Shown: positions 1 through 64,000, numbered from the stretch's first letter. The stretch is 64,000 nt of DNA from an uncultured Nitrososphaerota archaeon (GCA_963703285.1 OY969807.1:192001-256000), one strand, 5' to 3'. The notes: generated by a model from the sequence alone, not told the origin. A program made the numbers and translations.

Positions 1-700
1 CTTCGACCTGCTCCTCCATGGTCTCGTAGCTCGCCCCCTTGATCTCGGCGAGCCCAAGAAGGACGCTCGGGACGAGGCTCGGGCCGCTCGCACCCCCGAG
101 GGGGCCGTAGGGGACGGGTCCGTCGCTCTCCGTGAGCAGGCTCTCGCGGGGAACGCTTGCCGCTATCCTGCGGATCTTCTTCGAGTAGATCAGTGCGGGC
201 CCAACCGAGACCAAGTAGCCCCGCGACACGACCTCGGGGACGAGCACCTCCCCCTCGAACCAGTGCATGAGGACCGACCGGAGTTTGAACGTTCCCAGCA
301 GCTCCAGGCACTTCTTCTCCGACCCCCTGCTGTGCACCTGAACCGGCTTCCCCAGTCTCTCGGCGACCCGGAGCTGGTCGATGAAGGCCTCCAGCTGAGG
401 GCTTCCCTCGGAGACGGGGGAGTACTTCTCGTCAAGGCCAATCTCTCCGATCCCGTCGCAGGCGTCGAAGAACGGGCCAAGGGTGCGCGAAGGCGCTTCG
501 GCGGTGACCTCCGAGGGGTGCACGCCGACGAATGACCGGACGGTGCCCTTGTTCTCCCTGGCGGCCTCCAGGTTCCTCGCCACCTCGCTCGGGCCTACGG
601 TGCAGGAGAAGAGGCACATCGGGGCGGCCCTGGCGACCCGGATTGGTGTGCGAACTTCGGGGTATGACATCAGGTGAACGTGCGCATCTACCAACGTCAT
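1..700 (-). CDS. tatD: TatD-family DNase/hydrolase (3' end runs off the window)
   Basis: Manual translation from ATG 700 gives MTLVDAHVHL...FVGVHP...GIGEIGLD...VHSRG...HWFEG...LLTESDGP, the TatD motifs. It is absent from the ORF track because there is no stop in the window. Confidence 0.9.
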   Translation of the reverse strand, partial: MTLVDAHVHLMSYPEVRTPIRVARAAPMCLFSCTVGPSEVARNLEAARENKGTVRSFVGVHPSEVTAEAPSRTLGPFFDACDGIGEIGLDEKYSPVSEGSPQLEAFIDQLRVAERLGKPVQVHSRGSEKKCLELLGTFKLRSVLMHWFEGEVLVPEVVSRGYLVSVGPALIYSKKIRRIAASVPRESLLTESDGPVPYGPLGGASGPSLVPSVLLGLAEIKGASYETMEEQVE

Positions 701-892
701 TGGTCTGGAGGCGGCGCTGAAGGATTATTATCTCCTAGGGGTGAGATTCCACGCTCCCGAAGTGCGATTCCTCGTTATTCTGCCCCTATGGTGATAAGCG
801 GTGAAAATCACGTGGACGCAAGGTAATGGAGCCGAGATGTAAACGTTTTAGACCAAACATTTAATAATTAACCTCATAGGTCGGCTTATGGT

Positions 893-1114
893 ATGTCTGA
901 GTCTGAGTTTGGTCTAGCGGCCGTATATCGCCTGATAAAGAAGGCGGGGGCCGACAGGGTTGGAGATGACGCTGCCGTAGAGCTCCGGATGGTCCTGGAG
1001 GACGTGGGGACCCAGATAGCCAAGCAGGCGATTGAGCTGGCAAAGCACGCTGGAAGGAAGACCGTGAAGCCCTCGGACGTCAAGCTTGCCGCAAAGGCGA
1101 TTCTGAAGCCTTAA
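893..1114 (+). CDS. Archaeal histone (HMf-type fold)
   Basis: 73 aa, [11 protein letters not shown]...[19 protein letters not shown]-rich TATA-like TTTAATAA about 30 nt upstream. Confidence 0.95.
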
Positions 1115-1300
1115 CCGCGACCCTGGACCCCGAGACGCCGACGCGTGACCGGTTTCCGCCGGTTCTGTCACCCCCCCTGAGCTCCTCTACGACCTTCGCG
1201 TCATTCGAAGTTCACCGTCTATTTAACCGCCAGTGCGCCATCCGACGAAGAGGTAACAGAATCGCTTTAATCCACATCAGTACCGGGGCATTCGCAAGCC

Positions 1301-1395
1301 GCCCCGGTAGTGTAGCCCGGTCAAGCATGTTACCCTCTCGTCGATTAGTTCTCGGGAGATAGGTAGCGACGTGGGTTCAAATCCCGCCCGGGGCA
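1301..1395 (+). tRNA. tRNA-Glu(CTC) with a 20-nt intron (1341-1360) at the canonical 37/38 position
   Basis: Acceptor GCCCCGG/CCGGGGC+A, anticodon stem TTACC/GGTAG, loop CT-CTC-G|A, T-loop GGTTCAAATCC. The intron can form a bulge-helix-bulge (CTCT/GGAG central helix, CGA/TCG outer helix). Confidence 0.93.
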
Positions 1396-1482
1396 TCCCT
1401 ATTCAATTGAGCACGAAATCTTCCGCCTCGGGAGGGGATTTGAACCACAAAGTTGGAGATTTGAACCTAAAGTGACGTGCCC
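1382..1482 (+). repeat. att-like copy 1: tRNA-Glu 3' end plus ~85-bp cassette left end
   Basis: 101 bp matching 5187-5287 with 6 mismatches by manual alignment. Confidence 0.95.
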
Positions 1483-4400
1483 CCCTCAGGAAATTGTGAG
1501 CGGGCCAGAGGGATGCGCCTAATGTCCTGAGCGAATACATGGAAACCCCATGTTGTCTCGGGCCTGGGTTCGTATCGGAAAATTCGTCCGTTTCCGCTTG
1601 TGACTTCTCTAATGATACTGGGACAACACTGGCGCATGACCCTGTTCGCGTAAGATTAATCGAAGGCGGCTCGTTCCAAGGCCATGTTGCGCCCTCTGGT
1701 TCAGATGTCCGTTTTGCGATTTTCTCGGGCGCGCACTATCCGGCGATTACTTGCGGCTCATCTAGGAACCCTCGTTTTGATTCGCGTTCCAAACGTCATC
1801 ACCATCAACCAGAAACCGCTAAGCAGTCGCCAGCACGAACCGGACAGGGGGAAGCGGAGACTCTTGAGTGCCTGCAGTGCCTTCACGCAAGTGTGAGATT
1901 TGAATCACTCAATCCCTTGGCTCCGCCTACCCGTCTCAGGATGCGATCCCTTACATCGATTATGCCGACGTTTCCGTGCGGGCAAGCCTCGACGCAATCA
2001 CCGCAACCGACACATGAGATTCTGTTGGAGTACCCCTTCCTGAGAAGGTCGGCGACAAGCGGGACGGCGATAGGACATGAGGTCTCACACTCTCTTGTTT
2101 CACATCCTGCACAGATCGATGTGTCATTTGCCCGGATTCTGAAGAACGCCTTGTTGAAGATACCCGATAGAGTTCCGAAGCCGCACCAGCCCTGCCTGGC
2201 GCAGCTGTATGCGCCGAAAGCGGGGGTTAGGAAATAGAAGACCCACCAAACGTAGTTCAGAACGAACATCCCGTAGAAGTCGAGCGGGTTGATTGTTATC
2301 ATGCCAATCACTATCGGCGAGAGGAACCCAGTCTCCTGCAGAGCGAACGCCCCAAACGAGAGGACCATCAAAGAGAAGGAGAGCCACCTTAGGAAGCCCC
2401 AGACGCGAGGGTGGTCTCCCGAGGGTTTGAACTGGTCGTAGTATTCATTCGTCCACATGTGCGCCGCCATGCACACGAGGTTGCACTGCGCCCGCCTTCC
2501 GAAAAGTACGGATGCGGCGATGATGGCGCCGATTGATACGATGAATAACAGAAGCGGAACTGAAAAGATCATGTCGCTCATGCCGAATACGTAGAATGGA
2601 GTGTAGAATGGTATCAGGACAACGAAGAGGGGGATTCCAACGATGATAGCCAAGGCCCAGTTTCTAACCCTCCTGTCTCCTGCGAATCTGTATCTCTGAA
2701 GAACCAGATAGCTCATCTCGGACCCCATCATAATGACGTAGAAGGGTGACATCGTGGTCATCATTGTGAGCGCGAATGAGGACCAAAAGTACGCGAAGGG
2801 TGTGCTCACGCTCAACCCCATCTGGAAAGCCATCACGCTCATCTTTGCGGGATTCCAGGGGAAGAGCCACCACAGGGGGTTGCTGAGATTCATGGGCCCG
2901 GACAAGTTAAGTCCTAACAGGGAAGTCGTGGCGGTTCCCGGGAAGATGGAAGTGGTGATCGACAGGCCGATGGAGGTCGCGGCGAAGCTCATGGCGAGTT
3001 CGGCTCCGTTGATCAGCACCAGAAGCAGGAAGCTGCTCGAACGGTACCACGAAACCGATCTGGAGTCCAATCTCTGGGTCACGAGAAAGAAATAGGCTAC
3101 CATTGAGACAACCATGGCGGCTGAAAGCAAGGCGAAGCTGTTGTAGATCGCATAGAACGAAAGGCCCAGCATCATCAGAAGGTCCGAGGCGGCGAGGCCC
3201 ATCGCGAGTGCCTGGGCGTCGAACGTTCTTCTTCTCATCTGAAGCAGATAGAGGAGCACGATGTTTGCCATCATGACGCCTGCAGAGACGATTATGCTGA
3301 TCAGAACGTACTCATCACCAAAACTGGCGAAGAAGTTCGGCATCAGGACCATGGACAGAGCGAATGTGAAGAGGCTCGCTTGAGGAAGGTCTCTCTTCCT
3401 GTCCGAGATTAGCAGAAAGAAGAGCGCGTCGCCTGCCATCATCACAGCGAAGTCAAGATTGTTGACCGAGATCAGGAGTGGTGAGGAGTTGTGAGGAAGG
3501 AACGCCGACCCGTAGAGGAATCCCATGGAGAGCTCGAAAAGAGCTAGAGCTATCACCAGAGGGATTGTGTACTTGAAATGCCTCCTCCACTCCTGGATTT
3601 CGCCGCGCGCTAATCGCGGAACGAGAAGGACCGCTCCAGAAGCGACGAGGACCGAAGCGCCGAGCAGGAGACTGCCGCCCCAGAAGAGGAGATAGGAGAT
3701 GATGACGGTGACGACGCCCAGGTAAAGAGTGACCGCGAGCGAGAGAAAGTAGAGCCTTGACTGTATCTGGTCTCTCCTGAACATCAGGTAGATAAAGAAG
3801 AACCCGACCATCATCATGTCCACTACGAAGAAATCCATCAGGACCTCCTCGAATGGTCCCGTGAAGAATTTCAGAACCCCGCCCATGAAGAACTCTGCGA
3901 CGAAGATTCCCCCCAACAGCGCGGGAGCCCAGAGCGGCTTGTTCTGCCACCCAATCAGCGGGGGATTGGTGAGCCGCTTCTCGTCGAGCACTATCGTGAA
4001 GTAGATTGACATCTCTGCGACTATCGACAGGACGAACAGGAGGACATCACCGTTCATGAGCCAAAGGAACAGCCCCGCCATCATGAGGCCGTACGTGCCC
4101 ATGAGGCTCACGATGTACTTCGAAGCGCCATCAGTCGTGGGGCGGTTCATGAAGACGTAGTATAGCGCGACGATCATTGCGATGGTCATCACCGTGCCGT
4201 TTCCGATCAAACTGCTCCAAGACCACGTCGTGCTCGCTATTGCGGTGGGAGATAGGACCATGACGACGGTCTGGATTGCGACGAGCCATCGGAAGATGCT
4301 CGGGAAGTTCCTCCCCACTAGGAAGAGCGTGACGGCCATCTCGGAGGCCATGGTGAAGATGAACCAATAGGTGCCCATCGAGTCAATGAGCGCCCAGAAG

Positions 4401-5202
4401 GCGCTCCCGGAGGTCGACGCGGCGCCGGAGAGGATCGCGAAGGTCCAGCCCATGAAGACCTCGGAGAGAATCGCGAGACAAATCACAGAGGAGATCGCTA
4501 TCGTCCTGCTGGAGATCGCGCGGCTTTCGCGCGTCTCGTCTATGGGCCGATCGCCTCTGATGAGAGCGCTGAGTATCGGGATTAGCCCGATGCTCATCGA
4601 TATCATGTTGAGCGCGACTAGCTCGAAGAGCATGACGATGCCTGGGAAGTAGAGGTAGACGACGGCGCTGGCGAACATCGACGCCATCATCACGAGGAGG
4701 AAGATGACGAGGCCTGCGTCCGACAGAGTCTTCATAGTAGACCCCTTCTTCAGCAGCCATGCTGTGAACACGGCCATCGAGCCGGCGATGAGCCATAGGA
4801 CTTCCGCACCCATGCTCTCCTATCAGCACTCGGTCGAGGCTACTGGAAGCTGTTTTAATACATAATGTCCGATGTGGCGACGGGGTCTCTGTCTTCCCCA
4901 CGGGGGAAGGGCGGAGTCATCGGGGGCACAGCCCTGGCCTTCACGCTGCCCGTCTACATCTACACGCTGGCTCGATTCCGCACCTCGCAACCTCAATGAA
5001 GCTCAGGCTCTCGCTCAGAAGACGAGGGAACCGGCATCGCACCCAGGATAGAACGGAGCCTTTGCGGGGTTTTCTCTATCACGCTAGGGATGTCTTCTTC
5101 TTTGGGAGTTCAGAGTGATGTCTCGCGAATAGCGGCTGGGCGCAGGGTTCGTAGGGCCCGGAGGGGATTCGAACCTAAAGTCAGACTCCCGCCCGGGGCA
5201 TC
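1398..5202. mobile_element. Integrated cassette 1 at tRNA-Glu (no integrase seen)
   Basis: Bounded by direct repeats of the 16-bp tRNA 3' end (1382-1397, 5187-5202). Shares both terminal motifs with cassette 2. Confidence 0.75.
1883..4813 (-). CDS. Polytopic membrane protein with a C-terminal 4Fe-4S (NapH/FoxG-like) domain; possibly a fusion of two related units
   Basis: 976 aa with many TM helices. Cys motifs QCNLVC, SCARQGWC, CAGCETRECETSC, CVGCGDCVEACP. Confidence 0.8.
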   Translation of the reverse strand: MGAEVLWLIAGSMAVFTAWLLKKGSTMKTLSDAGLVIFLLVMMASMFASAVVYLYFPGIVMLFELVALNMISMSIGLIPILSALIRGDRPIDETRESRAISSRTIAISSVICLAILSEVFMGWTFAILSGAASTSGSAFWALIDSMGTYWFIFTMASEMAVTLFLVGRNFPSIFRWLVAIQTVVMVLSPTAIASTTWSWSSLIGNGTVMTIAMIVALYYVFMNRPTTDGASKYIVSLMGTYGLMMAGLFLWLMNGDVLLFVLSIVAEMSIYFTIVLDEKRLTNPPLIGWQNKPLWAPALLGGIFVAEFFMGGVLKFFTGPFEEVLMDFFVVDMMMVGFFFIYLMFRRDQIQSRLYFLSLAVTLYLGVVTVIISYLLFWGGSLLLGASVLVASGAVLLVPRLARGEIQEWRRHFKYTIPLVIALALFELSMGFLYGSAFLPHNSSPLLISVNNLDFAVMMAGDALFFLLISDRKRDLPQASLFTFALSMVLMPNFFASFGDEYVLISIIVSAGVMMANIVLLYLLQMRRRTFDAQALAMGLAASDLLMMLGLSFYAIYNSFALLSAAMVVSMVAYFFLVTQRLDSRSVSWYRSSSFLLLVLINGAELAMSFAATSIGLSITTSIFPGTATTSLLGLNLSGPMNLSNPLWWLFPWNPAKMSVMAFQMGLSVSTPFAYFWSSFALTMMTTMSPFYVIMMGSEMSYLVLQRYRFAGDRRVRNWALAIIVGIPLFVVLIPFYTPFYVFGMSDMIFSVPLLLFIVSIGAIIAASVLFGRRAQCNLVCMAAHMWTNEYYDQFKPSGDHPRVWGFLRWLSFSLMVLSFGAFALQETGFLSPIVIGMITINPLDFYGMFVLNYVWWVFYFLTPAFGAYSCARQGWCGFGTLSGIFNKAFFRIRANDTSICAGCETRECETSCPIAVPLVADLLRKGYSNRISCVGCGDCVEACPHGNVGIIDVRDRILRRVGGAKGLSDSNLTLA

Positions 5203-5287
5203 CCTATTCGATTGAGCACGAAATCTTCCGCTTCGGGAGGGGATTTGAACCACAGAGTCGGAGATTTGAACATACAGTGACGTGCCC
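5160..5287 (+). repeat. att-like copy 2 (junction): right-end motif, 16-bp core and left-end sequence, i.e. a complete attP-like site
   Basis: GGGATTCGAACCTAAAGTCAGAC (5164-5186) matches 13109-13131; 5187-5287 matches 1382-1482. Confidence 0.95.
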
Positions 5288-5420
5288 TAAGCTGACTGTG
5301 AGCGGGATCGACGGCAATCGTCAAGCATACTTCCATCAGATGGAATCGAATGAACAGGATGATGGGCCGGAAGGGATTCATCGGGATGTCCGTATTGAAC
5401 CCCTTTAGGTTCTGCGAAGT

Positions 5421-5711
5421 CTACACCAAGCTATTTCCTCCCTCAGCCGCTCCAACTCGCCGTGGTCTCCCCTCGCCCCCTTCCTGCGGCTCTGGGTTCT
5501 CATCCGCCACCAGCCAATCACTTTCGCCCCGCTCGACTGCTTCCTCACTCCCGAGGCGCTTGAGGATGCTCTCAGCCCTGCGCCTATGGTACTCGTCAGG
5601 GACGGAGTAGGTTATGCCCGCTATCGCCACCGCTTCTATCAGCGAGACGCACATTTCTTCGTCGACGAACCCTATCCCCTGAACGAGCTTCGCATGCGCG
5701 ACGGATATCAT
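5421..5711 (-). CDS. Small hypothetical protein
   Basis: 96 aa, ATG preceded by GAGGAGG, divergent from the 5803 gene across an AT-rich spacer. Confidence 0.55.
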   Translation of the reverse strand: MISVAHAKLVQGIGFVDEEMCVSLIEAVAIAGITYSVPDEYHRRRAESILKRLGSEEAVERGESDWLVADENPEPQEGGEGRPRRVGAAEGGNSLV

Positions 5712-5802
5712 GGCGTACCTCCTCTTTCCATCCCTCCCCTGAATAACATACCAAATAGGTTCAGTAATGATTTTATTTACGGGCGCAACCGCGGCTTATC
5801 AA

Positions 5803-6429
5803 ATGGTTAGGACCAGTATCGCCGTCGATAAGGCGATTGCTGACTCCCTAGCGGGGGAAGCGGCAAAGCAGAACAAGACTCTCTACGGGCTCGCTAACGA
5901 GTCTCTCGCCGATGTCCTGAAGATATGGAAGGAAGGGGGCTCGAGCAGGGATATATTCTCATCTTGGAGCTTCGGCCGAATCCTCAAGGAGACCGATTCT
6001 CTCCCGGTTCCTGGTCCTCTAATAGAGAAAATTGTGAGGAGGATGCATTCGATAGACAGCAAGTGGTTACTGAATGCTATGTTTGATGAGGGGGTGAACA
6101 TTGGATCCTACCTGAAGCTGCGCTTCCCAGATTTCCAAAACTTGATTCCGATTTTGTTTGACCTGCAGGCATTTCTCCCGGTTAAGAGGGTTGAGTTTGA
6201 GCGGATCAGTCCAATTACAGATAAGATGATAATATCCATCCGTATCCTGGGAGCGGGTCCCTCTCCTGAGTCGACAGAATGCGCAGAGCAATTCCTCAAA
6301 GGTCTATTGTCACAGTATCCCTACAGAATAACTGATACAAGAGTTACCGAAGGCATCATTGAGGTTACAGTCACGAATGAGGAAGGAGAGCGAGACTCAG
6401 GAGGCTACATCAAGACCGGGTTGATTTAG
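5803..6429 (+). CDS. Hypothetical protein with an N-terminal ribbon-helix-helix-like segment (putative regulator)
   Basis: MVRTSIAVDKAIADSLAGEAAKQNKTLYGLANESL has a strand-helix-helix pattern; AT-rich codon usage. Confidence 0.6.
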   Translation: MVRTSIAVDKAIADSLAGEAAKQNKTLYGLANESLADVLKIWKEGGSSRDIFSSWSFGRILKETDSLPVPGPLIEKIVRRMHSIDSKWLLNAMFDEGVNIGSYLKLRFPDFQNLIPILFDLQAFLPVKRVEFERISPITDKMIISIRILGAGPSPESTECAEQFLKGLLSQYPYRITDTRVTEGIIEVTVTNEEGERDSGGYIKTGLI

Positions 6430-7009
6430 CAAATCGCTCCTTCTCATCACTTCCCCAAGATAGGTACTCTGCGCGTATCGGGTGAGACGAGATGGCTCTG
6501 ATTTCATGACCTCCTATTTGGACCACTTGCACAATTACGAAGCAGATGAATGGATGTTAGCAACTTCACCATGCATCAAATCTGGAAGGCGCACAGGAAA
6601 CAGCCACACGGGGACAGGAGGGCAAAACTGAGTGAAGATGATTGTCACCTGCATAGACGAGAAGAACGGGATACGGTCCCTCGATAGGAGCGAGACTATC
6701 CTTCCCTTGCGTCCCGTGATGCCTCAAGGCATACCCTAGGATTAGAAGCGCGGGGACGAATAGGCCTATTGACGACCCTGAACGTACTCGACGGCACTGT
6801 CGACAAGGAAAGGCAAGGGAGTTCACATTCTTAAGAGCCAAGCCGATGCCCTCCGACAAGAGTTTCCTCTGCGCGACCTGCTTCTCCTCATCAGTTCTGG
6901 ACGACGAAGCGCAAGGGTATCAACAAGTAGCAACAAACGTGCAAACATGTATACGCCAACCCGAATGGGTTCGGGCAAATGCACATAACATGTAGACAGA
7001 GTTAGACAA

Positions 7010-7804
7010 TTGTTCACATTGACTGAAAACAAGGAGCGAAGGAAGTCTGTATCTGTTTCTCAACCTGAGAAAATAGCTACCAGGCCTGTCAGAACGACAG
7101 GCGGTGTAATTCAAGACGTCGCAAATACCAAGGTGAGCAGACGGGCCCTGATGAAGGGCACCGCGGCCGCCGCCGTGGTCGTTGGCGTCTCTACCTTTGC
7201 CATGAACGCACCTAAGGTCAAGGAACAGGGATCCTCCGCTTCCTCGACCTCTTACGTCACGATATCCCCTACACAAAGCGTCACGACCACCATTGCCCCG
7301 CCGGCGCCGACAGTGGCGGCAACTCCATTTGACGCGCGAACGATTACGCTCAACGTCAATGGTACGGACTATACCCCTACCGTGGAACCTAGGAGGATGC
7401 TCGTCGACGTGCTTAGAGAGGACCTCGCCCTGATAGCGACGAAGAAGCCGTGTGACAGGATGTGCTGCGGAGGATGCACCGTCTTGATTGATGGCGTGCC
7501 GCATGAATCGTGCACAATCTTGGCAGTGAGGGCAGTCGGCCATACCATCGTGACTTCAGAAATCACCACGGGTGACGCAGTGGTGAACGCCCTGCAACAA
7601 GCCTGGGTAACGGCGGATGGGGGTCAGTGCAGCTACTGCGCGTCGGGTCAGATAATGGCCGCCACATACCTGCTGAAGACCAATACGAACCCGACGGTCC
7701 CTGAGATCAAGGCCGCATTGAGCGGTAACATATGTCGATGTGGAAACTATCTGCACATAATCGAAGCGGTACAGTCTGCCGCGGCGAGTCTAGGAGGTGC
7801 CTAG
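7010..7804 (+). CDS. Xanthine dehydrogenase-family 2x[2Fe-2S] subunit with a twin-arginine signal (PaoA/YagT-like); start uncertain
   Basis: SRRALMK followed by a hydrophobic stretch and an S/T/P linker; CDRMCCGGC...SC, QCSYC...CRC. Confidence 0.9.
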   Translation: MFTLTENKERRKSVSVSQPEKIATRPVRTTGGVIQDVANTKVSRRALMKGTAAAAVVVGVSTFAMNAPKVKEQGSSASSTSYVTISPTQSVTTTIAPPAPTVAATPFDARTITLNVNGTDYTPTVEPRRMLVDVLREDLALIATKKPCDRMCCGGCTVLIDGVPHESCTILAVRAVGHTIVTSEITTGDAVVNALQQAWVTADGGQCSYCASGQIMAATYLLKTNTNPTVPEIKAALSGNICRCGNYLHIIEAVQSAAASLGGA

Positions 7805-7808
7805 AGCG

Positions 7809-10283
7809 ATGAGCTCTTCCGTAGGTTCAAACGTAGGAACGGGCAACGGTCCCTTCAACCTGGTAGGAAAGTCTACGGTCAACAGACGCGCCACCTACAA
7901 CCAGATTACAGGTGTGCGAGTGAACCAGAGCGACATCCTTCCCGTTCACGTCGGGGCCTCGGCCTTCGTCTACATGGGCTACGTTACCTGCCCATACCCT
8001 AACGCGATGATCAAGAGCATTGATGTTAGCGCGGCGGAGGCGGCCGGAGCCCAGACGCTATCTGCCCTGGACACGGACTACCTTCCAGCATTCAATTACT
8101 ACTCCACCGCGAACGGCAGAAACCGGGGACCCCTCCCCTACCCCCAGTGTATGTACTCGGGCCAGCCCGTGGTCGCGGTCGGGGCTGCCACCCCAGACCT
8201 GCTCAACGACGCAATCAACCTGGTCAAGGTTGAATATGAGCCTCTCCCATACGTCTTCGACGCGGAGGGAGCGCTGGCGCCGGGCGCGCCTGTACTATGG
8301 CCAGGCGGCAACTCTCCAAATGGGGCTGCCGGCATAGACAACGGATATCCGCCGAGTGTGGCGGCCATCTCTTTCGGTGACGCGGCCGCAGCCATCGAGG
8401 CGGCCGACGCGGTCGTCACGCTCCCAACGCTGGACACTCAATTCGTCCAGCACTTCACGACCGAGCCCCGAGGGCTTGTCGCAGAATGGACAGCCAACGG
8501 CGGGGTCAATATCTGGAGCGACACCCAGTATGCCGCCTCCATACCGGCCATGATCTCCGCCTACTTCATGATACCGGCGGCCGACGTAGTCTGCAGAACC
8601 AACCTCGGTGGAGCCGACACAACAACGGGAAGCTGCGTTGTGGGTTGCGCCACCGGCAACAAGGTGTCTGGCGAAGAGTACATCACAGCGGTGGCGCTCT
8701 CGAAGAAGGCAGGGTCGCCTGTGAAATTCCTCAACACCAGATTCAATGACTCACTCGCCACAACTGCCCGCTTTCCGCAGCGCGCCTACGTCACGATTGC
8801 CGGGACGAGCGCCGGAAAGATTACGGCGGTGAAGGCCTCCGTGTACACGAACGAAGGTGCGCTCGCCGGCGAGGATAATGAACTCAGCGAGTTCTACGCG
8901 AGCTACACCATTCCGAACGTCGACCTCGTGAGCTATTCTGCCAACACCAACGGATACGGCCAATCCGGTGCTATGCGCGATGTCGGCGAAAGCCAGTGCT
9001 CATTCTTCATGGAAACGGCTGTCGACATGCTTGCCGAGAAGCTGAACATAGACCCCGTGACATTCCGGCTCAACAACATGATAACAACGGGTTACACCGA
9101 CCCGGCCACAGGGACGGTCTACCCCAACACCGCGTTCGACCCCAGCACCGGACAAGCGTTCTCCGGATTCAGCGAGCCGGCCATCCAACTCAAGACAGCG
9201 GCGGCCTTCAACTGGAGCGGCAGATGGAAGGGCTGGGGAGTACCGAGCGGTACACCAATCAACTCTGGCGAAACCCAAGGTACAGGCCAGAAGCTGCGAG
9301 GGGTCGGCGTATCGCTGCTCTCTGCAAACAAGGGTAGCTTTGCGTACGGCTCGGGCCAAATCTCGGTCGATCCCACGGGCGCAATAACGGTCTACTCAGG
9401 GATAATGGACCACGGAGGCGGAGGAAACACGACCATACCGCTGATCGCTGCAGAGTGCCTTGGTCAGACAGACTTCAGCAACATGACTGTCGTCATGTCA
9501 GACAGCTCCCTCACGACCGACACACTGGGCACGTTCGGTAGCCTGGGGACGCGCGACGGAGGCATGGGCCAAGTCGTGGCCGCCCAGAATCTTGCGAGCC
9601 AGTGGTTCCCGATCGTCGCCGCCAAGCTAGCACCCGGGACGCAGCCGGCCAACCTCGCGTTCGGGACCAACACGATCTACGACACGACAAACCTCAGCAA
9701 CTCGATGTCGTTCAAAGCCGCGGCCGCTCTCCTCCCCGCCACGATTACAGGCAACTCGGGGTTGGTGTTCGGGCCTTTCAACCTTACGTACCGCGTCGGC
9801 GGCACGAAGATGTGCGAAGTCGAGGTGGACACGGAGACCGCGGACGTCCGCGTGATAAACGCGACGTGCGGAATTGGTCTCGGTCGCGTTATCTTCGCGC
9901 GTGGCGCGGAGGGCCAGGTCCAGGGTGGCTTCATAGGACACGGGATAGGCGAATCACTCACCGAAGAGCACATAAACGACTCGTCAACCGGGCTCAAGTA
10001 CTCCGGAGGCGCCCTTAACGCGAACTTCCTTGACAACAAGGTACCCACGATAACGATGGCGCCCGACACTCTGACCCCCGTGTATGAGGAGTACGTCGAC
10101 CCAGTTGGGCCCTTCGGCGCAACCGGAATCGGGGAGCCCTGCCTCATTGGCGCCATACCGTGCATCCTGAACGCCCTGAGCAACGCACTGGGCGGGTACA
10201 GGTTCACCAAGACCCCGGTGAGGAAGGAGGACATCGTAACGGCGCTGCAGTGGATGGAGACGAACCGGAAGCTCCCATCATAG
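7809..10283 (+). CDS. Xanthine dehydrogenase-family molybdopterin-binding large subunit (PaoC-like)
   Basis: VEYEPLP, EPRG, IDPVTFRLNN, EVEVDTET, GQVQGG, GPFGATGIGEP. GGAGGTG SD precedes ATG 7809. Confidence 0.92.
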   Translation: MSSSVGSNVGTGNGPFNLVGKSTVNRRATYNQITGVRVNQSDILPVHVGASAFVYMGYVTCPYPNAMIKSIDVSAAEAAGAQTLSALDTDYLPAFNYYSTANGRNRGPLPYPQCMYSGQPVVAVGAATPDLLNDAINLVKVEYEPLPYVFDAEGALAPGAPVLWPGGNSPNGAAGIDNGYPPSVAAISFGDAAAAIEAADAVVTLPTLDTQFVQHFTTEPRGLVAEWTANGGVNIWSDTQYAASIPAMISAYFMIPAADVVCRTNLGGADTTTGSCVVGCATGNKVSGEEYITAVALSKKAGSPVKFLNTRFNDSLATTARFPQRAYVTIAGTSAGKITAVKASVYTNEGALAGEDNELSEFYASYTIPNVDLVSYSANTNGYGQSGAMRDVGESQCSFFMETAVDMLAEKLNIDPVTFRLNNMITTGYTDPATGTVYPNTAFDPSTGQAFSGFSEPAIQLKTAAAFNWSGRWKGWGVPSGTPINSGETQGTGQKLRGVGVSLLSANKGSFAYGSGQISVDPTGAITVYSGIMDHGGGGNTTIPLIAAECLGQTDFSNMTVVMSDSSLTTDTLGTFGSLGTRDGGMGQVVAAQNLASQWFPIVAAKLAPGTQPANLAFGTNTIYDTTNLSNSMSFKAAAALLPATITGNSGLVFGPFNLTYRVGGTKMCEVEVDTETADVRVINATCGIGLGRVIFARGAEGQVQGGFIGHGIGESLTEEHINDSSTGLKYSGGALNANFLDNKVPTITMAPDTLTPVYEEYVDPVGPFGATGIGEPCLIGAIPCILNALSNALGGYRFTKTPVRKEDIVTALQWMETNRKLPS

Positions 10284-10297
10284 GAGAGTGGATCGAA

Positions 10298-11335
10298 ATG
10301 AGAAACGAACTAAACCAATTCGGATACCTGGTGCCGACCTCGGTTGGCGACGCGGTATCACTCCTGACGAAGTATGGAGGGAACGCGAGAGTCATCGCTG
10401 GTGGGACGGACCTGCTCTACCTGATGAAGAACCAAGTGGATACGCTGACACCGGAGTACGTGGTAGACATCTCGGGGCTCGGACTCGACGAAGTAGAGTT
10501 CAGCCAGAGCGCCGGCCTGACCATCGGAGCGACCGCGAACGTCCTCACAATCTCGAATGACCCGAACGTCAACCAGTACTATGGTGCGATCGCAGGGGCG
10601 GCCACGGGCCATCCAAACCAGATAGCCAGTCAGGCCACCGCCGGAGGGGAAATCTCACAGGAAGTGTGGTGCTGGTACCTGCGTAACAACTACGACTGCT
10701 GGAGGAACGGCGGGAACGTCTGCTATGCGGTCGCCGGAGACAACCGTTACTACCACAGCATCTTCGGAGGCAACCTCTGCTACGCGGTCCACGCTGGCGA
10801 CCTGACGACGGCGCTCTTCGCGCACGACGCCACTCTGACGGTGCAGGGTCCGGGAGGCTCGAGCAAGATGACGATGGACCAGTTCATGCCGGGCGTCACC
10901 ATAGTGGACGGCCGCGTCAAGGAGAACAGCCTCCGCTACAACGAGATAGTGACCCAGATCAACGTGCCTACGCCCGCGTCAGGGACGCTCAGCACGTTCT
11001 TCAGGATGACCGACAGAGCCGCCATCGACTTCCCATTGGCGAGTGCGGCTGTCGTCGCGACGACCAGCGGGAGCACAATCTCCAGCGCCAGGGTGGTGGT
11101 GGGCCACGTCGCCAACAAGCCTATCAGGGCATCCTCGGCAGAATCCTACCTCGCCGGAAAGACACTCCCTCTGTCAGAGGACGTCATTGCGCAGGCGGCG
11201 AAGAACGCCCTGTCGGGCGCCACACCACTGACGCACCAGAGCGTCGGGGCGAACGGCTTGGGTCAGGGGAACGCGTTCCGAGTATTCATCGCGCAAGGAG
11301 TGGTGAAGAACGCCCTGCGGGCCCTGAACTCGTAG
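10298..11335 (+). CDS. FAD-binding medium subunit with a 4Fe-4S insertion (PaoB/YagS-like)
   Basis: IAGGTDL motif; WCWYLR..DCWRNGGNVCYA...LCYAVH Cys cluster. Confidence 0.9.
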   Translation: MRNELNQFGYLVPTSVGDAVSLLTKYGGNARVIAGGTDLLYLMKNQVDTLTPEYVVDISGLGLDEVEFSQSAGLTIGATANVLTISNDPNVNQYYGAIAGAATGHPNQIASQATAGGEISQEVWCWYLRNNYDCWRNGGNVCYAVAGDNRYYHSIFGGNLCYAVHAGDLTTALFAHDATLTVQGPGGSSKMTMDQFMPGVTIVDGRVKENSLRYNEIVTQINVPTPASGTLSTFFRMTDRAAIDFPLASAAVVATTSGSTISSARVVVGHVANKPIRASSAESYLAGKTLPLSEDVIAQAAKNALSGATPLTHQSVGANGLGQGNAFRVFIAQGVVKNALRALNS

Positions 11336-11340
11336 AGTCG

Positions 11341-11604
11341 ATGGCTCTGAGTTCGGCTCCAAGCGGCCTTCCAGTCAGAGAGCAGGGTGAGCCGGAGGAC
11401 CTTGCTCTCTCCGAAATTTTCGAGAGACACAAGAATACATGGGTGGCGATGACAGTTACCGGAAGGGACAGGAACTTTCAGCCAACAAGAGGTAGGGTGC
11501 TGGCGACCGACTTGGACCAGTACAAGCTGAGGCAGAAGATTTTGAAATACGCCGACATCTGCATCCTCTATGCTGGTGAACCTCAATTCCCTCTGTTCCT
11601 TTAA
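11341..11604 (+). CDS. Small DUF5678-like protein
   Basis: 87 aa, HKNTWVAM...GRVLATDLD pattern, upstream of retropepsin-like genes. Confidence 0.55.
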   Translation: MALSSAPSGLPVREQGEPEDLALSEIFERHKNTWVAMTVTGRDRNFQPTRGRVLATDLDQYKLRQKILKYADICILYAGEPQFPLFL

Positions 11605-11615
11605 CTTCTTCTTGC

Positions 11616-12052
11616 ATGCCCATTATCAGAAGACCTCTTCTGTAGGTCTCCGACAATATTTGTGCGCGATAGGGGCCGCAACGACAGCGTGAGAGAGTCT
11701 AACGCGCCGGCCGATGTCGGCCCCGAGTACTGTGTCATGCCTAGAGTCGACGCCCACCAGCTCGGCTATCGAGAGGCCGCGCTCGATACCCGATAACGCC
11801 CCCCCCCGCCAACGCAGTAACCTTTTCAAGCAATACCGGGGATTACACGGCGGCAAGATTAAGATGGCGCGGGTGGACCCGGGAAGTGTGTCCTTCAGAG
11901 ATGTCGACCTTGTCGCCCCTCATCCTCCTCAGGTGACCGGATTCGACGTCATACTAGTACAGAGCCTGTTGAAGTTCATGAAGCTTGAATTCGATTGTTC
12001 GGTTGGAAGGTTGAGGATAGAAGAGTTAAGAAAGAAGAGTGTGGAACCGTGA
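11616..12052 (+). pseudogene. Frameshifted retropepsin-like (clan AA protease fold) gene, paralog of the next gene
   Basis: Pieces in different frames: PTIFVRDRGRNDSVRESNAPADVGPEYCVMPRVDAHQLGYREAA aligns with PMLVTVRVEGQNGRVRELSSVIDFNAPYCMVLFQDGIDLGYPEAA. The C-terminal piece is GFDVILVQSLLKFMKLEFD. Confidence 0.75.
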
Positions 12053-12546
12053 GATTCGCTCTAAAGTATCCCATGTTGGTAACCGTTCGAGTAGAAGGTC
12101 AAAACGGTCGTGTGAGGGAGTTGAGCTCGGTCATCGATTTCAACGCGCCATACTGTATGGTCCTTTTTCAAGATGGGATAGACCTTGGTTATCCCGAGGC
12201 GGCCAATAAACCTGTCAACTTGGGGCGGATCCACCCTGATAGGGTGCCTTGGTTTACCACCATGCGTGGTATAGAGCGAGGCATCTTAGTGACTCTGAGC
12301 AAGGTGTCGCTCGGTAGCTTGGTTGCGGAGAACGTGGACGCTGTGGTGCTCGAACTGGCACATCCACGCTTCCACACGTTCGAGATGATTCTGGGCCGGA
12401 CATTCTTGAAGAATTTCAAGCTCACAGTTGATATGAAGAATGGAAAGGACGGTTACCTTTCTCTGCTCCCGTCAGGAAAGAGGCGACCTGGTCCGCCAGC
12501 CCCCTCCCACCCCGAGATTCAACGGATGAATGCCCGAAGCGAGTAA
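12049..12546 (+). CDS. Retropepsin-like (clan AA aspartic protease fold) protein with a non-canonical active site
   Basis: VIDFNA in place of IDTGA; ILGRTFL motif; GTGA overlap with the upstream pseudogene. Confidence 0.75.
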   Translation: MRFALKYPMLVTVRVEGQNGRVRELSSVIDFNAPYCMVLFQDGIDLGYPEAANKPVNLGRIHPDRVPWFTTMRGIERGILVTLSKVSLGSLVAENVDAVVLELAHPRFHTFEMILGRTFLKNFKLTVDMKNGKDGYLSLLPSGKRRPGPPAPSHPEIQRMNARSE

Positions 12547-13104
12547 TTTTGCAGTGAGGGGATTCCAGCAGGTTGCGCCCGCGTAGCTCCGCAAACACAG
12601 TAGTCGAGGCCGACAAGGGTTACTGCGACGGGCCACTCATGTAGACGGTACGGGCGATTCGGCAGGGTACAAACAAAGTTCTGAAAGACAGCATTGACGC
12701 TACGAGCAAGTCACGCAGCTCCCCGTAGAACAGAGGTGATTCAGCTCACCGCCAATTGGATCGCACCCGTAGCTCCAATCCATCCTGCACCGCTGGCTGA
12801 GTGAGAAGAATCTGTCGGAGATATGAGGGTCCTGAACTCGACCAAGCCATGCTCAGGATTTGATCCTCGCCGCATAACCCCTCCAACAGTCTTCGCCTCT
12901 TCATTTCCAGATTCATCACGTGCTTCTCGAGCGACGGTTCCTCAGCCTCCCGGCGACCGCACTTAACCCTGGGAATCAGCATGGGACGCTCAAAATTCTA
13001 AGCAAGCCTCTTCTGGCCCGCGCAGTACTCCTGGCGATTTCCACCTTGCCCGAAGTCGTTGTCTCAGTGTAATTCGAAGGGGCTCTTTGCAGGTTACTGC
13101 GCAA

Positions 13105-13147
13105 GGAAGGGATTCGAACCTAAAGTTGGACTCCCGCCCGGGGCATC
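13105..13147 (+). repeat. att-like copy 3: right-end motif plus 16-bp tRNA-Glu 3' core
   Basis: GGAAGGGATTCGAACCTAAAGTTGGAC-TCCCGCCCGGGGCATC, followed by unrelated sequence with a T-tract (likely the native tRNA trailer). Confidence 0.93.
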
Positions 13148-13292
13148 TCGCCACCATTTCAAGCGTTTTTCAGCCGTAAATCAGTCTCCTGCAGTTGCCC
13201 GAGTCGCGGATCAATCGGCCAGGCGTAACCCAGCGATCTCCCTGTTACAAAGCCATAAATTGACCGCGCTGCGACGTGTGTAAGGTTCCGGT

Positions 13293-13577
13293 ATGTGGAA
13301 AATCGAGTGCCCCAACTGCCACCATCTCTTCAGCGTGGTGACAGAAGAGAACAAAGACTTGATCGATGATGAGAAGGCGGAGGACATCAAGGAGAACTCC
13401 CACGAACGCGTGGAAGACGCCCTCGAGAATCTGGTCCCGTACAGCAGACGCGTCCCTGGATCCTTCGGCAAGGAGGTCGATGTGGACGACCTTACCTACG
13501 AATACAAGTTCAAATGCAAACATTGCGGCTTCGAATGGACCGAACTCAAGGAGAAAGAGCGAGTAGCGAAGGAGTAG
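13293..13577 (+). CDS. Small Zn-ribbon protein
   Basis: CPNC...CKHC, 94 aa, TATA-like ATAAAT upstream. Confidence 0.75.
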   Translation: MWKIECPNCHHLFSVVTEENKDLIDDEKAEDIKENSHERVEDALENLVPYSRRVPGSFGKEVDVDDLTYEYKFKCKHCGFEWTELKEKERVAKE

Positions 13578-13628
13578 GCCGGGTGCACGCGACCCCGTCT
13601 GCCGCTAGAAACGCCGACCGGGGTGCCT

Positions 13629-14117
13629 TTACCGCGGAGCTTCCCTTGCAGGAGGGAGGTTTCGAAGCTCTTGCAGGGCCCAGTTGGCGTTGCGAAGTCT
13701 CTTCGCCAGCGTACGGATCACTTCTATTGCGACGTCTGGGTTCTTCCTGAGGAACGCGTAGAACGCGGGTCCCTTGATGCTCAGGCAGGTCGTCTGCTCG
13801 ATTGGGACGATGTCCGCGCTTCTCCCTGTCTGGTACTCGTCCAGGAACGCCATCTCCCCGAAGAATTGCCCCTTCCCAAGCGCGGCGATCACCCTGCTCT
13901 TCTTCCGGACTTCCACCCTGCCCCGCAGGATGATGTATAGCTCGGCCAGCAGGGAGCCGTCCTTGACCATCACCTGGCCCGGAGCGTAGGTCTCCTCCCT
14001 CGCGTCGCGCAGCAACGCCTCCAAGCTCCTTTTCTCCAGGTCGTGCAGTATAGGAACCTGGCGCAGGAGATCTACTACCCTGTCTTCCTCGCGCTTGTTC
14101 TGAGGTCTGGTCCCCAT
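13629..14117 (-). CDS. Cyclic-nucleotide-binding domain protein
   Basis: LYIILRGRVEV...LGKGQFFGEMAFL...RSAD motif, no HTH. Confidence 0.9.
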   Translation of the reverse strand: MGTRPQNKREEDRVVDLLRQVPILHDLEKRSLEALLRDAREETYAPGQVMVKDGSLLAELYIILRGRVEVRKKSRVIAALGKGQFFGEMAFLDEYQTGRSADIVPIEQTTCLSIKGPAFYAFLRKNPDVAIEVIRTLAKRLRNANWALQELRNLPPAREAPR

Positions 14118-14208
14118 CCTCTCCCTGAATCGCAGCCTGCTACGTGCTTAAGCTTTGGCAGAGAATTTGCAGTCTTCCCTGGCGGGGCCGCAGGGAGGTG
14201 CAAGTCGC

Positions 14209-14400
14209 TTACTGAGTGTTGTTACCGCGCTTCCGCCTCTTCGCCTTCTCTCGTTCGTCCTCCTTCTCCTCTATCTTCTCGACCTGAAGCTCCTCCTTCT
14301 GCCCGACGGTCTCCTTCGAAATCTCCTCGCTCTCCTCCGCTCCCTCGGGCTTGACCGGTCCCTCCTCCTCAGCCGCCCCGCCGTTTTCCTTTGGACTCAA
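14209..14400 (-). CDS. Small charged (Glu/Lys-rich) hypothetical protein
   Basis: 63 aa, TTG start preceded by GGAGG, TAAATA upstream. Confidence 0.5.
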   Translation of the reverse strand: MSPKENGGAAEEEGPVKPEGAEESEEISKETVGQKEELQVEKIEEKEDEREKAKRRKRGNNTQ

Positions 14401-14434
14401 CCCGCCTCCGGCCCCCTAGGCGAATATTTATGCG

Positions 14435-15070
14435 ATGAAGAGGCCGCGGCGCCGCGTGCGACGTACGCCTACCAGAGAAGCCACCCCTCATGGAGCCCTG
14501 GGCATCACCGGCACCCCCGGGGTGGGCAAGAAGTCCGTCTCCCGCCCTCTTGCGGCGATTCTGGACGCGCCCCTCCTCGAGATCAGCGGCCTTGCGAGGG
14601 AGCACTCGACCCCCGACGAGCATGGCGAGCTTCTGGTCGACGTCAGGGAGGTGCGCTCGGCGCTCTCCCGTCGGAACCTCTCGGGGACGATCGTCACGGG
14701 TCACCTCCTCGCGGACGTCCTGGGTCGCTCCAAGGCGGGATTCGTGGCCGTCCTGAGGTGCAAACCCGAGGTCCTCAAGAGGAGGCTCGCCTCGAGGGGC
14801 TACCCCGCCGAGAAGGTCATTGAGAACGTCGAGGCCGAGCTGATCGGGGTGGTCCTTGACGAGACCGTCCGCCGGTTCGGCTCCGGGAAGGTCCACGAGT
14901 ACGACTCGACCCGCGCCAGCCCGGCATCCCTGGCCAGGAGGATAGCGCGAGACTACCTGGAGGGCTCGGCCCAGTCCGCGCCCTGGATCGACTGGACCCT
15001 CGACTACGACTCCTCGACGAGGTTGACATCCCTCCTCTCCAAGCCGAGGACGGGGCCTGCGTCCACCTGA
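14435..15070 (+). CDS. Atypical adenylate kinase (AK6/Fap7-like); start uncertain
   Basis: GITGTPGVGK P-loop, VLRCKPEVLKRRLASRGY..EKVIENVEAE. Confidence 0.88.
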   Translation: MKRPRRRVRRTPTREATPHGALGITGTPGVGKKSVSRPLAAILDAPLLEISGLAREHSTPDEHGELLVDVREVRSALSRRNLSGTIVTGHLLADVLGRSKAGFVAVLRCKPEVLKRRLASRGYPAEKVIENVEAELIGVVLDETVRRFGSGKVHEYDSTRASPASLARRIARDYLEGSAQSAPWIDWTLDYDSSTRLTSLLSKPRTGPAST

Positions 15071-16767
15071 ACGAGTATCGGGCTCTGCAGGCGGGTGAGG
15101 CTGACCACGGCCTCCCCGACTCCCAGGGAGGAGACGTGGGCCAGCTGCTCCTTCCCTAGGTTGAGCGCCTCGCCGATAAGCCTCAGGTCCTCGGCCCAAG
15201 AGGTCCTGTGGATTATCCTGACCCCCGAGTTCTTGATCACTTCGGAGGCGACCTGTGTCGGAAACTGCGCCACGAAGATCATGGCCTCGCCGAACTTCCT
15301 TAGCTCCGAGATCATCCTCTCGCCGACGCTCGGCGGGTCCTCCTCCCTCCTCGCGGGTGCCACGTTCCGTGCCTCCTCGACGACCAGGAGGTGCTCCATC
15401 CTCCCCCTCCTGGACACCCTCGATTCGTAGATCACCTTGAGGAGTATGTCGACGAAGACGCTCCTCGTCTGTATGTCCCTTATCTGCCCCAGCTCGATCG
15501 AGAGCACCTTGTCGAGCATCTCGTCGATGGTATGGCTGGACGGTCCGTTGAGGGCCCTGCCGACCTGCCCCTCGGTGAGCGGCACGAGCCGTCTCAGGAG
15601 CGCGACCTTGGTCTCGTTGTCGTAAGCCGACCTCAGGGGGTATCCCTCGATCACCTTGACGAGCGAGGAGAGGGTTGGAACCTCGCGCTCAGAAGCCTCG
15701 CCCAGGCACTTCTGCAGCGCATTCCTGAACATGTACGCCTGGGGGTGAGTGAAGTGGTAGATGTCCGAGAATATGTCCGTGGTCATCGCGATGTGCTCCA
15801 CGGGGTCGGTCGAGGACCCCATGTCGAGCGGGTTGACGGTGAACTGGTCCTTGCCCGGCGAGAAGACCTGCCCGCCGACTGACCTTATGAGGTCTGCGTG
15901 CTCGTTGTGCCAGTCGAGGACCATCAGGGGCAGGCCCATCCCTGCCACCTGCCTGACGATCACCGACGCGCTCGTCGACTTGCCGGCGCCCGTCGCGCCC
16001 AGGATGGCCGTGTGCCTCCTGAGGTCGTCGAGCTGCAGCCTGAAGTCGTGGGAGGTGCCCGAGCGCGTCCTGACCTTGCCGAGCAGTATCCCGCTCGTCC
16101 CTGACTCGGCCGCGTTCGGGACGTAGAAGTCGGGTGCTCCGTGGCCAGGCTGGACGGAGGGGCTCCGCCCCTCGAAAGACTCCAGCCTGCTTATCGTGGA
16201 GGCGTCGGCGACCTGGGTGAGCTTCGGCTCGCTCGGCTGGAGGAGGTTCTGCGCGAAGTCCTTCAGCTCGTTTCTTGTGAGCCTCCTGACCGACGAGTTG
16301 GGGACGCCGACCGCGAGTGTGGCAGCGAGGACACCCGTGTTCTGCTCCATGGTCGCCATCGCGTCCGCGGCCCTCTTCGCCTTCACGTCCATCCAGGTCC
16401 CCACCACGAGGTCGAACTCGAAGACCTGGTTGTTCTCGTCGCCCTGCTCCGAGGGTTTGACGAGTATGAGGTAGAGGAAGGGTATCTTCGACCTGTGTAG
16501 GCCGTCGAACAGCCCCTTCATGCGCTGCTGCTGGAGCGTGATCCTAACGGCCGTCGAGTAGTCCAGCTTCGAGTCGTCCACCGTCTCCCCGAGGCCTATC
16601 CTCAGCATGGACATCAGCCTCGAGCTGTCTCCCTTGGTGAAGGCGAGGTAGCGGCCGTCCACGACACCGATGGAGTCTATCTTGAGCGGGACGGCGTTCC
16701 TGACCTTCCACTTCATCCTGGAGAAGATCCCGCCGCCCTCTCCCTCGCCGTCCACCCAGCTCACCAC
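15004..16767 (-). CDS. HerA/VirB4-like (DUF87) ATPase
   Basis: RRHTAILGATGAGKS, LDWHNEH, LVVEEA, ELRKFG, AQFP motifs. Confidence 0.88.
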   Translation of the reverse strand: MVSWVDGEGEGGGIFSRMKWKVRNAVPLKIDSIGVVDGRYLAFTKGDSSRLMSMLRIGLGETVDDSKLDYSTAVRITLQQQRMKGLFDGLHRSKIPFLYLILVKPSEQGDENNQVFEFDLVVGTWMDVKAKRAADAMATMEQNTGVLAATLAVGVPNSSVRRLTRNELKDFAQNLLQPSEPKLTQVADASTISRLESFEGRSPSVQPGHGAPDFYVPNAAESGTSGILLGKVRTRSGTSHDFRLQLDDLRRHTAILGATGAGKSTSASVIVRQVAGMGLPLMVLDWHNEHADLIRSVGGQVFSPGKDQFTVNPLDMGSSTDPVEHIAMTTDIFSDIYHFTHPQAYMFRNALQKCLGEASEREVPTLSSLVKVIEGYPLRSAYDNETKVALLRRLVPLTEGQVGRALNGPSSHTIDEMLDKVLSIELGQIRDIQTRSVFVDILLKVIYESRVSRRGRMEHLLVVEEARNVAPARREEDPPSVGERMISELRKFGEAMIFVAQFPTQVASEVIKNSGVRIIHRTSWAEDLRLIGEALNLGKEQLAHVSSLGVGEAVVSLTRLQSPILVQVDAGPVLGLERRDVNLVEES

Positions 16768-16997
16768 TGGAAGGCCGAGCTGAAGATGCTGCTCAGGGAA
16801 GAGGAGATGGAGTTCCAGACACCCGACGTGAACCCTCCGGCTTCCTTCAGGATAGACTCGATCCCACCCACCAGGAGGGAAAGCGCAACGAGCGCGACCG
16901 AGAGGAGGAGTGCCTCCTCAATCAGCTGCGCCGCCCTCCTGTCCTTCTTCAGCCTCCTGAAAATTCTCTCGATCATTGAGACCATACGCCCGCCCAC
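16761..16997 (-). CDS. Putative major pilin (class III signal peptide)
   Basis: KKDRRA/AQLIEEALLL followed by a hydrophobic helix; downstream of the pilus assembly genes. Confidence 0.75.
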   Translation of the reverse strand: MGGRMVSMIERIFRRLKKDRRAAQLIEEALLLSVALVALSLLVGGIESILKEAGGFTSGVWNSISSSLSSIFSSAFQW

Positions 16998-17017
16998 TAT
17001 TTAACGGCCAACCAACC

Positions 17018-17632
17018 CTAGAAGGATACGACGAGGGGCGCGAAGAAGTACGTCACGAGAAGGTAGGCGGCCAGCGAGACGAGCAGGTTGAGGTAGGCCC
17101 TCCTCGGCGAGAAGAAGAACCCGAGGAAGGACGCGGCAGGGATGACGAAGAGGATGCCGAGGTAGGAAGGGCTCGACGGGGCCGGCGTCGCGCTGAGGGT
17201 GAGCTGGAAGGACGTCAGGACCGGCGCGACCACCGAGATCATCGCGGTCACACCGCCAAGGATCGCCGAGACCATGAGGCTCCTCGTCTCCATTATCCGC
17301 TGGTCCACCAGCCGCTGCTGCTTCTTCCAGACCCAATGCTCGAAGAGCGTCGTGAGCCTGTCCGCCCGCCTGCTAGCCTCCACGGCGTTCACCTTGGCTT
17401 GGTTCACGAGGTAGAGCAGGACCTCCCGCGAAGGGTCCTCCGCGGAGACCAGGTTCGCGACCGCCTGTTCGACCGGCCTCCCGAGCAGGATCTGCCTGAC
17501 CATCTCCCTCTCCTCTACGAGATTGCTAGAGCCGAATGTCTCCACGATGGACGCCGCTATACCCTTGCCGTGGGCCGAGAGCCTCAGCACCTGCCTCAGC
17601 CTTCCCATCCGGGCGAGTTCTCTAGAGCTCAC
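17018..17632 (-). CDS. Type IV pilus membrane platform protein (TadC/T2SS-F-like)
   Basis: In an operon with the secretion ATPase; C-terminal TM helices. Confidence 0.65.
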   Translation of the reverse strand: MSSRELARMGRLRQVLRLSAHGKGIAASIVETFGSSNLVEEREMVRQILLGRPVEQAVANLVSAEDPSREVLLYLVNQAKVNAVEASRRADRLTTLFEHWVWKKQQRLVDQRIMETRSLMVSAILGGVTAMISVVAPVLTSFQLTLSATPAPSSPSYLGILFVIPAASFLGFFFSPRRAYLNLLVSLAAYLLVTYFFAPLVVSF

Positions 17633-18333
17633 GCCGAGAGCCTGCTCCTCTCCGTCGATGACAGGGAGAGCGCGATGTCCAGGACCACGACCTCAAGGAA
17701 CGCGAGGCTGACCATCGCGACCGCCCCGGTGTGGTGGCCGATGGCGGCCAGAAGCATCAGCATGATGGGGAGGAAGAACGAGACGGTCAGGAAGACAGGG
17801 AACTTCGTCTCCTCCTTCGAGACCGACGCCGCCACCATCCCCTCCAGCTCCTCCCCCTCGTCGTCGAGCCTCTCGCCCTGTGCCCTGACCACAGAGCCGA
17901 GGATCTTGGAGACGGACTCGGACTCCGCACTACCTCCCCTCCTTGCAAAGCTGTCGGCGGGGTCGAAGCCGAGCAGCGTCGTCCTCCTGAGCTCACCCAG
18001 AAGAGCGGCGAGCCGCGGCTCCTCCGACCGCAGCATGAGTACGGTCTTGCACTTGGAGCCCGAGCTCCGGAGATAGACGGCCGCAGCCGCGGCGAGGGCG
18101 GGAGACTCCCTCGCCTGCTGGATCGCCGATCGTTCGAGCGACCGCCGGGGCAGCGCAGCCAGAGAGTACCCGGCCCCCACCGCGACGACGACGCCTAGCA
18201 CGAGGGAGAACTGACCGAGGAGGGGGTAGGTGACCGCCGAGACGACGGATGCCAGAGCCAGCGCCACCGCGGCGACGGCGACGCCCATCCTCCTGCCATC
18301 GAGGCCGAGGGCGTCCCAAGACCCCCAGTTCAA
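17629..18333 (-). CDS. Type IV pilus membrane platform protein (TadB/C-like)
   Basis: TM-cytoplasmic-TM layout; 4-bp overlaps with both neighbours. Confidence 0.65.
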   Translation of the reverse strand: MNWGSWDALGLDGRRMGVAVAAVALALASVVSAVTYPLLGQFSLVLGVVVAVGAGYSLAALPRRSLERSAIQQARESPALAAAAAVYLRSSGSKCKTVLMLRSEEPRLAALLGELRRTTLLGFDPADSFARRGGSAESESVSKILGSVVRAQGERLDDEGEELEGMVAASVSKEETKFPVFLTVSFFLPIMLMLLAAIGHHTGAVAMVSLAFLEVVVLDIALSLSSTERSRLSA

Positions 18334-19784
18334 CGGCCCACCTTCACGCTCATCTCCTCTACCCTTGCCTGAACCGCCTCCAGCTCATCGAGGATTCGGT
18401 CCCTCGTGACGGACGGTCTCCTCACCTGGAGGCCCTCCCAGGGGATGATACGCTGGAGCCTGCCGTCCCTCCCCCTCGAGTAAAGCTCCGCGAGGGTCGC
18501 CTCCCCTTCCTCCTCCACGAGGAGACTGATCGCCGATACGTGCCTGCGCGACCCGAGCCTCTCCGGTCTGGCCATCTGGACGACGAAGTCGAGGTCCAGG
18601 AGGTTCGCCTTCGAGATGCCGTGCATCTCCCTCCACCTCCTGACAGCCTGGGCCGCCGACGAGGCGTGAAAGGTCTGTAGGCCCCTGATGCCAGCCGAGA
18701 GGGCGTGGAAGAAAGCCTTGCTGTGCTCCTCCGACTGGATCTCCCCCAGGATCACGACGTCGGGCGACCTGTGGAGTATCTTGGTTATCTCGGCCGACTT
18801 CGTCCTGGAGCTCTCCGCAGACCTCTCGAACGGGTCGACCTTGAGCTTCAGCTGGTGGTAGCCTTCGCCAAGCAGGTCCTTGGTCTCGACCGCGTCCTCG
18901 ACGTAGATCCTCCTCAGCCTTGGGTTCAGGGCCTCATCGAGCGCGTTGAGGAGCGTGGTCTTCCCCGTCCCTGTCTCCCCCACCACGGTCACGTTCATTC
19001 CAAGCTCCAGGGCGGCTATGAGAAGCGAGGCAGACTCCATCGAAAGGACGTCCGTCCTCACGAGGTCCGCTATCGTCAGACCGCTCGAGGTCAGCTTCCG
19101 TACGTCCAGCGAGAAAGCGTTGACGGCCAGCGGGGCGAGGTCGAGGGAGATGCGGAGCCTCCTGCCGAATATGTCGAACTCGTTCTTCAGCGAGGGGTTC
19201 GAGAAATCTATCGTGTACCCCTTGAAAGTGTCCATGTGCGTCTCGATGGCCTTCCTCTCCCTCTCCGTCAGGGTCAGCCGTGTCTCGCACCGCCCGTACC
19301 TTGCGTGGTCGAGGTAGACCGGGGCACCCGGGGCGTCGACGTAGAACTCCGAGACGTGGTCGTCGAGGGAGAGGCAGTAGATGGTCGGTATGCCCACAGC
19401 CTCGAACGCCGCAATTCGCGAGAGGACCCTGACTCTCTCCGTCTCCTGGATTGAAGCCAGCCGGCTGACTCCCGCCTGAGACAGGTCCTCGACCAGCCCC
19501 GTGAACGACGGGGGTACCTCTGCGGCGGGGCTGAGCCTCGCGGAGACGTCCGCGACGGTATCTCGCAGCAAGCCGAGCTCGAGGGGGGAGATGTCGGGGA
19601 TTGCCTGGTAGTTGACGCCATTCCGCGACCTCTTAATCGTGTACACGAAGGGCGGGATCCTGTACGACTCGACCTCCTCTCCATCTGCCTCCTGGAAGAG
19701 CTCGAGGAGGAGGGGCGAGACGCGGCGCGCGGCGGCCTTCTTCCCGGCCAGTCGTCGAACCACCCGGGTTATCGGTCCTTCCAA
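18330..19784 (-). CDS. Type II/IV secretion (pilus assembly) ATPase
   Basis: GETGTGKTT, YVEDAVE, RSPDVVILGEI, TFHAS. Confidence 0.92.
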   Translation of the reverse strand: MEGPITRVVRRLAGKKAAARRVSPLLLELFQEADGEEVESYRIPPFVYTIKRSRNGVNYQAIPDISPLELGLLRDTVADVSARLSPAAEVPPSFTGLVEDLSQAGVSRLASIQETERVRVLSRIAAFEAVGIPTIYCLSLDDHVSEFYVDAPGAPVYLDHARYGRCETRLTLTERERKAIETHMDTFKGYTIDFSNPSLKNEFDIFGRRLRISLDLAPLAVNAFSLDVRKLTSSGLTIADLVRTDVLSMESASLLIAALELGMNVTVVGETGTGKTTLLNALDEALNPRLRRIYVEDAVETKDLLGEGYHQLKLKVDPFERSAESSRTKSAEITKILHRSPDVVILGEIQSEEHSKAFFHALSAGIRGLQTFHASSAAQAVRRWREMHGISKANLLDLDFVVQMARPERLGSRRHVSAISLLVEEEGEATLAELYSRGRDGRLQRIIPWEGLQVRRPSVTRDRILDELEAVQARVEEMSVKVGR

Positions 19785-19863
19785 CGCGCCGACAACCCGT
19801 CGGTGTATTAAGCCACCACTGGGTGGCCGCTTAAATCGACTGCGAGAATCTTGTCCGGTTCAT

Positions 19864-20226
19864 ATGGTCGAACTGGTTGAGTACATGCTCGTCCTCGGTC
19901 TGACCGTCACGCTCTCCGCCCTCGGTTTCGTAATCCTGGGGGGTGCCCTCCCCGTCTTGAACCAGAGCCAGGCCAAGGCTCAGCTCGAAGAGATAGAGGG
20001 TGCGGCGGGGCTCGCCGCCCTGAAGGGGAACACGACGTTAGTCCTCCCCCTCTCCGACGCCTCCCTCGAGTGCTCCCAGGGCCTCCTCAGCATCTCATCG
20101 GGCGGCTCGAGCTACTCCTCCCCTGTGGACTATCCGTGCAGCTTCAGCTACGAAGGAGTTTCATGCCTTTGCAGCCTCATTTTCAGCGAGTCTCAGGGCG
20201 AGGTTCAGCTGAGGGTGGTGAACTGA
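19864..20226 (+). CDS. Pilin-like protein
   Basis: MVELVEYMLVLG hydrophobic N-terminus and a Cys-containing head; divergent from the ATPase. Confidence 0.7.
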   Translation: MVELVEYMLVLGLTVTLSALGFVILGGALPVLNQSQAKAQLEEIEGAAGLAALKGNTTLVLPLSDASLECSQGLLSISSGGSSYSSPVDYPCSFSYEGVSCLCSLIFSESQGEVQLRVVN

Positions 20227-20597
20227 TGCCCGTATCTGGAGTATCCGGGGCGCTCTCCACCTCAATCTACTTCGTCTCGCTCTTCCTCCTCCTTGCGACA
20301 CTGATACCGCCAACTAGGGCCGCCTACGACGACGCCGACCTCGCCGCAGCCAGGCACCTAGCTGGCGCCCTAGCCCAGCAGATAGACGACCTGTCGCCGG
20401 GGATGACGAGCGCCCTGAAGTTCGGGTCGTCCCCTGGCGTCTCCACCTCCGTCCTCCTGTCCGGCCGGAACGTGACCGCGACGGTGGGAGGCTCGTCCGC
20501 CACCGCCGGTGTGGTCTGGCAGCTGCCGACCTCGCTCCTCTCGGCGGACGACACATACGTAGTTTCGCTCGATGGAGGTGCGCTAGAGGTTGCGTAG
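20226..20597 (+). CDS. Pilin-like/membrane-anchored protein
   Basis: TGATG coupling with the previous gene; N-terminal TM helix. Confidence 0.65.
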   Translation: MPVSGVSGALSTSIYFVSLFLLLATLIPPTRAAYDDADLAAARHLAGALAQQIDDLSPGMTSALKFGSSPGVSTSVLLSGRNVTATVGGSSATAGVVWQLPTSLLSADDTYVVSLDGGALEVA

Positions 20598-20703
20598 GCG
20601 GGGGTTCATAGACCTCTACGTGGACGTCGCCCTGGCCTTCTTGGTGATCCTCGTCCTCTCGGCGGTCTGCCTCTCCCTCCTCGCTTCCCACGCAGGTGCC
20701 TGA
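20590..20703 (+). CDS. 37-aa mini-pilin-like peptide
   Basis: TTG start, MRRRG/FIDLYVDVALAFLVILVLSAVCLSLLASHAGA; fills the gap in the operon. Confidence 0.6.
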   Translation: MRRRGFIDLYVDVALAFLVILVLSAVCLSLLASHAGA

Positions 20704-20705
20704 GG

Positions 20706-21065
20706 TTGAGGACCATCGACGTCGCCGTCGCAGCGGGTTACGCTGTACTTTGCATATCCCTCATCTCGGTGATGAGCCCCTACGGCGCGGAAGGTGGGGG
20801 CATCACAGCCACGGCGGACTCCAGGGCCAGCGTGGCTGCCGCCTCGTACGTCCAGAAGGTTGGGCTCCCCTTTCTGGCGACCGCCTCCCCGGGGCTCTTC
20901 TGCTCCTCCCTCGAGTCATCGAGCAACTCGACCGTGGTCCTCGGTGGGTCGATCGACGGCCACAGCTGTGGGCCGCCACCCACCGATGTCATCGGCTCCT
21001 CGAGCCTCGGTTTCGCTCTTTCGGGCCAGCAGGTGGAGATAGAGGCATGGGTCGCAGGGGCGTAG
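20706..21065 (+). CDS. Pilin-like/membrane-anchored protein
   Basis: N-terminal hydrophobic helix, Cys pair, operon position. Confidence 0.6.
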   Translation: MRTIDVAVAAGYAVLCISLISVMSPYGAEGGGITATADSRASVAAASYVQKVGLPFLATASPGLFCSSLESSSNSTVVLGGSIDGHSCGPPPTDVIGSSSLGFALSGQQVEIEAWVAGA

Positions 21066-21850
21066 CAGCCACCATCGTCTCCTTCGTCGTCTTCACCTCC
21101 TTGCTTCTCGCCAACTCGGCGCTCTACTCCTCGGCCAACAGCGGCCTGAGCGCCGCTCTGACTTCGTCGATGCAGGTGAAGGAGAGGACAACGGCCGGGG
21201 TTCTCGACGGTGTCTCGGGCTTCGATGCGCTCTCTTCGGTCCAGGACTTCGTCCAATCTAACCCCCTCGATTGCGCCTCGCCCCAGGCGTACTTCGACTC
21301 GCTGGCGGGGAGCGCCAGCGGGACGGGGTCAGAAGGCGGGATGTCCTACGTTACGCGCACGTCCTGGTCGTACGCGACCGACCTTACCGCGAGCGGGGAC
21401 GACTCCACGCTCTCGCCGTTCAACGGCTACGAAGCGGGCGCCCTGAACCTGTACGTCAGCGTCGAGGTCGACGAGTCCTACGACGGCGGCCTGCCATCCT
21501 ACTCGACGCAGTCCGCCGAGACCGTGCACCTTCCCATGGCGCTCTCTTCCTCCATCTCGCTCTGCCTCTCGGCGCTCTCGGACCTGGGCGCAGCTCTCTC
21601 CTCCCTCCAGTCGTGCAACTCGACCGGCGTCGCCAGCGCCACGGCCTCGGCGGAGACCACCTATCCGGTCCTGGGCGCCTTCGAGCTCGGGGTCTCCTCC
21701 AGCCCTCAGCAGTCGGGCTGCCTGGTCACCTACTCGGTCATGACAACAGAGGCTGGGACGGGTGTGTCCGGCGGGTTTCAGTGGTCTGTGTGGGGCGAAG
21801 GATCGCTCGATGCCTCAGTTCCTCCAGGATCTCTTCCATCCGGGGCCTGA
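21047..21850 (+). CDS. Minor pilin/adhesin-like protein (class III signal)
   Basis: MGRRG/VAATIVSFVVF followed by a Ser/Thr-rich extracellular domain. Confidence 0.7.
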   Translation: MGRRGVAATIVSFVVFTSLLLANSALYSSANSGLSAALTSSMQVKERTTAGVLDGVSGFDALSSVQDFVQSNPLDCASPQAYFDSLAGSASGTGSEGGMSYVTRTSWSYATDLTASGDDSTLSPFNGYEAGALNLYVSVEVDESYDGGLPSYSTQSAETVHLPMALSSSISLCLSALSDLGAALSSLQSCNSTGVASATASAETTYPVLGAFELGVSSSPQQSGCLVTYSVMTTEAGTGVSGGFQWSVWGEGSLDASVPPGSLPSGA

Positions 21851-22757
21851 AGATCTCGACGAACTGCTCCCTGATGGTGTACTCGGCGACCTCGACCGTC
21901 GCTGCCATCACCCTCTGCGAAATCCTCTTCTTCCTGCGCTCAAGGAGCGCCAGCGCGATCTCCCCTGCGTAGACCGCCGTTGCGGCGAGCGCCCGAGGGT
22001 TGTGACCCCCCCTGGACGGTCCATCGACGCTCTCGAGCGCTATCCTGGCGGCGTCGTGGAGCGAATTGAGGTAGCCGAGAGGTAGCGAGCCATCTGCCGG
22101 GAGCTTCGACTCGAGGCGGACCATGACGTTCCCGACGTACTCCTCCGCGCGCCTCGGCCTGGTCCTGATGGGCGAATCGATCGAGATCTGGATTATCACA
22201 GATCCCTTCACGCGATAGCCCAGGTTCCGGTGCGCCGCCAGTATCTCCTTCACGCCAACGCTCGACGTGCCGAGCCTCTTGCAGGCATTGATAACCGCAA
22301 AGGCGGAGATGGCGGGTATCGTTATCTCACCGTGGCCCCGCCTCATCTCCATGACGGACTTGGCTATCGTCACAGAATCCGCGACTACGGCGCTCGGCAG
22401 CACGAGCTTCTCGCACACCCTCTCGATCAGCCTCGCGCAGTTGTAGACCGCCGCCCCGTCCCTGTAGGAGTAGTCGGAGATCGTCTTCAGGTACTTGAAG
22501 GTCGAGGGAGACGACGAGAGCCCCCTGGAGAATATCTCATCGTTCCCGTACTCGTGCGGTCCGAGGAAGCTTCCGAGCGAGTGATTCGTGAAGTCCACGG
22601 CCTGCGGGGCCCTGTACTCGCCGGTCTCGACCACCTCCTTGGGCGTGACCACGCCACACGAAGAGCAGACCATCTCTTCACCTATGTCGACCACGCGCCC
22701 CAGGCACTGGCCGCAACCCTCCGAGCGAGACGTTGTTAGCATGAAGGGCAGGTCCAA
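21738..22757 (-). CDS. Divergent transcription factor B (TFB/TFIIB) paralog
   Basis: Zn ribbon CGQC...VCSSCG, two cyclin-like repeats, GHNPRALAATAVY, VAEYTIRE. Confidence 0.85.
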   Translation of the reverse strand: MDLPFMLTTSRSEGCGQCLGRVVDIGEEMVCSSCGVVTPKEVVETGEYRAPQAVDFTNHSLGSFLGPHEYGNDEIFSRGLSSSPSTFKYLKTISDYSYRDGAAVYNCARLIERVCEKLVLPSAVVADSVTIAKSVMEMRRGHGEITIPAISAFAVINACKRLGTSSVGVKEILAAHRNLGYRVKGSVIIQISIDSPIRTRPRRAEEYVGNVMVRLESKLPADGSLPLGYLNSLHDAARIALESVDGPSRGGHNPRALAATAVYAGEIALALLERRKKRISQRVMAATVEVAEYTIREQFVEIFRPRMEEILEELRHRAILRPTQTTETRRTHPSQPLLS

Positions 22758-22913
22758 CGGTCCTCTAATGCCCTAGGTTGGTCACCAGGTACCACTCCCT
22801 TACCGTGGAACGGCCCACGACCATGCCTCTCAGGCGGGGAGGGGTCGGGTCGTGTGAAAGTGTCGGCCACACCCAACAATTTAAAAATCGAGCGAGGCGC
22901 GACCGGTAACTCG

Positions 22914-23864
22914 ATGAACCGGTCCGAACTTCTAGAGGTCTCCGACATCCGGCTGAGGCCCTCCGCCGAGCTGGTCGGCCTCATCGATCAGATGTACCGT
23001 GCCGGCGGCTTCATGGCGAAGAACCTTGCTGAGGCCGCTAGGATCGAGCTCGAGATGGTGAGGGACAAGAGGTGCACGAAGTTCCTCTCGTTCCCCGCGG
23101 CCCTGATGGCGACGGGAGCGAGGGGCGTCATCGTCGACATGGTCAAGAGCGGGATGGTCGACGTCATAGTCACCACCGTGGGAACCCTTGACCACGACCT
23201 CAGCCGTTCGTGGGGGCACTACTATCACGGGAGCTTCCAGCTCGACGACGCCAAGCTCCAGAAGGCGGGATACCACCGGCTCGGGAACATCGTCGTTCCC
23301 ATCGAAGTCTACGGCCCGGCCATAGAGAAGAAGCTCCAGCCCTGGCTCGACGGGCTCTATGCCGGCGGGAGGCGCAGCCTCAGCACCGAGGAGCTCTGCT
23401 TCGAGCTGGGAGGGCTGGTCGACGACCGGCAGAGCCTCCTCTACTGGGCGCGGAAGAAGGGGGTTCCGATGTTCATTCCGGGACCGATGGACGGCGCCGT
23501 CGGCTCACAGATCTGGCTCTTCGCGAACCGACGGTCGGACTTCACGGTCGACGTCATCAAGGACGAGAAGCGCCTCGCGGACATCGTCTTCGACTCGAAG
23601 AAGACCGGTGCTCTGGTGGTCGGGGGAGGGATATCAAAGCACCACACCATCTGGTGGAACATGTTCAAGGGCGGCCTGGACTACGCCTGCTACATCACGA
23701 CGGCGGTCGAGTACGATGGCTCCCTTAGCGGAGCACAGGTGCGCGAGGCCATCTCCTGGGGGAAGGTGAAGGAGAAGGCCAGGCAGACGACGCTCTACGC
23801 CGACGCCACGATCGCCCTCCCGCTCATAGCCACCTACGTCCTCACGAAGGAAGGGTCCGCCTGA
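22914..23864 (+). CDS. dys: Deoxyhypusine synthase
   Basis: GGGISKHH, YDGSLSGA..REAISWGK, ADATIALP. Confidence 0.96.
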   Translation: MNRSELLEVSDIRLRPSAELVGLIDQMYRAGGFMAKNLAEAARIELEMVRDKRCTKFLSFPAALMATGARGVIVDMVKSGMVDVIVTTVGTLDHDLSRSWGHYYHGSFQLDDAKLQKAGYHRLGNIVVPIEVYGPAIEKKLQPWLDGLYAGGRRSLSTEELCFELGGLVDDRQSLLYWARKKGVPMFIPGPMDGAVGSQIWLFANRRSDFTVDVIKDEKRLADIVFDSKKTGALVVGGGISKHHTIWWNMFKGGLDYACYITTAVEYDGSLSGAQVREAISWGKVKEKARQTTLYADATIALPLIATYVLTKEGSA

Positions 23865-23934
23865 TCGGGAGACGCGCCTCATTGTTTATAACTGATTCTC
23901 AAATCCCCTGCGGGCCAAGGTCGACAAAGCCTAT

Positions 23935-26079
23935 TTGCCCACCGATTATGGAATAGTTGCCGCCGGCATCGCTGCGGTGGCCCTCCTCTACGCCTTGGTC
24001 CTCTTCTTCATGGTGCGGAGGCAGGACCCAGGCACCCCCAGGATGACGGAGATAGCCACGGCGGTGCGGGTCGGGGCGAACGCGTTCCTCAGGAGGGAGT
24101 ACACGGTCATCGCGCCGATAGCGATTGTAATCTCGATTCTAATCTACGTCTTCATCGACGTCCCTCTCAACACGGGTGGGGTGACTGCGGTCGGCTTCCT
24201 CGTGGGGGCCGCCCTCTCGGCGATGGCGGGTTACATCGGCATGGCGGCGACCGTGAGAACCAGCTCGAGGACCGCACAGGCCGCAAGGAAGGGGCTGGGG
24301 CCCGCCCTGACGCTGGCCTTCTGGGGCGGCGGCGTCATGGGGATGGCGGTGGTGGGCTTCGGACTTTTCGGCGTCTCGGCGTTCTACATCGCCTACCAGT
24401 CGGAGATTCTGTTGCACCCAGCCGTCATCGCCGGCCTGGGTTTCGGCGCCTCGCTGATCGCCATGTTCATGAGGGTCTCCGGCGGGATCTACACGAAGGC
24501 AGCCGACGTCGGAGCCGACCTGGTCGGCAAGGCCGAGGCGGGAATACCCGAAGACGACCCCAGGAACCCGGCCGTCATCGCTGACAACGTGGGCGACAAC
24601 GTCGGAGACTGCGCGGGCATGGGCGCCGACGTCTACGAGTCCTTCGTGGTGACCTCTATAGCGGCCCTGATCCTTGCGGCGCTCATCACGAGCTCCGCGA
24701 GCTCGTACGGCTCCCTCGCCTCGCTCTTCTCGTCCAACCAGCTGCTCGAGTACCCCCTCCTTCTGGGCGCGGCCGGCATAATCGGATCCATCCTCGGCGG
24801 GCTCTACATCCGCAACTCGATCAAGAAGAACCCCATGGGGTCCCTGAACGTCGCCCTGATCATCGCGGCAGTGATAGCGATAGCCATCGACGCTGTCATA
24901 ACTACCTCAGTCTTCTCGGGGAGCACATTCGGGTATGGTCTCCTCGCGAGCGCCATCGTCGGTGTCATAGTCGTCGTCGTCATCGAGAGGGTCGCGGACT
25001 ACTTCACCTCCTACAACTACAAGCCCGTGAGGTTCATCTCGGAGGCGAGCCAGACCGGGGCCGCCACCAACTTCCTGGCGGGCTTCTCGACCGGCCTCCA
25101 GAGCACGGCGCCGTCCGCCATGGTGCTCGTCATGGCGATAGGGCTCTCGTACTTCATCGGCTACTACGCATCCGGCCAGAACGTCCTCCTCGGCGTCTAC
25201 AGCACAGCGATCGCGACGATGGCCGAGCTCTCGCTCACGGGGATCATAATGTCCATCGACTCCTTCGGGCCAATCACCGACAACGCCAACGGCATCGTCG
25301 AGATGGCCGGCCTCGAGAGCGGGGTCCGGGAGGTCACCGACGAGCTCGACGCCGTCGGGAACACGACGAAGGCCACGACGAAGGCGTTCGCGGTTACGTC
25401 CGCGGCGCTCGCGGCCGTCGCCATCTTCTTCGCCTTCCAGTCTGAGGTGAACAACCAGATCGCGAGCCACCCGGACCTGATCTCAAAGTACGGCGCGGCC
25501 TCGCTGACCTTCGCTCTCTCGGACCCAAGGGTGATCATCGGGCTCTTCATAGGCAGCCTCCTGCCCTTCTACTTCTCCAGCTTCCTGATCCAGGCTGTGG
25601 GCAGGGCCGCGATCAAGATGGTGAACGAGGTCAGAAGGCAGTTCAGGGAGATCCCGGGGATAATGGATGGGACGGGCAAGCCCGACTACGCCAAGTGCGT
25701 CGACATCAGCACGACGGCGGCCATCCAGGAGCTGGCGAAACCCGCGCTCCTGGCCGTCGCCAGCCCCCTGCTGGTGGGTTTCATCCTGGGACCGGTGGCC
25801 CTGGGCGGGCTGCTTATCGGGAGCGTCGTGACGGGAGTCTACCTCGCCTTCACGATGACGAACGGAGGCGCCGCCTGGGACAACGCAAAGAAGTACATAG
25901 AGCTGGGACACCTCGGTGGGAAGAATACACCAGTACATGCCGCGGCGGTGATGGGAGACACCGTGGGAGACCCGTTCAAGGACACCGCCGGACCGGCGAT
26001 CAACTCGCTGATCAAGGTCCTCAACACGATCTCGATCGTCTTCATCGCTGCGATAGTGATGTACGCGCTCTTCGTGTGA
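23935..26079 (+). CDS. hppA: Membrane-integral ion-translocating pyrophosphatase (GNTTK suggests K+-independent H+-PPase)
   Basis: GGIYTKAADVGADLVGK, EDDPRN, DNVGDNVGD, GNTTKA, GDTVGDPFKD. Confidence 0.96.
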   Translation: MPTDYGIVAAGIAAVALLYALVLFFMVRRQDPGTPRMTEIATAVRVGANAFLRREYTVIAPIAIVISILIYVFIDVPLNTGGVTAVGFLVGAALSAMAGYIGMAATVRTSSRTAQAARKGLGPALTLAFWGGGVMGMAVVGFGLFGVSAFYIAYQSEILLHPAVIAGLGFGASLIAMFMRVSGGIYTKAADVGADLVGKAEAGIPEDDPRNPAVIADNVGDNVGDCAGMGADVYESFVVTSIAALILAALITSSASSYGSLASLFSSNQLLEYPLLLGAAGIIGSILGGLYIRNSIKKNPMGSLNVALIIAAVIAIAIDAVITTSVFSGSTFGYGLLASAIVGVIVVVVIERVADYFTSYNYKPVRFISEASQTGAATNFLAGFSTGLQSTAPSAMVLVMAIGLSYFIGYYASGQNVLLGVYSTAIATMAELSLTGIIMSIDSFGPITDNANGIVEMAGLESGVREVTDELDAVGNTTKATTKAFAVTSAALAAVAIFFAFQSEVNNQIASHPDLISKYGAASLTFALSDPRVIIGLFIGSLLPFYFSSFLIQAVGRAAIKMVNEVRRQFREIPGIMDGTGKPDYAKCVDISTTAAIQELAKPALLAVASPLLVGFILGPVALGGLLIGSVVTGVYLAFTMTNGGAAWDNAKKYIELGHLGGKNTPVHAAAVMGDTVGDPFKDTAGPAINSLIKVLNTISIVFIAAIVMYALFV

Positions 26080-26106
26080 GCTTCGGGCCCGGCCGTCCCG
26101 CGTCCT

Positions 26107-26481
26107 CTAGAGCGTCGCCACGCAGTCGATCTCGACCAGAATATCGTCCCTGACGAACCCCACGACGACCGTGGTCCTGGTCGGCCTGTGGGTCCCGAAG
26201 AAGGCCGAGTAGACCTCGTTCATCTCCTTGAAGTGAGCGCCGTCCTTGAGGTAGACCGTGACCTTGACCACCTTCCCGGGTCCGCTCCCTCCCGCCTCGA
26301 GCACGGCTCCGATGTTCTCGAGCACCTGCCTCGTCTGCTCCCCTATCCCCCCTCCGACCATCGAGTTCGTCGCCGGGTTAATCGGGATCGTCCCCGAGAC
26401 GAATATCATCCCGTTGGCCTCAATCCCCTGCGAGTACGGACCTACCGGCTTGACCGCCCTGGGTGACTCTATGTACTTCAT
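26107..26481 (-). CDS. ridA: RidA/YjgF-family imine deaminase
   Basis: GPYSQG, FVSG, MNEVY, PTRT, VEID. Confidence 0.92.
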   Translation of the reverse strand: MKYIESPRAVKPVGPYSQGIEANGMIFVSGTIPINPATNSMVGGGIGEQTRQVLENIGAVLEAGGSGPGKVVKVTVYLKDGAHFKEMNEVYSAFFGTHRPTRTTVVVGFVRDDILVEIDCVATL

Positions 26482-26594
26482 CGGGAAGCTTTCGGGTCCC
26501 GTCCGCTATAATGCTTGCCTGACATGGAGGATTGCGTCATAGCGAGGCTCGGGATTCACAACCCTTAAGATGAATTCGGTCTCGCCGGCAACGA

Positions 26595-27674
26595 TTGCAG
26601 ACCCTCCCTAGAAAGGTGATTATCCTGCTCGCCGTCGTCCTGGTGGGGCTGGTGGCCATCTCCGCCTACTCCCAGCTAGCAGCACCGTCGAGCACGGGCC
26701 CCTGGAAGCAGTCCTTCGAATACCCTCTCGTCGTGGGTGGGACCTCGGCGGTCGTGGGCCAGTCTTGCGTCGACTCGGCGGGTTACGTCTACTGCGTCGG
26801 CGGTGAGGGCGCGAACCAGAACCCGACGAACTCGGTCTACTACTCACCCGCGTCCTCCGTCGGCGTCGGGAACTGGACGGCGTCGGCGAACCCCTACCCG
26901 CAGGCGATAACCTTCGAGTCCTGCGCTTCGGCCTCGGGCTACGTCTACTGCGTCGGGGGGCAGAAGGACTCGTCGGCAGACGACACGAACTCGTCCTACT
27001 ACGCCCCGCTCACCCCCTCCGGGGTCGGCCCGTGGGCCTCGAGCACGCCCTACCCGGTTCCCATCGATGCGCTCTCGTGCGTGGCTTCGGTTGGGGACCT
27101 CTACTGCATGGGAGGGGAGAACGAGACCAGCGGGACCAACTCGACCACCACCCTGACGGGCTCCGTCTGGTTCGCACCCATCTCATCCTCAGGCGTGGGA
27201 ACTTGGACCCAGGCAGCGGACTATCCGGCGCGTGTCTTCTTCCCGAGCTGCACCGGTCTCGGAAGCTACGTCTACTGCGTCGCGGGGGAGGACGCGCAGG
27301 ACAACCCTGTGAACTCTACCTATTACTCGTACGTCACCTCGTCGGGGATGGGCCCGTGGACCGCCACCTCCGGTTACCCCATCGACACGCTAGCGGAGTC
27401 CTGCGTCACGTCGTACTCCTTGCTATACTGCATCGGGGGCCTCGAAAGCGGGGGAACGACCATTTCCTCCGTCTACTTCGCATCGGCCTCCTCCGCCTCG
27501 CTGGGTCAGTGGCAGGCGGCGCCCAGCTACCCCCTTGGCATTGCGACGGACTGCGTTGCCGGCCCCGGGTTGCTCTACTGTGTGGGAGGGTACGAATCCA
27601 GCAACGAGGCCCCGACCGGCGACAGCTACTATGCCCTGCTCAACGCGACCGCGGGCGGGTCCTCTTCGACCTAG
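26595..27674 (+). CDS. Secreted/anchored Kelch-like beta-propeller with Cys-paired blades
   Basis: N-terminal TM/signal; six repeats of YP..SC...Y(V/L)YC(V/I/M)GG...YY....G.W. Confidence 0.8.
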   Translation: MQTLPRKVIILLAVVLVGLVAISAYSQLAAPSSTGPWKQSFEYPLVVGGTSAVVGQSCVDSAGYVYCVGGEGANQNPTNSVYYSPASSVGVGNWTASANPYPQAITFESCASASGYVYCVGGQKDSSADDTNSSYYAPLTPSGVGPWASSTPYPVPIDALSCVASVGDLYCMGGENETSGTNSTTTLTGSVWFAPISSSGVGTWTQAADYPARVFFPSCTGLGSYVYCVAGEDAQDNPVNSTYYSYVTSSGMGPWTATSGYPIDTLAESCVTSYSLLYCIGGLESGGTTISSVYFASASSASLGQWQAAPSYPLGIATDCVAGPGLLYCVGGYESSNEAPTGDSYYALLNATAGGSSST

Positions 27675-27693
27675 GCCGACTGCGGCCTGCGCG

Positions 27694-28563
27694 CTATTTC
27701 TCCGCCACGGCCTTCTCGGGTTCGAGCTTGGAGATTATCTCCGCGAGGGAGGCGGTCGCTGCCTCTCTCTCCTTCGAGAGCTGCGACTTCTCTTGAACCT
27801 CGGCTTCCAGCTCCTTCAGTCTGACGGCGATGGCGTCGAGCCTCATCCACTGCTGTTCGTAGAGCCCGGAGGGCGTCCCGCCCTCCCTCTCGATCGAAGC
27901 CCTGACCTTGTTAAGGTTCGTCCCCTCCTCTTCTAGTGACGCCACGGACTTCTCGATCTCCCGTATCTTCTGCTCGACTGGCTCTGTGGGCGGCCCCGAC
28001 CTGCCCGCGAGCTTCGAGAAGAACGACGCGGACTTCCTCTTCGCCTTGATCTCCTCGAGCGCCGCCTTCTCGACATCGATGTCCTTTGCCCTGGCCTCCT
28101 TCTCGACGCGGAGCTCGTTCAGCCTCGCAACGATCCTCTCCTTCTCCCGGTCGAAGGTCGACCTGATCTCAATCTCCTCCTTCCTGATGGCCTCGGCCTC
28201 CGACTGGATCTGCGAGGTGTCGACGCCCGCGGAAAAGCGCGCCGAGATCTCCTTTCGCTTCCCCTCGTATTCCGCGGGGAGTTTCCCTCCCTTCATCTTC
28301 GCCTCAAAGTCGTCCAGCAGAAGGTTCAGGCTCTTGAGCCAGTGCTTCAGGTCGTAGTTCCCCGGCCCCGCGGTGAACTTCTGAGCACCCAGGTGGGTGA
28401 GCCCCTCTAGGGTCCGGGTCTTGACCGCTGCTAGGTCGACCTGCTCCTCCTTCGCCGGCCGCTTCTTGTTGGTGCGGAAGTCGCGCTTCTGTTTCTTCAC
28501 CTTCTTCGAGCGGGTTCCCTTCTCCCCTGACCGTGCGCCACGGGGCGCGCTGCTGAAGCTCAA
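27694..28563 (-). CDS. Coiled-coil hypothetical protein
   Basis: 289 aa, E/K-rich heptads, basic N-terminus. Confidence 0.75.
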   Translation of the reverse strand: MSFSSAPRGARSGEKGTRSKKVKKQKRDFRTNKKRPAKEEQVDLAAVKTRTLEGLTHLGAQKFTAGPGNYDLKHWLKSLNLLLDDFEAKMKGGKLPAEYEGKRKEISARFSAGVDTSQIQSEAEAIRKEEIEIRSTFDREKERIVARLNELRVEKEARAKDIDVEKAALEEIKAKRKSASFFSKLAGRSGPPTEPVEQKIREIEKSVASLEEEGTNLNKVRASIEREGGTPSGLYEQQWMRLDAIAVRLKELEAEVQEKSQLSKEREAATASLAEIISKLEPEKAVAEK

Positions 28564-28665
28564 GGTACGCTCCCATGGGCCCCGCGCAGACTCGATTTAA
28601 GGATGGATGATTGATTCTACGGCCAGGGTCGGTGGCGCTCTTAGCGCCCTCGTCCCTAGTCATTC

Positions 28666-29499
28666 ATGAGGCATGGTACGAAGAGACCGCAGCGCGACCT
28701 CGCCACGAGGATGAAGCTCTACGAGGCCGTGATGCGGCACCGGGCGGCGGGCGAGAGCTACAACGAGATCATCCGGGCTGTCGAGGAGGAGCTCCACGTC
28801 AGGCTGAACAAGTCCCACGTGTCCAACTGGATTCGGAGCGACCACCTTCCCGACGGCAGCCTGACCAAGTTCGTCCCCGTGCCCACAGCGAAGCTCGGAT
28901 ACGTCGTCGGCGTCATGCTCGGAGACGGCTCGATGAGCGTAAGCGGCGACCACTGCTACAGGTTGAAGCTCAGGGTCGGGGACAGGGACTTCGCCCAGGC
29001 CTTCGCGGACGCGATCGCGGTCGTCCTGGACAGGCCGGCCCCGCACGTTCGATACCACGCGAAGACGAACCAGTGGCACGTCGACGTCTCGAACTACCTC
29101 CTGCAGCAGTTCCTGAAGAAGCCAGTAAGCGAGATCGGGACGGTCATTAGACAGACCGAGGAGTGCTCGTGCGGTTTCCTTAGGGGGTTCTTTGATTCAG
29201 AGGGGTGCATCCACAAGAGGAAACTGACCGTGCATAATGGCGATCTAACATTGTTGAATTTTGTGGCAAATCGACTCACGGCGCTCAACATCGAATTCAC
29301 AGGTCCGCATCTTGAAAGCGAAGGTGGACATTCGGTCATGATTCGTGGAATTATGAGGAGGCAGAACCTCAACGAATACATGTTGTACGTGAGAACCGGA
29401 TCGCTGACTATCTTCCATGAAAAGGTCGGTTTCAGCATTAGGAGGAAATCCGACCGTCTCGCTCTGGCCGTTTCCCGAGCTAAGTTCTCAAGAAGGTGA
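28666..29499 (+). CDS. Free-standing double-motif LAGLIDADG homing endonuclease with an N-terminal HTH
   Basis: LGYVVGVMLGDGS and FLRGFFDSEGC; C-terminal FHEKVGFSIRRK; no intein splicing motifs. Confidence 0.9.
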   Translation: MRHGTKRPQRDLATRMKLYEAVMRHRAAGESYNEIIRAVEEELHVRLNKSHVSNWIRSDHLPDGSLTKFVPVPTAKLGYVVGVMLGDGSMSVSGDHCYRLKLRVGDRDFAQAFADAIAVVLDRPAPHVRYHAKTNQWHVDVSNYLLQQFLKKPVSEIGTVIRQTEECSCGFLRGFFDSEGCIHKRKLTVHNGDLTLLNFVANRLTALNIEFTGPHLESEGGHSVMIRGIMRRQNLNEYMLYVRTGSLTIFHEKVGFSIRRKSDRLALAVSRAKFSRR

Positions 29500-29580
29500 A
29501 TATGGCTGTGAAAGAGAAATCCGACTCAAATCATACCATGATTAACAAATATGACTGTGTTTGGGCTATTTGCTGTAAAA

Positions 29581-29652
29581 AGGCGGGGACGGGACTCGAA
29601 CCCGTGTGAACGCGCTCTGCAGGCGCGCGCGTAGCCGCTCCGCCACCCCGCC
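29581..29652 (-). tRNA. tRNA-Cys(GCA)
   Basis: GGCGGGG...CGCGC-CTGCAGA-GCGCG...GGTTCGAGTCCCGTCCCCGCC-T cloverleaf with a U discriminator. Confidence 0.95.
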
Positions 29653-29800
29653 GCGAGCGCTCGTCCATTGTGTAGCTAATTATGCGTTAGCAGCGACGAC
29701 CGATTCACGCCTCCGGATCGCGATATATCCGGGACTAAGAATCATCGATGACATACTTGATAATCTTTATATCGAATCTTCATCTCGCCAAGGCCGTCGA

Positions 29801-30793
29801 ATGTTCTTTCTGGCGCTCGACGTGGTGGCTCCAACGGACCAGATCTGGTGGACGCTGCTCCGGTACTATCTGTTCCTCGGTTTTGCCGCTGGTACCATCG
29901 TCGTGGTGCTGATGTTCTACTGGATTTCGAAATACCACCACAAGAACGTCAAGGAGGCTCCCCAATTCCACGAGGAGCCCGGATGGGGGAACTGGAAGAC
30001 GGTGGTGCTGACTCTCCTGCTGACCGGCTCGGTTCTGGCCTTCGTCGAGTTCGAGACCTTCCAGTCGACCGGTCTTTACAACCCTCCGGCGAACGCGGAC
30101 CCCCCGCTCAACATCAGCGTCACGGGGCAGCAGTTCGTGTGGATTTTCACCTATCCGGACGGATACGTCTCATTCCATAACCTGATCGTCCCCCAAAACG
30201 CGGTGGTGATCCTCAACATCACATCGGTCGACGTAGACCACTCTCTCTCTATTCCGAGCCTGAGCGTCGCGAAGGACGCGATTCCGGGCGAGTACAACTT
30301 CATCTGGTTCAACGCTACACAGACCGGTCTGTGGGTCGACGGAATCCGATGCAAGGAGCTCTGCGGAGTTGGCCACGCCACGATGATAGGCAACCTTACG
30401 GTTCTCTCTCCTTCTGCCTACAACGCCTGGTACGCTACTACCATGCCCAGCACGACGACGAGCACCATTACCAGCGCCTCCACCTCGGGCACCGGCCTGA
30501 CCGCGACCATCACCATCCCCCAGGGCGCGGGCGGTGCGCAGGAGCTCAACTTCGCACCTGCGACGCTGAGTGTTGCCGCCGGCACGACGATCACCTTCGT
30601 CGACCAGGACAACACCGCGATATACCACGACGTCGACTTCATGACGGGGCCCTCGGGAGCGACGCTGCCCTCGACGTCGCCCAACCTGAAACAGGGTGAT
30701 ACCTTCACCGTCATGCTCACCACGCCCGGGACCTACACCTACGTCTGCGACTACCACGCTTGGATGAAGGGGACCATAACGGTGACCGGGTGA
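29801..30793 (+). CDS. coxB: Heme-copper oxidase subunit II (CuA) fused to a C-terminal plastocyanin-like blue-copper domain
   Basis: Two TMs, QQFVW, DVDHS, CKELCGVGHATM, then an S/T linker and H...CDYHAWM. Confidence 0.93.
   Translation: MFFLALDVVAPTDQIWWTLLRYYLFLGFAAGTIVVVLMFYWISKYHHKNVKEAPQFHEEPGWGNWKTVVLTLLLTGSVLAFVEFETFQSTGLYNPPANADPPLNISVTGQQFVWIFTYPDGYVSFHNLIVPQNAVVILNITSVDVDHSLSIPSLSVAKDAIPGEYNFIWFNATQTGLWVDGIRCKELCGVGHATMIGNLTVLSPSAYNAWYATTMPSTTTSTITSASTSGTGLTATITIPQGAGGAQELNFAPATLSVAAGTTITFVDQDNTAIYHDVDFMTGPSGATLPSTSPNLKQGDTFTVMLTTPGTYTYVCDYHAWMKGTITVTG
30479..30783 (+). repeat. 305-bp perfect direct repeat, copy 1
   Basis: Identical to 33645-33949 by manual comparison. Confidence 0.93.
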
Positions 30794-30796
30794 TAG

Positions 30797-33187
30797 ATGG
30801 TGGACCCCTGGCTTAAGCGCTGGCTCTACACGACGAACCACAAGGACATCGGCATACTCTACTTCCTGAGCGCTCTCTACTTCGGTTTCATCGGAGCGAT
30901 TCTCGCGATCTTCATGAGGGTGCAGCTCTCCGTGCCCCTGAACAACTTCCTTGGCGCGGGCGCGTACGACCAGGCCGTGACACTCCACGGGCTGATAATG
31001 ATCCTCTGGTTCCTCTCCCCGCTGGCCATCGCCTTCATGAACTACATGATGCCACTGCAGATCGGCGCCAAGGACATGGCGATGCCGCGCCTGAACGCCT
31101 TCGGTTACTGGCTCTTCGTCTTCGGCGGCATCCTCGCGACTCTCGGGTTCTTCCTGCCGGGCGGGAACGCGAGCGGCGGGTGGACCTCCTACGCGCCGCT
31201 CTCCACCACCTACACGGCCGGCCCCGGTCCGACCCTGGCCTTCCTGGGCCTTATCATGCTGGTCGTCTCGATCACCATCGGCAGCGTAAACATCCTCCTG
31301 ACCATAGCCTACATGCGCGCCCCCGGCATCACGTGGCGCAAGATACCCATGTTCACCTGGTTCGTCCTATTCACGATACTCCAGATGCTCTTCTCCTTCC
31401 CGTCGCTGCTTGCAGGCCTCCTCATGCTCGTCTCCGACCGCGTCCTCGGTACGGTGATCTTCTCCCTGCCGGTCTCGCAGGGAGTCTCCGCAGGCGGTTC
31501 AATACTGTGGGACGACATCTGGTGGTTCTTCGGGCACCCGGAGGTGTACGTCGTGCTGCTTCCCGCCTTCGGGATGATAACCGAGGTACTTCCGGTATTC
31601 TCGGGTAGGCCCCTTGCGGAGAGGAACATCATCCTCGCGGTTACCGGCGCCGTGATCGTCCCCCTCAGCTACCTCGTGTGGGAGCACCACATGTTCATCA
31701 CGGGGGTCAGCCTGACCGAGGACGAGGCCTTCAGCGTGGCCACGCTATTGATCTCTCTGCCGTTCGATGTGGTCGTCCTAGCGTTCATCAAGACCCTGAG
31801 CAGGGCATCGATCAGGTTGTCGGTGCCGATGCTGTTCGCCATAGGTGGCATCGTCCTGTTCATCATCGGTGGGATCACGGGTGTGTTCCTATCGTCATTC
31901 GTCCTCGACGTGGTCTTCCGCGGGACGTACTTCGTTGTCGCCCACTTCCACTACGTGATGGTGGGTGCTTCGATCTTCGGTCTGTTCGCGGGCATCTACT
32001 TCTACCTCCCAAGGATGACGGGCAGGATGTTCCACGATGGTATGGCCAAGGCCCACTTCATCCTCTCGTTCGTAGGGTTCAACGTCCTCTACTTCCCGAT
32101 GTTCTTCCTCTACGACATGCCTAGGCGCATCTACTTCTACCAGTCGATACCGACCTGGAACCTCCTCAACGCGATCTCGACGGTCGGGGCCTTCGTCTTC
32201 GCATTCGCGCAGATACTCTTCGTCCTCAACCTGTACTACACGTACAGGAGGGGCGCGGTCGCTCCGATCAACCCGTGGGGGGCGACGGGACTGGAGTGGA
32301 CCCCGGCCATCATGGGGGCATCGGGCGCCCACGATGCGGGCCCCTCCCCGGCCGGTGCAGGGTCGGGGTATCTTGAGAACGAGATGGAGGGGGGCCACGA
32401 GGGCGGGCACGAAGCGCACTACAGCTCGAGACCCATACAGCTCTCGGCCGGGATTGCGACGACCTTCTTCGGGCTGTGCCTGCTCACCTGGTATCAGACT
32501 TCCAGCGTCCTGATAATGCTCGCCGGCTTCGTCATCCTGGGCTACACTCTCATCGAGTGGGGCGCCGACGACACCAGGAACAGGTTCAAGTTCCCCGACT
32601 ACCCGACGGAGAGATGGCCGTTCAACAGCATCCCCAAGCTCCGCCTCGCCATGTGGATATTCCTCTCTTCGGACATCATCGTCTTCGGGGCGATAATCTC
32701 CAGCGACCTTTACCTGAGGGTGAACTCTCCCATAGCCTGGCCCCTGCCGGGGTCCATCCATGACGTAACGCTTGGACTGATACTGACCATCGTCCTGCTC
32801 ACGAGCGGCCTCACTGCGGTCCTCGCGCTAGAGTCGGCGAAGAAGGGTGAGAACTCGAACCTGATTCGCTACCTCACCGCGACGTTCGCCCTTGGGGCCG
32901 CGTTCGTGATTATACACGGTTACGAATGGTACGGCTACATCGTCACCAAGGTTCCGTCCTTCGCGCCATGGGGTGGGACGCTCCCGGAGAGCACTTACTT
33001 CTTCACAGTGGGGCTCCACGCGGCCCACGTCACTACGGGGCTGGTGATAATGGCCTACCTCATCAACAAGGCCAGGAAGGGAGGGTTCACGAAGGACAAC
33101 TTCACCGGCGTCGAAAACTTCGCGCTCTACTGGGCATTCGTCGACCTTATCTGGGTCTTCATCTTCCCGCTGTTCTACCTATTGTAG
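30797..33187 (+). CDS. coxA: Heme-copper oxidase subunit I+III fusion (A1 type, SoxM-like)
   Basis: TTNHKDIG, WFFGHPEVY, WEHHMF, VAHFHY, MPRR; subunit III motifs GLHAAHV and YWAFVDLIW. Confidence 0.95.
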   Translation: MVDPWLKRWLYTTNHKDIGILYFLSALYFGFIGAILAIFMRVQLSVPLNNFLGAGAYDQAVTLHGLIMILWFLSPLAIAFMNYMMPLQIGAKDMAMPRLNAFGYWLFVFGGILATLGFFLPGGNASGGWTSYAPLSTTYTAGPGPTLAFLGLIMLVVSITIGSVNILLTIAYMRAPGITWRKIPMFTWFVLFTILQMLFSFPSLLAGLLMLVSDRVLGTVIFSLPVSQGVSAGGSILWDDIWWFFGHPEVYVVLLPAFGMITEVLPVFSGRPLAERNIILAVTGAVIVPLSYLVWEHHMFITGVSLTEDEAFSVATLLISLPFDVVVLAFIKTLSRASIRLSVPMLFAIGGIVLFIIGGITGVFLSSFVLDVVFRGTYFVVAHFHYVMVGASIFGLFAGIYFYLPRMTGRMFHDGMAKAHFILSFVGFNVLYFPMFFLYDMPRRIYFYQSIPTWNLLNAISTVGAFVFAFAQILFVLNLYYTYRRGAVAPINPWGATGLEWTPAIMGASGAHDAGPSPAGAGSGYLENEMEGGHEGGHEAHYSSRPIQLSAGIATTFFGLCLLTWYQTSSVLIMLAGFVILGYTLIEWGADDTRNRFKFPDYPTERWPFNSIPKLRLAMWIFLSSDIIVFGAIISSDLYLRVNSPIAWPLPGSIHDVTLGLILTIVLLTSGLTAVLALESAKKGENSNLIRYLTATFALGAAFVIIHGYEWYGYIVTKVPSFAPWGGTLPESTYFFTVGLHAAHVTTGLVIMAYLINKARKGGFTKDNFTGVENFALYWAFVDLIWVFIFPLFYLL

Positions 33188-33195
33188 GTGTAGCG

Positions 33196-33462
33196 ATGAA
33201 AACAAGCCTAGCGCTAGGAGTCTGGCTGTACCTGGTCGTGGCCTCGGTGGTGGAGGTCGCCCTGTTTGAGATCCACCCTGGAAACCTGAACATCGACATC
33301 GGCATATCCCTGCTTGCCTCCGTGAGCGCGGTGCTCACCGCCCTCTTCTCGATGAACCTAAGGGAGGAGTCTACGGCGATCAAGTACCTCTTCCTGATAC
33401 CCGTCCTGCTCGTCGGCGTCCTGTTGATTACGCTGCTGCTCTCGTTTCCGATAATCCAGTGA
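33196..33462 (+). CDS. Small three-TM oxidase subunit IV-like protein
   Basis: 88 aa, hydrophobic, LFSMNLREE resembles the subunit IV FMHL motif; position in the operon. Confidence 0.7.
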   Translation: MKTSLALGVWLYLVVASVVEVALFEIHPGNLNIDIGISLLASVSAVLTALFSMNLREESTAIKYLFLIPVLLVGVLLITLLLSFPIIQ

Positions 33463-33467
33463 GAAAC

Positions 33468-33959
33468 ATGGGCTACAACATGACACGTCAATCGAGAATG
33501 GTCGTGGCGCTCGTCGTGATAATCGCCGTCGTCATTCCGATAGCGCTCGGGGCGGCCCTCATCACGGGCGGTCTTCCAGCTTCCGACCTTCCGACGACTT
33601 CTGTGAGCCTACCGATCACTTCCATCTCTACTTCGTCCACCAGTTCCACCTCGGGCACCGGCCTGACCGCGACCATCACCATCCCCCAGGGCGCGGGCGG
33701 TGCGCAGGAGCTCAACTTCGCACCTGCGACGCTGAGTGTTGCCGCCGGCACGACGATCACCTTCGTCGACCAGGACAACACCGCGATATACCACGACGTC
33801 GACTTCATGACGGGGCCCTCGGGAGCGACGCTGCCCTCGACGTCGCCCAACCTGAAACAGGGTGATACCTTCACCGTCATGCTCACCACGCCCGGGACCT
33901 ACACCTACGTCTGCGACTACCACGCTTGGATGAAGGGGACCATAACGGTCACGGGCTGA
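33468..33959 (+). CDS. Membrane-anchored blue-copper (plastocyanin/azurin-like) protein
   Basis: TM anchor, S/T linker, H...YVCDYHAWM type-1 Cu ligands. Confidence 0.92.
   Translation: MGYNMTRQSRMVVALVVIIAVVIPIALGAALITGGLPASDLPTTSVSLPITSISTSSTSSTSGTGLTATITIPQGAGGAQELNFAPATLSVAAGTTITFVDQDNTAIYHDVDFMTGPSGATLPSTSPNLKQGDTFTVMLTTPGTYTYVCDYHAWMKGTITVTG
33645..33949 (+). repeat. 305-bp perfect direct repeat, copy 2
   Basis: Identical to 30479-30783. Confidence 0.93.
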
Positions 33960-34097
33960 TATCATCGTTACCGCAACAGGTTTAAGACGGCAGACACAGC
34001 GTCGGCGAAGGCGCCCGAATTGCCGCGCTCCCCGAACTCCTCAGGTGCATCGTGGGTCGGGGCACCTCGCAGTCTGCCATCCTCTGAGGGCAGAGGC

Positions 34098-34532
34098 GTG
34101 TCCTCTCTCGGGAAGAAGCTGTCCCTCTCGACAATCATCATCCTTGTCATAGCCGTCGCCGCGGGAATCGGGGCGTACTACGGAGGCGGCCCGACGCCAC
34201 CTTCCGCGAGCGTGACGACGGACGCTTGCTCCGCCCAGGGAGTGCAGCTGGTTCTCCCGCAGAACCTTGAGACGCGCGCGGGCCAACTCATCCAGCCGCC
34301 GACCCTTGTCCTCGTCATCGGCGTCAATAACACGATGGTCTGGAACGATCAGGACCCGGTCGAGTCCGACACGGTGATCTCCTCTGTGGTGCCACAGGGG
34401 GCGCTGCAGTGGGACATCGAGGGGATGACTGCGGGCAACACCTACTGCACGACCCTGACGGTGCCTGGGACATACATCTACAAGATTGACACCTTCGTCC
34501 CCGTCTTCATCACGGTGAAGTCGCTTCAGTAA
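34098..34532 (+). CDS. Membrane-anchored cupredoxin-fold protein lacking type-1 Cu ligands
   Basis: P..LVLVIGVNNTMVWND...TLTVPGTYIY but no C/H/M loop. Confidence 0.7.
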   Translation: MSSLGKKLSLSTIIILVIAVAAGIGAYYGGGPTPPSASVTTDACSAQGVQLVLPQNLETRAGQLIQPPTLVLVIGVNNTMVWNDQDPVESDTVISSVVPQGALQWDIEGMTAGNTYCTTLTVPGTYIYKIDTFVPVFITVKSLQ

Positions 34533-34878
34533 ACGCGCGACCTGCGTCTATGTTTTTTCTAACAAACCGCACGCGCCCGAATCTCGGCAGACTCTTTTTC
34601 AACCGATTTCAGCCAACGGCCCACGCGTCGCCTCTGCCCATCGGACAAAGCGTTTCGATTCTATCTTCTAATCATGTCCCTCACCAGCGCGCATCGGCAG
34701 TTTTCGAGTTGCGGGCAAAAATCTGAGAAATGGCGATTGTGTTCTGAGGGGTGGTTTCCTCCTATGCTATTTTCCGGTCGCAAAAAGTCTCTGTTTTCCC
34801 TAAAAACCTCGATTCTTGCCGCTTTACCAAGAGCTTATATACGAATGCCTACGCTCATGCTGCGAGGAAAAGACAGCT

Positions 34879-35028
34879 GTGGTAACTGGCTACTGCGTCT
34901 ACGAGAAGAAGAAGAACAGGGAGATCAAGAACCCGAAGCAGATCAAGCTCAAGAACGGGAGAGCTGCTGTCAAGGGAACTTGCGGGTCCTGCGGAAAGCC
35001 CATATTCCGTATCGGCAAACTGAAGTAA
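34879..35028 (+). CDS. Small DUF5679-like basic protein
   Basis: YCVYEKKK...KNGRAAVKGTCGSCGKPIFRIG, followed by a T-rich terminator-like tract. Confidence 0.8.
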   Translation: MVTGYCVYEKKKNREIKNPKQIKLKNGRAAVKGTCGSCGKPIFRIGKLK

Positions 35029-35098
35029 GTCGAGTCTCCCTTCCTTTTTATTTTCATTCAGAAGAGCTTATCACATCAGTCTCCGCGGCCCCACCGAC

Positions 35099-36502
35099 TT
35101 GGCCCTCCGTCTCTACAACAGCCTCGGGAGAAAGGTCAGCCTCTTCACGCCGATGGTGGAGGGCGAGGTACGCATGTACACCTGCGGGCCGACCGTCTGG
35201 AACTACGCTCACGTCGGAAACTTCAGGACCTTCGTCTCCGAGGACATCCTCAGGCGCTACCTCCTCTTCAAGGGCTACAAGGTGATCCAAGCCAAGAACC
35301 TTACGGACGTCGAGGACAGGATAATCGAAGGCATGAGGAAGACGGGGATGACGCTGAAGGAGCTCACGGACCTCTACGCCAAGGCCTTCATGGAGGACCT
35401 CGACGCGCTGAACATCCAGCGGGCGGAGCACTACCCGAGGGCGACGGAGCACATCCCCGAGATGGAGGCGCTGATAAAGTCCCTCCTCAAGCGGGGATAC
35501 GCCTACCGTGCCGACGACGGCTCGACCTACTACTCAATCAGGAAGTTCAAACGCTACGGCAGGCTCTCGGGCGTCAAGGTCCAAGACCTCAAGGAAGGGG
35601 CCCGCGTCTCGGCCGACCACTACGAGAAGATGGGAGCGCACGACTTCGCGCTCTGGAAGGCCTGGGACGAGAAGGACGGCGAAGTCTTCTGGGAGAGCGA
35701 GCTGGGGAAGGGAAGGCCCGGATGGCACATCGAGTGCTCGGCCATGGCGATAAGGTATCTCGGCGAGAGCTTCGACATACACACCGGTGGTAAGGACCTC
35801 CGCTTCCCCCACCACGAGAACGAGATAGCGCAGTCCGAGGCCGTAACGGGCAAGAGGTTCGCGAAGTACTGGATGCACTGCGAATTCCTCAACGTCGAAG
35901 GAGAGAAGATGGCCAAGTCCGCAGGCAACTTCGTCACGCTTAGAGAGCTACTGGGGAGGGGTTGGAAGCCAAGAGAGGTGAGGCTCTTTCTGATCACCGC
36001 GCACTACAGGGACGAGCTCAACCTGACCGACGATTCCCTCAAGCAGGCGAGAGCGTCAATCGCTAGGATGGATTCTTTCTCGAGCAGGCTACGGGAAGCC
36101 AAGGTCCTTCAGATTGGCGTGGGGGGCGTTGTCGAGAGCCAATCCTTCCTTAGGGAGTTCGAGGGGGCCATGGACGACGACTTGAACGTACCGAAGGCGC
36201 TGGCTGCGCTTTACGGCTTCCAGAGGAGGATAAACTCTCTCATCGACACGGGGAAGCTGTCCAACCTTGGCAGAGTATCCGTGCTGGAGGCGCTTCGAAG
36301 GGCGGAATCCGTCCTCGGCATCATGGAGCCAGGGAAGAGCCTGGTCCTCCCGAAGGAGGTGGAGGGCCTTATCCGGGAGCGCGAGGACGCGCGCCGCGCA
36401 GGGGACTATGCTCGGGCCGACGGGATACGCGAGCGACTCAAGAAGATGGGGATATCCGTCGAGGACGTGCCGGGGGGCGGCACCTCGTGGAGAAGGGAGT
36501 GA
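35099..36502 (+). CDS. cysS: Cysteine--tRNA ligase
   Basis: YTCGPTV, HVGN, GRPGWHIECSAM, FPHHENE, KMAKS. Confidence 0.97.
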   Translation: MALRLYNSLGRKVSLFTPMVEGEVRMYTCGPTVWNYAHVGNFRTFVSEDILRRYLLFKGYKVIQAKNLTDVEDRIIEGMRKTGMTLKELTDLYAKAFMEDLDALNIQRAEHYPRATEHIPEMEALIKSLLKRGYAYRADDGSTYYSIRKFKRYGRLSGVKVQDLKEGARVSADHYEKMGAHDFALWKAWDEKDGEVFWESELGKGRPGWHIECSAMAIRYLGESFDIHTGGKDLRFPHHENEIAQSEAVTGKRFAKYWMHCEFLNVEGEKMAKSAGNFVTLRELLGRGWKPREVRLFLITAHYRDELNLTDDSLKQARASIARMDSFSSRLREAKVLQIGVGGVVESQSFLREFEGAMDDDLNVPKALAALYGFQRRINSLIDTGKLSNLGRVSVLEALRRAESVLGIMEPGKSLVLPKEVEGLIREREDARRAGDYARADGIRERLKKMGISVEDVPGGGTSWRRE

Positions 36503-36593
36503 CACCGGGCCTCGCCTTGTAAAGAACTCGCGCACAATCGCTCAACTTAGGTAAATCCATTCGCATTAGTTCCCCGGGACCGAAATCAACCCG

Positions 36594-38909
36594 ATGCAAA
36601 GGGAGGTCCCCGCCGCCTCTTCGCGTGAGATTTCGAGCCTGGTCCTGAAGCGGAGCGTCTACCTCTCGGCGGGCCACTCTATGCTGAGGGTCGACCCGGA
36701 CGGGACCGTGGCCTCGCTCCACTCCACGAAATATGGCAAGCTCCTGTTCGGAAGGGGTGGCGTCGAGCCGTTCAAGGTCCAGTCAGGGGTCATCATCTCT
36801 CAGAGGGCCAGAGAGCTGGGCTTCTCGCTCTCTCCCTCCGTCCTCCGCTTCTCGTCGCGCGGACAGGAGCAGGTCGGGGCTTCGCACACGCTCAGGCTCT
36901 GCGGTGATCAGTCGACCGGCTACGTCCGTCAATCGAGGTTCACGAACCGCTCCGACGCTCCCCTCAGGCTCAGGATCCTTACGATTCAAGACCCGACGAC
37001 GCTGAACTTCAGACCTGAGAGGGACGCTCCGGCGGAGATAGGTGTGAACGCCTTCAATCGGGGGGACCACGTGGTCATGGACGACGCGGGGGATACCACC
37101 GGGGTCAGGGTCGTCGGCTTCTCGCCGCAGCCCGGCGCGATTTACCTCACGAGGAGCAAGCAGAGGGCGCTCGAGGTTTTGGCCGGGGGAGATCTTCCCG
37201 AGACGACGGCAGGGATGTCCGGCGCCATCCTCCTGCTCAGCCAGCACGACGCGGAGATTCCCGCGGGCGGCGCGTTCGAGCTCGAGGTGACGTCACTCTA
37301 TCACGGGTCATCGCTCGAAGTCGCGCTCTCGGAGCTCCGGTCGAGAGCCCCCAGCGCGCGCACCCCGCACGAACGAGGGCGGCCGACCTTCAGGTGCTCG
37401 AACCCCTCTCTCAACTTCTCCTTCGCATGGGCCGGGGCGGCCATAGACTCGGTCGAGAGGACGACGGACCTGCTGGACAGGATCTCCAGCGGTCCGGGGG
37501 TCTCCATTCTCAGGCCGGAGCTGTTCGAGAGGGAATTCCTCGAGCTCAAGGGATACCAATCGAGGGACGGGATGGTGCGCCACTCAAGCGCAGAGAGGGG
37601 AGGCCCCCTCGAGACCTCGCTCTTCGTCATCAACGCCTTCCTGCACCTCAGCCTCGTTAGTGACAGGAAGCTCGCCAGAAGGTGGTACCCTGCGCTCAGG
37701 AAGGCGGGGAACGCCCTCCGCAAGGCCGCTTCGGACGGTCTGATAGTCACGCCGCCAGGGTCTCCCGACGGGTGGAGGAGGCGCCTCCGTTCCGGCTACC
37801 CCACGGGCTGCGTCAGCGAGGTGAACTTCGCCGCCTCAGGCGCCCTCGCGTGCCTTTCGACCCTCGCCCGCTCGCTCAACAAGGGGAACGATGCCTCCGC
37901 GTTCGGCGGCGCGTCCGAGGCCATCCTGCGGTCGGTGGACGGGCGCCTGCGGGAGGTCGAGACGGGCAAGCTCGCGCTCAACCTGGATCCCCGCGGCAGG
38001 CTGCACGCTGAGACGACCGTCGATCAGGCAGTCGCCCTTTCTTACTCCGCGCCCGACACCAGCCTGGCTTCCTCCATCGTCCGCCGGCTCCTGGAGAAGG
38101 ACTTCGAGACGGGGTACGGGCCGAGGTGCGTCTCGAGGAGCAACAACCTGTACTACAGCCCCGACTACGGTGAGGGCCAGCTGGGGGGCTACTGGACGAG
38201 GGCCTCCCTCGCGCACGCGATACTCGCCTTCTCCTCGGGTCAACCCGCCATCGGCAGCGCCCAGCTCGAGAAGGTCTCGGCGCTCGTAGGCTTGGATTGC
38301 GAGAAGATGGGCGGCGTCCCCGGCGAGTTCCCTTACTGGTTGGACGCCGACCGCATGCAGATGGGCTCGGTCGGCTCGGACACGGTCGCCGCCTCGCGGT
38401 TCGTCCAGGCGCTCCTCGTCGGGGAGTTGGGCATGAGAGCCGCGCCGGGACGTCTGAGCTTCAACTTGCCCGACGACTCGCGGCTCCGCTGGCTCTTGCT
38501 GTCCTCCGCCAGGTTCGGCGGGGGAGGGTCCATCTTCGCAGGCCGAACCAGCTCGGGGACGTTCGTCGCCACGAGCTTCGTGGGCGCCGAGGTCCCGGGA
38601 TTGACCAGGCACGAGGGGAGCGAGTTCCTGGAGACAGCGCCCCCTATCGACTCCGTCGTCTTCTGGGACAACTCGTCCCTGCTGATCTGCGCCGGAAACG
38701 CCTCCAATTCGCGGGCCTCGGGGACGGTCTCGGTGAGGACGAGGGGCAGGCCGCTGGCCTCCTCTCTCTTCGTGGACGTTCAGGAGTACGACCAGGAACG
38801 CATGTCCTGGGGAGGCGCAGAGCGCAGGCGCCTCCCCGAGAGCCTGGAGATGAGGGTCGAACTCCAGCCGAACTCTTGGAAGGCCTACAGGGCCGTCCGG
38901 ATGGCCTAG
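36594..38909 (+). CDS. Glycogen-debranching/six-hairpin glycosidase-like protein
   Basis: N-terminal beta domain plus helical barrel; LLEKDFETGYGPR...YYSPDYGEGQLGGYW resembles amylo-alpha-1,6-glucosidase C-termini. Confidence 0.6.
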   Translation: MQREVPAASSREISSLVLKRSVYLSAGHSMLRVDPDGTVASLHSTKYGKLLFGRGGVEPFKVQSGVIISQRARELGFSLSPSVLRFSSRGQEQVGASHTLRLCGDQSTGYVRQSRFTNRSDAPLRLRILTIQDPTTLNFRPERDAPAEIGVNAFNRGDHVVMDDAGDTTGVRVVGFSPQPGAIYLTRSKQRALEVLAGGDLPETTAGMSGAILLLSQHDAEIPAGGAFELEVTSLYHGSSLEVALSELRSRAPSARTPHERGRPTFRCSNPSLNFSFAWAGAAIDSVERTTDLLDRISSGPGVSILRPELFEREFLELKGYQSRDGMVRHSSAERGGPLETSLFVINAFLHLSLVSDRKLARRWYPALRKAGNALRKAASDGLIVTPPGSPDGWRRRLRSGYPTGCVSEVNFAASGALACLSTLARSLNKGNDASAFGGASEAILRSVDGRLREVETGKLALNLDPRGRLHAETTVDQAVALSYSAPDTSLASSIVRRLLEKDFETGYGPRCVSRSNNLYYSPDYGEGQLGGYWTRASLAHAILAFSSGQPAIGSAQLEKVSALVGLDCEKMGGVPGEFPYWLDADRMQMGSVGSDTVAASRFVQALLVGELGMRAAPGRLSFNLPDDSRLRWLLLSSARFGGGGSIFAGRTSSGTFVATSFVGAEVPGLTRHEGSEFLETAPPIDSVVFWDNSSLLICAGNASNSRASGTVSVRTRGRPLASSLFVDVQEYDQERMSWGGAERRRLPESLEMRVELQPNSWKAYRAVRMA

Positions 38910-39012
38910 ATTCCACACCGGGCGGAGTGCCCCGGGATGGCGGTCGCTGCCGCCTCCGGTCAGATAACGTCATTAACCAGACCCTTCGCCTCGGGGTGCA
39001 GGTCAATCCCTT

Positions 39013-39996
39013 TTGGGCAGGGCAAAGGTCTCGCTCCGCAACGGCATCACCATCGACTACGGGGTCGTTTCGTATGCGCTAGATCCGAAGGGTCCGTCCA
39101 AGACCGACTACACCTTCGTCTCCCATGCGCACATGGACCACGTCCAGACCCCCGACCCCAAGACCAAGGTCGTGGCGTCGAAGGAGACGCGCCTGCTCGC
39201 CAAGGCCAGGGGTTTCGATCTCGGCAGGACGACGGAGAGCGTCGAGGGAGTGAGGCTCCTGGACTCGGGGCACATACTCGGCGCAAGGGCGATCTGCATA
39301 GGGGACGAACTCCTCTACACAGGGGACGCCGCCGGGCGGGACCGCGCGTTCATGGGGAGGTGCAAGACCCGCAAGGCGAGGATGCTCATAACGGAGTCCA
39401 CGTTCGGGAAGCCCAGCTACGTCTTCCCACCAATCGCACGCATAGTCAAGGAGGTGAACTCGACCATAGGGACGTTGTTCGACAAGGGTCGGCCCGTTGT
39501 CCTCATGGGGTACGCCCTAGGCAAGTCGCAGGTCCTGTCCCACCTGTTCTCTTCTTGGAGCCCCTTCTACGTGCACGCGAGGGTGGCCGAGATCAACGAG
39601 GTCTACAGGTCCTGCGGTGTCGACCTCAGGAAGGGGAAGGTCGTGGGGTCCGACCTCGCCGGCATCTCGCCGGGGCCGTGGGTTATGGTCGCCCCGATGA
39701 TGAGCTCGAGGAGTTCGTTCGCGCTCCGTCTGAAGAAGGACTACGGCGCCGCCTTCGCCGCCTTCAGCGGTTGGGCGGCCGACCCCGGATACGCGCGCTC
39801 GATCGGGGCGGACTTCGCCTTCCCCGTCAGCGACCACTGCGACTACCAGGAGCTCCTGGAGCTCGTGAAGGAGGTCTCCCCCGAGATCGTCTACACGACA
39901 CACGGCTTCACCACGGAGTTCGCGCTCGACCTAAGGAGGCTGGGGTTCGACGCGAGGCCGATGAACGGGTACCAGTCCTTCCTCTCCGACTACTAG
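39013..39996 (+). CDS. Metallo-beta-lactamase/beta-CASP-like nuclease
   Basis: SHAHMDH, SGHILG, YTGD, TESTFG, SDHCD, THG. Confidence 0.9.
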   Translation: MGRAKVSLRNGITIDYGVVSYALDPKGPSKTDYTFVSHAHMDHVQTPDPKTKVVASKETRLLAKARGFDLGRTTESVEGVRLLDSGHILGARAICIGDELLYTGDAAGRDRAFMGRCKTRKARMLITESTFGKPSYVFPPIARIVKEVNSTIGTLFDKGRPVVLMGYALGKSQVLSHLFSSWSPFYVHARVAEINEVYRSCGVDLRKGKVVGSDLAGISPGPWVMVAPMMSSRSSFALRLKKDYGAAFAAFSGWAADPGYARSIGADFAFPVSDHCDYQELLELVKEVSPEIVYTTHGFTTEFALDLRRLGFDARPMNGYQSFLSDY

Positions 39997-40010
39997 GGCG
40001 GTCGTCTGGA

Positions 40011-40412
40011 TTACTTTGCAGGCTCGACGGCCACCGGGGCCGCCTCGGGCTTGAACTCCTTCAGGAAGGCCACAAGCGAGACGAAGTTAGGGTTGTTGCT
40101 CGCGTTTCTCAGCGGGACCTTGATGTCCTGGTTCGCCAGGTTGATCGGGAAGTGGGACTGGAACCCCACCCGGGTGAAGGTGACCGAGAAGAGGTGAAGC
40201 TTCCCGTTCAGTGCGTCCCTGACGACGTCGTCGGAGTCCGGAAACCTCCAGACGGAGAAGGCTATCCCGTCTATCCAGTTCACCGTGGGGATGACTGAGA
40301 TCTGCTGCCCCAGGTTCTGGCGCATGACCTCCTCGAAGAACGTCTTGTTGTCGTACTCCAGGACCTGGTGCACGACTATCTGCTCCGCAGGTTCGTAAAT
40401 TATCCGCGGCAC
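40011..40412 (-). CDS. Conserved-looking archaeal hypothetical protein
   Basis: Probable GTG start at 40412 with TTTATTA upstream; host-like codon usage. Confidence 0.7.
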   Translation of the reverse strand: MPRIIYEPAEQIVVHQVLEYDNKTFFEEVMRQNLGQQISVIPTVNWIDGIAFSVWRFPDSDDVVRDALNGKLHLFSVTFTRVGFQSHFPINLANQDIKVPLRNASNNPNFVSLVAFLKEFKPEAAPVAVEPAK

Positions 40413-40579
40413 GTTCTGTCGGCCGAAGGGGCGTCTCCCCCCTAATAAATACGGCTCGGTAAACGGGGTTTCAGGCCCGAGCCATCTCCTCTCCGAGGCC
40501 GGGACGCCCGACGATCTCCCCCGGCAGCATTCCTGCAAATCTTTTAACGCCGTGCGGCTCCAAGCGAGCCGGCAAATGA

Positions 40580-43500
40580 GTGATCATAAAATCAGGAGAT
40601 GACAGCCCAGCCCCCGAAGCCGGTTCGCTCCCATCGAACTACGACTGGAGGACGGCCGAGTCGCGGGTGCGCCGGTTCAGGACCGAAGTAGACCTATCCG
40701 GGATCGTCCACGACCACCTCAAGGCGCATAGACCGGTCGGCTACGTCGAGGGCCCGCCCACCCTCAACGGCGTGCCCCACATAGGCCACATCCGGGGGAG
40801 GATAATGAAGGACCTCTGGTACCGGTTCAGCACCCTCTCCGGGATGAACGTGGTCTTCAGGGCCGGCTGGGACTCCCAGGGCCTTCCCGTCGAGCTGCAG
40901 GCCGAGAAGGAGCTGGGCCTATCGGGGAACAAGTGGGAGGACCTGAAGCAGATCGGGGAGGAGAAGATGGTCGAGGCCTGCAAGAGGCTGATAACCAAGT
41001 ACCTCGCCGCGTGGGAGGAGGCGGACGACCTCCTCGGGCTGCTCCTGGATCACAGCAGGGCCTACATGACCTACCGGAACTCCTACATCGAGAGGGAGTG
41101 GAAGTTCCTCGAGAGCGCCTGGAACGACGGAATCCTCGGAGAAGGCTTCAAGGTCGTGCCCTACTGCCCAAGCTGCCAGACCTCCCTGAGCCACGCCGAG
41201 GCCGTCCTCGGATACGAGACTCTCGAGGACCCCAGCCTCTACTACAAGGTCAGGGCCTCCGACGGCTCATACCTCCTAATCTGGACGACCATGCCCTTCA
41301 CCGTGGTCACCGACGAGATGGTTGGCGTGAAGCCGGACGCCGATTACGCCTACGTGAAGATGGGAGGAGAGGTCTGGGTCGTCGGGGCGGAGCGCATGGC
41401 CGCTCTCGCGAAGGAGCTCAAGCTCGAGTTCGGGGAGACGACCAAGGTGGTCAAGGGGAGGGACCTCGAGGGCCTCCGGTACTCCCACCCCCTGCTCTCG
41501 ATGATCCCTGGGCTCGAGAGGCTGAGCAAGGAGGGGAAGGTCCATGTCGTGGTGGCCGAGGACTTCGTCGACACAGCGACAGGGACGGGGCTGGTCCACC
41601 TCGCCCCCGCGAACGGAGAAGAGGACTTCTTCGTCGCCACAAGGAGGAAGGTCCCCGTCTTCGTGCCCATCGACGACAGGGTCCGCTTCACCGAGGACGC
41701 TGGGAGGTTCTCAGGGATGTTCGTCAGGGACTCGGACCCGCTCGTCGCCAGGCTCCTCCGCGAGTCGGGCAATCTGGTCGAGGAGGGAACGCTCGAGCAC
41801 GAGTACCCCACGTGCTGGCGGTCGGGCCACAGGCTCGTCTGGGTCGCGAGGAGGGAGTACTTCTACTGGATAGACAGGATAAAGGACGACCTGGTCAAGG
41901 CGGCCGAGAAGGTGGAGTACTACTTCGAACAGCCCCGCAACCGCTTCATCGAGTTCATCAGACAGTCGCCTCCGTGGTGCATATCGAGGGAGAGGGTCTG
42001 GGGGACGCCCCTCCCCATCTGGGTCTGCACGTCCTGCAGGGAGAAGGTCCCCGCCTTCTCGCGGGAGTCCATCGTCCGACAGGCGGTCGCGCTCCCCGAC
42101 GGCAAGGACTTCGAGCTCCACCGCCCCTGGATAGACCGAATCGCGCTGAGGTGCCCGAAGTGCGGAGGCGAGGCGAGGCGCGAGCCCTTCGTGCTCGACA
42201 CTTGGCACAACAGCGGCTCGGCTCCCCTCGCATCGTTCACCGACGATGAGCGGCGAGAGCTGGTGCCCGTCGAGCACCTCACCGAAGGGATCGACCAGAC
42301 GCGAGGCTGGGCGTACACCCTGCTCGTTCTCAACGTCATCTACACCAAGCAGCCCGTCTCGCCCTACCGCGCCTTCCTATTCCAGGGCCACGTCCTAGAC
42401 GAGAAGGGGAGGAAGATGTCGAAGAGCCTCGGCAACGTCGTCGACGCTCTCTCAATGCTCAGGAACGACTCGGTCGACCTCCTCAGGTTCTACATGACCT
42501 GGAAGAGCTCCCCCGTGGACGCTGTCTCGCTCGACCTCAAGGAGATGACCGGCCGCCCCTACCAGATCCTCAACACGCTCTACCACCTCCACGTCTACCT
42601 GAAGCAGAACGGGGAGCAGGACGGGTTCGACCCTTCCGTCCACGACGTCGCGTGGGCGCAGGGAAAGAGAGCCCTGACAGAGATGGACAGGTGGCTGCTC
42701 GTCAGCGTCGAGGAGGCCAGCGCTGACGTGAGAACCGCCTACAAGGAGGGCCGCTACAACGATGCCTGCAGGAGGCTCGAGGCGCTCATCGTCGAGGTCC
42801 TGAGCCAGGGCTACGTCAGGATGGTCCGCAACGAGCTCTGGTCCGACTCGCCCGAGACGCTGGACCGCCGACTTGCAATCTACGCGGTGATAGCCTTCGC
42901 GCTCAAGAGCGTCGACCTCCTTCTCCACCCGGTCTCCCCCTACGTCACGGAGTACCTCTACCAGGAGGTCTTCCAAGGGTCCGAGTGGAAGATGCCGCTG
43001 CTCGTCCAGGAATTCCCCCACGCCCGGCTCCCTGAGACGGCCAAGGAGGACAGGGACGTCGTCAACCTCGCCCTTGAGATCGAGGGTGCGTGCAACTCTG
43101 CGAGGCAGAAGGCGAAGCTGAAGAGGAGGTGGCCCCTAAGGGAGATCCAGGTCCTCGTCTCCGGGTCGAGACAGCCCCAGATGGAGAGGGCGAAGGCCCT
43201 CGTCTCGCTGCTCTGCAACGTCAAGAAGGTCACGGTCGCGAGGTCGGTGGGCGCGCTGCCCATCTCCGTCACGCTCGCTCCAAACCGCTCCCAGATAGGC
43301 GCCCACTTCAAGGAGAGGACGCAGGCCATCCTGAAGAGCTTCAGGGGGCTGGAGGGCGACGAGGCATGGCGCGTCTTCCAGTCTGGGAAGCCCGTCTCCG
43401 TCGAGACGGAGTCCGGCGTCGTCGACGTCCCCATCTCCACACTGATGTTCAGCTTCCAGGGGACGGGGGACTGGGAGGCCGTCGCCAGGGACGGCATACT

Positions 43501-43798
43501 GATCGCCCTCGAAAAGGTCCGCGACGACGAGCTGATAGCAGAAGGCCTTCTGAGGGACGTGGCCAGGAGGCTCCAGGCCCTGAGGAAGGCGAGGGGCTAC
43601 TCACCGACGGCGGTGCTGGACAGGGCCATGGTGGCGGGGCTCGACGGCGAGATGATCGGCCTTCTCGAAAAGAGGGCCAGCGAGCTGAGCTTCCTCGTCC
43701 GAGTCAGGGAGGTCCGCATCCTGGCCGAGAGGTCGGTCGAGGGCGAGTGGGAGGAGGACGAGCTCGACGGAAGGCCGATCTACATCGACGTCTCGTGA
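40580..43798 (+). CDS. ileS: Isoleucine--tRNA ligase
   Basis: EGPP, HIGH, WTTMP, GTGLVH, WCISRER.WG, EGIDQTRGW, KMSKS. Confidence 0.97.
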   Translation: MIIKSGDDSPAPEAGSLPSNYDWRTAESRVRRFRTEVDLSGIVHDHLKAHRPVGYVEGPPTLNGVPHIGHIRGRIMKDLWYRFSTLSGMNVVFRAGWDSQGLPVELQAEKELGLSGNKWEDLKQIGEEKMVEACKRLITKYLAAWEEADDLLGLLLDHSRAYMTYRNSYIEREWKFLESAWNDGILGEGFKVVPYCPSCQTSLSHAEAVLGYETLEDPSLYYKVRASDGSYLLIWTTMPFTVVTDEMVGVKPDADYAYVKMGGEVWVVGAERMAALAKELKLEFGETTKVVKGRDLEGLRYSHPLLSMIPGLERLSKEGKVHVVVAEDFVDTATGTGLVHLAPANGEEDFFVATRRKVPVFVPIDDRVRFTEDAGRFSGMFVRDSDPLVARLLRESGNLVEEGTLEHEYPTCWRSGHRLVWVARREYFYWIDRIKDDLVKAAEKVEYYFEQPRNRFIEFIRQSPPWCISRERVWGTPLPIWVCTSCREKVPAFSRESIVRQAVALPDGKDFELHRPWIDRIALRCPKCGGEARREPFVLDTWHNSGSAPLASFTDDERRELVPVEHLTEGIDQTRGWAYTLLVLNVIYTKQPVSPYRAFLFQGHVLDEKGRKMSKSLGNVVDALSMLRNDSVDLLRFYMTWKSSPVDAVSLDLKEMTGRPYQILNTLYHLHVYLKQNGEQDGFDPSVHDVAWAQGKRALTEMDRWLLVSVEEASADVRTAYKEGRYNDACRRLEALIVEVLSQGYVRMVRNELWSDSPETLDRRLAIYAVIAFALKSVDLLLHPVSPYVTEYLYQEVFQGSEWKMPLLVQEFPHARLPETAKEDRDVVNLALEIEGACNSARQKAKLKRRWPLREIQVLVSGSRQPQMERAKALVSLLCNVKKVTVARSVGALPISVTLAPNRSQIGAHFKERTQAILKSFRGLEGDEAWRVFQSGKPVSVETESGVVDVPISTLMFSFQGTGDWEAVARDGILIALEKVRDDELIAEGLLRDVARRLQALRKARGYSPTAVLDRAMVAGLDGEMIGLLEKRASELSFLVRVREVRILAERSVEGEWEEDELDGRPIYIDVS

Positions 43799-43800
43799 TC

Positions 43801-44499
43801 CTAGTCTCCGGTGAAGAGACGCCTCGCCAGCACCTCGGGGAGACCCGCCTCGACAATCTTCCGCGCGGCTGCGCTGACGTCGTACTCGACGCTCCTGTGC
43901 GCTACCGAGACCTCGCCCCCGTCCACCTCGAGCGTCGCATAGGAGGCCCTCGGGTCGCCGGCCCGCGGCTGGCCCACGGACCCGGGGTTGAAGACGACCC
44001 CCTCCTTCCCCTTCCAGACGAAGGGGACGTGGGTATGCCCCAGCGCAATCACGTCCGCGCCCAGCTTCTCCAGATAGAAGCCCAGGAGGTCCGAGTGCGT
44101 GCTCGGAAAGACGTACTCCCACAGGTTGTCGTCGGGACTTCCGTGGGTCATGTACACCTTCTTCCCTCCCACCTCTACGGTCCGGCTCCGCGGCAGTCCG
44201 GAGAGAAACCTGCGGTTCTTCTCGTCCAGGACCCTGTTCGTCCAAGTCACGGCCTGCATGGCGCGGGCGTTGAAGTCGCTGACCTCGCCGCTCAGGACTG
44301 CGAAGTCGTGGTTTCCGATGATGCACGCGACGCCCCTCTCTCTGAGGAGACCGACCACCTCGTTGGGAGAGCCGCCGTAGCCGACGATGTCTCCGAGGCA
44401 GTAGACCTCGGTCGGACAGATGTCCTCCAGGACGGCCCTGAGCGCCTCCAAGTTCGAATGCACGTCGGAGATGAACGCCACCTTCGCGCCGGGAGCCAT
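43801..44499 (-). CDS. Metallophosphoesterase (calcineurin-like)
   Basis: SDVH, GDIVGY, GNHD, HGSP, GHTH, NPGSVGQPR. Confidence 0.93.
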   Translation of the reverse strand: MAPGAKVAFISDVHSNLEALRAVLEDICPTEVYCLGDIVGYGGSPNEVVGLLRERGVACIIGNHDFAVLSGEVSDFNARAMQAVTWTNRVLDEKNRRFLSGLPRSRTVEVGGKKVYMTHGSPDDNLWEYVFPSTHSDLLGFYLEKLGADVIALGHTHVPFVWKGKEGVVFNPGSVGQPRAGDPRASYATLEVDGGEVSVAHRSVEYDVSAAARKIVEAGLPEVLARRLFTGD

Positions 44500-44564
44500 T
44501 CCGCCGCACCGACAGTCTGCACTGCTTATATACCGAACAGAGGTCGCGCGCGCGGAAGCTGGAG

Positions 44565-44765
44565 ATGGGAAGAAAGACGACCCTCATGGGGTTCGCGCTC
44601 TTCGGGTTCGTTCTCGGTTTCCTGGCCTGGCTGCTCCGCGGCCCGGTCGCCAACCTCATTACAAGCATCGGCGTCAACCAGGACGTCGCCGGCGCCATCC
44701 TTGCCGGGATAGCGGGCGGGTTCCTCCTGGTTGCCTCGGTTCTGGTCTGGTCAGCCGTCGACTAG
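44565..44765 (+). CDS. Small two-TM membrane protein
   Basis: 66 aa; TTATATA box about 40 nt upstream. Confidence 0.65.
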   Translation: MGRKTTLMGFALFGFVLGFLAWLLRGPVANLITSIGVNQDVAGAILAGIAGGFLLVASVLVWSAVD

Positions 44766-45967
44766 TTCGTCGCCGCGAACTTCCTCTGGATTATCCTGTT
44801 CCTGGCCTCCGGGAAGGGCGCGTCCTGAAGCAGCTCGTTCCTGACGCCCCAGTCCTTCAGCAGGCCGGAGAGGGCGAAGTACCAGGCGGACCTCGGGGTT
44901 CCCTCCTCGTAGGCGGGGAGCTCGAGCCTGAATATTCGCGTGAGCGGATCGTACTCGGCGGAAGCCTCCTCGCCCAGGTCCTCCTGCATGAGCGCGAGGA
45001 CGAGCTTCACCGCGTTCTCGAAGGACCCGCCGTGGAGCTTGGTGGCCCCCCTCTCCTCGAGGGCTCTGAGGAACTCGCGGCCTATCCCCTCTATCTGCGC
45101 CTCCTCCCTGACCACCCTCGTCACGGCCTCGATGAATATCCTGTTGATGGTCTGGCTCTCGATGAGGAAGGGGAGGTTCTCCGCGTCCGCGATTGACGCA
45201 AGTGTCTTGTTCGCGGTCGAGGACCTCCAGTACTCATCGAAGAGGTCCTCACCGAGCGCCCCCCTCAGCTCGCCGAGCATGAACTGGAAACCTCTCCCGG
45301 TCTGGCTGTTGACCAGGAGGACCTCACCGTTGTCGATGACGAAAGCGCTCCTCCCCGCCATGTGCCTCCCGTAGCGGATCTTGAGCTTGGAGGAGGAAAA
45401 CGGGAATGCGGGGAGCACCGCGGGCACCGAAGCGACCACCCTGACCTCGACGTCCTGCCGGCACACCGTCTCGAGCTCCTCGGCGCACTCCTGGATGAGG
45501 TGGAGGCCCCAGCTGTCGACGGTGCACCTTATCGAACCCTGGGCCCTCATGATCCCCTCCTTCAGCTTCATCAGGATGCTCTGGGACCCGAGCGAGAGGT
45601 ACCTCTCCTCTACCGCGTCCTGTGGCATGATGTTCCTCTCCCGGAGCTTCTTGAGGGAGAACATCGCCCTCTTGAGCGACCGCACCGACCTCTCCCTGTC
45701 CATGAGGACCGACTGGAAGACATCGGGCGGGAGCGCCTCGAACCTGACGGGCTTCCCTTCAAGCTCCTTGGCGACCTGCTTCCTGACGAGCTGCTGAGCG
45801 ACCTGATACACCTTGGTCCGCGGGACCATCGAGGAGTACTGGAGCTGGTTGACCGTGCTGGGGCCTGCTGCGAGCAGGGCGACGTAGACTTTGGACTCGT
45901 ATTCGGTCAGCCCAAACCCCTGAAGCCCCGCCGAGATGTCTCCGACCTCGTTGGCCGATGCCGTCAG
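44762..45967 (-). CDS. TrmB-family transcriptional regulator (probable CTG start)
   Basis: The frame stays open upstream of ATG 45829 and encodes FGLTEYESKVYVALL...VPRTKVY (TrmB HTH). GGAGGAGG lies 6 nt before in-frame CTG 45967. Confidence 0.85.
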   Translation of the reverse strand: MTASANEVGDISAGLQGFGLTEYESKVYVALLAAGPSTVNQLQYSSMVPRTKVYQVAQQLVRKQVAKELEGKPVRFEALPPDVFQSVLMDRERSVRSLKRAMFSLKKLRERNIMPQDAVEERYLSLGSQSILMKLKEGIMRAQGSIRCTVDSWGLHLIQECAEELETVCRQDVEVRVVASVPAVLPAFPFSSSKLKIRYGRHMAGRSAFVIDNGEVLLVNSQTGRGFQFMLGELRGALGEDLFDEYWRSSTANKTLASIADAENLPFLIESQTINRIFIEAVTRVVREEAQIEGIGREFLRALEERGATKLHGGSFENAVKLVLALMQEDLGEEASAEYDPLTRIFRLELPAYEEGTPRSAWYFALSGLLKDWGVRNELLQDAPFPEARNRIIQRKFAATN

Positions 45968-46082
45968 CTCCGGTCCTCCTCCCCTTTCACTGTGATCGAG
46001 CTCCTTTTGAGCGCGATTTTTCGATAAGCTGCCAGGTCATCGGGAATAGACAACCGGGTCAAGGCTCTGTCACCGCGCGCCG

Positions 46083-46098
46083 CGTCACCGCGGTGACG
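46083..46098. promoter_or_regulatory. Perfect 16-bp palindrome CGTCACCGCGGTGACG in the divergent trmB/ESCRT-III promoter
   Basis: Seen directly. Extra GTCAC half-sites near 46069 and 46108; TTTATC box at 46121. Confidence 0.5.
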
Positions 46099-46151
46099 GG
46101 GGTCCCGGTCACAACGGCGATTTATCTCGAACAAGCCGACCCGATGGCAAC

Positions 46152-46796
46152 ATGAGCACTTTCAGCAGCAAATGGGAGAAGTCAAACACAACAGGATTCG
46201 CGGAAAGGATGCGCGATTCTGTCAAGAACCCGGGTCCGCTTAAGCCAAGGCTGGACCTAGCAATCCGGCAGATCCAAGTCCAGGTCGCAAAGCTCGACGC
46301 GACCACAGCGAAGCTAAGGGAGAGGGACGCCTCGATCTTCAACAAGGTCGTTTCATCCATCCAGAAGCATGACTCACAGCATGCGTCGGTCTACGCGAAT
46401 GAGCTCGCGGAGGTCAGGAAGATGAACAGGATGGTCACCCAGGCCAAGCTCGCACTAGAACAGATCACGCTCCGCCTCAACACCATCACAGAACTCGGCG
46501 ACATCGTCGTCACCCTCACCCCTGCAATGTCAGTGATACGCAGCGTAAGGCAGGGACTCGTCAGCGTGCTCCCGGAGGCAGAAGGAGAGATCGGTGAGAT
46601 ATCCGGCCTGCTCAGCAGCATCCTCGTGGATGCCGGCACGGTGGGCGGATACAACCTGAACTTCGAGGCTGCCAACGAGGACGCTGAGAAGGTCCTTGCA
46701 GAGGCTGCAGCAGTGGCAGAGCAGAGGATGAAGGAGAAGTTCCCAGAGATTCCCTCTGGGCTCCCCTCTGTGGAAGGTTCCGCAGAAACATCCTAA
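46152..46796 (+). CDS. ESCRT-III/Snf7 (CdvB1/2-like) protein
   Basis: ASVYANELAEVRK...LALEQITLRL.T..ELGD helical core. Confidence 0.92.
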   Translation: MSTFSSKWEKSNTTGFAERMRDSVKNPGPLKPRLDLAIRQIQVQVAKLDATTAKLRERDASIFNKVVSSIQKHDSQHASVYANELAEVRKMNRMVTQAKLALEQITLRLNTITELGDIVVTLTPAMSVIRSVRQGLVSVLPEAEGEIGEISGLLSSILVDAGTVGGYNLNFEAANEDAEKVLAEAAAVAEQRMKEKFPEIPSGLPSVEGSAETS

Positions 46797-47036
46797 GGAA
46801 AGCGAGAGTGGGGCAGATGCCCGCGGGGCCGAGGGAAATGCCGCGCGGGCGGGACACCCACTCTACTCCTCTTTTTCTGAGATGCTTCGCTATGTCTTGA
46901 CGGTTTTGGTCCTATGTCTTACTCGCCAGGTTTCAGCATTTGTAACGGTTTCAGTTTTTTGTTTCCAATTGTTGACCAAGATGGTGATTACCGATTTCGT
47001 ATCCGGCACTCTCAAGAGTGGTTAGTGGGGATTGTC

Positions 47037-47891
47037 TTGGGTGCTTTTGGTGCCTTAAGGTCTCTCGGCGGGAAGAAGGACGGCGATTACAAGGAGAAGA
47101 TAGGCGTCGCACTCAAGAACATAGAGATCCAGCGAAGGGAGCTCGAAGGCCTGCGGGGTCGCCTCTCTGAGAGGAGGCAGAAGCTCTTCGACTCGACGGT
47201 GAGGGCCCTCCAGGAGAAGAACAAATCGAGGGCGAACGTCTACGCGAACGAGCACACCGAGGTCCGGAAGACCATCAAGATAGTCGAGGCCTCCGAGCTA
47301 GCGCTCATACAGGTCTCGCTCCGGCTCCAGTCCATCATGGAGGTCGGCGACGCCATGGTCCACGTCAGCGCCGCGTTCAAGTCGCTGAAGACGGTTTCAA
47401 AGACCATGGAGGAGTACGTCCCGGCCTTGGACGCGACCTCGGCCAGCATCAACAACACGCTCGCCGAGACCATGGCGCAGATGGGCCAGATCTCGCCCGG
47501 GATCACGGTCGACGTCCACACGGAGAACGCCGAGGAGCTCGTCGAGCAGGCGCGCAGGTTCGCGGAAGAGCAGGCCGAGGAGCTGAAGAGGTCCTTGCAC
47601 GTTATGCCCTCCCGCTACGAGCAGGAGATACACTCGGCCGAGGACCACATCCCCATCCTGGCCACCGGCGACGATGGTTCTGAGGAGAACGTCGTGCTCG
47701 GCACGATCTTCGGCCCATCGCCCAACCCGAGGGTCGAGGGCGAGGTGCTCAGGTACGCGACGGACCACGGGGGCGTCGTGAACGTATCGGAGACCTCCCT
47801 GAACCTTGGGATACCCCAGGACGAGGTCGAACATTCGATGATCCGCCTGGTGGCTGAAGGGAAGGTAAAGTCACAGAGAAAGGGTGAATGA
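47037..47891 (+). CDS. cdvB: ESCRT-III (CdvB-like) protein with a C-terminal winged-helix; start uncertain
   Basis: ANVYANEH.EVRK core and C-terminal VLRYA..HGGV.NVSE..LNLG; adjacent to Vps4. Confidence 0.85.
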   Translation: MGAFGALRSLGGKKDGDYKEKIGVALKNIEIQRRELEGLRGRLSERRQKLFDSTVRALQEKNKSRANVYANEHTEVRKTIKIVEASELALIQVSLRLQSIMEVGDAMVHVSAAFKSLKTVSKTMEEYVPALDATSASINNTLAETMAQMGQISPGITVDVHTENAEELVEQARRFAEEQAEELKRSLHVMPSRYEQEIHSAEDHIPILATGDDGSEENVVLGTIFGPSPNPRVEGEVLRYATDHGGVVNVSETSLNLGIPQDEVEHSMIRLVAEGKVKSQRKGE

Positions 47892-47896
47892 TTGCG

Positions 47897-49147
47897 ATGA
47901 GCGTAGTAGCCGCGAGAGAGCTCGAAGAAGATGCAAGGAAATACGCGGGCGAGGCGATCCGTCTCGATTCGCAGGGCGCGCACGGGATGGCGATCCAGAA
48001 CTACCAGAGAGCGATCTCCACGCTCATCAAGCTGGTCCACCTCTACCCGGACTACAAGCTCAACAGGCACTACATGGAGCGAGCGGGGCTCTATCAGGAG
48101 CGGGTCAAGGCGATACAGCAGGCTCACGGTTTGATACCACGAGATATACAGCCGGAAGAGTCGGTCTTCACCCCGATGACCGTGCCATCGGGGACCGCCG
48201 AGCAGGAAAACGGACGCGCGCCAGAGGGCGGAAACGGCGCCGCGAAGGGACCGCAGATGGTCCAGCAGCTGAAATCCTCGTTCAACGAGTTGGTGGTGAA
48301 GGAGAAGCCGAACGTCAGATGGGACGACGTGATTGGCCTGGACGACGCGAAGCGGGCGATTAGGGAGTCGATCGTCTTCCCGTTCGAGAGACCCGACCTC
48401 TTCCCTCTGGGCTGGCCCCGCGGCATGCTGCTCTACGGCCCTCCGGGCTGCGGCAAGACCATCCTCGCTGCGGCGACGGCGGCCGAGATCAACGGCTACT
48501 TCATCTCGATAGACGCGGCCTCGATAATGTCGAAGTGGCTCGGGGAGGCTGAGAAGAACGTCTCCAAGCTCTTCACCGAGGCGAGGAAGCTCCTAGAGAA
48601 GGGAGACCCCGTCATAATATTCATCGACGAGCTGGACTCGATGCTGGGGCAGCGCAGCAACGAGGTCGGAGGCGAGATCAGGGTCAGGAACCAGTTCCTG
48701 AAGGAGATGGACGGGATACAGGACAAGGGGAAGCACACGCACCTCTATACGATAGGCGCGACCAACAAGCCGTGGGCGCTCGACTGGCCCTTCCTTCGCC
48801 GCTTCGAGAAGCGCATCTACGTCCCGCTCCCCAACTTCGAGGGGAGGATATCGATGTTCAAGAACTACACCGCGCCGATAAACGTCGACCAGACCATCAA
48901 CCTCGAGGAGCTCTCAAGGATCTCAGAGGGCTACTCGGGGTCGGATATCCGCGACATCTGCCAGGGCGGTCAGCTGCGAGTCGTCCGCGAGCTCTTCGAG
49001 AGCGGGAAGGCGGTGGACAAGAGCGTCCAGCCGAGGCCCATCGTGATGTCCGACTTCAAGGAGATAATGAAGTCCCGCCGGCCGAGCGTCTCCCCCGAGA
49101 TGCTCCGGGCTTACGCCAACTGGACCGAGCAGTACAAGGCGCTCTAA
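47897..49147 (+). CDS. cdvC: Vps4/CdvC AAA+ ATPase with MIT domain
   Basis: N-terminal MIT helices, GPPGCGKT, IFIDELD, ATNKPW.LD..FLRRFEKR. Confidence 0.94.
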   Translation: MSVVAARELEEDARKYAGEAIRLDSQGAHGMAIQNYQRAISTLIKLVHLYPDYKLNRHYMERAGLYQERVKAIQQAHGLIPRDIQPEESVFTPMTVPSGTAEQENGRAPEGGNGAAKGPQMVQQLKSSFNELVVKEKPNVRWDDVIGLDDAKRAIRESIVFPFERPDLFPLGWPRGMLLYGPPGCGKTILAAATAAEINGYFISIDAASIMSKWLGEAEKNVSKLFTEARKLLEKGDPVIIFIDELDSMLGQRSNEVGGEIRVRNQFLKEMDGIQDKGKHTHLYTIGATNKPWALDWPFLRRFEKRIYVPLPNFEGRISMFKNYTAPINVDQTINLEELSRISEGYSGSDIRDICQGGQLRVVRELFESGKAVDKSVQPRPIVMSDFKEIMKSRRPSVSPEMLRAYANWTEQYKAL

Positions 49148-49406
49148 GCGGCCACCTTCAGCTCGACCTCCTCGAACCCGTCCTCGACGAGTATCGCGAC
49201 CTTCATGCCCTTCAGGCTCTCCGTTTCCATGCCCCTTGCCTGCTCCCTTGGGTCTAATGCCGAAGGCTGGATTTGGACGACGGGGCCCTTCAGCGGACCG
49301 TCCTGCGAGATTCCTCTGGGCGAGCGCTCCAGCCCTCTCCTCCCGGGCGCGTCGTTCAATCTTCATAAGGCTCCTTCGACGAGCGCGAGGGGCTTTGGAA
49401 GAGCTG

Positions 49407-50708
49407 TTGACGGTTGACCAGATCAGAGCCAGGATTGGGCAGCCCATCCGCGTCTCCGGATGGGTGCATGACGTCCGGCTGCTCGGAGGGATCAACTTCG
49501 TCCTCCTGAGGAACAGGGAGGGCATCGTCCAGATAACCACGCCCAAGAAGAGCGTCACCCAGGCCGTCTTCGACGCCGTCTCGACCCTCCATCCCGAGGA
49601 CGTCATCCTCTGCGTCGGGACCGTCAAGGAATCCAAGATCGCGAGGAACGGCTTCGAGATAATCCCCGAGTCGCTCAGCGTCGTCAGCGCCTCTGCGACG
49701 CCCCTCCCCCTCGACCCCAGGGGGGTCACCGACGCTAACCTCGACACGAGGCTCCAGTGGCGCACCCTCGACCTGCGTAGGCCTGAGACGACAGCCGTCT
49801 TCAAGATCGAGGCGGCGGCGATTCAGGGGATGGAGTCGTACCTCCGGGAGCAGGGGTTCCTCCAGGTCTTCACGCCGAGCATCCTCGGAGGCGTCTCGGA
49901 GGGCGGCTCAGAGGTGTTCAAGCTAGACTTCTACGGGAAGCCGGCCTTCCTCCGCCAGGACCCGCAGCTCCACAGGCAGCTCGCAATCGCCGGGGGCCTC
50001 GGCAGGGTGTACGACCTCGGGCCGAACTGGCGCGCCGAGCTTTCGCACACGCCCCGGCACATCAGCGAGCACAGGACCATAGCCGCCGAGATGTCGTTCA
50101 TCGCCGACGAGAGGGACACGATGCGCGCGGAGGAAGGGATGATAGTCTCGGGGATCAGGTCGGTGGTGAGTTCATGCGGACCGGAGCTCTCGCTCCTGAA
50201 GGTCTCCCTCGAGGAACCCAAGACGCCGTTCCCAGAGCTGAAGTTCCCGGAGATTTACCCGACCCTCGAGAGCCTCGGCCACAGGCTCCCGGAGGACCAG
50301 GACCTCGACCGCGAGTCGGAGAAGCTCCTGAGCGAGCACGTGAAGAGGGAGTTCGGCTCCGACTTCTTCTTCGTGAACAGGTTCCCATCCAAGGTCAAGC
50401 CGTTCTACGTGATGCACGTCGACGAAGAACCCAGGTACGCCAGGTCGGTCGACATGATGTACAAGGGGCTCGAGCTGTCCTCCGGGGGCCAGCGGGAGCA
50501 CCGCCATGACAAGATCATCGAGCAAATCCGCGGCGCGGGAATGGACGAGGAAGGATTGAAATGGTTCACAGAGCCGTTCAGGTACGGCGTCCCTCCCCAC
50601 GGAGGGTTCTCCGTAGGGATCGAGCGGCTCACCGCCCAGATGCTCAACCTATCGAACGTGAAGGAAGCGGCCCTGTTCCCGAGAGACACGGAGAGACTGC
50701 AACCCTAG
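49407..50708 (+). CDS. aspS: Aspartate--tRNA ligase (archaeal type)
   Basis: OB fold SGWVH, R.LDLR, LRQDPQL, WRAE, ELSSGGQR, PPHGG..GIER, FPRD. Confidence 0.95.
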   Translation: MTVDQIRARIGQPIRVSGWVHDVRLLGGINFVLLRNREGIVQITTPKKSVTQAVFDAVSTLHPEDVILCVGTVKESKIARNGFEIIPESLSVVSASATPLPLDPRGVTDANLDTRLQWRTLDLRRPETTAVFKIEAAAIQGMESYLREQGFLQVFTPSILGGVSEGGSEVFKLDFYGKPAFLRQDPQLHRQLAIAGGLGRVYDLGPNWRAELSHTPRHISEHRTIAAEMSFIADERDTMRAEEGMIVSGIRSVVSSCGPELSLLKVSLEEPKTPFPELKFPEIYPTLESLGHRLPEDQDLDRESEKLLSEHVKREFGSDFFFVNRFPSKVKPFYVMHVDEEPRYARSVDMMYKGLELSSGGQREHRHDKIIEQIRGAGMDEEGLKWFTEPFRYGVPPHGGFSVGIERLTAQMLNLSNVKEAALFPRDTERLQP

Positions 50709-50730
50709 GGGCCGTCGGGCCCGGGCGGTG

Positions 50731-51282
50731 TCAGAGCCGGACCGTCGCTTCGCGCTCGAACTCCACCATGAGCTCGATCCCCTTGACCTGCTTGACTATC
50801 CTCTTGAGGAGCTCTATCTCGCCTGCCAGCCGCTCCACCCGCCGCCCGGGGATTATCGCCTTCGTGAGCTTGCTGCCGTCGGGCAGCCAGACCGTGTTGA
50901 CCGTAAGGAGCCTGATGGGGTAGAAGAGGTCTTCCAGGAAACGCCTCTCCGAGTTCGAGGCTGCAATCACCCAGACCCTCCCCTTCAGCAACTCCTCGAG
51001 CTTCTGCTTTATCTCCGGCTTCGACCTCACTATCGCCGCATCAGACTGCTCGACCTCGAGGACGTAGTTCCCCTCGACACCGAAGCTCCTCAGGAGGGTC
51101 ATCTTGTTGACGTCCGGTATCTTCTCGGCGAGCTTCACCAGGGCACGGGATGCCTGTATGTCAGCTTCAGTTATCTGGCCTGCCGTGAGCTTCGCCTGGC
51201 ACTTGGCACAGAGGATGCCGGTTTTCGCATCGAAGGCGCAAATCGGAATTCTCAGTGGCAAGTTACGAGAAGGCCGTTCCAC
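50731..51282 (-). CDS. Archaeal NusA-like protein with an N-terminal Zn motif
   Basis: PICAFDAKTGILCAKC, NTVWLPDG; next to alba. Confidence 0.75.
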   Translation of the reverse strand: MERPSRNLPLRIPICAFDAKTGILCAKCQAKLTAGQITEADIQASRALVKLAEKIPDVNKMTLLRSFGVEGNYVLEVEQSDAAIVRSKPEIKQKLEELLKGRVWVIAASNSERRFLEDLFYPIRLLTVNTVWLPDGSKLTKAIIPGRRVERLAGEIELLKRIVKQVKGIELMVEFEREATVRL

Positions 51283-51345
51283 TCATCAAATATAAAAATA
51301 TCGGCTCAAAACCACTCGGCCGGAAACCCGAGCCCCGCCCGCCGG

Positions 51346-51630
51346 TCACTTTGAGAGGTGGATTTCCATCGAGCTGACGTCGCTCGACGCACCCGTGTCG
51401 ACGCTCCTCACATACTCGGTGCCGAGTTCGATGCTCTTCACCGTGACTTCGGGGACGAACTTCTTGGTCAGTATCTGGGCGGCGTCGACGGCCCTCGAGA
51501 TCGCCCTCCCCCTGGCCTTGAGGGTGATGTCCGTCGTCCCGTCCTGGAAGAGCGTCAGGCACGCCAGGACGTAGCTCATCACCGGCTTCTTGCCCACGAA
51601 GACGACGCTGTCGTTTCGTTGCTCGACCAT
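51346..51630 (-). CDS. albA: DNA/RNA-binding protein Alba
   Basis: VGKKPVMSYVLA...KARGRAISRAVD. Confidence 0.96.
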   Translation of the reverse strand: MVEQRNDSVVFVGKKPVMSYVLACLTLFQDGTTDITLKARGRAISRAVDAAQILTKKFVPEVTVKSIELGTEYVRSVDTGASSDVSSMEIHLSK

Positions 51631-51741
51631 GATTTTCTCAAAACTGCGAAAAGCCTGTCGTTATTTATCCTTAGTGGAGGGACGGTCCCATCCGCCTTCC
51701 CGTCCGCTAGGTTTATGCAAGGTTGGCCGGCCATGTGGGAC

Positions 51742-52839
51742 GTGCGTCTCTTCGAGTACCAGGGGAAGGAACTCTTCGAGAAGTACGGAATCCCCGTCCC
51801 CGCCTCCACCATCATCAGATCCCTTCAGGAGCTCGACGCGGGTCTCCGGGAGGTCGGCCTCCCCGCGGTCCTGAAGTCGCAGGTCCTGGCCGGGGGCCGG
51901 GGGAAGGCCGGGGGGGTAGCTCTGGTGAGGACCGAAGACGAGGCTCGAGGAGAGGCCGCACGGATAATGGAGCTCCGCATCGGCGGCGAGAAGCCCAGCG
52001 CGCTCCTCCTCGAGAGGGCCGCCCCGCACGACGGGGAGATCTACCTGTCCGTGACCCTCGACCGAGCGAGACGTTCCTTCGTCGTCATAGCCTCTAGAAC
52101 GGGAGGAGTCGAGGTGGAGTCCGCGGAGGGAAGGATCGTCGAGCCTATCCCGGTCGACGGCATCCCGCCGGCAGAGGCCGAGTCCGTGGCGCTCCGAGTC
52201 GGACTCTCCGGGAACCAGAAGGAACAGTTCGCCATCGTCCTCCGTAACCTGGAACGCCTCTCCAGGGAGGAGGAGTGCGAGCTCGCCGAGATCAACCCCC
52301 TCGTATTCTCAGAGGAGGGCTCACTGCTCGCGCTCGACGCCAAGGTCATCCTCGACGACAACGCGCTCTTCAGGCACCCCGAGTTCTCGCAGCTCCCACC
52401 CGAAGACCCCCTCGAGGGCGAGGCGGCCAAGGAAGGGTTCGCCTTCGTCCGGTTGGACGGCGACCTCGCGGTCGTCGGGAACGGAGCGGGGCTCGTCCTC
52501 TCGACGCTCGACCTCGTCGCCGACGCTGGTGGAAGGCCCGCCTGCTTCCTCGACCTGGGGGGAGGGTCGCAGAGGGAGAGGGTCGAGGCTGCCCTGAGGC
52601 TGGTCCGGAAGCTTCCGAACGCCAAGAGGGTGCTCGTCAACATCTTCGGCGGGATAACACGGACCACGGACGTCGCCGATGGCCTCAGGGCCGTCCTCGG
52701 CGAGGGCGGAATGCCTCCGGTCTATGCCCGCATCAGCGGAGCGGAGGAGGAGAGGGCGCGCGCAACGCTTGTTGGAACGAGGGTCAAGCTGTTCAGCTCG
52801 GCCCCTGAAGCGGTGAGGGCTGCGGTGGACTCACTGTGA
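51742..52839 (+). CDS. sucC: Succinyl-CoA synthetase beta subunit
   Basis: LFEYQGKELF, GGRGKAGGV, EINPL, DDNALFRH, GNGAGL, NIFGGI. Confidence 0.95.
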   Translation: MRLFEYQGKELFEKYGIPVPASTIIRSLQELDAGLREVGLPAVLKSQVLAGGRGKAGGVALVRTEDEARGEAARIMELRIGGEKPSALLLERAAPHDGEIYLSVTLDRARRSFVVIASRTGGVEVESAEGRIVEPIPVDGIPPAEAESVALRVGLSGNQKEQFAIVLRNLERLSREEECELAEINPLVFSEEGSLLALDAKVILDDNALFRHPEFSQLPPEDPLEGEAAKEGFAFVRLDGDLAVVGNGAGLVLSTLDLVADAGGRPACFLDLGGGSQRERVEAALRLVRKLPNAKRVLVNIFGGITRTTDVADGLRAVLGEGGMPPVYARISGAEEERARATLVGTRVKLFSSAPEAVRAAVDSL

Positions 52840-53711
52840 TGCTTCCCGGGAGGGACTCACCGGTCATCGTGCAGGGTATCACCGGGAAGTACGGCAGCCT
52901 CCACGCAGGGCTCATGCAGCAGTACGGAACGAACGTGGCTGCGGGTGTGACTCCAGGCAGGGGCGGCGAGGCGGTGGGCGGAGTTCGGGTCTACGACACC
53001 GTGGCCGAGGCGGTCGCCAAGACGGGGGCGGCGAGTTCAATACTCTTCGTGCCCGCGCCGCACTTCCTCTCCGCGGCTGAAGAGGCGATTCTTGCGGGCG
53101 TCCGCCTCGTCGTCGCAATCACGGAGCGCGTCCCCATAAGAGACGAAATCAGGCTGGTCGAACTTGCCCGAGCCCACGGCGCCACAATCATAGGCCCAAA
53201 CACGCCGGGACTGATAATCCCATCCCAGCGGCTAAAGCTTGGGATTATGCCGGCCAACTCGTTCATGCCTGGCAACGTCGCCCTTTTCTCCCGGAGCGGC
53301 ACCCTGATGTACGAGATTGCGAACCAGCTCTCCTCCAGGGGCTTCGGACAGGCGATTGCTGTCGGCGTGGGCGGGGACCCGATCAACGGGTCCACGATAA
53401 CCGAGTTCTTCGAGCTCGTGCGGAACCGCGGAGACGTCGGGGCGGTCGTGACCGTGGGAGAGATAGGCGGCGACTCCGAGGAGAGGCTGGCCAAGTACAT
53501 CTCCGAGACCAGGTACACGAAGCCGGTCTTCGCCTACGTCGCGGGGAGAGCCGCCCCGACGGAGAAGCGGATGGGGCACGCCGGCGCCATAATCTACGGT
53601 AGCTACGGGACAGCCGAATCCAAGATAGAGGCGTTCCGCGCCGCCGGGGTCAAGGTCGCCATGGCCCCCTCCGAGATACCGGACCTCCTCGCTTCGACTC
53701 TCAAAGGGTAG
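52836..53711 (+). CDS. sucD: Succinyl-CoA synthetase alpha subunit
   Basis: VQGITG, GPNTPG, SRSGTL, GEIGG, RMGHAGA. Confidence 0.95.
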   Translation: MMLPGRDSPVIVQGITGKYGSLHAGLMQQYGTNVAAGVTPGRGGEAVGGVRVYDTVAEAVAKTGAASSILFVPAPHFLSAAEEAILAGVRLVVAITERVPIRDEIRLVELARAHGATIIGPNTPGLIIPSQRLKLGIMPANSFMPGNVALFSRSGTLMYEIANQLSSRGFGQAIAVGVGGDPINGSTITEFFELVRNRGDVGAVVTVGEIGGDSEERLAKYISETRYTKPVFAYVAGRAAPTEKRMGHAGAIIYGSYGTAESKIEAFRAAGVKVAMAPSEIPDLLASTLKG

Positions 53712-54792
53712 GGGGAGCTTCCTGACCGACTTGGGCGAAGCGCACGAAGGGGGCGACCTCCTTCTTGATGACCCTCTCGACCGTCAGGTCGAGGACGACC
53801 TCTGCGATGTCCCGGGCGTACTCGGCGATTCGTTTCTGTGAGTCCCCTATCACGTTCAGAGCCTGGCCGGTCTGGCTGTCCCTCTCCCCGCCGACACCCA
53901 ACATTCCGTCCTCCGAATCCCTGAATCGCCTCGCTTCCTGAATGACGGCATCGGCGCCGCCATGGTCTCTCTTGAAGAGCGACAGGAGTGCCTCATCGAC
54001 CAGCCTGGCAGCTCGCTCGCTCGTCGCACCAAGCCTGACGGTAGCCTGTTTCGGGAGCGGTCCATCGAGTCGGACGGCCACCTCCGCCATCCTTGCCGCG
54101 TGCGACGCAATCCGTTCCAGAGTCCTGGCTACCTGCGTGTACACGAGGATGTCCCTCGGCTCGAGTATAGCCTCCCTCGAGATTCCTTGGTTGATGGACA
54201 TGTTCAGCTGGCGCATGACGTAACGGCTGAACCTTCCAACCTCGTCCTCTCTCTGCATCACCCCCTCTGCGAGAGCCTTGTCTCCGTTCTCGAGCGCCGA
54301 GACCGAGTCTCTGTGCATGGAATCGGTAATGAAAAGCATCTTCTTGAGAGCGTTGTCGACGCTCAGTTCGGAGTACCCGAGAAGGACGTGGATGGTCAAC
54401 CTGTCCCTCGTGTCTGCCACAGCCTCCGCGCCGATAAGCTGCCTCCTTACGAGGTCCTTGATGGCGTCCCTCGCGGTCGGGCTCAAGAGCGAATTCCCTC
54501 CTCTCACGCTAATCCGGCTGTAGCCGAGAATGTAGAGGGACACTATCTTCCTGAAGAGCGTGTCCGGGTTGTCACGTTCGGAGACGTCAATCGTCGCGTC
54601 CTGCTTCTCCCTGACCGGCTCGCTGACGTCGGCGGTGATGAGGAGGGATGATAGGCTCGGCCTAGTAATCAGTATCTCCGAACCCTGCTGCAGACCCATC
54701 TCCTTCACCCACTTCTTTGGCAGGGCGACCATGCACGATGACTTGCCAGAGACCTGGACCTTGCGCCTCTCCTTTTCTAGTAGTGCGACCAT
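53701..54792 (-). CDS. Phosphate uptake regulator (AbrB-like N-terminus plus PhoU domains)
   Basis: RRKVQVSGKSS..VALPKKW, and ARTLERIASHA PhoU repeat. Confidence 0.9.
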   Translation of the reverse strand: MVALLEKERRKVQVSGKSSCMVALPKKWVKEMGLQQGSEILITRPSLSSLLITADVSEPVREKQDATIDVSERDNPDTLFRKIVSLYILGYSRISVRGGNSLLSPTARDAIKDLVRRQLIGAEAVADTRDRLTIHVLLGYSELSVDNALKKMLFITDSMHRDSVSALENGDKALAEGVMQREDEVGRFSRYVMRQLNMSINQGISREAILEPRDILVYTQVARTLERIASHAARMAEVAVRLDGPLPKQATVRLGATSERAARLVDEALLSLFKRDHGGADAVIQEARRFRDSEDGMLGVGGERDSQTGQALNVIGDSQKRIAEYARDIAEVVLDLTVERVIKKEVAPFVRFAQVGQEAPPTL

Positions 54793-54980
54793 TCTATTCA
54801 CTTGTTTGAGCGGGATAAGCATTTGCCCCGCGTCTATTTATCCCTTGGTAATTCTATATTGGCAATAGGTTTTTCATGCCTGATATAGCTTTCAACACCG
54901 AACGACGGGTTATTACCCCACTTGCATTCCCTCTGCGTCTGTAAATGCTTGGTCTGGTTGTCACGATCTTTTTCTTAGCT

Positions 54981-56507
54981 TCACGTGACGACCACCGTGA
55001 AGTAGACGGACCTGTAGATGCTCCCGTTCGTTATCGTGGCGGCCGCGATGTAGGTCCCGGGCTGGATGCTGCTCGCCGCGGAGATGCTCAGGTTCACCGT
55101 GCTCCCGCCGGAATCAGCCACAGGGCTGCCTGGAGTAAACGTCAACAGCTTCGCCGTCCCGTTGTTGAACTCGTTGTCGGAGAACTGTAGCGTGACGTTC
55201 TTTGCTTGGACGGCTCCAGAGAGGTCCAGCGTCAGGTGCGTCGACCCGCCGGGCGCCAAGCTGATCGTGCTGCTGGACGTCGATATCGAGAACGGCGGGA
55301 CGTATGACCCGTTGACGAATCCCACGAACCCTCCAGCGGCGGCAAACCAGGCTCCGTCCTGGGCCAGCGCCATAGTGACCATGTTGGTACCTCCAGTCGG
55401 GTCTGTTATGGTCGTGAGATTGTACAGTGGCGGGTTCGAGACCTGGTACTCGGTCAGCTCTGTCGCGTTGTCGTAGATCACGCCCATCCTGTTGCCATAG
55501 TGCTCGTTGAACCAGACCGCCGTCCCGTTCGAAGCGTCGAAGTAGGTGAGCACCCAGGGCGTGTAGGGAACGGTCGAGGTGGGGTACAGGGTCCACGCAC
55601 CCGTCGTGAAGTTCAGGAAGGCCATCGCGGACGCGGAGTGCTCGGTCGCCCAGAGGCCACCCTCCCCGAGGGTGAAGCCCGTGGGTGCATATAGGGTCGC
55701 GTTCTGGCCCACGGCGGTGAACGTCGGGTTCGCCTGCTGCGGGTTGAACGAGAAGAGCGCAGCGACCTCAGGGTCTATGTAGTCGAGCGCCATGACGTAG
55801 CCGAGCGTGCTGTTCTTGAAGGCCATGTAGACAGTCTCCCAGTACTTGGTTACCGGTAACTGGTAGAGGCTCACTGCCCCTCCCGACTGGGCCACCTTCC
55901 CGATGTCGGGGAAGCCGAGCTCGGTGAACCAGAGGTTGTTGTCCGGCCCGACGGCAAGGGTGTATGGCTGTGACCCGTTGGCCAGATCGATGAGCTGGGT
56001 CTTCGCAGTGGACGGATTCACGCCCACCAGCCTGTTGTAGAGCATGTCGGCGGCCCAGACCGACCCGTTCCAGAGGGCGACGCCCCAGATCTCCGTCAGC
56101 TGCCCGCAGAAACTGATGTTCGAGTCGTAGGAGTAGGGCCACTTGTACTCCGTGAGCGTCCCGTTCTGAAAGAGGTGCGCGACTCCTGGCAGCCCCCACT
56201 CCCCGAACCAGACGGAGCCGTCGGGCGCCACAGTGATTCCGCTCGGAGTCCTGTTCGCGGTGACATTGTACTCTGTGATAGCCCCGAAGGTCGTGATCGG
56301 CACCTTCTGGTCGACCGCAAGGGGAGCGGTCGCGCACGCCTCGCTTGAGCTGCTGGTCGTGCTTGAGGTCGTGACTCCCTTCCCCGTTCCGACTAGCCCG
56401 AAAGAGTAGATGCCCGCGATCGCCGCGGTGATGAAGAGCGCCGCTGCGAGGACCGCGAGGTACTTCGGAACTGCGCTATTGCGCCGGTCCTTCCCCTCCC
56501 CGCCCAT
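54981..56507 (-). CDS. Membrane-anchored Vgb-like beta-propeller protein with a C-terminal Ig-like domain
   Basis: TM anchor; repeats P.GI..PDG.VWF.E and GPDNNLWFTE. Confidence 0.8.
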   Translation of the reverse strand: MGGEGKDRRNSAVPKYLAVLAAALFITAAIAGIYSFGLVGTGKGVTTSSTTSSSSEACATAPLAVDQKVPITTFGAITEYNVTANRTPSGITVAPDGSVWFGEWGLPGVAHLFQNGTLTEYKWPYSYDSNISFCGQLTEIWGVALWNGSVWAADMLYNRLVGVNPSTAKTQLIDLANGSQPYTLAVGPDNNLWFTELGFPDIGKVAQSGGAVSLYQLPVTKYWETVYMAFKNSTLGYVMALDYIDPEVAALFSFNPQQANPTFTAVGQNATLYAPTGFTLGEGGLWATEHSASAMAFLNFTTGAWTLYPTSTVPYTPWVLTYFDASNGTAVWFNEHYGNRMGVIYDNATELTEYQVSNPPLYNLTTITDPTGGTNMVTMALAQDGAWFAAAGGFVGFVNGSYVPPFSISTSSSTISLAPGGSTHLTLDLSGAVQAKNVTLQFSDNEFNNGTAKLLTFTPGSPVADSGGSTVNLSISAASSIQPGTYIAAATITNGSIYRSVYFTVVVT

Positions 56508-56588
56508 GAGCGAACGCTTTGGTCCGGAAAGTTAAGAGTTGTGGCTCAATCCAGCCAAAGAAAGTTCCCGGTCGTGGTTCGAGCCCTT

Positions 56589-57155
56589 CTAGGGATGGCT
56601 CTGAATCGTGATGCTCAGGACCTCGGCGTTTGTAGGGTCAAGCGGCTGACAGTTCAGGCCGCCGCTCGCCATGCAGTCGGGGCTCACCGGCAGGTTTGCA
56701 ATCTTCTCCACAACGTCCATGCCCACGACGACCCTGCCGAAGACGGTGTACTGCCCGTTGAGGAAGGAGTTGTCGGCCAGGTTGACGAAGAACTGCGAGC
56801 TCCCGCTGTTAGGATCGGACGTACGGGCCATCCCCAGGGAACCGATGCCGTTCTCATATCCCTCGTTGACCAGGGCCCGGCTGGTCTCGAGAGGGACGGT
56901 CTGGCTCGAACCGGTGCTGCCCCAGGTCAACGGGTTTCCTCCGCCGTTTCGGCTGGTGGGGTCGCCCGTCTGTATGGCGAAGCCCTTGACGATCCTGTGC
57001 CAGACCAGGTTGTTGTAGAACCCTGCGCTTGCGAGGCCGATGAAATTCGCCACAGTCTTCGGAGCGGCCTTTGGGAACAGTTCCACCTCAAACGTCCCCT
57101 GGGTTGTCGATACGACCGCCCGCTGGCCTGAACCGCCTGATGATGCCGTGCTCAA
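56589..57155 (-). CDS. Cyclophilin-type peptidyl-prolyl isomerase; start uncertain
   Basis: APKTVANF, HRIVKGFAIQTGDP, GMAR, SQFFVN, YTVFGRV. Confidence 0.9.
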   Translation of the reverse strand: MSTASSGGSGQRAVVSTTQGTFEVELFPKAAPKTVANFIGLASAGFYNNLVWHRIVKGFAIQTGDPTSRNGGGNPLTWGSTGSSQTVPLETSRALVNEGYENGIGSLGMARTSDPNSGSSQFFVNLADNSFLNGQYTVFGRVVVGMDVVEKIANLPVSPDCMASGGLNCQPLDPTNAEVLSITIQSHP

Positions 57156-57226
57156 ACCCTTCGGCACGGGCACCGAGGGCCGGGTATTAGGACCCTTGGG
57201 CTCGCCACTCGCGGGCTCTCGTCTGA

Positions 57227-57946
57227 TTATTGCGTGCTCTGGATCATGACGCTGATCAGGAGAGCTTGGCTTGGGTTCGACGGTGGACACGTGAGACCGT
57301 TGGTGCTCGCGCACGAGGATGCGACCGGTAGTGCCCCGATCGCTTGCACGACGTTCATGCCGCTGACGACCATCCCAAAGACGGCGTACCCCGAGCCGAG
57401 CGTGGAGGTGTTGTCCTTCAGGTTGATGAAGAATTGGGATGACGCCCCGTCGCCTCCCGGACTGGTGTTGGCCATCGCCACGTAACCCTCTCCCTCCGGC
57501 AGCCCGCTGTTCTCGAAGGGAATGGTCGTCCCCGAGCCTCCCGCACCCCAATCGCTCTCGTCACTCGGGTCACCCCTCGTGTTCGGGTCGCCAGTCTGTA
57601 TGATGAACCCGGCGACGATTCGGTGCCAGACGAGGTCGTTGTAGAACCCCGAGTCCGCGAGCTTGACGAAGTTCGCCACCGTCTGAGGAGCGTCCTGCGG
57701 GTAGAGTTCGATGACTATCGTGCCCTGACTCGTATCGAGCACGGCGTACTCAGGGCTCCCGGGGGAGCTCGATGCGCTGCTCGTGCTAGCGGTCGAGTTC
57801 GTGCCCGTGCCGCTCCCAGCGCTCCGCCCCGCGACCTCGTACACTGCGGCTACAGCCACGACGAGTATCGCGACGACCGCGATGCTTAGGTAGAGGTTGC
57901 GCCGGGATGAACTCTTGGCTCTCCTGGACTTGCGCGCCATAGCCAC
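57227..57946 (-). CDS. Membrane-anchored cyclophilin-type peptidyl-prolyl isomerase
   Basis: N-terminal TM; APQTVANF, HRIVAGFIIQTGDP, SQFFIN, YAVFG. Confidence 0.92.
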   Translation of the reverse strand: MAMARKSRRAKSSSRRNLYLSIAVVAILVVAVAAVYEVAGRSAGSGTGTNSTASTSSASSSPGSPEYAVLDTSQGTIVIELYPQDAPQTVANFVKLADSGFYNDLVWHRIVAGFIIQTGDPNTRGDPSDESDWGAGGSGTTIPFENSGLPEGEGYVAMANTSPGGDGASSQFFINLKDNTSTLGSGYAVFGMVVSGMNVVQAIGALPVASSCASTNGLTCPPSNPSQALLISVMIQSTQ

Positions 57947-58051
57947 CGGTGGCGTTTCAAGGGGAGTTTATTATCGTTCCCCGTCCCGGGACGATTGTTC
58001 GCGAAAAGTCCTTAAGGGGGACGGGCCCGGCTCGGGGAGAATCGATTAGAA

Positions 58052-58219
58052 TTGCCAATAGCCGACTCCACCAAGAAGCAGATCGCCCAGAAGAAGCGAC
58101 TCTTCCTCAAGGTATGTCTCAAGTGCGGCTCGAGGAACCCGCTCGCCGCGACGAGGTGCAGGAAGTGCCACGCGTCGGACCTCCGCCTGAAGAACAGGTC
58201 AGTGGGCCTCAAGAAGTAG
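58052..58219 (+). CDS. rpl40e: 50S ribosomal protein L40e
   Basis: Manual translation MPIADSTKKQIAQKKRLFLKVCLKCGSRNPLAATRCRKCHASDLRLKN; below the ORF-track cutoff. Confidence 0.93.
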   Translation: MPIADSTKKQIAQKKRLFLKVCLKCGSRNPLAATRCRKCHASDLRLKNRSVGLKK

Positions 58220-58264
58220 AACCAAGAGAGTTGGAGGGATTAATCGACGGACGTCTCGTTCGTC

Positions 58265-59113
58265 TTGGGCGCGGGCGTCCTCCTCGGGGTCGTCCAGGGC
58301 ATTAGCGAATGGCTGCCGATCAGCAGCAAGACTCAGATCCTGATAGTCTCCTCCCTCGTCCTGGGCCTCAGCTTCAACGAAGGCTACACGCTTGGTCTGT
58401 TCCTTGAGGTAGGCTCGTTCATCGCCGCCGTCATCTACTTCCGGAGGGAGGTCTGGCTCGTCCTGAGGTCCATCGGGGGACGGGGGACCAGGGAGGGTTT
58501 CCTGCTGCTGAAGTATCTGGTCGTGCTGACGGCGATAACCGCCGTCATTGGGGTTGCGATCTACGTCTCGGTCTCTTCCCTGAACCTGGGTAGCGCCATA
58601 GGCGTCCCCATGATTGTGCTGGGGGCGGTTCTCATCCTCGACGGAGTACTCATCACAGTGTCCCGGTCGAGGTACACCCCCCGCCTGACGCTCGAGACGA
58701 TGAAGCTCCGCGACCTCGTCGCGATAGGGTTCGCCCAGGGACTGTCGGCGTTCCCGGGCGTGAGCCGCTCGGGCGTCACCGTCTCATCCATGCTCCTGCT
58801 GGGCACGGACGGCAAGGACGCGTTCAGGCTGTCCTTCCTCGCCCTGATTCCCGCATCCGTAGGGGCCACGGCCGTGACGGTCCTCTTCTCCCGCCATGAC
58901 ATATCCAGCAGCCTCAGCCTCCTCTCCCCGGCCACCGTCCTGGTGGCCATCGCCGTCACCGCGGTGGTGGGTCTCGCGACCATAAGGTGGCTCCTCCGCG
59001 TAGCCTCCACCGAGAGGATAGCGACGCTCGTCTTCGCTCTGGGCGCGCTCGCCATCCTCGGCGGCCTGCTGGGAGTGGTCTTCGGCGCCTCCGCCGGCGT
59101 CGCCGGGTCGTGA
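58265..59113 (+). CDS. uppP: Undecaprenyl-diphosphatase (UppP/BacA family)
   Basis: GVVQGISEWLPISS and QGLSAFPGVSRSG. Confidence 0.92.
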   Translation: MGAGVLLGVVQGISEWLPISSKTQILIVSSLVLGLSFNEGYTLGLFLEVGSFIAAVIYFRREVWLVLRSIGGRGTREGFLLLKYLVVLTAITAVIGVAIYVSVSSLNLGSAIGVPMIVLGAVLILDGVLITVSRSRYTPRLTLETMKLRDLVAIGFAQGLSAFPGVSRSGVTVSSMLLLGTDGKDAFRLSFLALIPASVGATAVTVLFSRHDISSSLSLLSPATVLVAIAVTAVVGLATIRWLLRVASTERIATLVFALGALAILGGLLGVVFGASAGVAGS

Positions 59114-59273
59114 AGCGCTCGCCAGATGGTCAGGTTCAGTATCCCGATGGATTTCCTGTCCATCACCTTGAGATAGAGCCGGTGCTCGGGTGGGACCTTA
59201 TGGCTCCGGCGAAGGAAGGCCGGACTGGGGGCGGGAAGCCGAAGTGAGCTGCCACACGCACCTTCTTCTTCTT

Positions 59274-60248
59274 TCACTTCAGCGCGATGGGGTTTATCGG
59301 TGACGCGACCGCCTTCGTAAACGGGAGCGGCTGAGCGGCGAGCATGAAGCTGTAGACACCATCCATTGCGCAATCCTCAGCAAGAGCGTCCAAGTCGAAT
59401 ATCTCTCCCAGCGGCATCCCCATGTAGACCAGGGCGACGACGTGAAACGGCAGGTGGACCTCCTTCACTTCGTACGGTTGCACCTCCATCCCCCAGGTGT
59501 CAGTCGCCAGGGCCGAGACCTCATTCTCGCGGAGCCACCTCAGTGCGTCGAGGGCCATTCCTGGCGCGTCGCCGCCCGCGAACTCCCCCCAGCCGGGCTT
59601 GGACATACAGGCCGACATGTGCCCTGTTCGGACGAGGACCATGTCGCCGCGCCGCAACCTCACCCCGTGAGCGCGCGCCGCTTCGTCGAGCATCGCCGAA
59701 TCGATCCCTTCTCCCGGTTCCATCGGCCTCTTCAGCACACGGGCAAGGTCGAGGAGCACCCCCCGTCCGACGAACCCCGTGCGCATGTTGATGATCCCGT
59801 CCTTCTTTGCGCCCGTGCTGCTTATCTCTGAAGCGGGAACCCCGTTGTACAGGATGCCGTTGTGGGAGACGTGCGCCGGGGAGTCCCAGTGCGTCCCTCC
59901 CTGCGTAGGCATCACCACCACCTCGTCGGCCGTCGCCGTCTCCTTGGAGGGCCCCCCGATCCAGTCCTGCGAGTACGCGCCTGTCACGGCATCGCCTCCG
60001 TCCCGCGTCATCAGCAGCATCGGGTTGAACCGCCCCGCCCGTCCCCTCTGGGGCCCGTTCGCGTCGAGCGAGATCGCGAGGGAGAACGCAGTCCCCTTCC
60101 TTACATCGGAGCAGGCCGACTTGACCGCTCGGGCGTCCAGAAAGTTTAGCGTCCCGACCTGGTCGGACCTCCCCCACCTGCGCCAGTTGGTGCTTGCCCT
60201 GATGATCTCCCTGTACTCCCGAAGCGATACCCGCGCTCGCGGTTCCAT
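59274..60248 (-). CDS. Cyclase-family (kynurenine formamidase-like) metal hydrolase
   Basis: NWRRWG..DQVGTLN, GTHWDSPAH, GDMVLVRTG, SPINPIA. Confidence 0.9.
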   Translation of the reverse strand: MEPRARVSLREYREIIRASTNWRRWGRSDQVGTLNFLDARAVKSACSDVRKGTAFSLAISLDANGPQRGRAGRFNPMLLMTRDGGDAVTGAYSQDWIGGPSKETATADEVVVMPTQGGTHWDSPAHVSHNGILYNGVPASEISSTGAKKDGIINMRTGFVGRGVLLDLARVLKRPMEPGEGIDSAMLDEAARAHGVRLRRGDMVLVRTGHMSACMSKPGWGEFAGGDAPGMALDALRWLRENEVSALATDTWGMEVQPYEVKEVHLPFHVVALVYMGMPLGEIFDLDALAEDCAMDGVYSFMLAAQPLPFTKAVASPINPIALK

Positions 60249-60358
60249 GTCGGCCCGGCCCAAGTCTCGGCTTAATAATGCTGACAGGAAGTGCGACGAA
60301 TTGATTCTGGTACCACCGTCGTGATAACTCTTTTACCTGAGCCGGCGGTGATCGGAGC

Positions 60359-60613
60359 ATGAATCAGCTGGTGAGGGTCTACCTGGGGGCAGGGATGGCC
60401 TTCCTCCTCAGCGTCTACGCCATAATGCTCTCGCTCTGGTTCGAGGCAACGCTGAACGGGTCCGTCAACGGGCAGTTCGTGGTGGCGATTGACACCAACG
60501 CGCTCGGGGAGAGCTATCTCGAGCTCGGCCTCCTCTTCCTCTTCCTCCCCGTCGCGGTCTGGGTGTTCACGAGAGGCCTGAGGGGGCTTCTCCGCTCCAG
60601 CGAGGGCCCCTAG
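60359..60613 (+). CDS. Small two-TM membrane protein
   Basis: 84 aa, two hydrophobic helices. Confidence 0.65.
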   Translation: MNQLVRVYLGAGMAFLLSVYAIMLSLWFEATLNGSVNGQFVVAIDTNALGESYLELGLLFLFLPVAVWVFTRGLRGLLRSSEGP

Positions 60614-60782
60614 GGAAGAGCTCTCCATCCAAGGATTTTACGGAACTGACCTCGCAAAGCCTTAAAAGCCGGCAGATGAAGCGTTTATATAGTACCTGCA
60701 TCGGGGCCTCTTTTTGGCGTTCCTTAGGGTGCATTGTCGACTGTTTCTAGGGCGTAGTGTCGATGGGGGTGTCCAAGCCTAG

Positions 60783-61055
60783 ATGGCAAGGACCAAAGCT
60801 AAGAAAGTAGAGGAGGAGCTTCCGTTCAAGATAACGGACCACTTCCTCGTGCCGAAGCACGAGCTGTTGACTCCGGAGGAGGCGAAGGCTATATTGAAGA
60901 AGTACAGCGCGATGCCGCACCAGCTCCCGTTCATATCGTCCACCGACTCCGCGGCGAAGTCGATAGGTGCCAAGGCCGGGGATTTCATCAGGATAACGAG
61001 GAGGAGCGAGACGGCGGGCGAGACCGTCTATTACAGATACGTGGTGGAGGAGTGA
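60783..61055 (+). CDS. rpoH: RNA polymerase subunit Rpo5 (H)
   Basis: HFLVPKHELL...LP.I...RRSETAG...YYRYV. Confidence 0.96.
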   Translation: MARTKAKKVEEELPFKITDHFLVPKHELLTPEEAKAILKKYSAMPHQLPFISSTDSAAKSIGAKAGDFIRITRRSETAGETVYYRYVVEE

Positions 61056-61057
61056 CG

Positions 61058-64000
61058 ATGAGCAAGCAGATGGCGAGGCCGTATGACTCGTGGATTGTCC
61101 TGCAGGACCTCCTCGAGAAGGAGGGAGTGGCGAGGCAGCACCTCAACAGCTACAACGAGTTCATCAGCAAGGGCCTACAGTCGATCATAGACGAGATAGG
61201 GGACGTCGAGATAGAGACCGTGAGCACGCCGTACAAGGTGAAGTTCGGCAAGGTCGAGCTGGGCAGGCCTAGGGTGATCGAGATTGACGGCTCGGTGAGC
61301 AACGTCTTCCCCATGGAGGCGCGGCTCCGGAACCTCTCCTACGCCTCCCCCATCTACCTCGACATGACCATCGAGGAGGAGGGGATGTCCCGCGAGGCCA
61401 CCAGACAGCACATCGGCGACCTCCCCGTCATGGTCAAGTCGGACCTCTGCCAGCTCTCCAAGATGACCAAGGAGCAGCTGATCAACGCCAGCGAGGACCC
61501 GAACGACCCAGGAGGCTACTTCATCATCAACGGGTCCGAGAGGGTCATCGTCGGGCTGGAGGACCTCTCGCCCAACAAGATACTCGTCGACGTCGAGAAG
61601 GCCGGGGGTATCGCCGCCTACAAAGCTCGCGTCTACTCGTCAGTCGTCGGCTACCGCTCCAAGCTCGAGGTCACCCTGAAGCAGGACGGCTCGATCAACG
61701 TCAAGATCCCGTCGTGCCCCGTCGACCTGCCCTTCGTGATAATCATGAGGGCGCTGGGCATCAAGTCGGACAAGGACATAGCCAACGCAGTCTCCCCCAA
61801 GCAGGAGATCCAGGACCTCCTGGAGGTCTCCTTCGACAAGGCGAGCGAGGCCCCCACCGACAAGGACGCGCTCGTCTACATCGGCAACAGGGTCGCCCAC
61901 GGGATGCTCGAGGAGTTCAGGATCAAGAGGGCGCAGTCGATGCTCGACTGGGGCTTCCTTCCCCACCTGGGGAAGGCCGACGACAAGCGGTACGACAAGG
62001 CGATGTTCCTCGGCGAGGCCGTCTGCAAGCTGATGGAGCTCAGGCTCGGCTGGATAGAGCCCGACGACAAGGACCACTACGGGAACAAGGTCATCAAGTT
62101 CGCTGGACAGATGCTCGCCGACCTATTCAGGACCTCTTTCAGGAACCTGGTCAGGGACATGAAGTACCAGCTGGAGAGGGCTGGGCAGAAGCGCGGTGGC
62201 AACGTCGTCGGGGCCGCCATCCGGACCGGCATCATCACGGACAAGCTCAACAACGCGATCGCGACGGGCAACTGGGGCAGGGGTAAGGTCGGAGTCACCC
62301 AGCTCCTCGACAGGACCAACTACCTCTCGACGCTCAGCCACCTCAGGCGGGTCCAGTCGCCGCTGAGCAGGTCCCAGCCCAACTTCGAGGCGAGAGACCT
62401 CCACGCGACACACTTCGGCCGGATCTGCCCCTCGGAGACACCAGAGGGAGTCAACTGCGGCCTAGTCAAGAACCTGGCGCTCTCGGCAACAATCTCCGTC
62501 TCCGTCCCCCCCTCCGAGGTCGAGGAGAGGCTGTGGGAGCTCGGAGCGAAGCCCATCCGGGACATCCCCGACAAGCTGGCGCTCGAGGGCTGCAAGATAT
62601 TCATGGACGGGCGCTTCATAGGATACGTCGACGACGGCGAGCGCCTGGCCAAGGCCTTCAGGAAGCTCAGGAGGGAGGGCCAGATCAACCCGAGCGCCAG
62701 CGTCCTCTTCTACGCCCCTCTGAACAAGAAGGGCTACGCGAGGCTCTACGTCAGCCTCTCGGCCGGGAGGGTCATGCGGCCCCTCATCGTCGCTGAGAAC
62801 GGCAGGCCTCTCCTCACCCAGGAGATGCTCACCAAGGTCGTCGCGGGGGAGCTGACCTGGAGGGACCTCGTGGAGCGCGGCGTCGTCGAGCTCATCGATG
62901 CGAACGAGGAGGAGAACTGCCTGCTCGCGATGTCGCCCGAGGAGATAACCTCGAGGCACACGCACCTCGAGCTATACCCGGGCGCCATGTTCGGCATAGC
63001 AGCCTCCATAATCCCGTACCCCGAGCACAACCAGTCCCCGAGGAACACCTACGAGTCTGCGATGGCGAAGCAGTCCCTGGGCTTCTCCACGCCCACCTAC
63101 CCGCTCTCCACCTTCGTCCGGCAGCACCTGCTCGTCAACCCGCAGTCGCCGATGGTCAAGACCAAGTCGACCGAGCTCCTCAACATCACGGAGCGGCCGT
63201 TCGGCACCAACGCCGTCGTCGCCGTCCTCTCCTTCGAGGGGTACAACATCGAGGACGCGATAATCATGAACCGCTCCTCAATCGAGAGGGGCTTCGCGCG
63301 CTCCTTCTTCTACAGGCTCTACGAGGGCGAGTCGAAGCAGTACCTGGGCGGCATGCGCGACACCTTCGAGGTCCCGTCAGCCGAGTCCAACATCAGGGGG
63401 TACAGGGGCGAGAAGTTCTACAGGCTCCTTGAGGCCGACGGCGTCGTCATGCACGAGTCGCAGGTAACGGGAGGCGATGTCGTCATCGGGAGGACCTCCC
63501 CTCCGAGGTTCATGGAGGAGTACAAGGAGTTCGAGATAAAGGGCCCCTACAGGAGGGACACCTCCGTCTCGGTGCGACCGACGGAGACGGGCGTGGTCGA
63601 CGCCGTCTTCATGACTGAGAACGTAGAGGGCGGGAGGATGTTCAAGGTCAGGGTGAGGGACATGCGCACCCCGGAGATAGGGGACAAGTTCGCGTCCCGC
63701 CACGGGCAGAAGGGGGTCATCGGGCTGGTCGTCCCCCAGGAGGACATGCCCTACACGGCGGACGGGGTGGTCCCCGACGTCATAATCAACCCGCACGCGT
63801 TCCCGTCAAGGATGACCGTGGGGCAGTTCATCGAGTCGATAGCCGGCAAGGCCGCGTCGCTCAGGGGAGTCCCCGCCGACGGGACCGGTTTCGCAGGCGA
63901 GAAGCCCGAGGACCTCGAGAAGATCCTCGAAGAGCGCGGGTTCGAGAAGACGGGGAGGGAGGTCCTCTACGACGGCAAGACGGGGAAGAAGTTCGCCGTC
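61058..64000 (+). CDS. rpoB: RNA polymerase subunit Rpo2 (B), runs off the window
   Basis: RQHLNSYNEF, GGYFIINGSE, CPSETPEG, HNQSPRN, GDKFASRHGQKG, NPHAFPSRMT. Confidence 0.97.
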   Translation, partial: MSKQMARPYDSWIVLQDLLEKEGVARQHLNSYNEFISKGLQSIIDEIGDVEIETVSTPYKVKFGKVELGRPRVIEIDGSVSNVFPMEARLRNLSYASPIYLDMTIEEEGMSREATRQHIGDLPVMVKSDLCQLSKMTKEQLINASEDPNDPGGYFIINGSERVIVGLEDLSPNKILVDVEKAGGIAAYKARVYSSVVGYRSKLEVTLKQDGSINVKIPSCPVDLPFVIIMRALGIKSDKDIANAVSPKQEIQDLLEVSFDKASEAPTDKDALVYIGNRVAHGMLEEFRIKRAQSMLDWGFLPHLGKADDKRYDKAMFLGEAVCKLMELRLGWIEPDDKDHYGNKVIKFAGQMLADLFRTSFRNLVRDMKYQLERAGQKRGGNVVGAAIRTGIITDKLNNAIATGNWGRGKVGVTQLLDRTNYLSTLSHLRRVQSPLSRSQPNFEARDLHATHFGRICPSETPEGVNCGLVKNLALSATISVSVPPSEVEERLWELGAKPIRDIPDKLALEGCKIFMDGRFIGYVDDGERLAKAFRKLRREGQINPSASVLFYAPLNKKGYARLYVSLSAGRVMRPLIVAENGRPLLTQEMLTKVVAGELTWRDLVERGVVELIDANEEENCLLAMSPEEITSRHTHLELYPGAMFGIAASIIPYPEHNQSPRNTYESAMAKQSLGFSTPTYPLSTFVRQHLLVNPQSPMVKTKSTELLNITERPFGTNAVVAVLSFEGYNIEDAIIMNRSSIERGFARSFFYRLYEGESKQYLGGMRDTFEVPSAESNIRGYRGEKFYRLLEADGVVMHESQVTGGDVVIGRTSPPRFMEEYKEFEIKGPYRRDTSVSVRPTETGVVDAVFMTENVEGGRMFKVRVRDMRTPEIGDKFASRHGQKGVIGLVVPQEDMPYTADGVVPDVIINPHAFPSRMTVGQFIESIAGKAASLRGVPADGTGFAGEKPEDLEKILEERGFEKTGREVLYDGKTGKKFAV

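Follow-up and report, generated by a model that had tools for sequence, protein, structure and literature searches.

The window analysed here, 64,000 nucleotides of DNA from an uncultured Nitrososphaerota archaeon of soil, contains two blocks arranged in tandem behind a tRNA-Glu gene. We read these blocks as non-autonomous integrative cassettes, similar to bacterial cis-mobilizable elements (CIMEs), that would owe both their origin and their movement to a tRNA-end tyrosine integrase provided in trans and are now stranded (probability about 0.55). The ends of the blocks are standardised, as the sequence-only reading of this DNA had supposed, and they recur around other cargo and at another tRNA-Glu gene.

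The integration target is tRNA-Glu(CUC) at 1301..1395 (plus strand; ARAGORN, 46.8 bits with the Rfam tRNA model). The gene has an intron 3' of the anticodon, which is missing from the same tRNA in relatives. Its 16-nt end, TCCCGCCCGGGGCATC, has exactly three copies in the window, all on the plus strand, where about 0.13 matches are expected by chance. Core copy 1 (1382..1397) is the tRNA 3' end itself and runs from the last base of the T-loop to 2 nt beyond the end of the tRNA. Core copy 2 (5187..5202) is the middle of an attP-like R-core-L junction and core copy 3 (13132..13147) is the distal end of the array. The cores delimit two blocks, 3.8 kb and 7.9 kb long, that are unrelated but have an identical layout, the L arm first and the R arm last. 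The tRNA 3' end is directly repeated on both sides of the blocks, and the tRNA itself has been rebuilt intact. The sequence-only reading had described this arrangement as tRNA-core-(L-cargo-R)-core-(L-cargo-R)-core with a complete R-core-L site at the junction. That layout holds, with the junction at 5160-5287, and the observation has proved to be wider than first noted, extending to a second array of the genome (array B), to relatives and to metagenomes.

L arm copy 1 (1398..1512, plus strand; nhmmer E 1.6e-29) contains two copies of an approximately 20-nt motif, GGRGATTTGAACC..AAAGT, at 1434-1453 and 1455-1474. The same motif is found immediately 5' of the distal core, in R. The R arm of cassette 1 (5160..5186, plus strand) has one arm motif, which ends 11 nt 5' of the core, and the R arm of cassette 2 is at 13105..13131 (plus strand). 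L arm copy 2 (5203..5376, plus strand) is a long form. It terminates with an inverted copy (5362-5376) of the 3' end of another tRNA, a 15-mer that matches the tRNA at genome position 1085737, and it is 90% identical over 141 nt to genome positions 963638-963778. The similarity that had been noted after the first two cores was confirmed at 94% identity across 101 nt (1382-1482 versus 5187-5287), and that before the second and third cores amounts to 93% identity across 43 nt (5160-5202 versus 13105-13147). The six mismatches between the two L copies indicate that the insertions in the window are not recent. Small ORFs span the ends on the minus strand (1467-1637, 5181-5381 and 12990-13157) and have no Pfam family.

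Several other identities were considered for L. It is not a known RNA, for Rfam reports only tRNAs in eight loci, and a consensus fold of 14 copies (-1.9 kcal/mol on the plus strand and -1.0 on the minus strand) has no meaningful structure. A small protein gene was rejected in genus g22, where the 'CPNCG' frame stops after 13 to 180 codons in seven copies. Nor is L the native trailer of the tRNA, as it is missing behind tRNA-Glu(CUC) in six genomes (G002, G008, G011, G014, G017 and G018).

The cargos of the two cassettes have no nucleotide similarity to each other. Cargo 1 encodes a 976-aa protein (1883..4813, minus strand) with a C-terminal 4Fe-4S dicluster domain, for which the Pfam E value of about 1e-5 is slightly below curated cut-offs. 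The tail of this protein is NapH-like and ferredoxin-like (NCBIfam), and its nearest Atlas clusters are archaeal Fer4 proteins. Cassette 2 has at least seven ORFs in its 7.9 kb. These include a three-subunit molybdopterin dehydrogenase of the xanthine/CO-dehydrogenase family (7010..11335, plus strand; Pfam, NCBIfam), with 2Fe-2S, Mo-binding and FAD subunits, which is one of six such clusters in the genome. Three small ORFs follow (11341..12546, plus strand), the last weakly aspartic-protease-like, and these also accompany dehydrogenase clusters elsewhere in the genome. Upstream is a 220-aa protein (5767..6429, plus strand) without a Pfam or NCBIfam family; it has five paralogues in the genome (tblastn), two of them in array B. 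By eye only, its N-terminus resembles a ribbon-helix-helix regulator. Within cargo 2, a stretch of 15 nt (12948..12962, plus strand) repeats exactly the 3' end of a third tRNA, which is at genome position 1231171. Several cassette ORFs have no family assigned. The ORFs at 1539-2237 and 6920-7543 look like antisense artefacts. The GC content ranges from 0.53 to 0.59 in cargo 1 and from 0.48 to 0.64 in cargo 2, a weak signal only against a genome mean of 0.606.

The left flank is conserved. It consists of a TatD-like DNase (2-700, minus strand) and an archaeal histone (893-1114, plus strand; both Pfam, region 2..1114), which are syntenic with the tRNA in nine related loci. The sequence-only reading took the third core to be followed by the native trailer and a Zn-ribbon locus, which did not survive comparison. 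The stretch at 13148..14434 is specific to this genome, and its Zn-ribbon (13293-13577, plus strand) and cNMP-binding (13629-14117, minus strand) genes (Pfam) have a homologue at this locus in none of the nine related loci. It may be an older insert whose distal end is no longer recognisable. Shared synteny restarts at 14435 with a P-loop kinase-like gene (14435-15070, plus strand), followed by a HerA-like ATPase (15004-16767, minus strand; Pfam, right flank 14435..16767). A fourth, degenerate core at 14531-14547 was rejected as a chance match because it lies within the conserved kinase-like gene.

Array B lies on the minus strand of the same genome at tRNA-Glu(UUC). It reads tRNA-core-L at 980688-980558, an inner junction that is an R/L hybrid at 963784-963674, and R-core at 956142-956100. 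Its cassettes are 7.6 and 17 kb long, which brings the tRNA-Glu cassettes of the source genome to four over two arrays. The L arm at tRNA-Glu(UUC) is 82% identical to L arm copy 1 of the window. A search of the 2.25-Mb genome with an nhmmer model of L yielded no L arms beyond the four of these two arrays. One junction of array B lacks the core and half of L.

Among the genomes of the archaeal family L was matched in 11 of 97, including G000, five of 22 congeners and five of 55 in genus g22. In congeners, a second genus and seven metagenome contigs, L and R arms are attached to the tRNA-Glu end of the respective host and surround a different cargo in each case. The core tracks the tRNA-Glu of the host, being TCCCACCCGGGGCA in G001 and CCCCCCCGGGGCA in the second genus. 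All seven metagenome contigs with the L pattern have a Glu core at a constant distance from L; no viral contig gave an exact match to the pattern. In a 151-nt contig from soil run X2, placed at 90% likeness, R (13105-13145) is followed by core-L (1384-1430). This contig may represent the tandem junction of a relative rather than a circle. Neither an excised circle nor a variant with an emptied site was seen among the assembled contigs of public runs, whose cover is patchy.

The empty site that the sequence-only reading proposed to seek in relatives is present in congener G002. There the TatD, histone and tRNA-Glu genes are followed after approximately 400 nt by the kinase and HerA genes, with neither L nor a second core at the tRNA-Glu locus. 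The distance from tRNA to kinase is 0.4 kb in G002, and in five further congeners that lack L it is 1.3-6.4 kb. In L-bearing genomes it is 6.6 kb (G001), 7.6 kb (G009) and 13.0 kb (the source genome), and every L-bearing genome has a different cargo. The tRNA-Glu(CUC) site therefore turns over. The cassette at tRNA-Glu(CUC) of G009 shares 5057 bp at 89% identity, encoding S10, TBP and Cdc48, with the second cassette of array B. A homologous cargo module is thus found at different tRNA-Glu genes in two species. The tRNA-Glu(UUC) locus of G009 was rejected as an empty site for array B, as it holds 22.7 kb of unrelated DNA and a remnant of L. In G001 the distal core of the second cassette is undetectable. 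The loss at the array B junction and this missing core mean that some cassettes, at least, are dead.

No integrase, replication or transfer domain was found by Pfam in the 16 ORFs within or across the two window blocks, as had been claimed. With the Leu and Glu integrases as tblastn queries, no integrase remnant was found in either array (best E 1.7). A split integrase of the SSV type at the cassette ends was also rejected: the end ORFs have no family, tblastn was negative and PF16795 has no match in the genome. A six-frame PF00589 scan of the whole genome gave one match, at 1627363-1628601, which is 1.43 Mb from the window array. This sole tyrosine recombinase of the genome heads a tRNA-Leu element of 7.7 kb. 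The element is bordered by a repeat of 16 nt from the tRNA-Leu end, which starts at the same T-loop position as the Glu core. The integrases of this family, which is common in these archaea, are about 400-445 aa long with a C-terminal zinc ribbon and are usually encoded 8-12 nt behind the tRNA gene; in autonomous elements the integrase gene is 8-12 nt past the core.

Integrases of the cognate type do exist. Orthologues are found directly behind tRNA-Glu(UUC) in five family genomes, namely G011 and G045, G008, G017 and G071, the last four with 81-96% identity to that of G011. Two look disrupted: G017 has an internal stop and the match in G008 begins at residue 95. L was not matched in G011 or G045, both with an intact tRNA-Glu integrase, and no integrase of the tRNA-Glu type was found in the six genomes with full L arms (G000, G001, G009, G096, G097 and G098), most genomes in both comparisons being incomplete. 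G017 has an L-like match of only 30 nt in addition to its disrupted integrase. At E<=0.1 there is no PF00589 match on the L-bearing contigs of G001, G096, G097 and G098, and the lone match on that of G009 is weak (E 0.007) and approximately 285 kb distant. The sequence-only reading of a family mobilised in trans is partly supported, namely in its layout, its standardised ends and its lack of an integrase. The four checks that it proposed, as far as they could be run, all favoured it. Against it are the tRNA-Leu target of the genome's integrase and the lack of a Glu-type integrase in the genomes with full L arms.

The arm motif links the cassettes to integrase-bearing elements. ATTYGAACC.RAAG has 13 matches in the genome, where shuffling of one 500-kb segment leads to an expectation of about 3.6. 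Of the 13, 10 are at att-like ends, among them the R end of the tRNA-Leu element that bears the integrase. G011 has an integrase-bearing tRNA-Glu element of approximately 30 kb in which the same motif precedes the distal core. The core of this element also agrees with that of the cassettes, and its integrase gene is behind the core, the position held by L in the cassettes. The motif is probably a protein-binding arm site. It is 11 nt from the core in L-type cassettes and 13 nt from it in the integrase-bearing Leu and G011-Glu elements and one tRNA-Y end, and the bases after the motif differ between these two groups. The cognate enzyme may therefore be a member of the family as yet unseen.

We propose that each cassette was formerly a circle bearing an attP-like site of R arm, 16-nt core and L arm. 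A tyrosine integrase of the archaeal family would have recombined this site with the 3' end of tRNA-Glu. A crossover within the 16 nt of identity that begin at the last T-loop base would rebuild the tRNA and duplicate the core. A second insertion at the occupied site would yield a tandem array with a complete R-core-L in its middle. The cassettes would carry the conserved non-coding L arm in place of an integrase gene and would depend on an autonomous element, co-resident or incoming, for the enzyme in trans. The four tRNA-Glu cassettes of the source genome are probably stranded at present because its only family integrase is specific for tRNA-Leu.

The blocks may instead be ordinary captured islands, that is, decayed autonomous elements that lost their integrase after insertion and have been immobile since, the arrays being fossils. 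Integrase-less elements are explained by integrase loss, and tandem integration is noted, in passages of a review of archaeal tyrosine recombinases (PMC8371274). Decay is visible in the disrupted-looking integrases of G017 and G008, in the coreless junction of array B and in the 6% divergence of the L copies. However, there is no integrase remnant in either array, and every L-type cassette has L, which by eye is not evidently like the start of an integrase gene, where autonomous elements have that gene. Independent deletions would not leave 14 aligned copies in two genera with the same arm, and the S10-TBP-Cdc48 module at different tRNA-Glu genes in two species also argues against fossils. We consider this origin possible but doubtful. 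It is unlikely that core, L and R are merely portable homology by which blocks were replaced or added at tRNA-Glu by homologous recombination, without a site-specific enzyme. The hybrid junction of array B is the product expected from recombination of the R motif with the first L motif, cargo copies that are 93-96% identical elsewhere in the genome show recent recombination or duplication, and module exchange between tandem elements through homologous recombination is discussed in the same review (PMC8371274). Yet the arms are poor substrates, being short (27 and 85-175 nt) and 80-94% identical. Furthermore, the duplicated core starts at the exact T-loop position used by the integrase-bearing Leu element and the arm motif is common to integrase-bearing elements, which indicates a site-specific origin.

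A true integron-like platform would need a dedicated, unrecognised recombinase, encoded at the tRNA-Glu loci or close to them, to capture cassettes and shuffle them. Several cassette ORFs without a family and the recurrence of the 220-aa family in cassettes leave room for one, but the 220-aa protein matches no recombinase family in Pfam or NCBIfam and was rejected as a hidden recombinase. The conserved flanks of the window array are only TatD, histone, the kinase-like gene and HerA, the two arrays have no flanking gene in common, and neither a serine nor a tyrosine recombinase is close to either. Such a platform is highly improbable. An assembly artefact or chance repeat is barely credible, as none of 100 shuffles yields three copies of the core and the genome is a single contig without N. 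The same junction types also occur in independent assemblies and in the 151-nt contig from another soil run.

CIMEs are bacterial and derived from conjugative elements, and streptococcal ICEs and IMEs stack at att sites. Like CIMEs, which are thought to be moved by the integrase of a relative, the cassettes are flanked by att sites, occur in tandem at one site and lack recognised recombination, replication or transfer genes, with family-less ORFs remaining. The att arms of a CIME match a known co-resident ICE, whereas here the host is archaeal, the cassettes have their own conserved non-coding L and the matching integrase is not co-resident. SSV-type elements with 'suicidal' integrases have the gene split into two recognisable halves at the ends of the insert. 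They share with the blocks foreign DNA fixed behind tRNA genes and bordered by tRNA-end repeats, but the integrase halves are absent here. Archaeal gene capture through integrase loss or partition was reportedly described by She et al. in 2001 and 2004.

Integrons have intI next to the array, attI, folding attC ends, mostly single promoterless ORFs and a cassette promoter. The blocks resemble them in that exchangeable units are stacked in order at a single site and each unit has a standard end for recombination. In contrast to integrons, the array has neither a linked intI nor an attI, and attC hairpins and a common promoter are likewise missing; the ends are direct repeats (R-core-L) and not attC-type inverted repeats, and the units are multi-gene and 3.8-17 kb long. 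The system is not an integron, and the 'integron-like' label of the sequence-only reading is not supported as a statement of membership, CIMEs being the nearer analogue.

Passages on integrated elements of Thaumarchaeota describe short att sites (median 17 bp), 57% of integrations in tRNA genes including intron-bearing ones, re-use of sites that leads to arrays, and metabolic cargo (Krupovic et al. 2019, PMC6563490). The phylum, the short att, the tRNA targets, the arrays and the cargo are thus shared with the blocks, but those elements were found partly via their integrase genes and the blocks have none. An integrase-less family with standard ends is not described in the main-text passages, and the supplementary tables might list cases (PMC6563490). 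Of the features of a tRNA-targeting integrated element, the tRNA-end repeat and the empty site are present here and an own integrase is absent. Metabolic islands of Dehalococcoides have been inserted site-specifically into ssrA, at its 3' end, and are accompanied by repeats of that end (PMC3146451). These, too, are metabolic islands behind a gene for a small stable RNA; the host is bacterial and the target is tmRNA.

Blocks without an integrase behind archaeal tRNA genes are usually dismissed as dead remnants. The present ones belong to a family whose ends are conserved and standardised across two genera and independent metagenomes. The empty site, the species-specific cargo and one module at two tRNA genes make a working archaeal non-autonomous mobile element a testable idea. 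The cargo is of note, as it includes an extra TBP, ribosomal protein S10, Cdc48 and molybdopterin dehydrogenase clusters. Genome expansion in this archaeal family has been attributed to progressive gene duplication in a study whose main text has no occurrence of the terms 'integrase' or 'mobile genetic' (PMC10640624). The cassettes are a candidate mechanism for part of this duplication. A speculative extension, which we put forward only tentatively, is that L marks a dedicated lineage of hitch-hikers that traded the integrase gene for compact arm sites. Passing family integrases would then shuffle the cassettes between the two tRNA-Glu genes, and the cassettes would be a concrete engine of the gene duplication to which genome expansion in Gagatemarchaeum is attributed, because the cargo includes near-identical second copies of chromosomal segments. 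These are the dehydrogenase cluster (95.8%) and the S10-TBP-Cdc48 block (93%).

The 16-nt core TCCCGCCCGGGGCATC occurs at 1382, 5187 and 13132, all on the plus strand, and nowhere else in the whole window; approximately 0.13 matches are expected, and three copies appeared in 0 of 100 shuffles. Copy 1 forms the end of a tRNA-Glu(CUC) gene (1301-1395) with a 20-nt intron that is lacking in all ten related genomes read. The sequences after copies 1 and 2 (the L arm) are 94% identical over 101 nt, and those before copies 2 and 3 (the R arm) are 93% identical over 43 nt, core included. The order is tRNA - core - L - cargo 1 - R - core - L - cargo 2 - R - core. These comparisons bear out the two blocks with standard ends described in the sequence-only reading, which was also right that the cargos are unrelated and carry no recognisable integrase, replication or transfer gene: they share no nucleotide similarity, and no such domain was found in either. 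The native trailer that it placed after the third core is short at best. No homologue of the Zn-ribbon and cNMP-binding genes at 13148-14434 is present at this position in any of nine related loci, and the stretch may be an older insert with a far end that is no longer recognisable.

Two fragments of other tRNA genes lie inside cassette 2. An exact 15-nt copy of another tRNA's 3' end, inverted, closes the long L arm (5362-5376) and recurs at the corresponding position in the junction of array B, the second array of this genome. A direct, exact 15-nt copy of a second other tRNA's 3' end is found at 12948-12962, 170 nt before R. Both copies suggest that the cassette once recombined with elements specific for other tRNAs.

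The surroundings of the first array are syntenic throughout the genus: TatD, histone and tRNA-Glu(CUC) come before it, and a kinase-like gene and HerA come after it. An empty site was sought in relatives and found in G002, where approximately 0.4 kb separates the tRNA from the kinase-like gene and there is neither L nor a second core. The same interval, also without L, measures 1.3 kb in G014, 1.6 kb in both G008 and G018, 4.2 kb in G011 and 6.4 kb in G017. L is present in G001 (6.6 kb), G009 (7.6 kb) and the genome studied here (G000; 13.0 kb), each with its own cargo.

The window lies in a genome assembled as a single 2.25-Mb contig (60.6% GC). Outside the window, L and R arms occur at one place, array B, on the minus strand behind tRNA-Glu(UUC) (genome 980675-980765), a gene with an intron in the D arm that ARAGORN misses or miscalls. 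Array B begins with tRNA - core - L (genome 980688-980558) and continues through 17 kb of cargo to a junction that lacks the core, the R motif being joined directly to the second half of L (genome 963784-963674); 7.6 kb of cargo and a final R - core (genome 956142-956100) follow, all on the minus strand. Such a coreless junction would result from a deletion that joined the R motif to the first L motif. Searched with an nhmmer model of 14 L copies, the whole genome shows only the four L arms of these two arrays. The suggestion that the ends would recur around other cargo is thus confirmed, at tRNA-Glu(UUC) and in relatives. In G009 a cassette with S10-TBP-Cdc48 cargo at tRNA-Glu(CUC) matches the inside of the second array B cassette over 5057 bp (89% identity), so L/R-bounded cassettes of two species hold a homologous cargo module at different tRNA-Glu genes. 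A TnpB-like fragment with a Cas12f1-like TNB domain (genome 981576-981998, minus strand) lies immediately upstream of tRNA-Glu(UUC) in G000, and approximately 72% identical copies of it exist at genome 153455 and 630371.

L is matched in 11 of 97 family genomes, G000 counted and many of the 97 being incomplete; these comprise 5 of 22 congeners and 5 of 55 genomes of a second genus (g22). In every case read the core before L matches the host's own tRNA-Glu. It is TCCCACCCGGGGCA in G001, with a complete R-core-L junction 2 kb downstream, and CCCCCCCGGGGCA in g22, where L is conserved for approximately 190-300 nt. In that genus, G096, G097 and G098 have two L copies each. A metagenome scan with an L pattern yielded seven contigs, and in all of them the Glu core keeps the same spacing to L. 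Three of these L arms follow tRNA-Glu(CUC), one follows tRNA-Glu(UUC), and the remaining three belong to junctions without a tRNA. No integrase homologue was found on these seven short stretches, nor any PF00589 match at E<=0.1 on the L-bearing contigs of G001, G096, G097 and G098. The L-bearing contig of G009 has a single, weak PF00589 match (E 0.007) approximately 285 kb from L.

A profile search of the genome for tyrosine recombinases (six-frame PF00589 scan), as the sequence-only reading had proposed, returned a single match, outside both arrays at tRNA-Leu. The archaeal-phage integrase model PF16795 has zero matches in this genome, and one small resolvase-like frame lies at genome 685876-686262. 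The integrase (412 aa; a SAM-like N-terminal part, a catalytic domain and a zinc ribbon) starts 8 nt past tRNA-Leu(CAG). It is the first gene of a 7.7-kb element (genome G000:C1:1627269-1635070; locus L003 2269-10070) that also encodes an AAA/FtsK-like ATPase and has the 16-nt end of tRNA-Leu, TCCCACCCCCCGCACC, repeated on either side. Like the tRNA-Glu core, this repeat starts at the last T-loop base. Just upstream of the distal core is GATTCGAACCCGAAG, which closely resembles the cassette R arm GATTCGAACCTAAAG and both motifs within L. A loose pattern of this arm motif has 13 matches in the genome, against an expectation of approximately 3.6 obtained by shuffling one 500-kb segment five times. 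Ten of these matches fall at att-like ends: the tRNA-Glu arrays account for seven, the Leu element for one and another tRNA for two. Tblastn of the Leu integrase and a relative's tRNA-Glu integrase against both arrays gave nothing (best E 1.7).

The nearest relatives of the Leu integrase, 84-89% identical, are from MAG records of Candidatus Gagatemarchaeum stordalenia and uncultured Nitrososphaerota, and relatives of the element in other genomes reside behind tRNA-Leu(UAG) or tRNA-Leu(GAG). Homologues occur in 41 of the 97 family genomes. Among the 30 listed loci for which the tRNA context was read, the integrase gene is directly behind a tRNA gene in most: tRNA-Leu at eight, a tRNA ending in ...CGACCGCACC (tRNA Y) or a close variant at five, an Asp-like tRNA with an interrupted T-loop at five and tRNA-Glu(UUC) at two, with no tRNA seen in the 150 nt upstream at ten. 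A separately found PF00589 locus (G001:C95) is behind tRNA-Trp. The Leu integrase and the tRNA-Glu integrase of G011 share 49.5% identity. Orthologues of the latter (81-96% identical) are present in G045, G008, G017 and G071, in each case directly behind tRNA-Glu(UUC), and the G008 and G017 copies appear disrupted. The G011 element is approximately 30 kb long, with GGGGATTTGCACCCGAAGATTTATCA and then the core at its distal end. The genus therefore includes autonomous elements that share target, core and arm motif with the cassettes, and their integrase gene takes the place held by L in the cassettes.

We consider the cassettes to be non-autonomous elements putatively mobilised by a tyrosine integrase supplied in trans, with a probability of roughly 0.55. 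Their exchange by homologous recombination is improbable. A site-specific origin is favoured by the rebuilt tRNA, the agreement of each core with the tRNA of its host, the empty site, and the crossover position and arm motif common to integrase-bearing elements. That they are the fossils of decayed islands is somewhat more credible and still doubtful. A single non-coding L arm in at least 14 copies across two genera, the absence of integrase remnants, the different cargo in each species and the homologous module at two target genes argue for a separate non-autonomous lineage over independent wrecks. Counting against confidence in trans-mobilisation, excision products were not seen in the assembled contigs, a tRNA-Glu-type integrase was not found in G000, G001, G009, G096, G097 or G098, which have full L arms, and no L match was found in G011 or G045, which have an intact tRNA-Glu integrase. 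The motif-to-core distance is 11 nt in cassettes versus 13 nt in integrase-bearing elements, and certain cassette junctions are clearly dead.

The label "integron-like" is not supported as a claim of membership, and the locus is no integron: an array-linked recombinase, attC sites and single-ORF cassettes, which are features of integrons, are all absent from the tRNA-Glu arrays of this genome. The nearest concept is presumably the bacterial cis-mobilizable element. For Thaumarchaeota, the portions of Krupovic et al. (2019, PMC6563490) drawn on here report that integrated elements have short att sites, with a median of 17 bp, that 57% of integrations hit tRNA genes, and that arrays arise from re-use of one site; the corresponding portions of a 2021 review (PMC8371274) ascribe integrase-less integrated elements to integrase loss. 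Tandem arrays and integrase-less islands are thus already known. In these portions and in literature searches, no description was found of an archaeal integrase-less family with a conserved arm in the integrase gene's stead.

Further exact 15-nt tRNA 3'-end repeats, each from the last T-loop base, are present in this genome for tRNA-Trp (genome 1332312/1336420; 4.1 kb), tRNA-Gln (genome 177691/166322; 11.4 kb) and tRNA-Leu(GAG) (genome 1447623/1444766; 2.9 kb), and in tandem for another tRNA (genome 2145909/2148860/2166081; 3 kb and 17 kb). Because the Leu integrase is the sole integrase of the genome, these look like more integrase-less islands. At tRNA Y (genome 1205184, minus strand; 1231171, plus strand) the tRNA is followed by an L-like arm motif, and its R-motif-plus-core is 26 kb upstream on the opposite strand, the pattern expected after inversion between att sites. 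The segment between these att-like ends contains another dehydrogenase cluster.

Cargo 1 consists in essence of a single gene, whose 976-aa product has a 4Fe-4S dicluster domain at its C-terminus. Cargo 2 combines a three-subunit molybdopterin dehydrogenase (xanthine/CO-dehydrogenase family) with small accessory ORFs and a 220-aa protein that has no assigned family. The cargo of array B is also metabolic (a dehydrogenase cluster, NrfD and 4Fe-4S proteins), and Cdc48, TBP and ribosomal protein S10 are present in it as second copies. Segments of it are 95.8% identical over 4193 bp to genome 2093906-2098092 and 93.3% identical over 3962 bp to genome 1239049-1243002. The S10-TBP-Cdc48 block has two whole copies (genome 958120-962074 and 1239049-1243002; 93% DNA identity), one of them within a tRNA-Glu cassette. 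TBP and Cdc48 have at least three copies each (protein identity at least 90%) and S10 has three, 98% and 80% identical to the array B copy; further copies of these genes lie at genome 112915-113469, 130678-132844 and 1864078-1864428. The genome has six paralogous three-subunit molybdopterin dehydrogenase clusters (genome 199010, 772092, 950597, 968539, 1215621 and 2093907), two of them in tRNA-Glu cassettes, and the same small accessory ORFs accompany each of the six.
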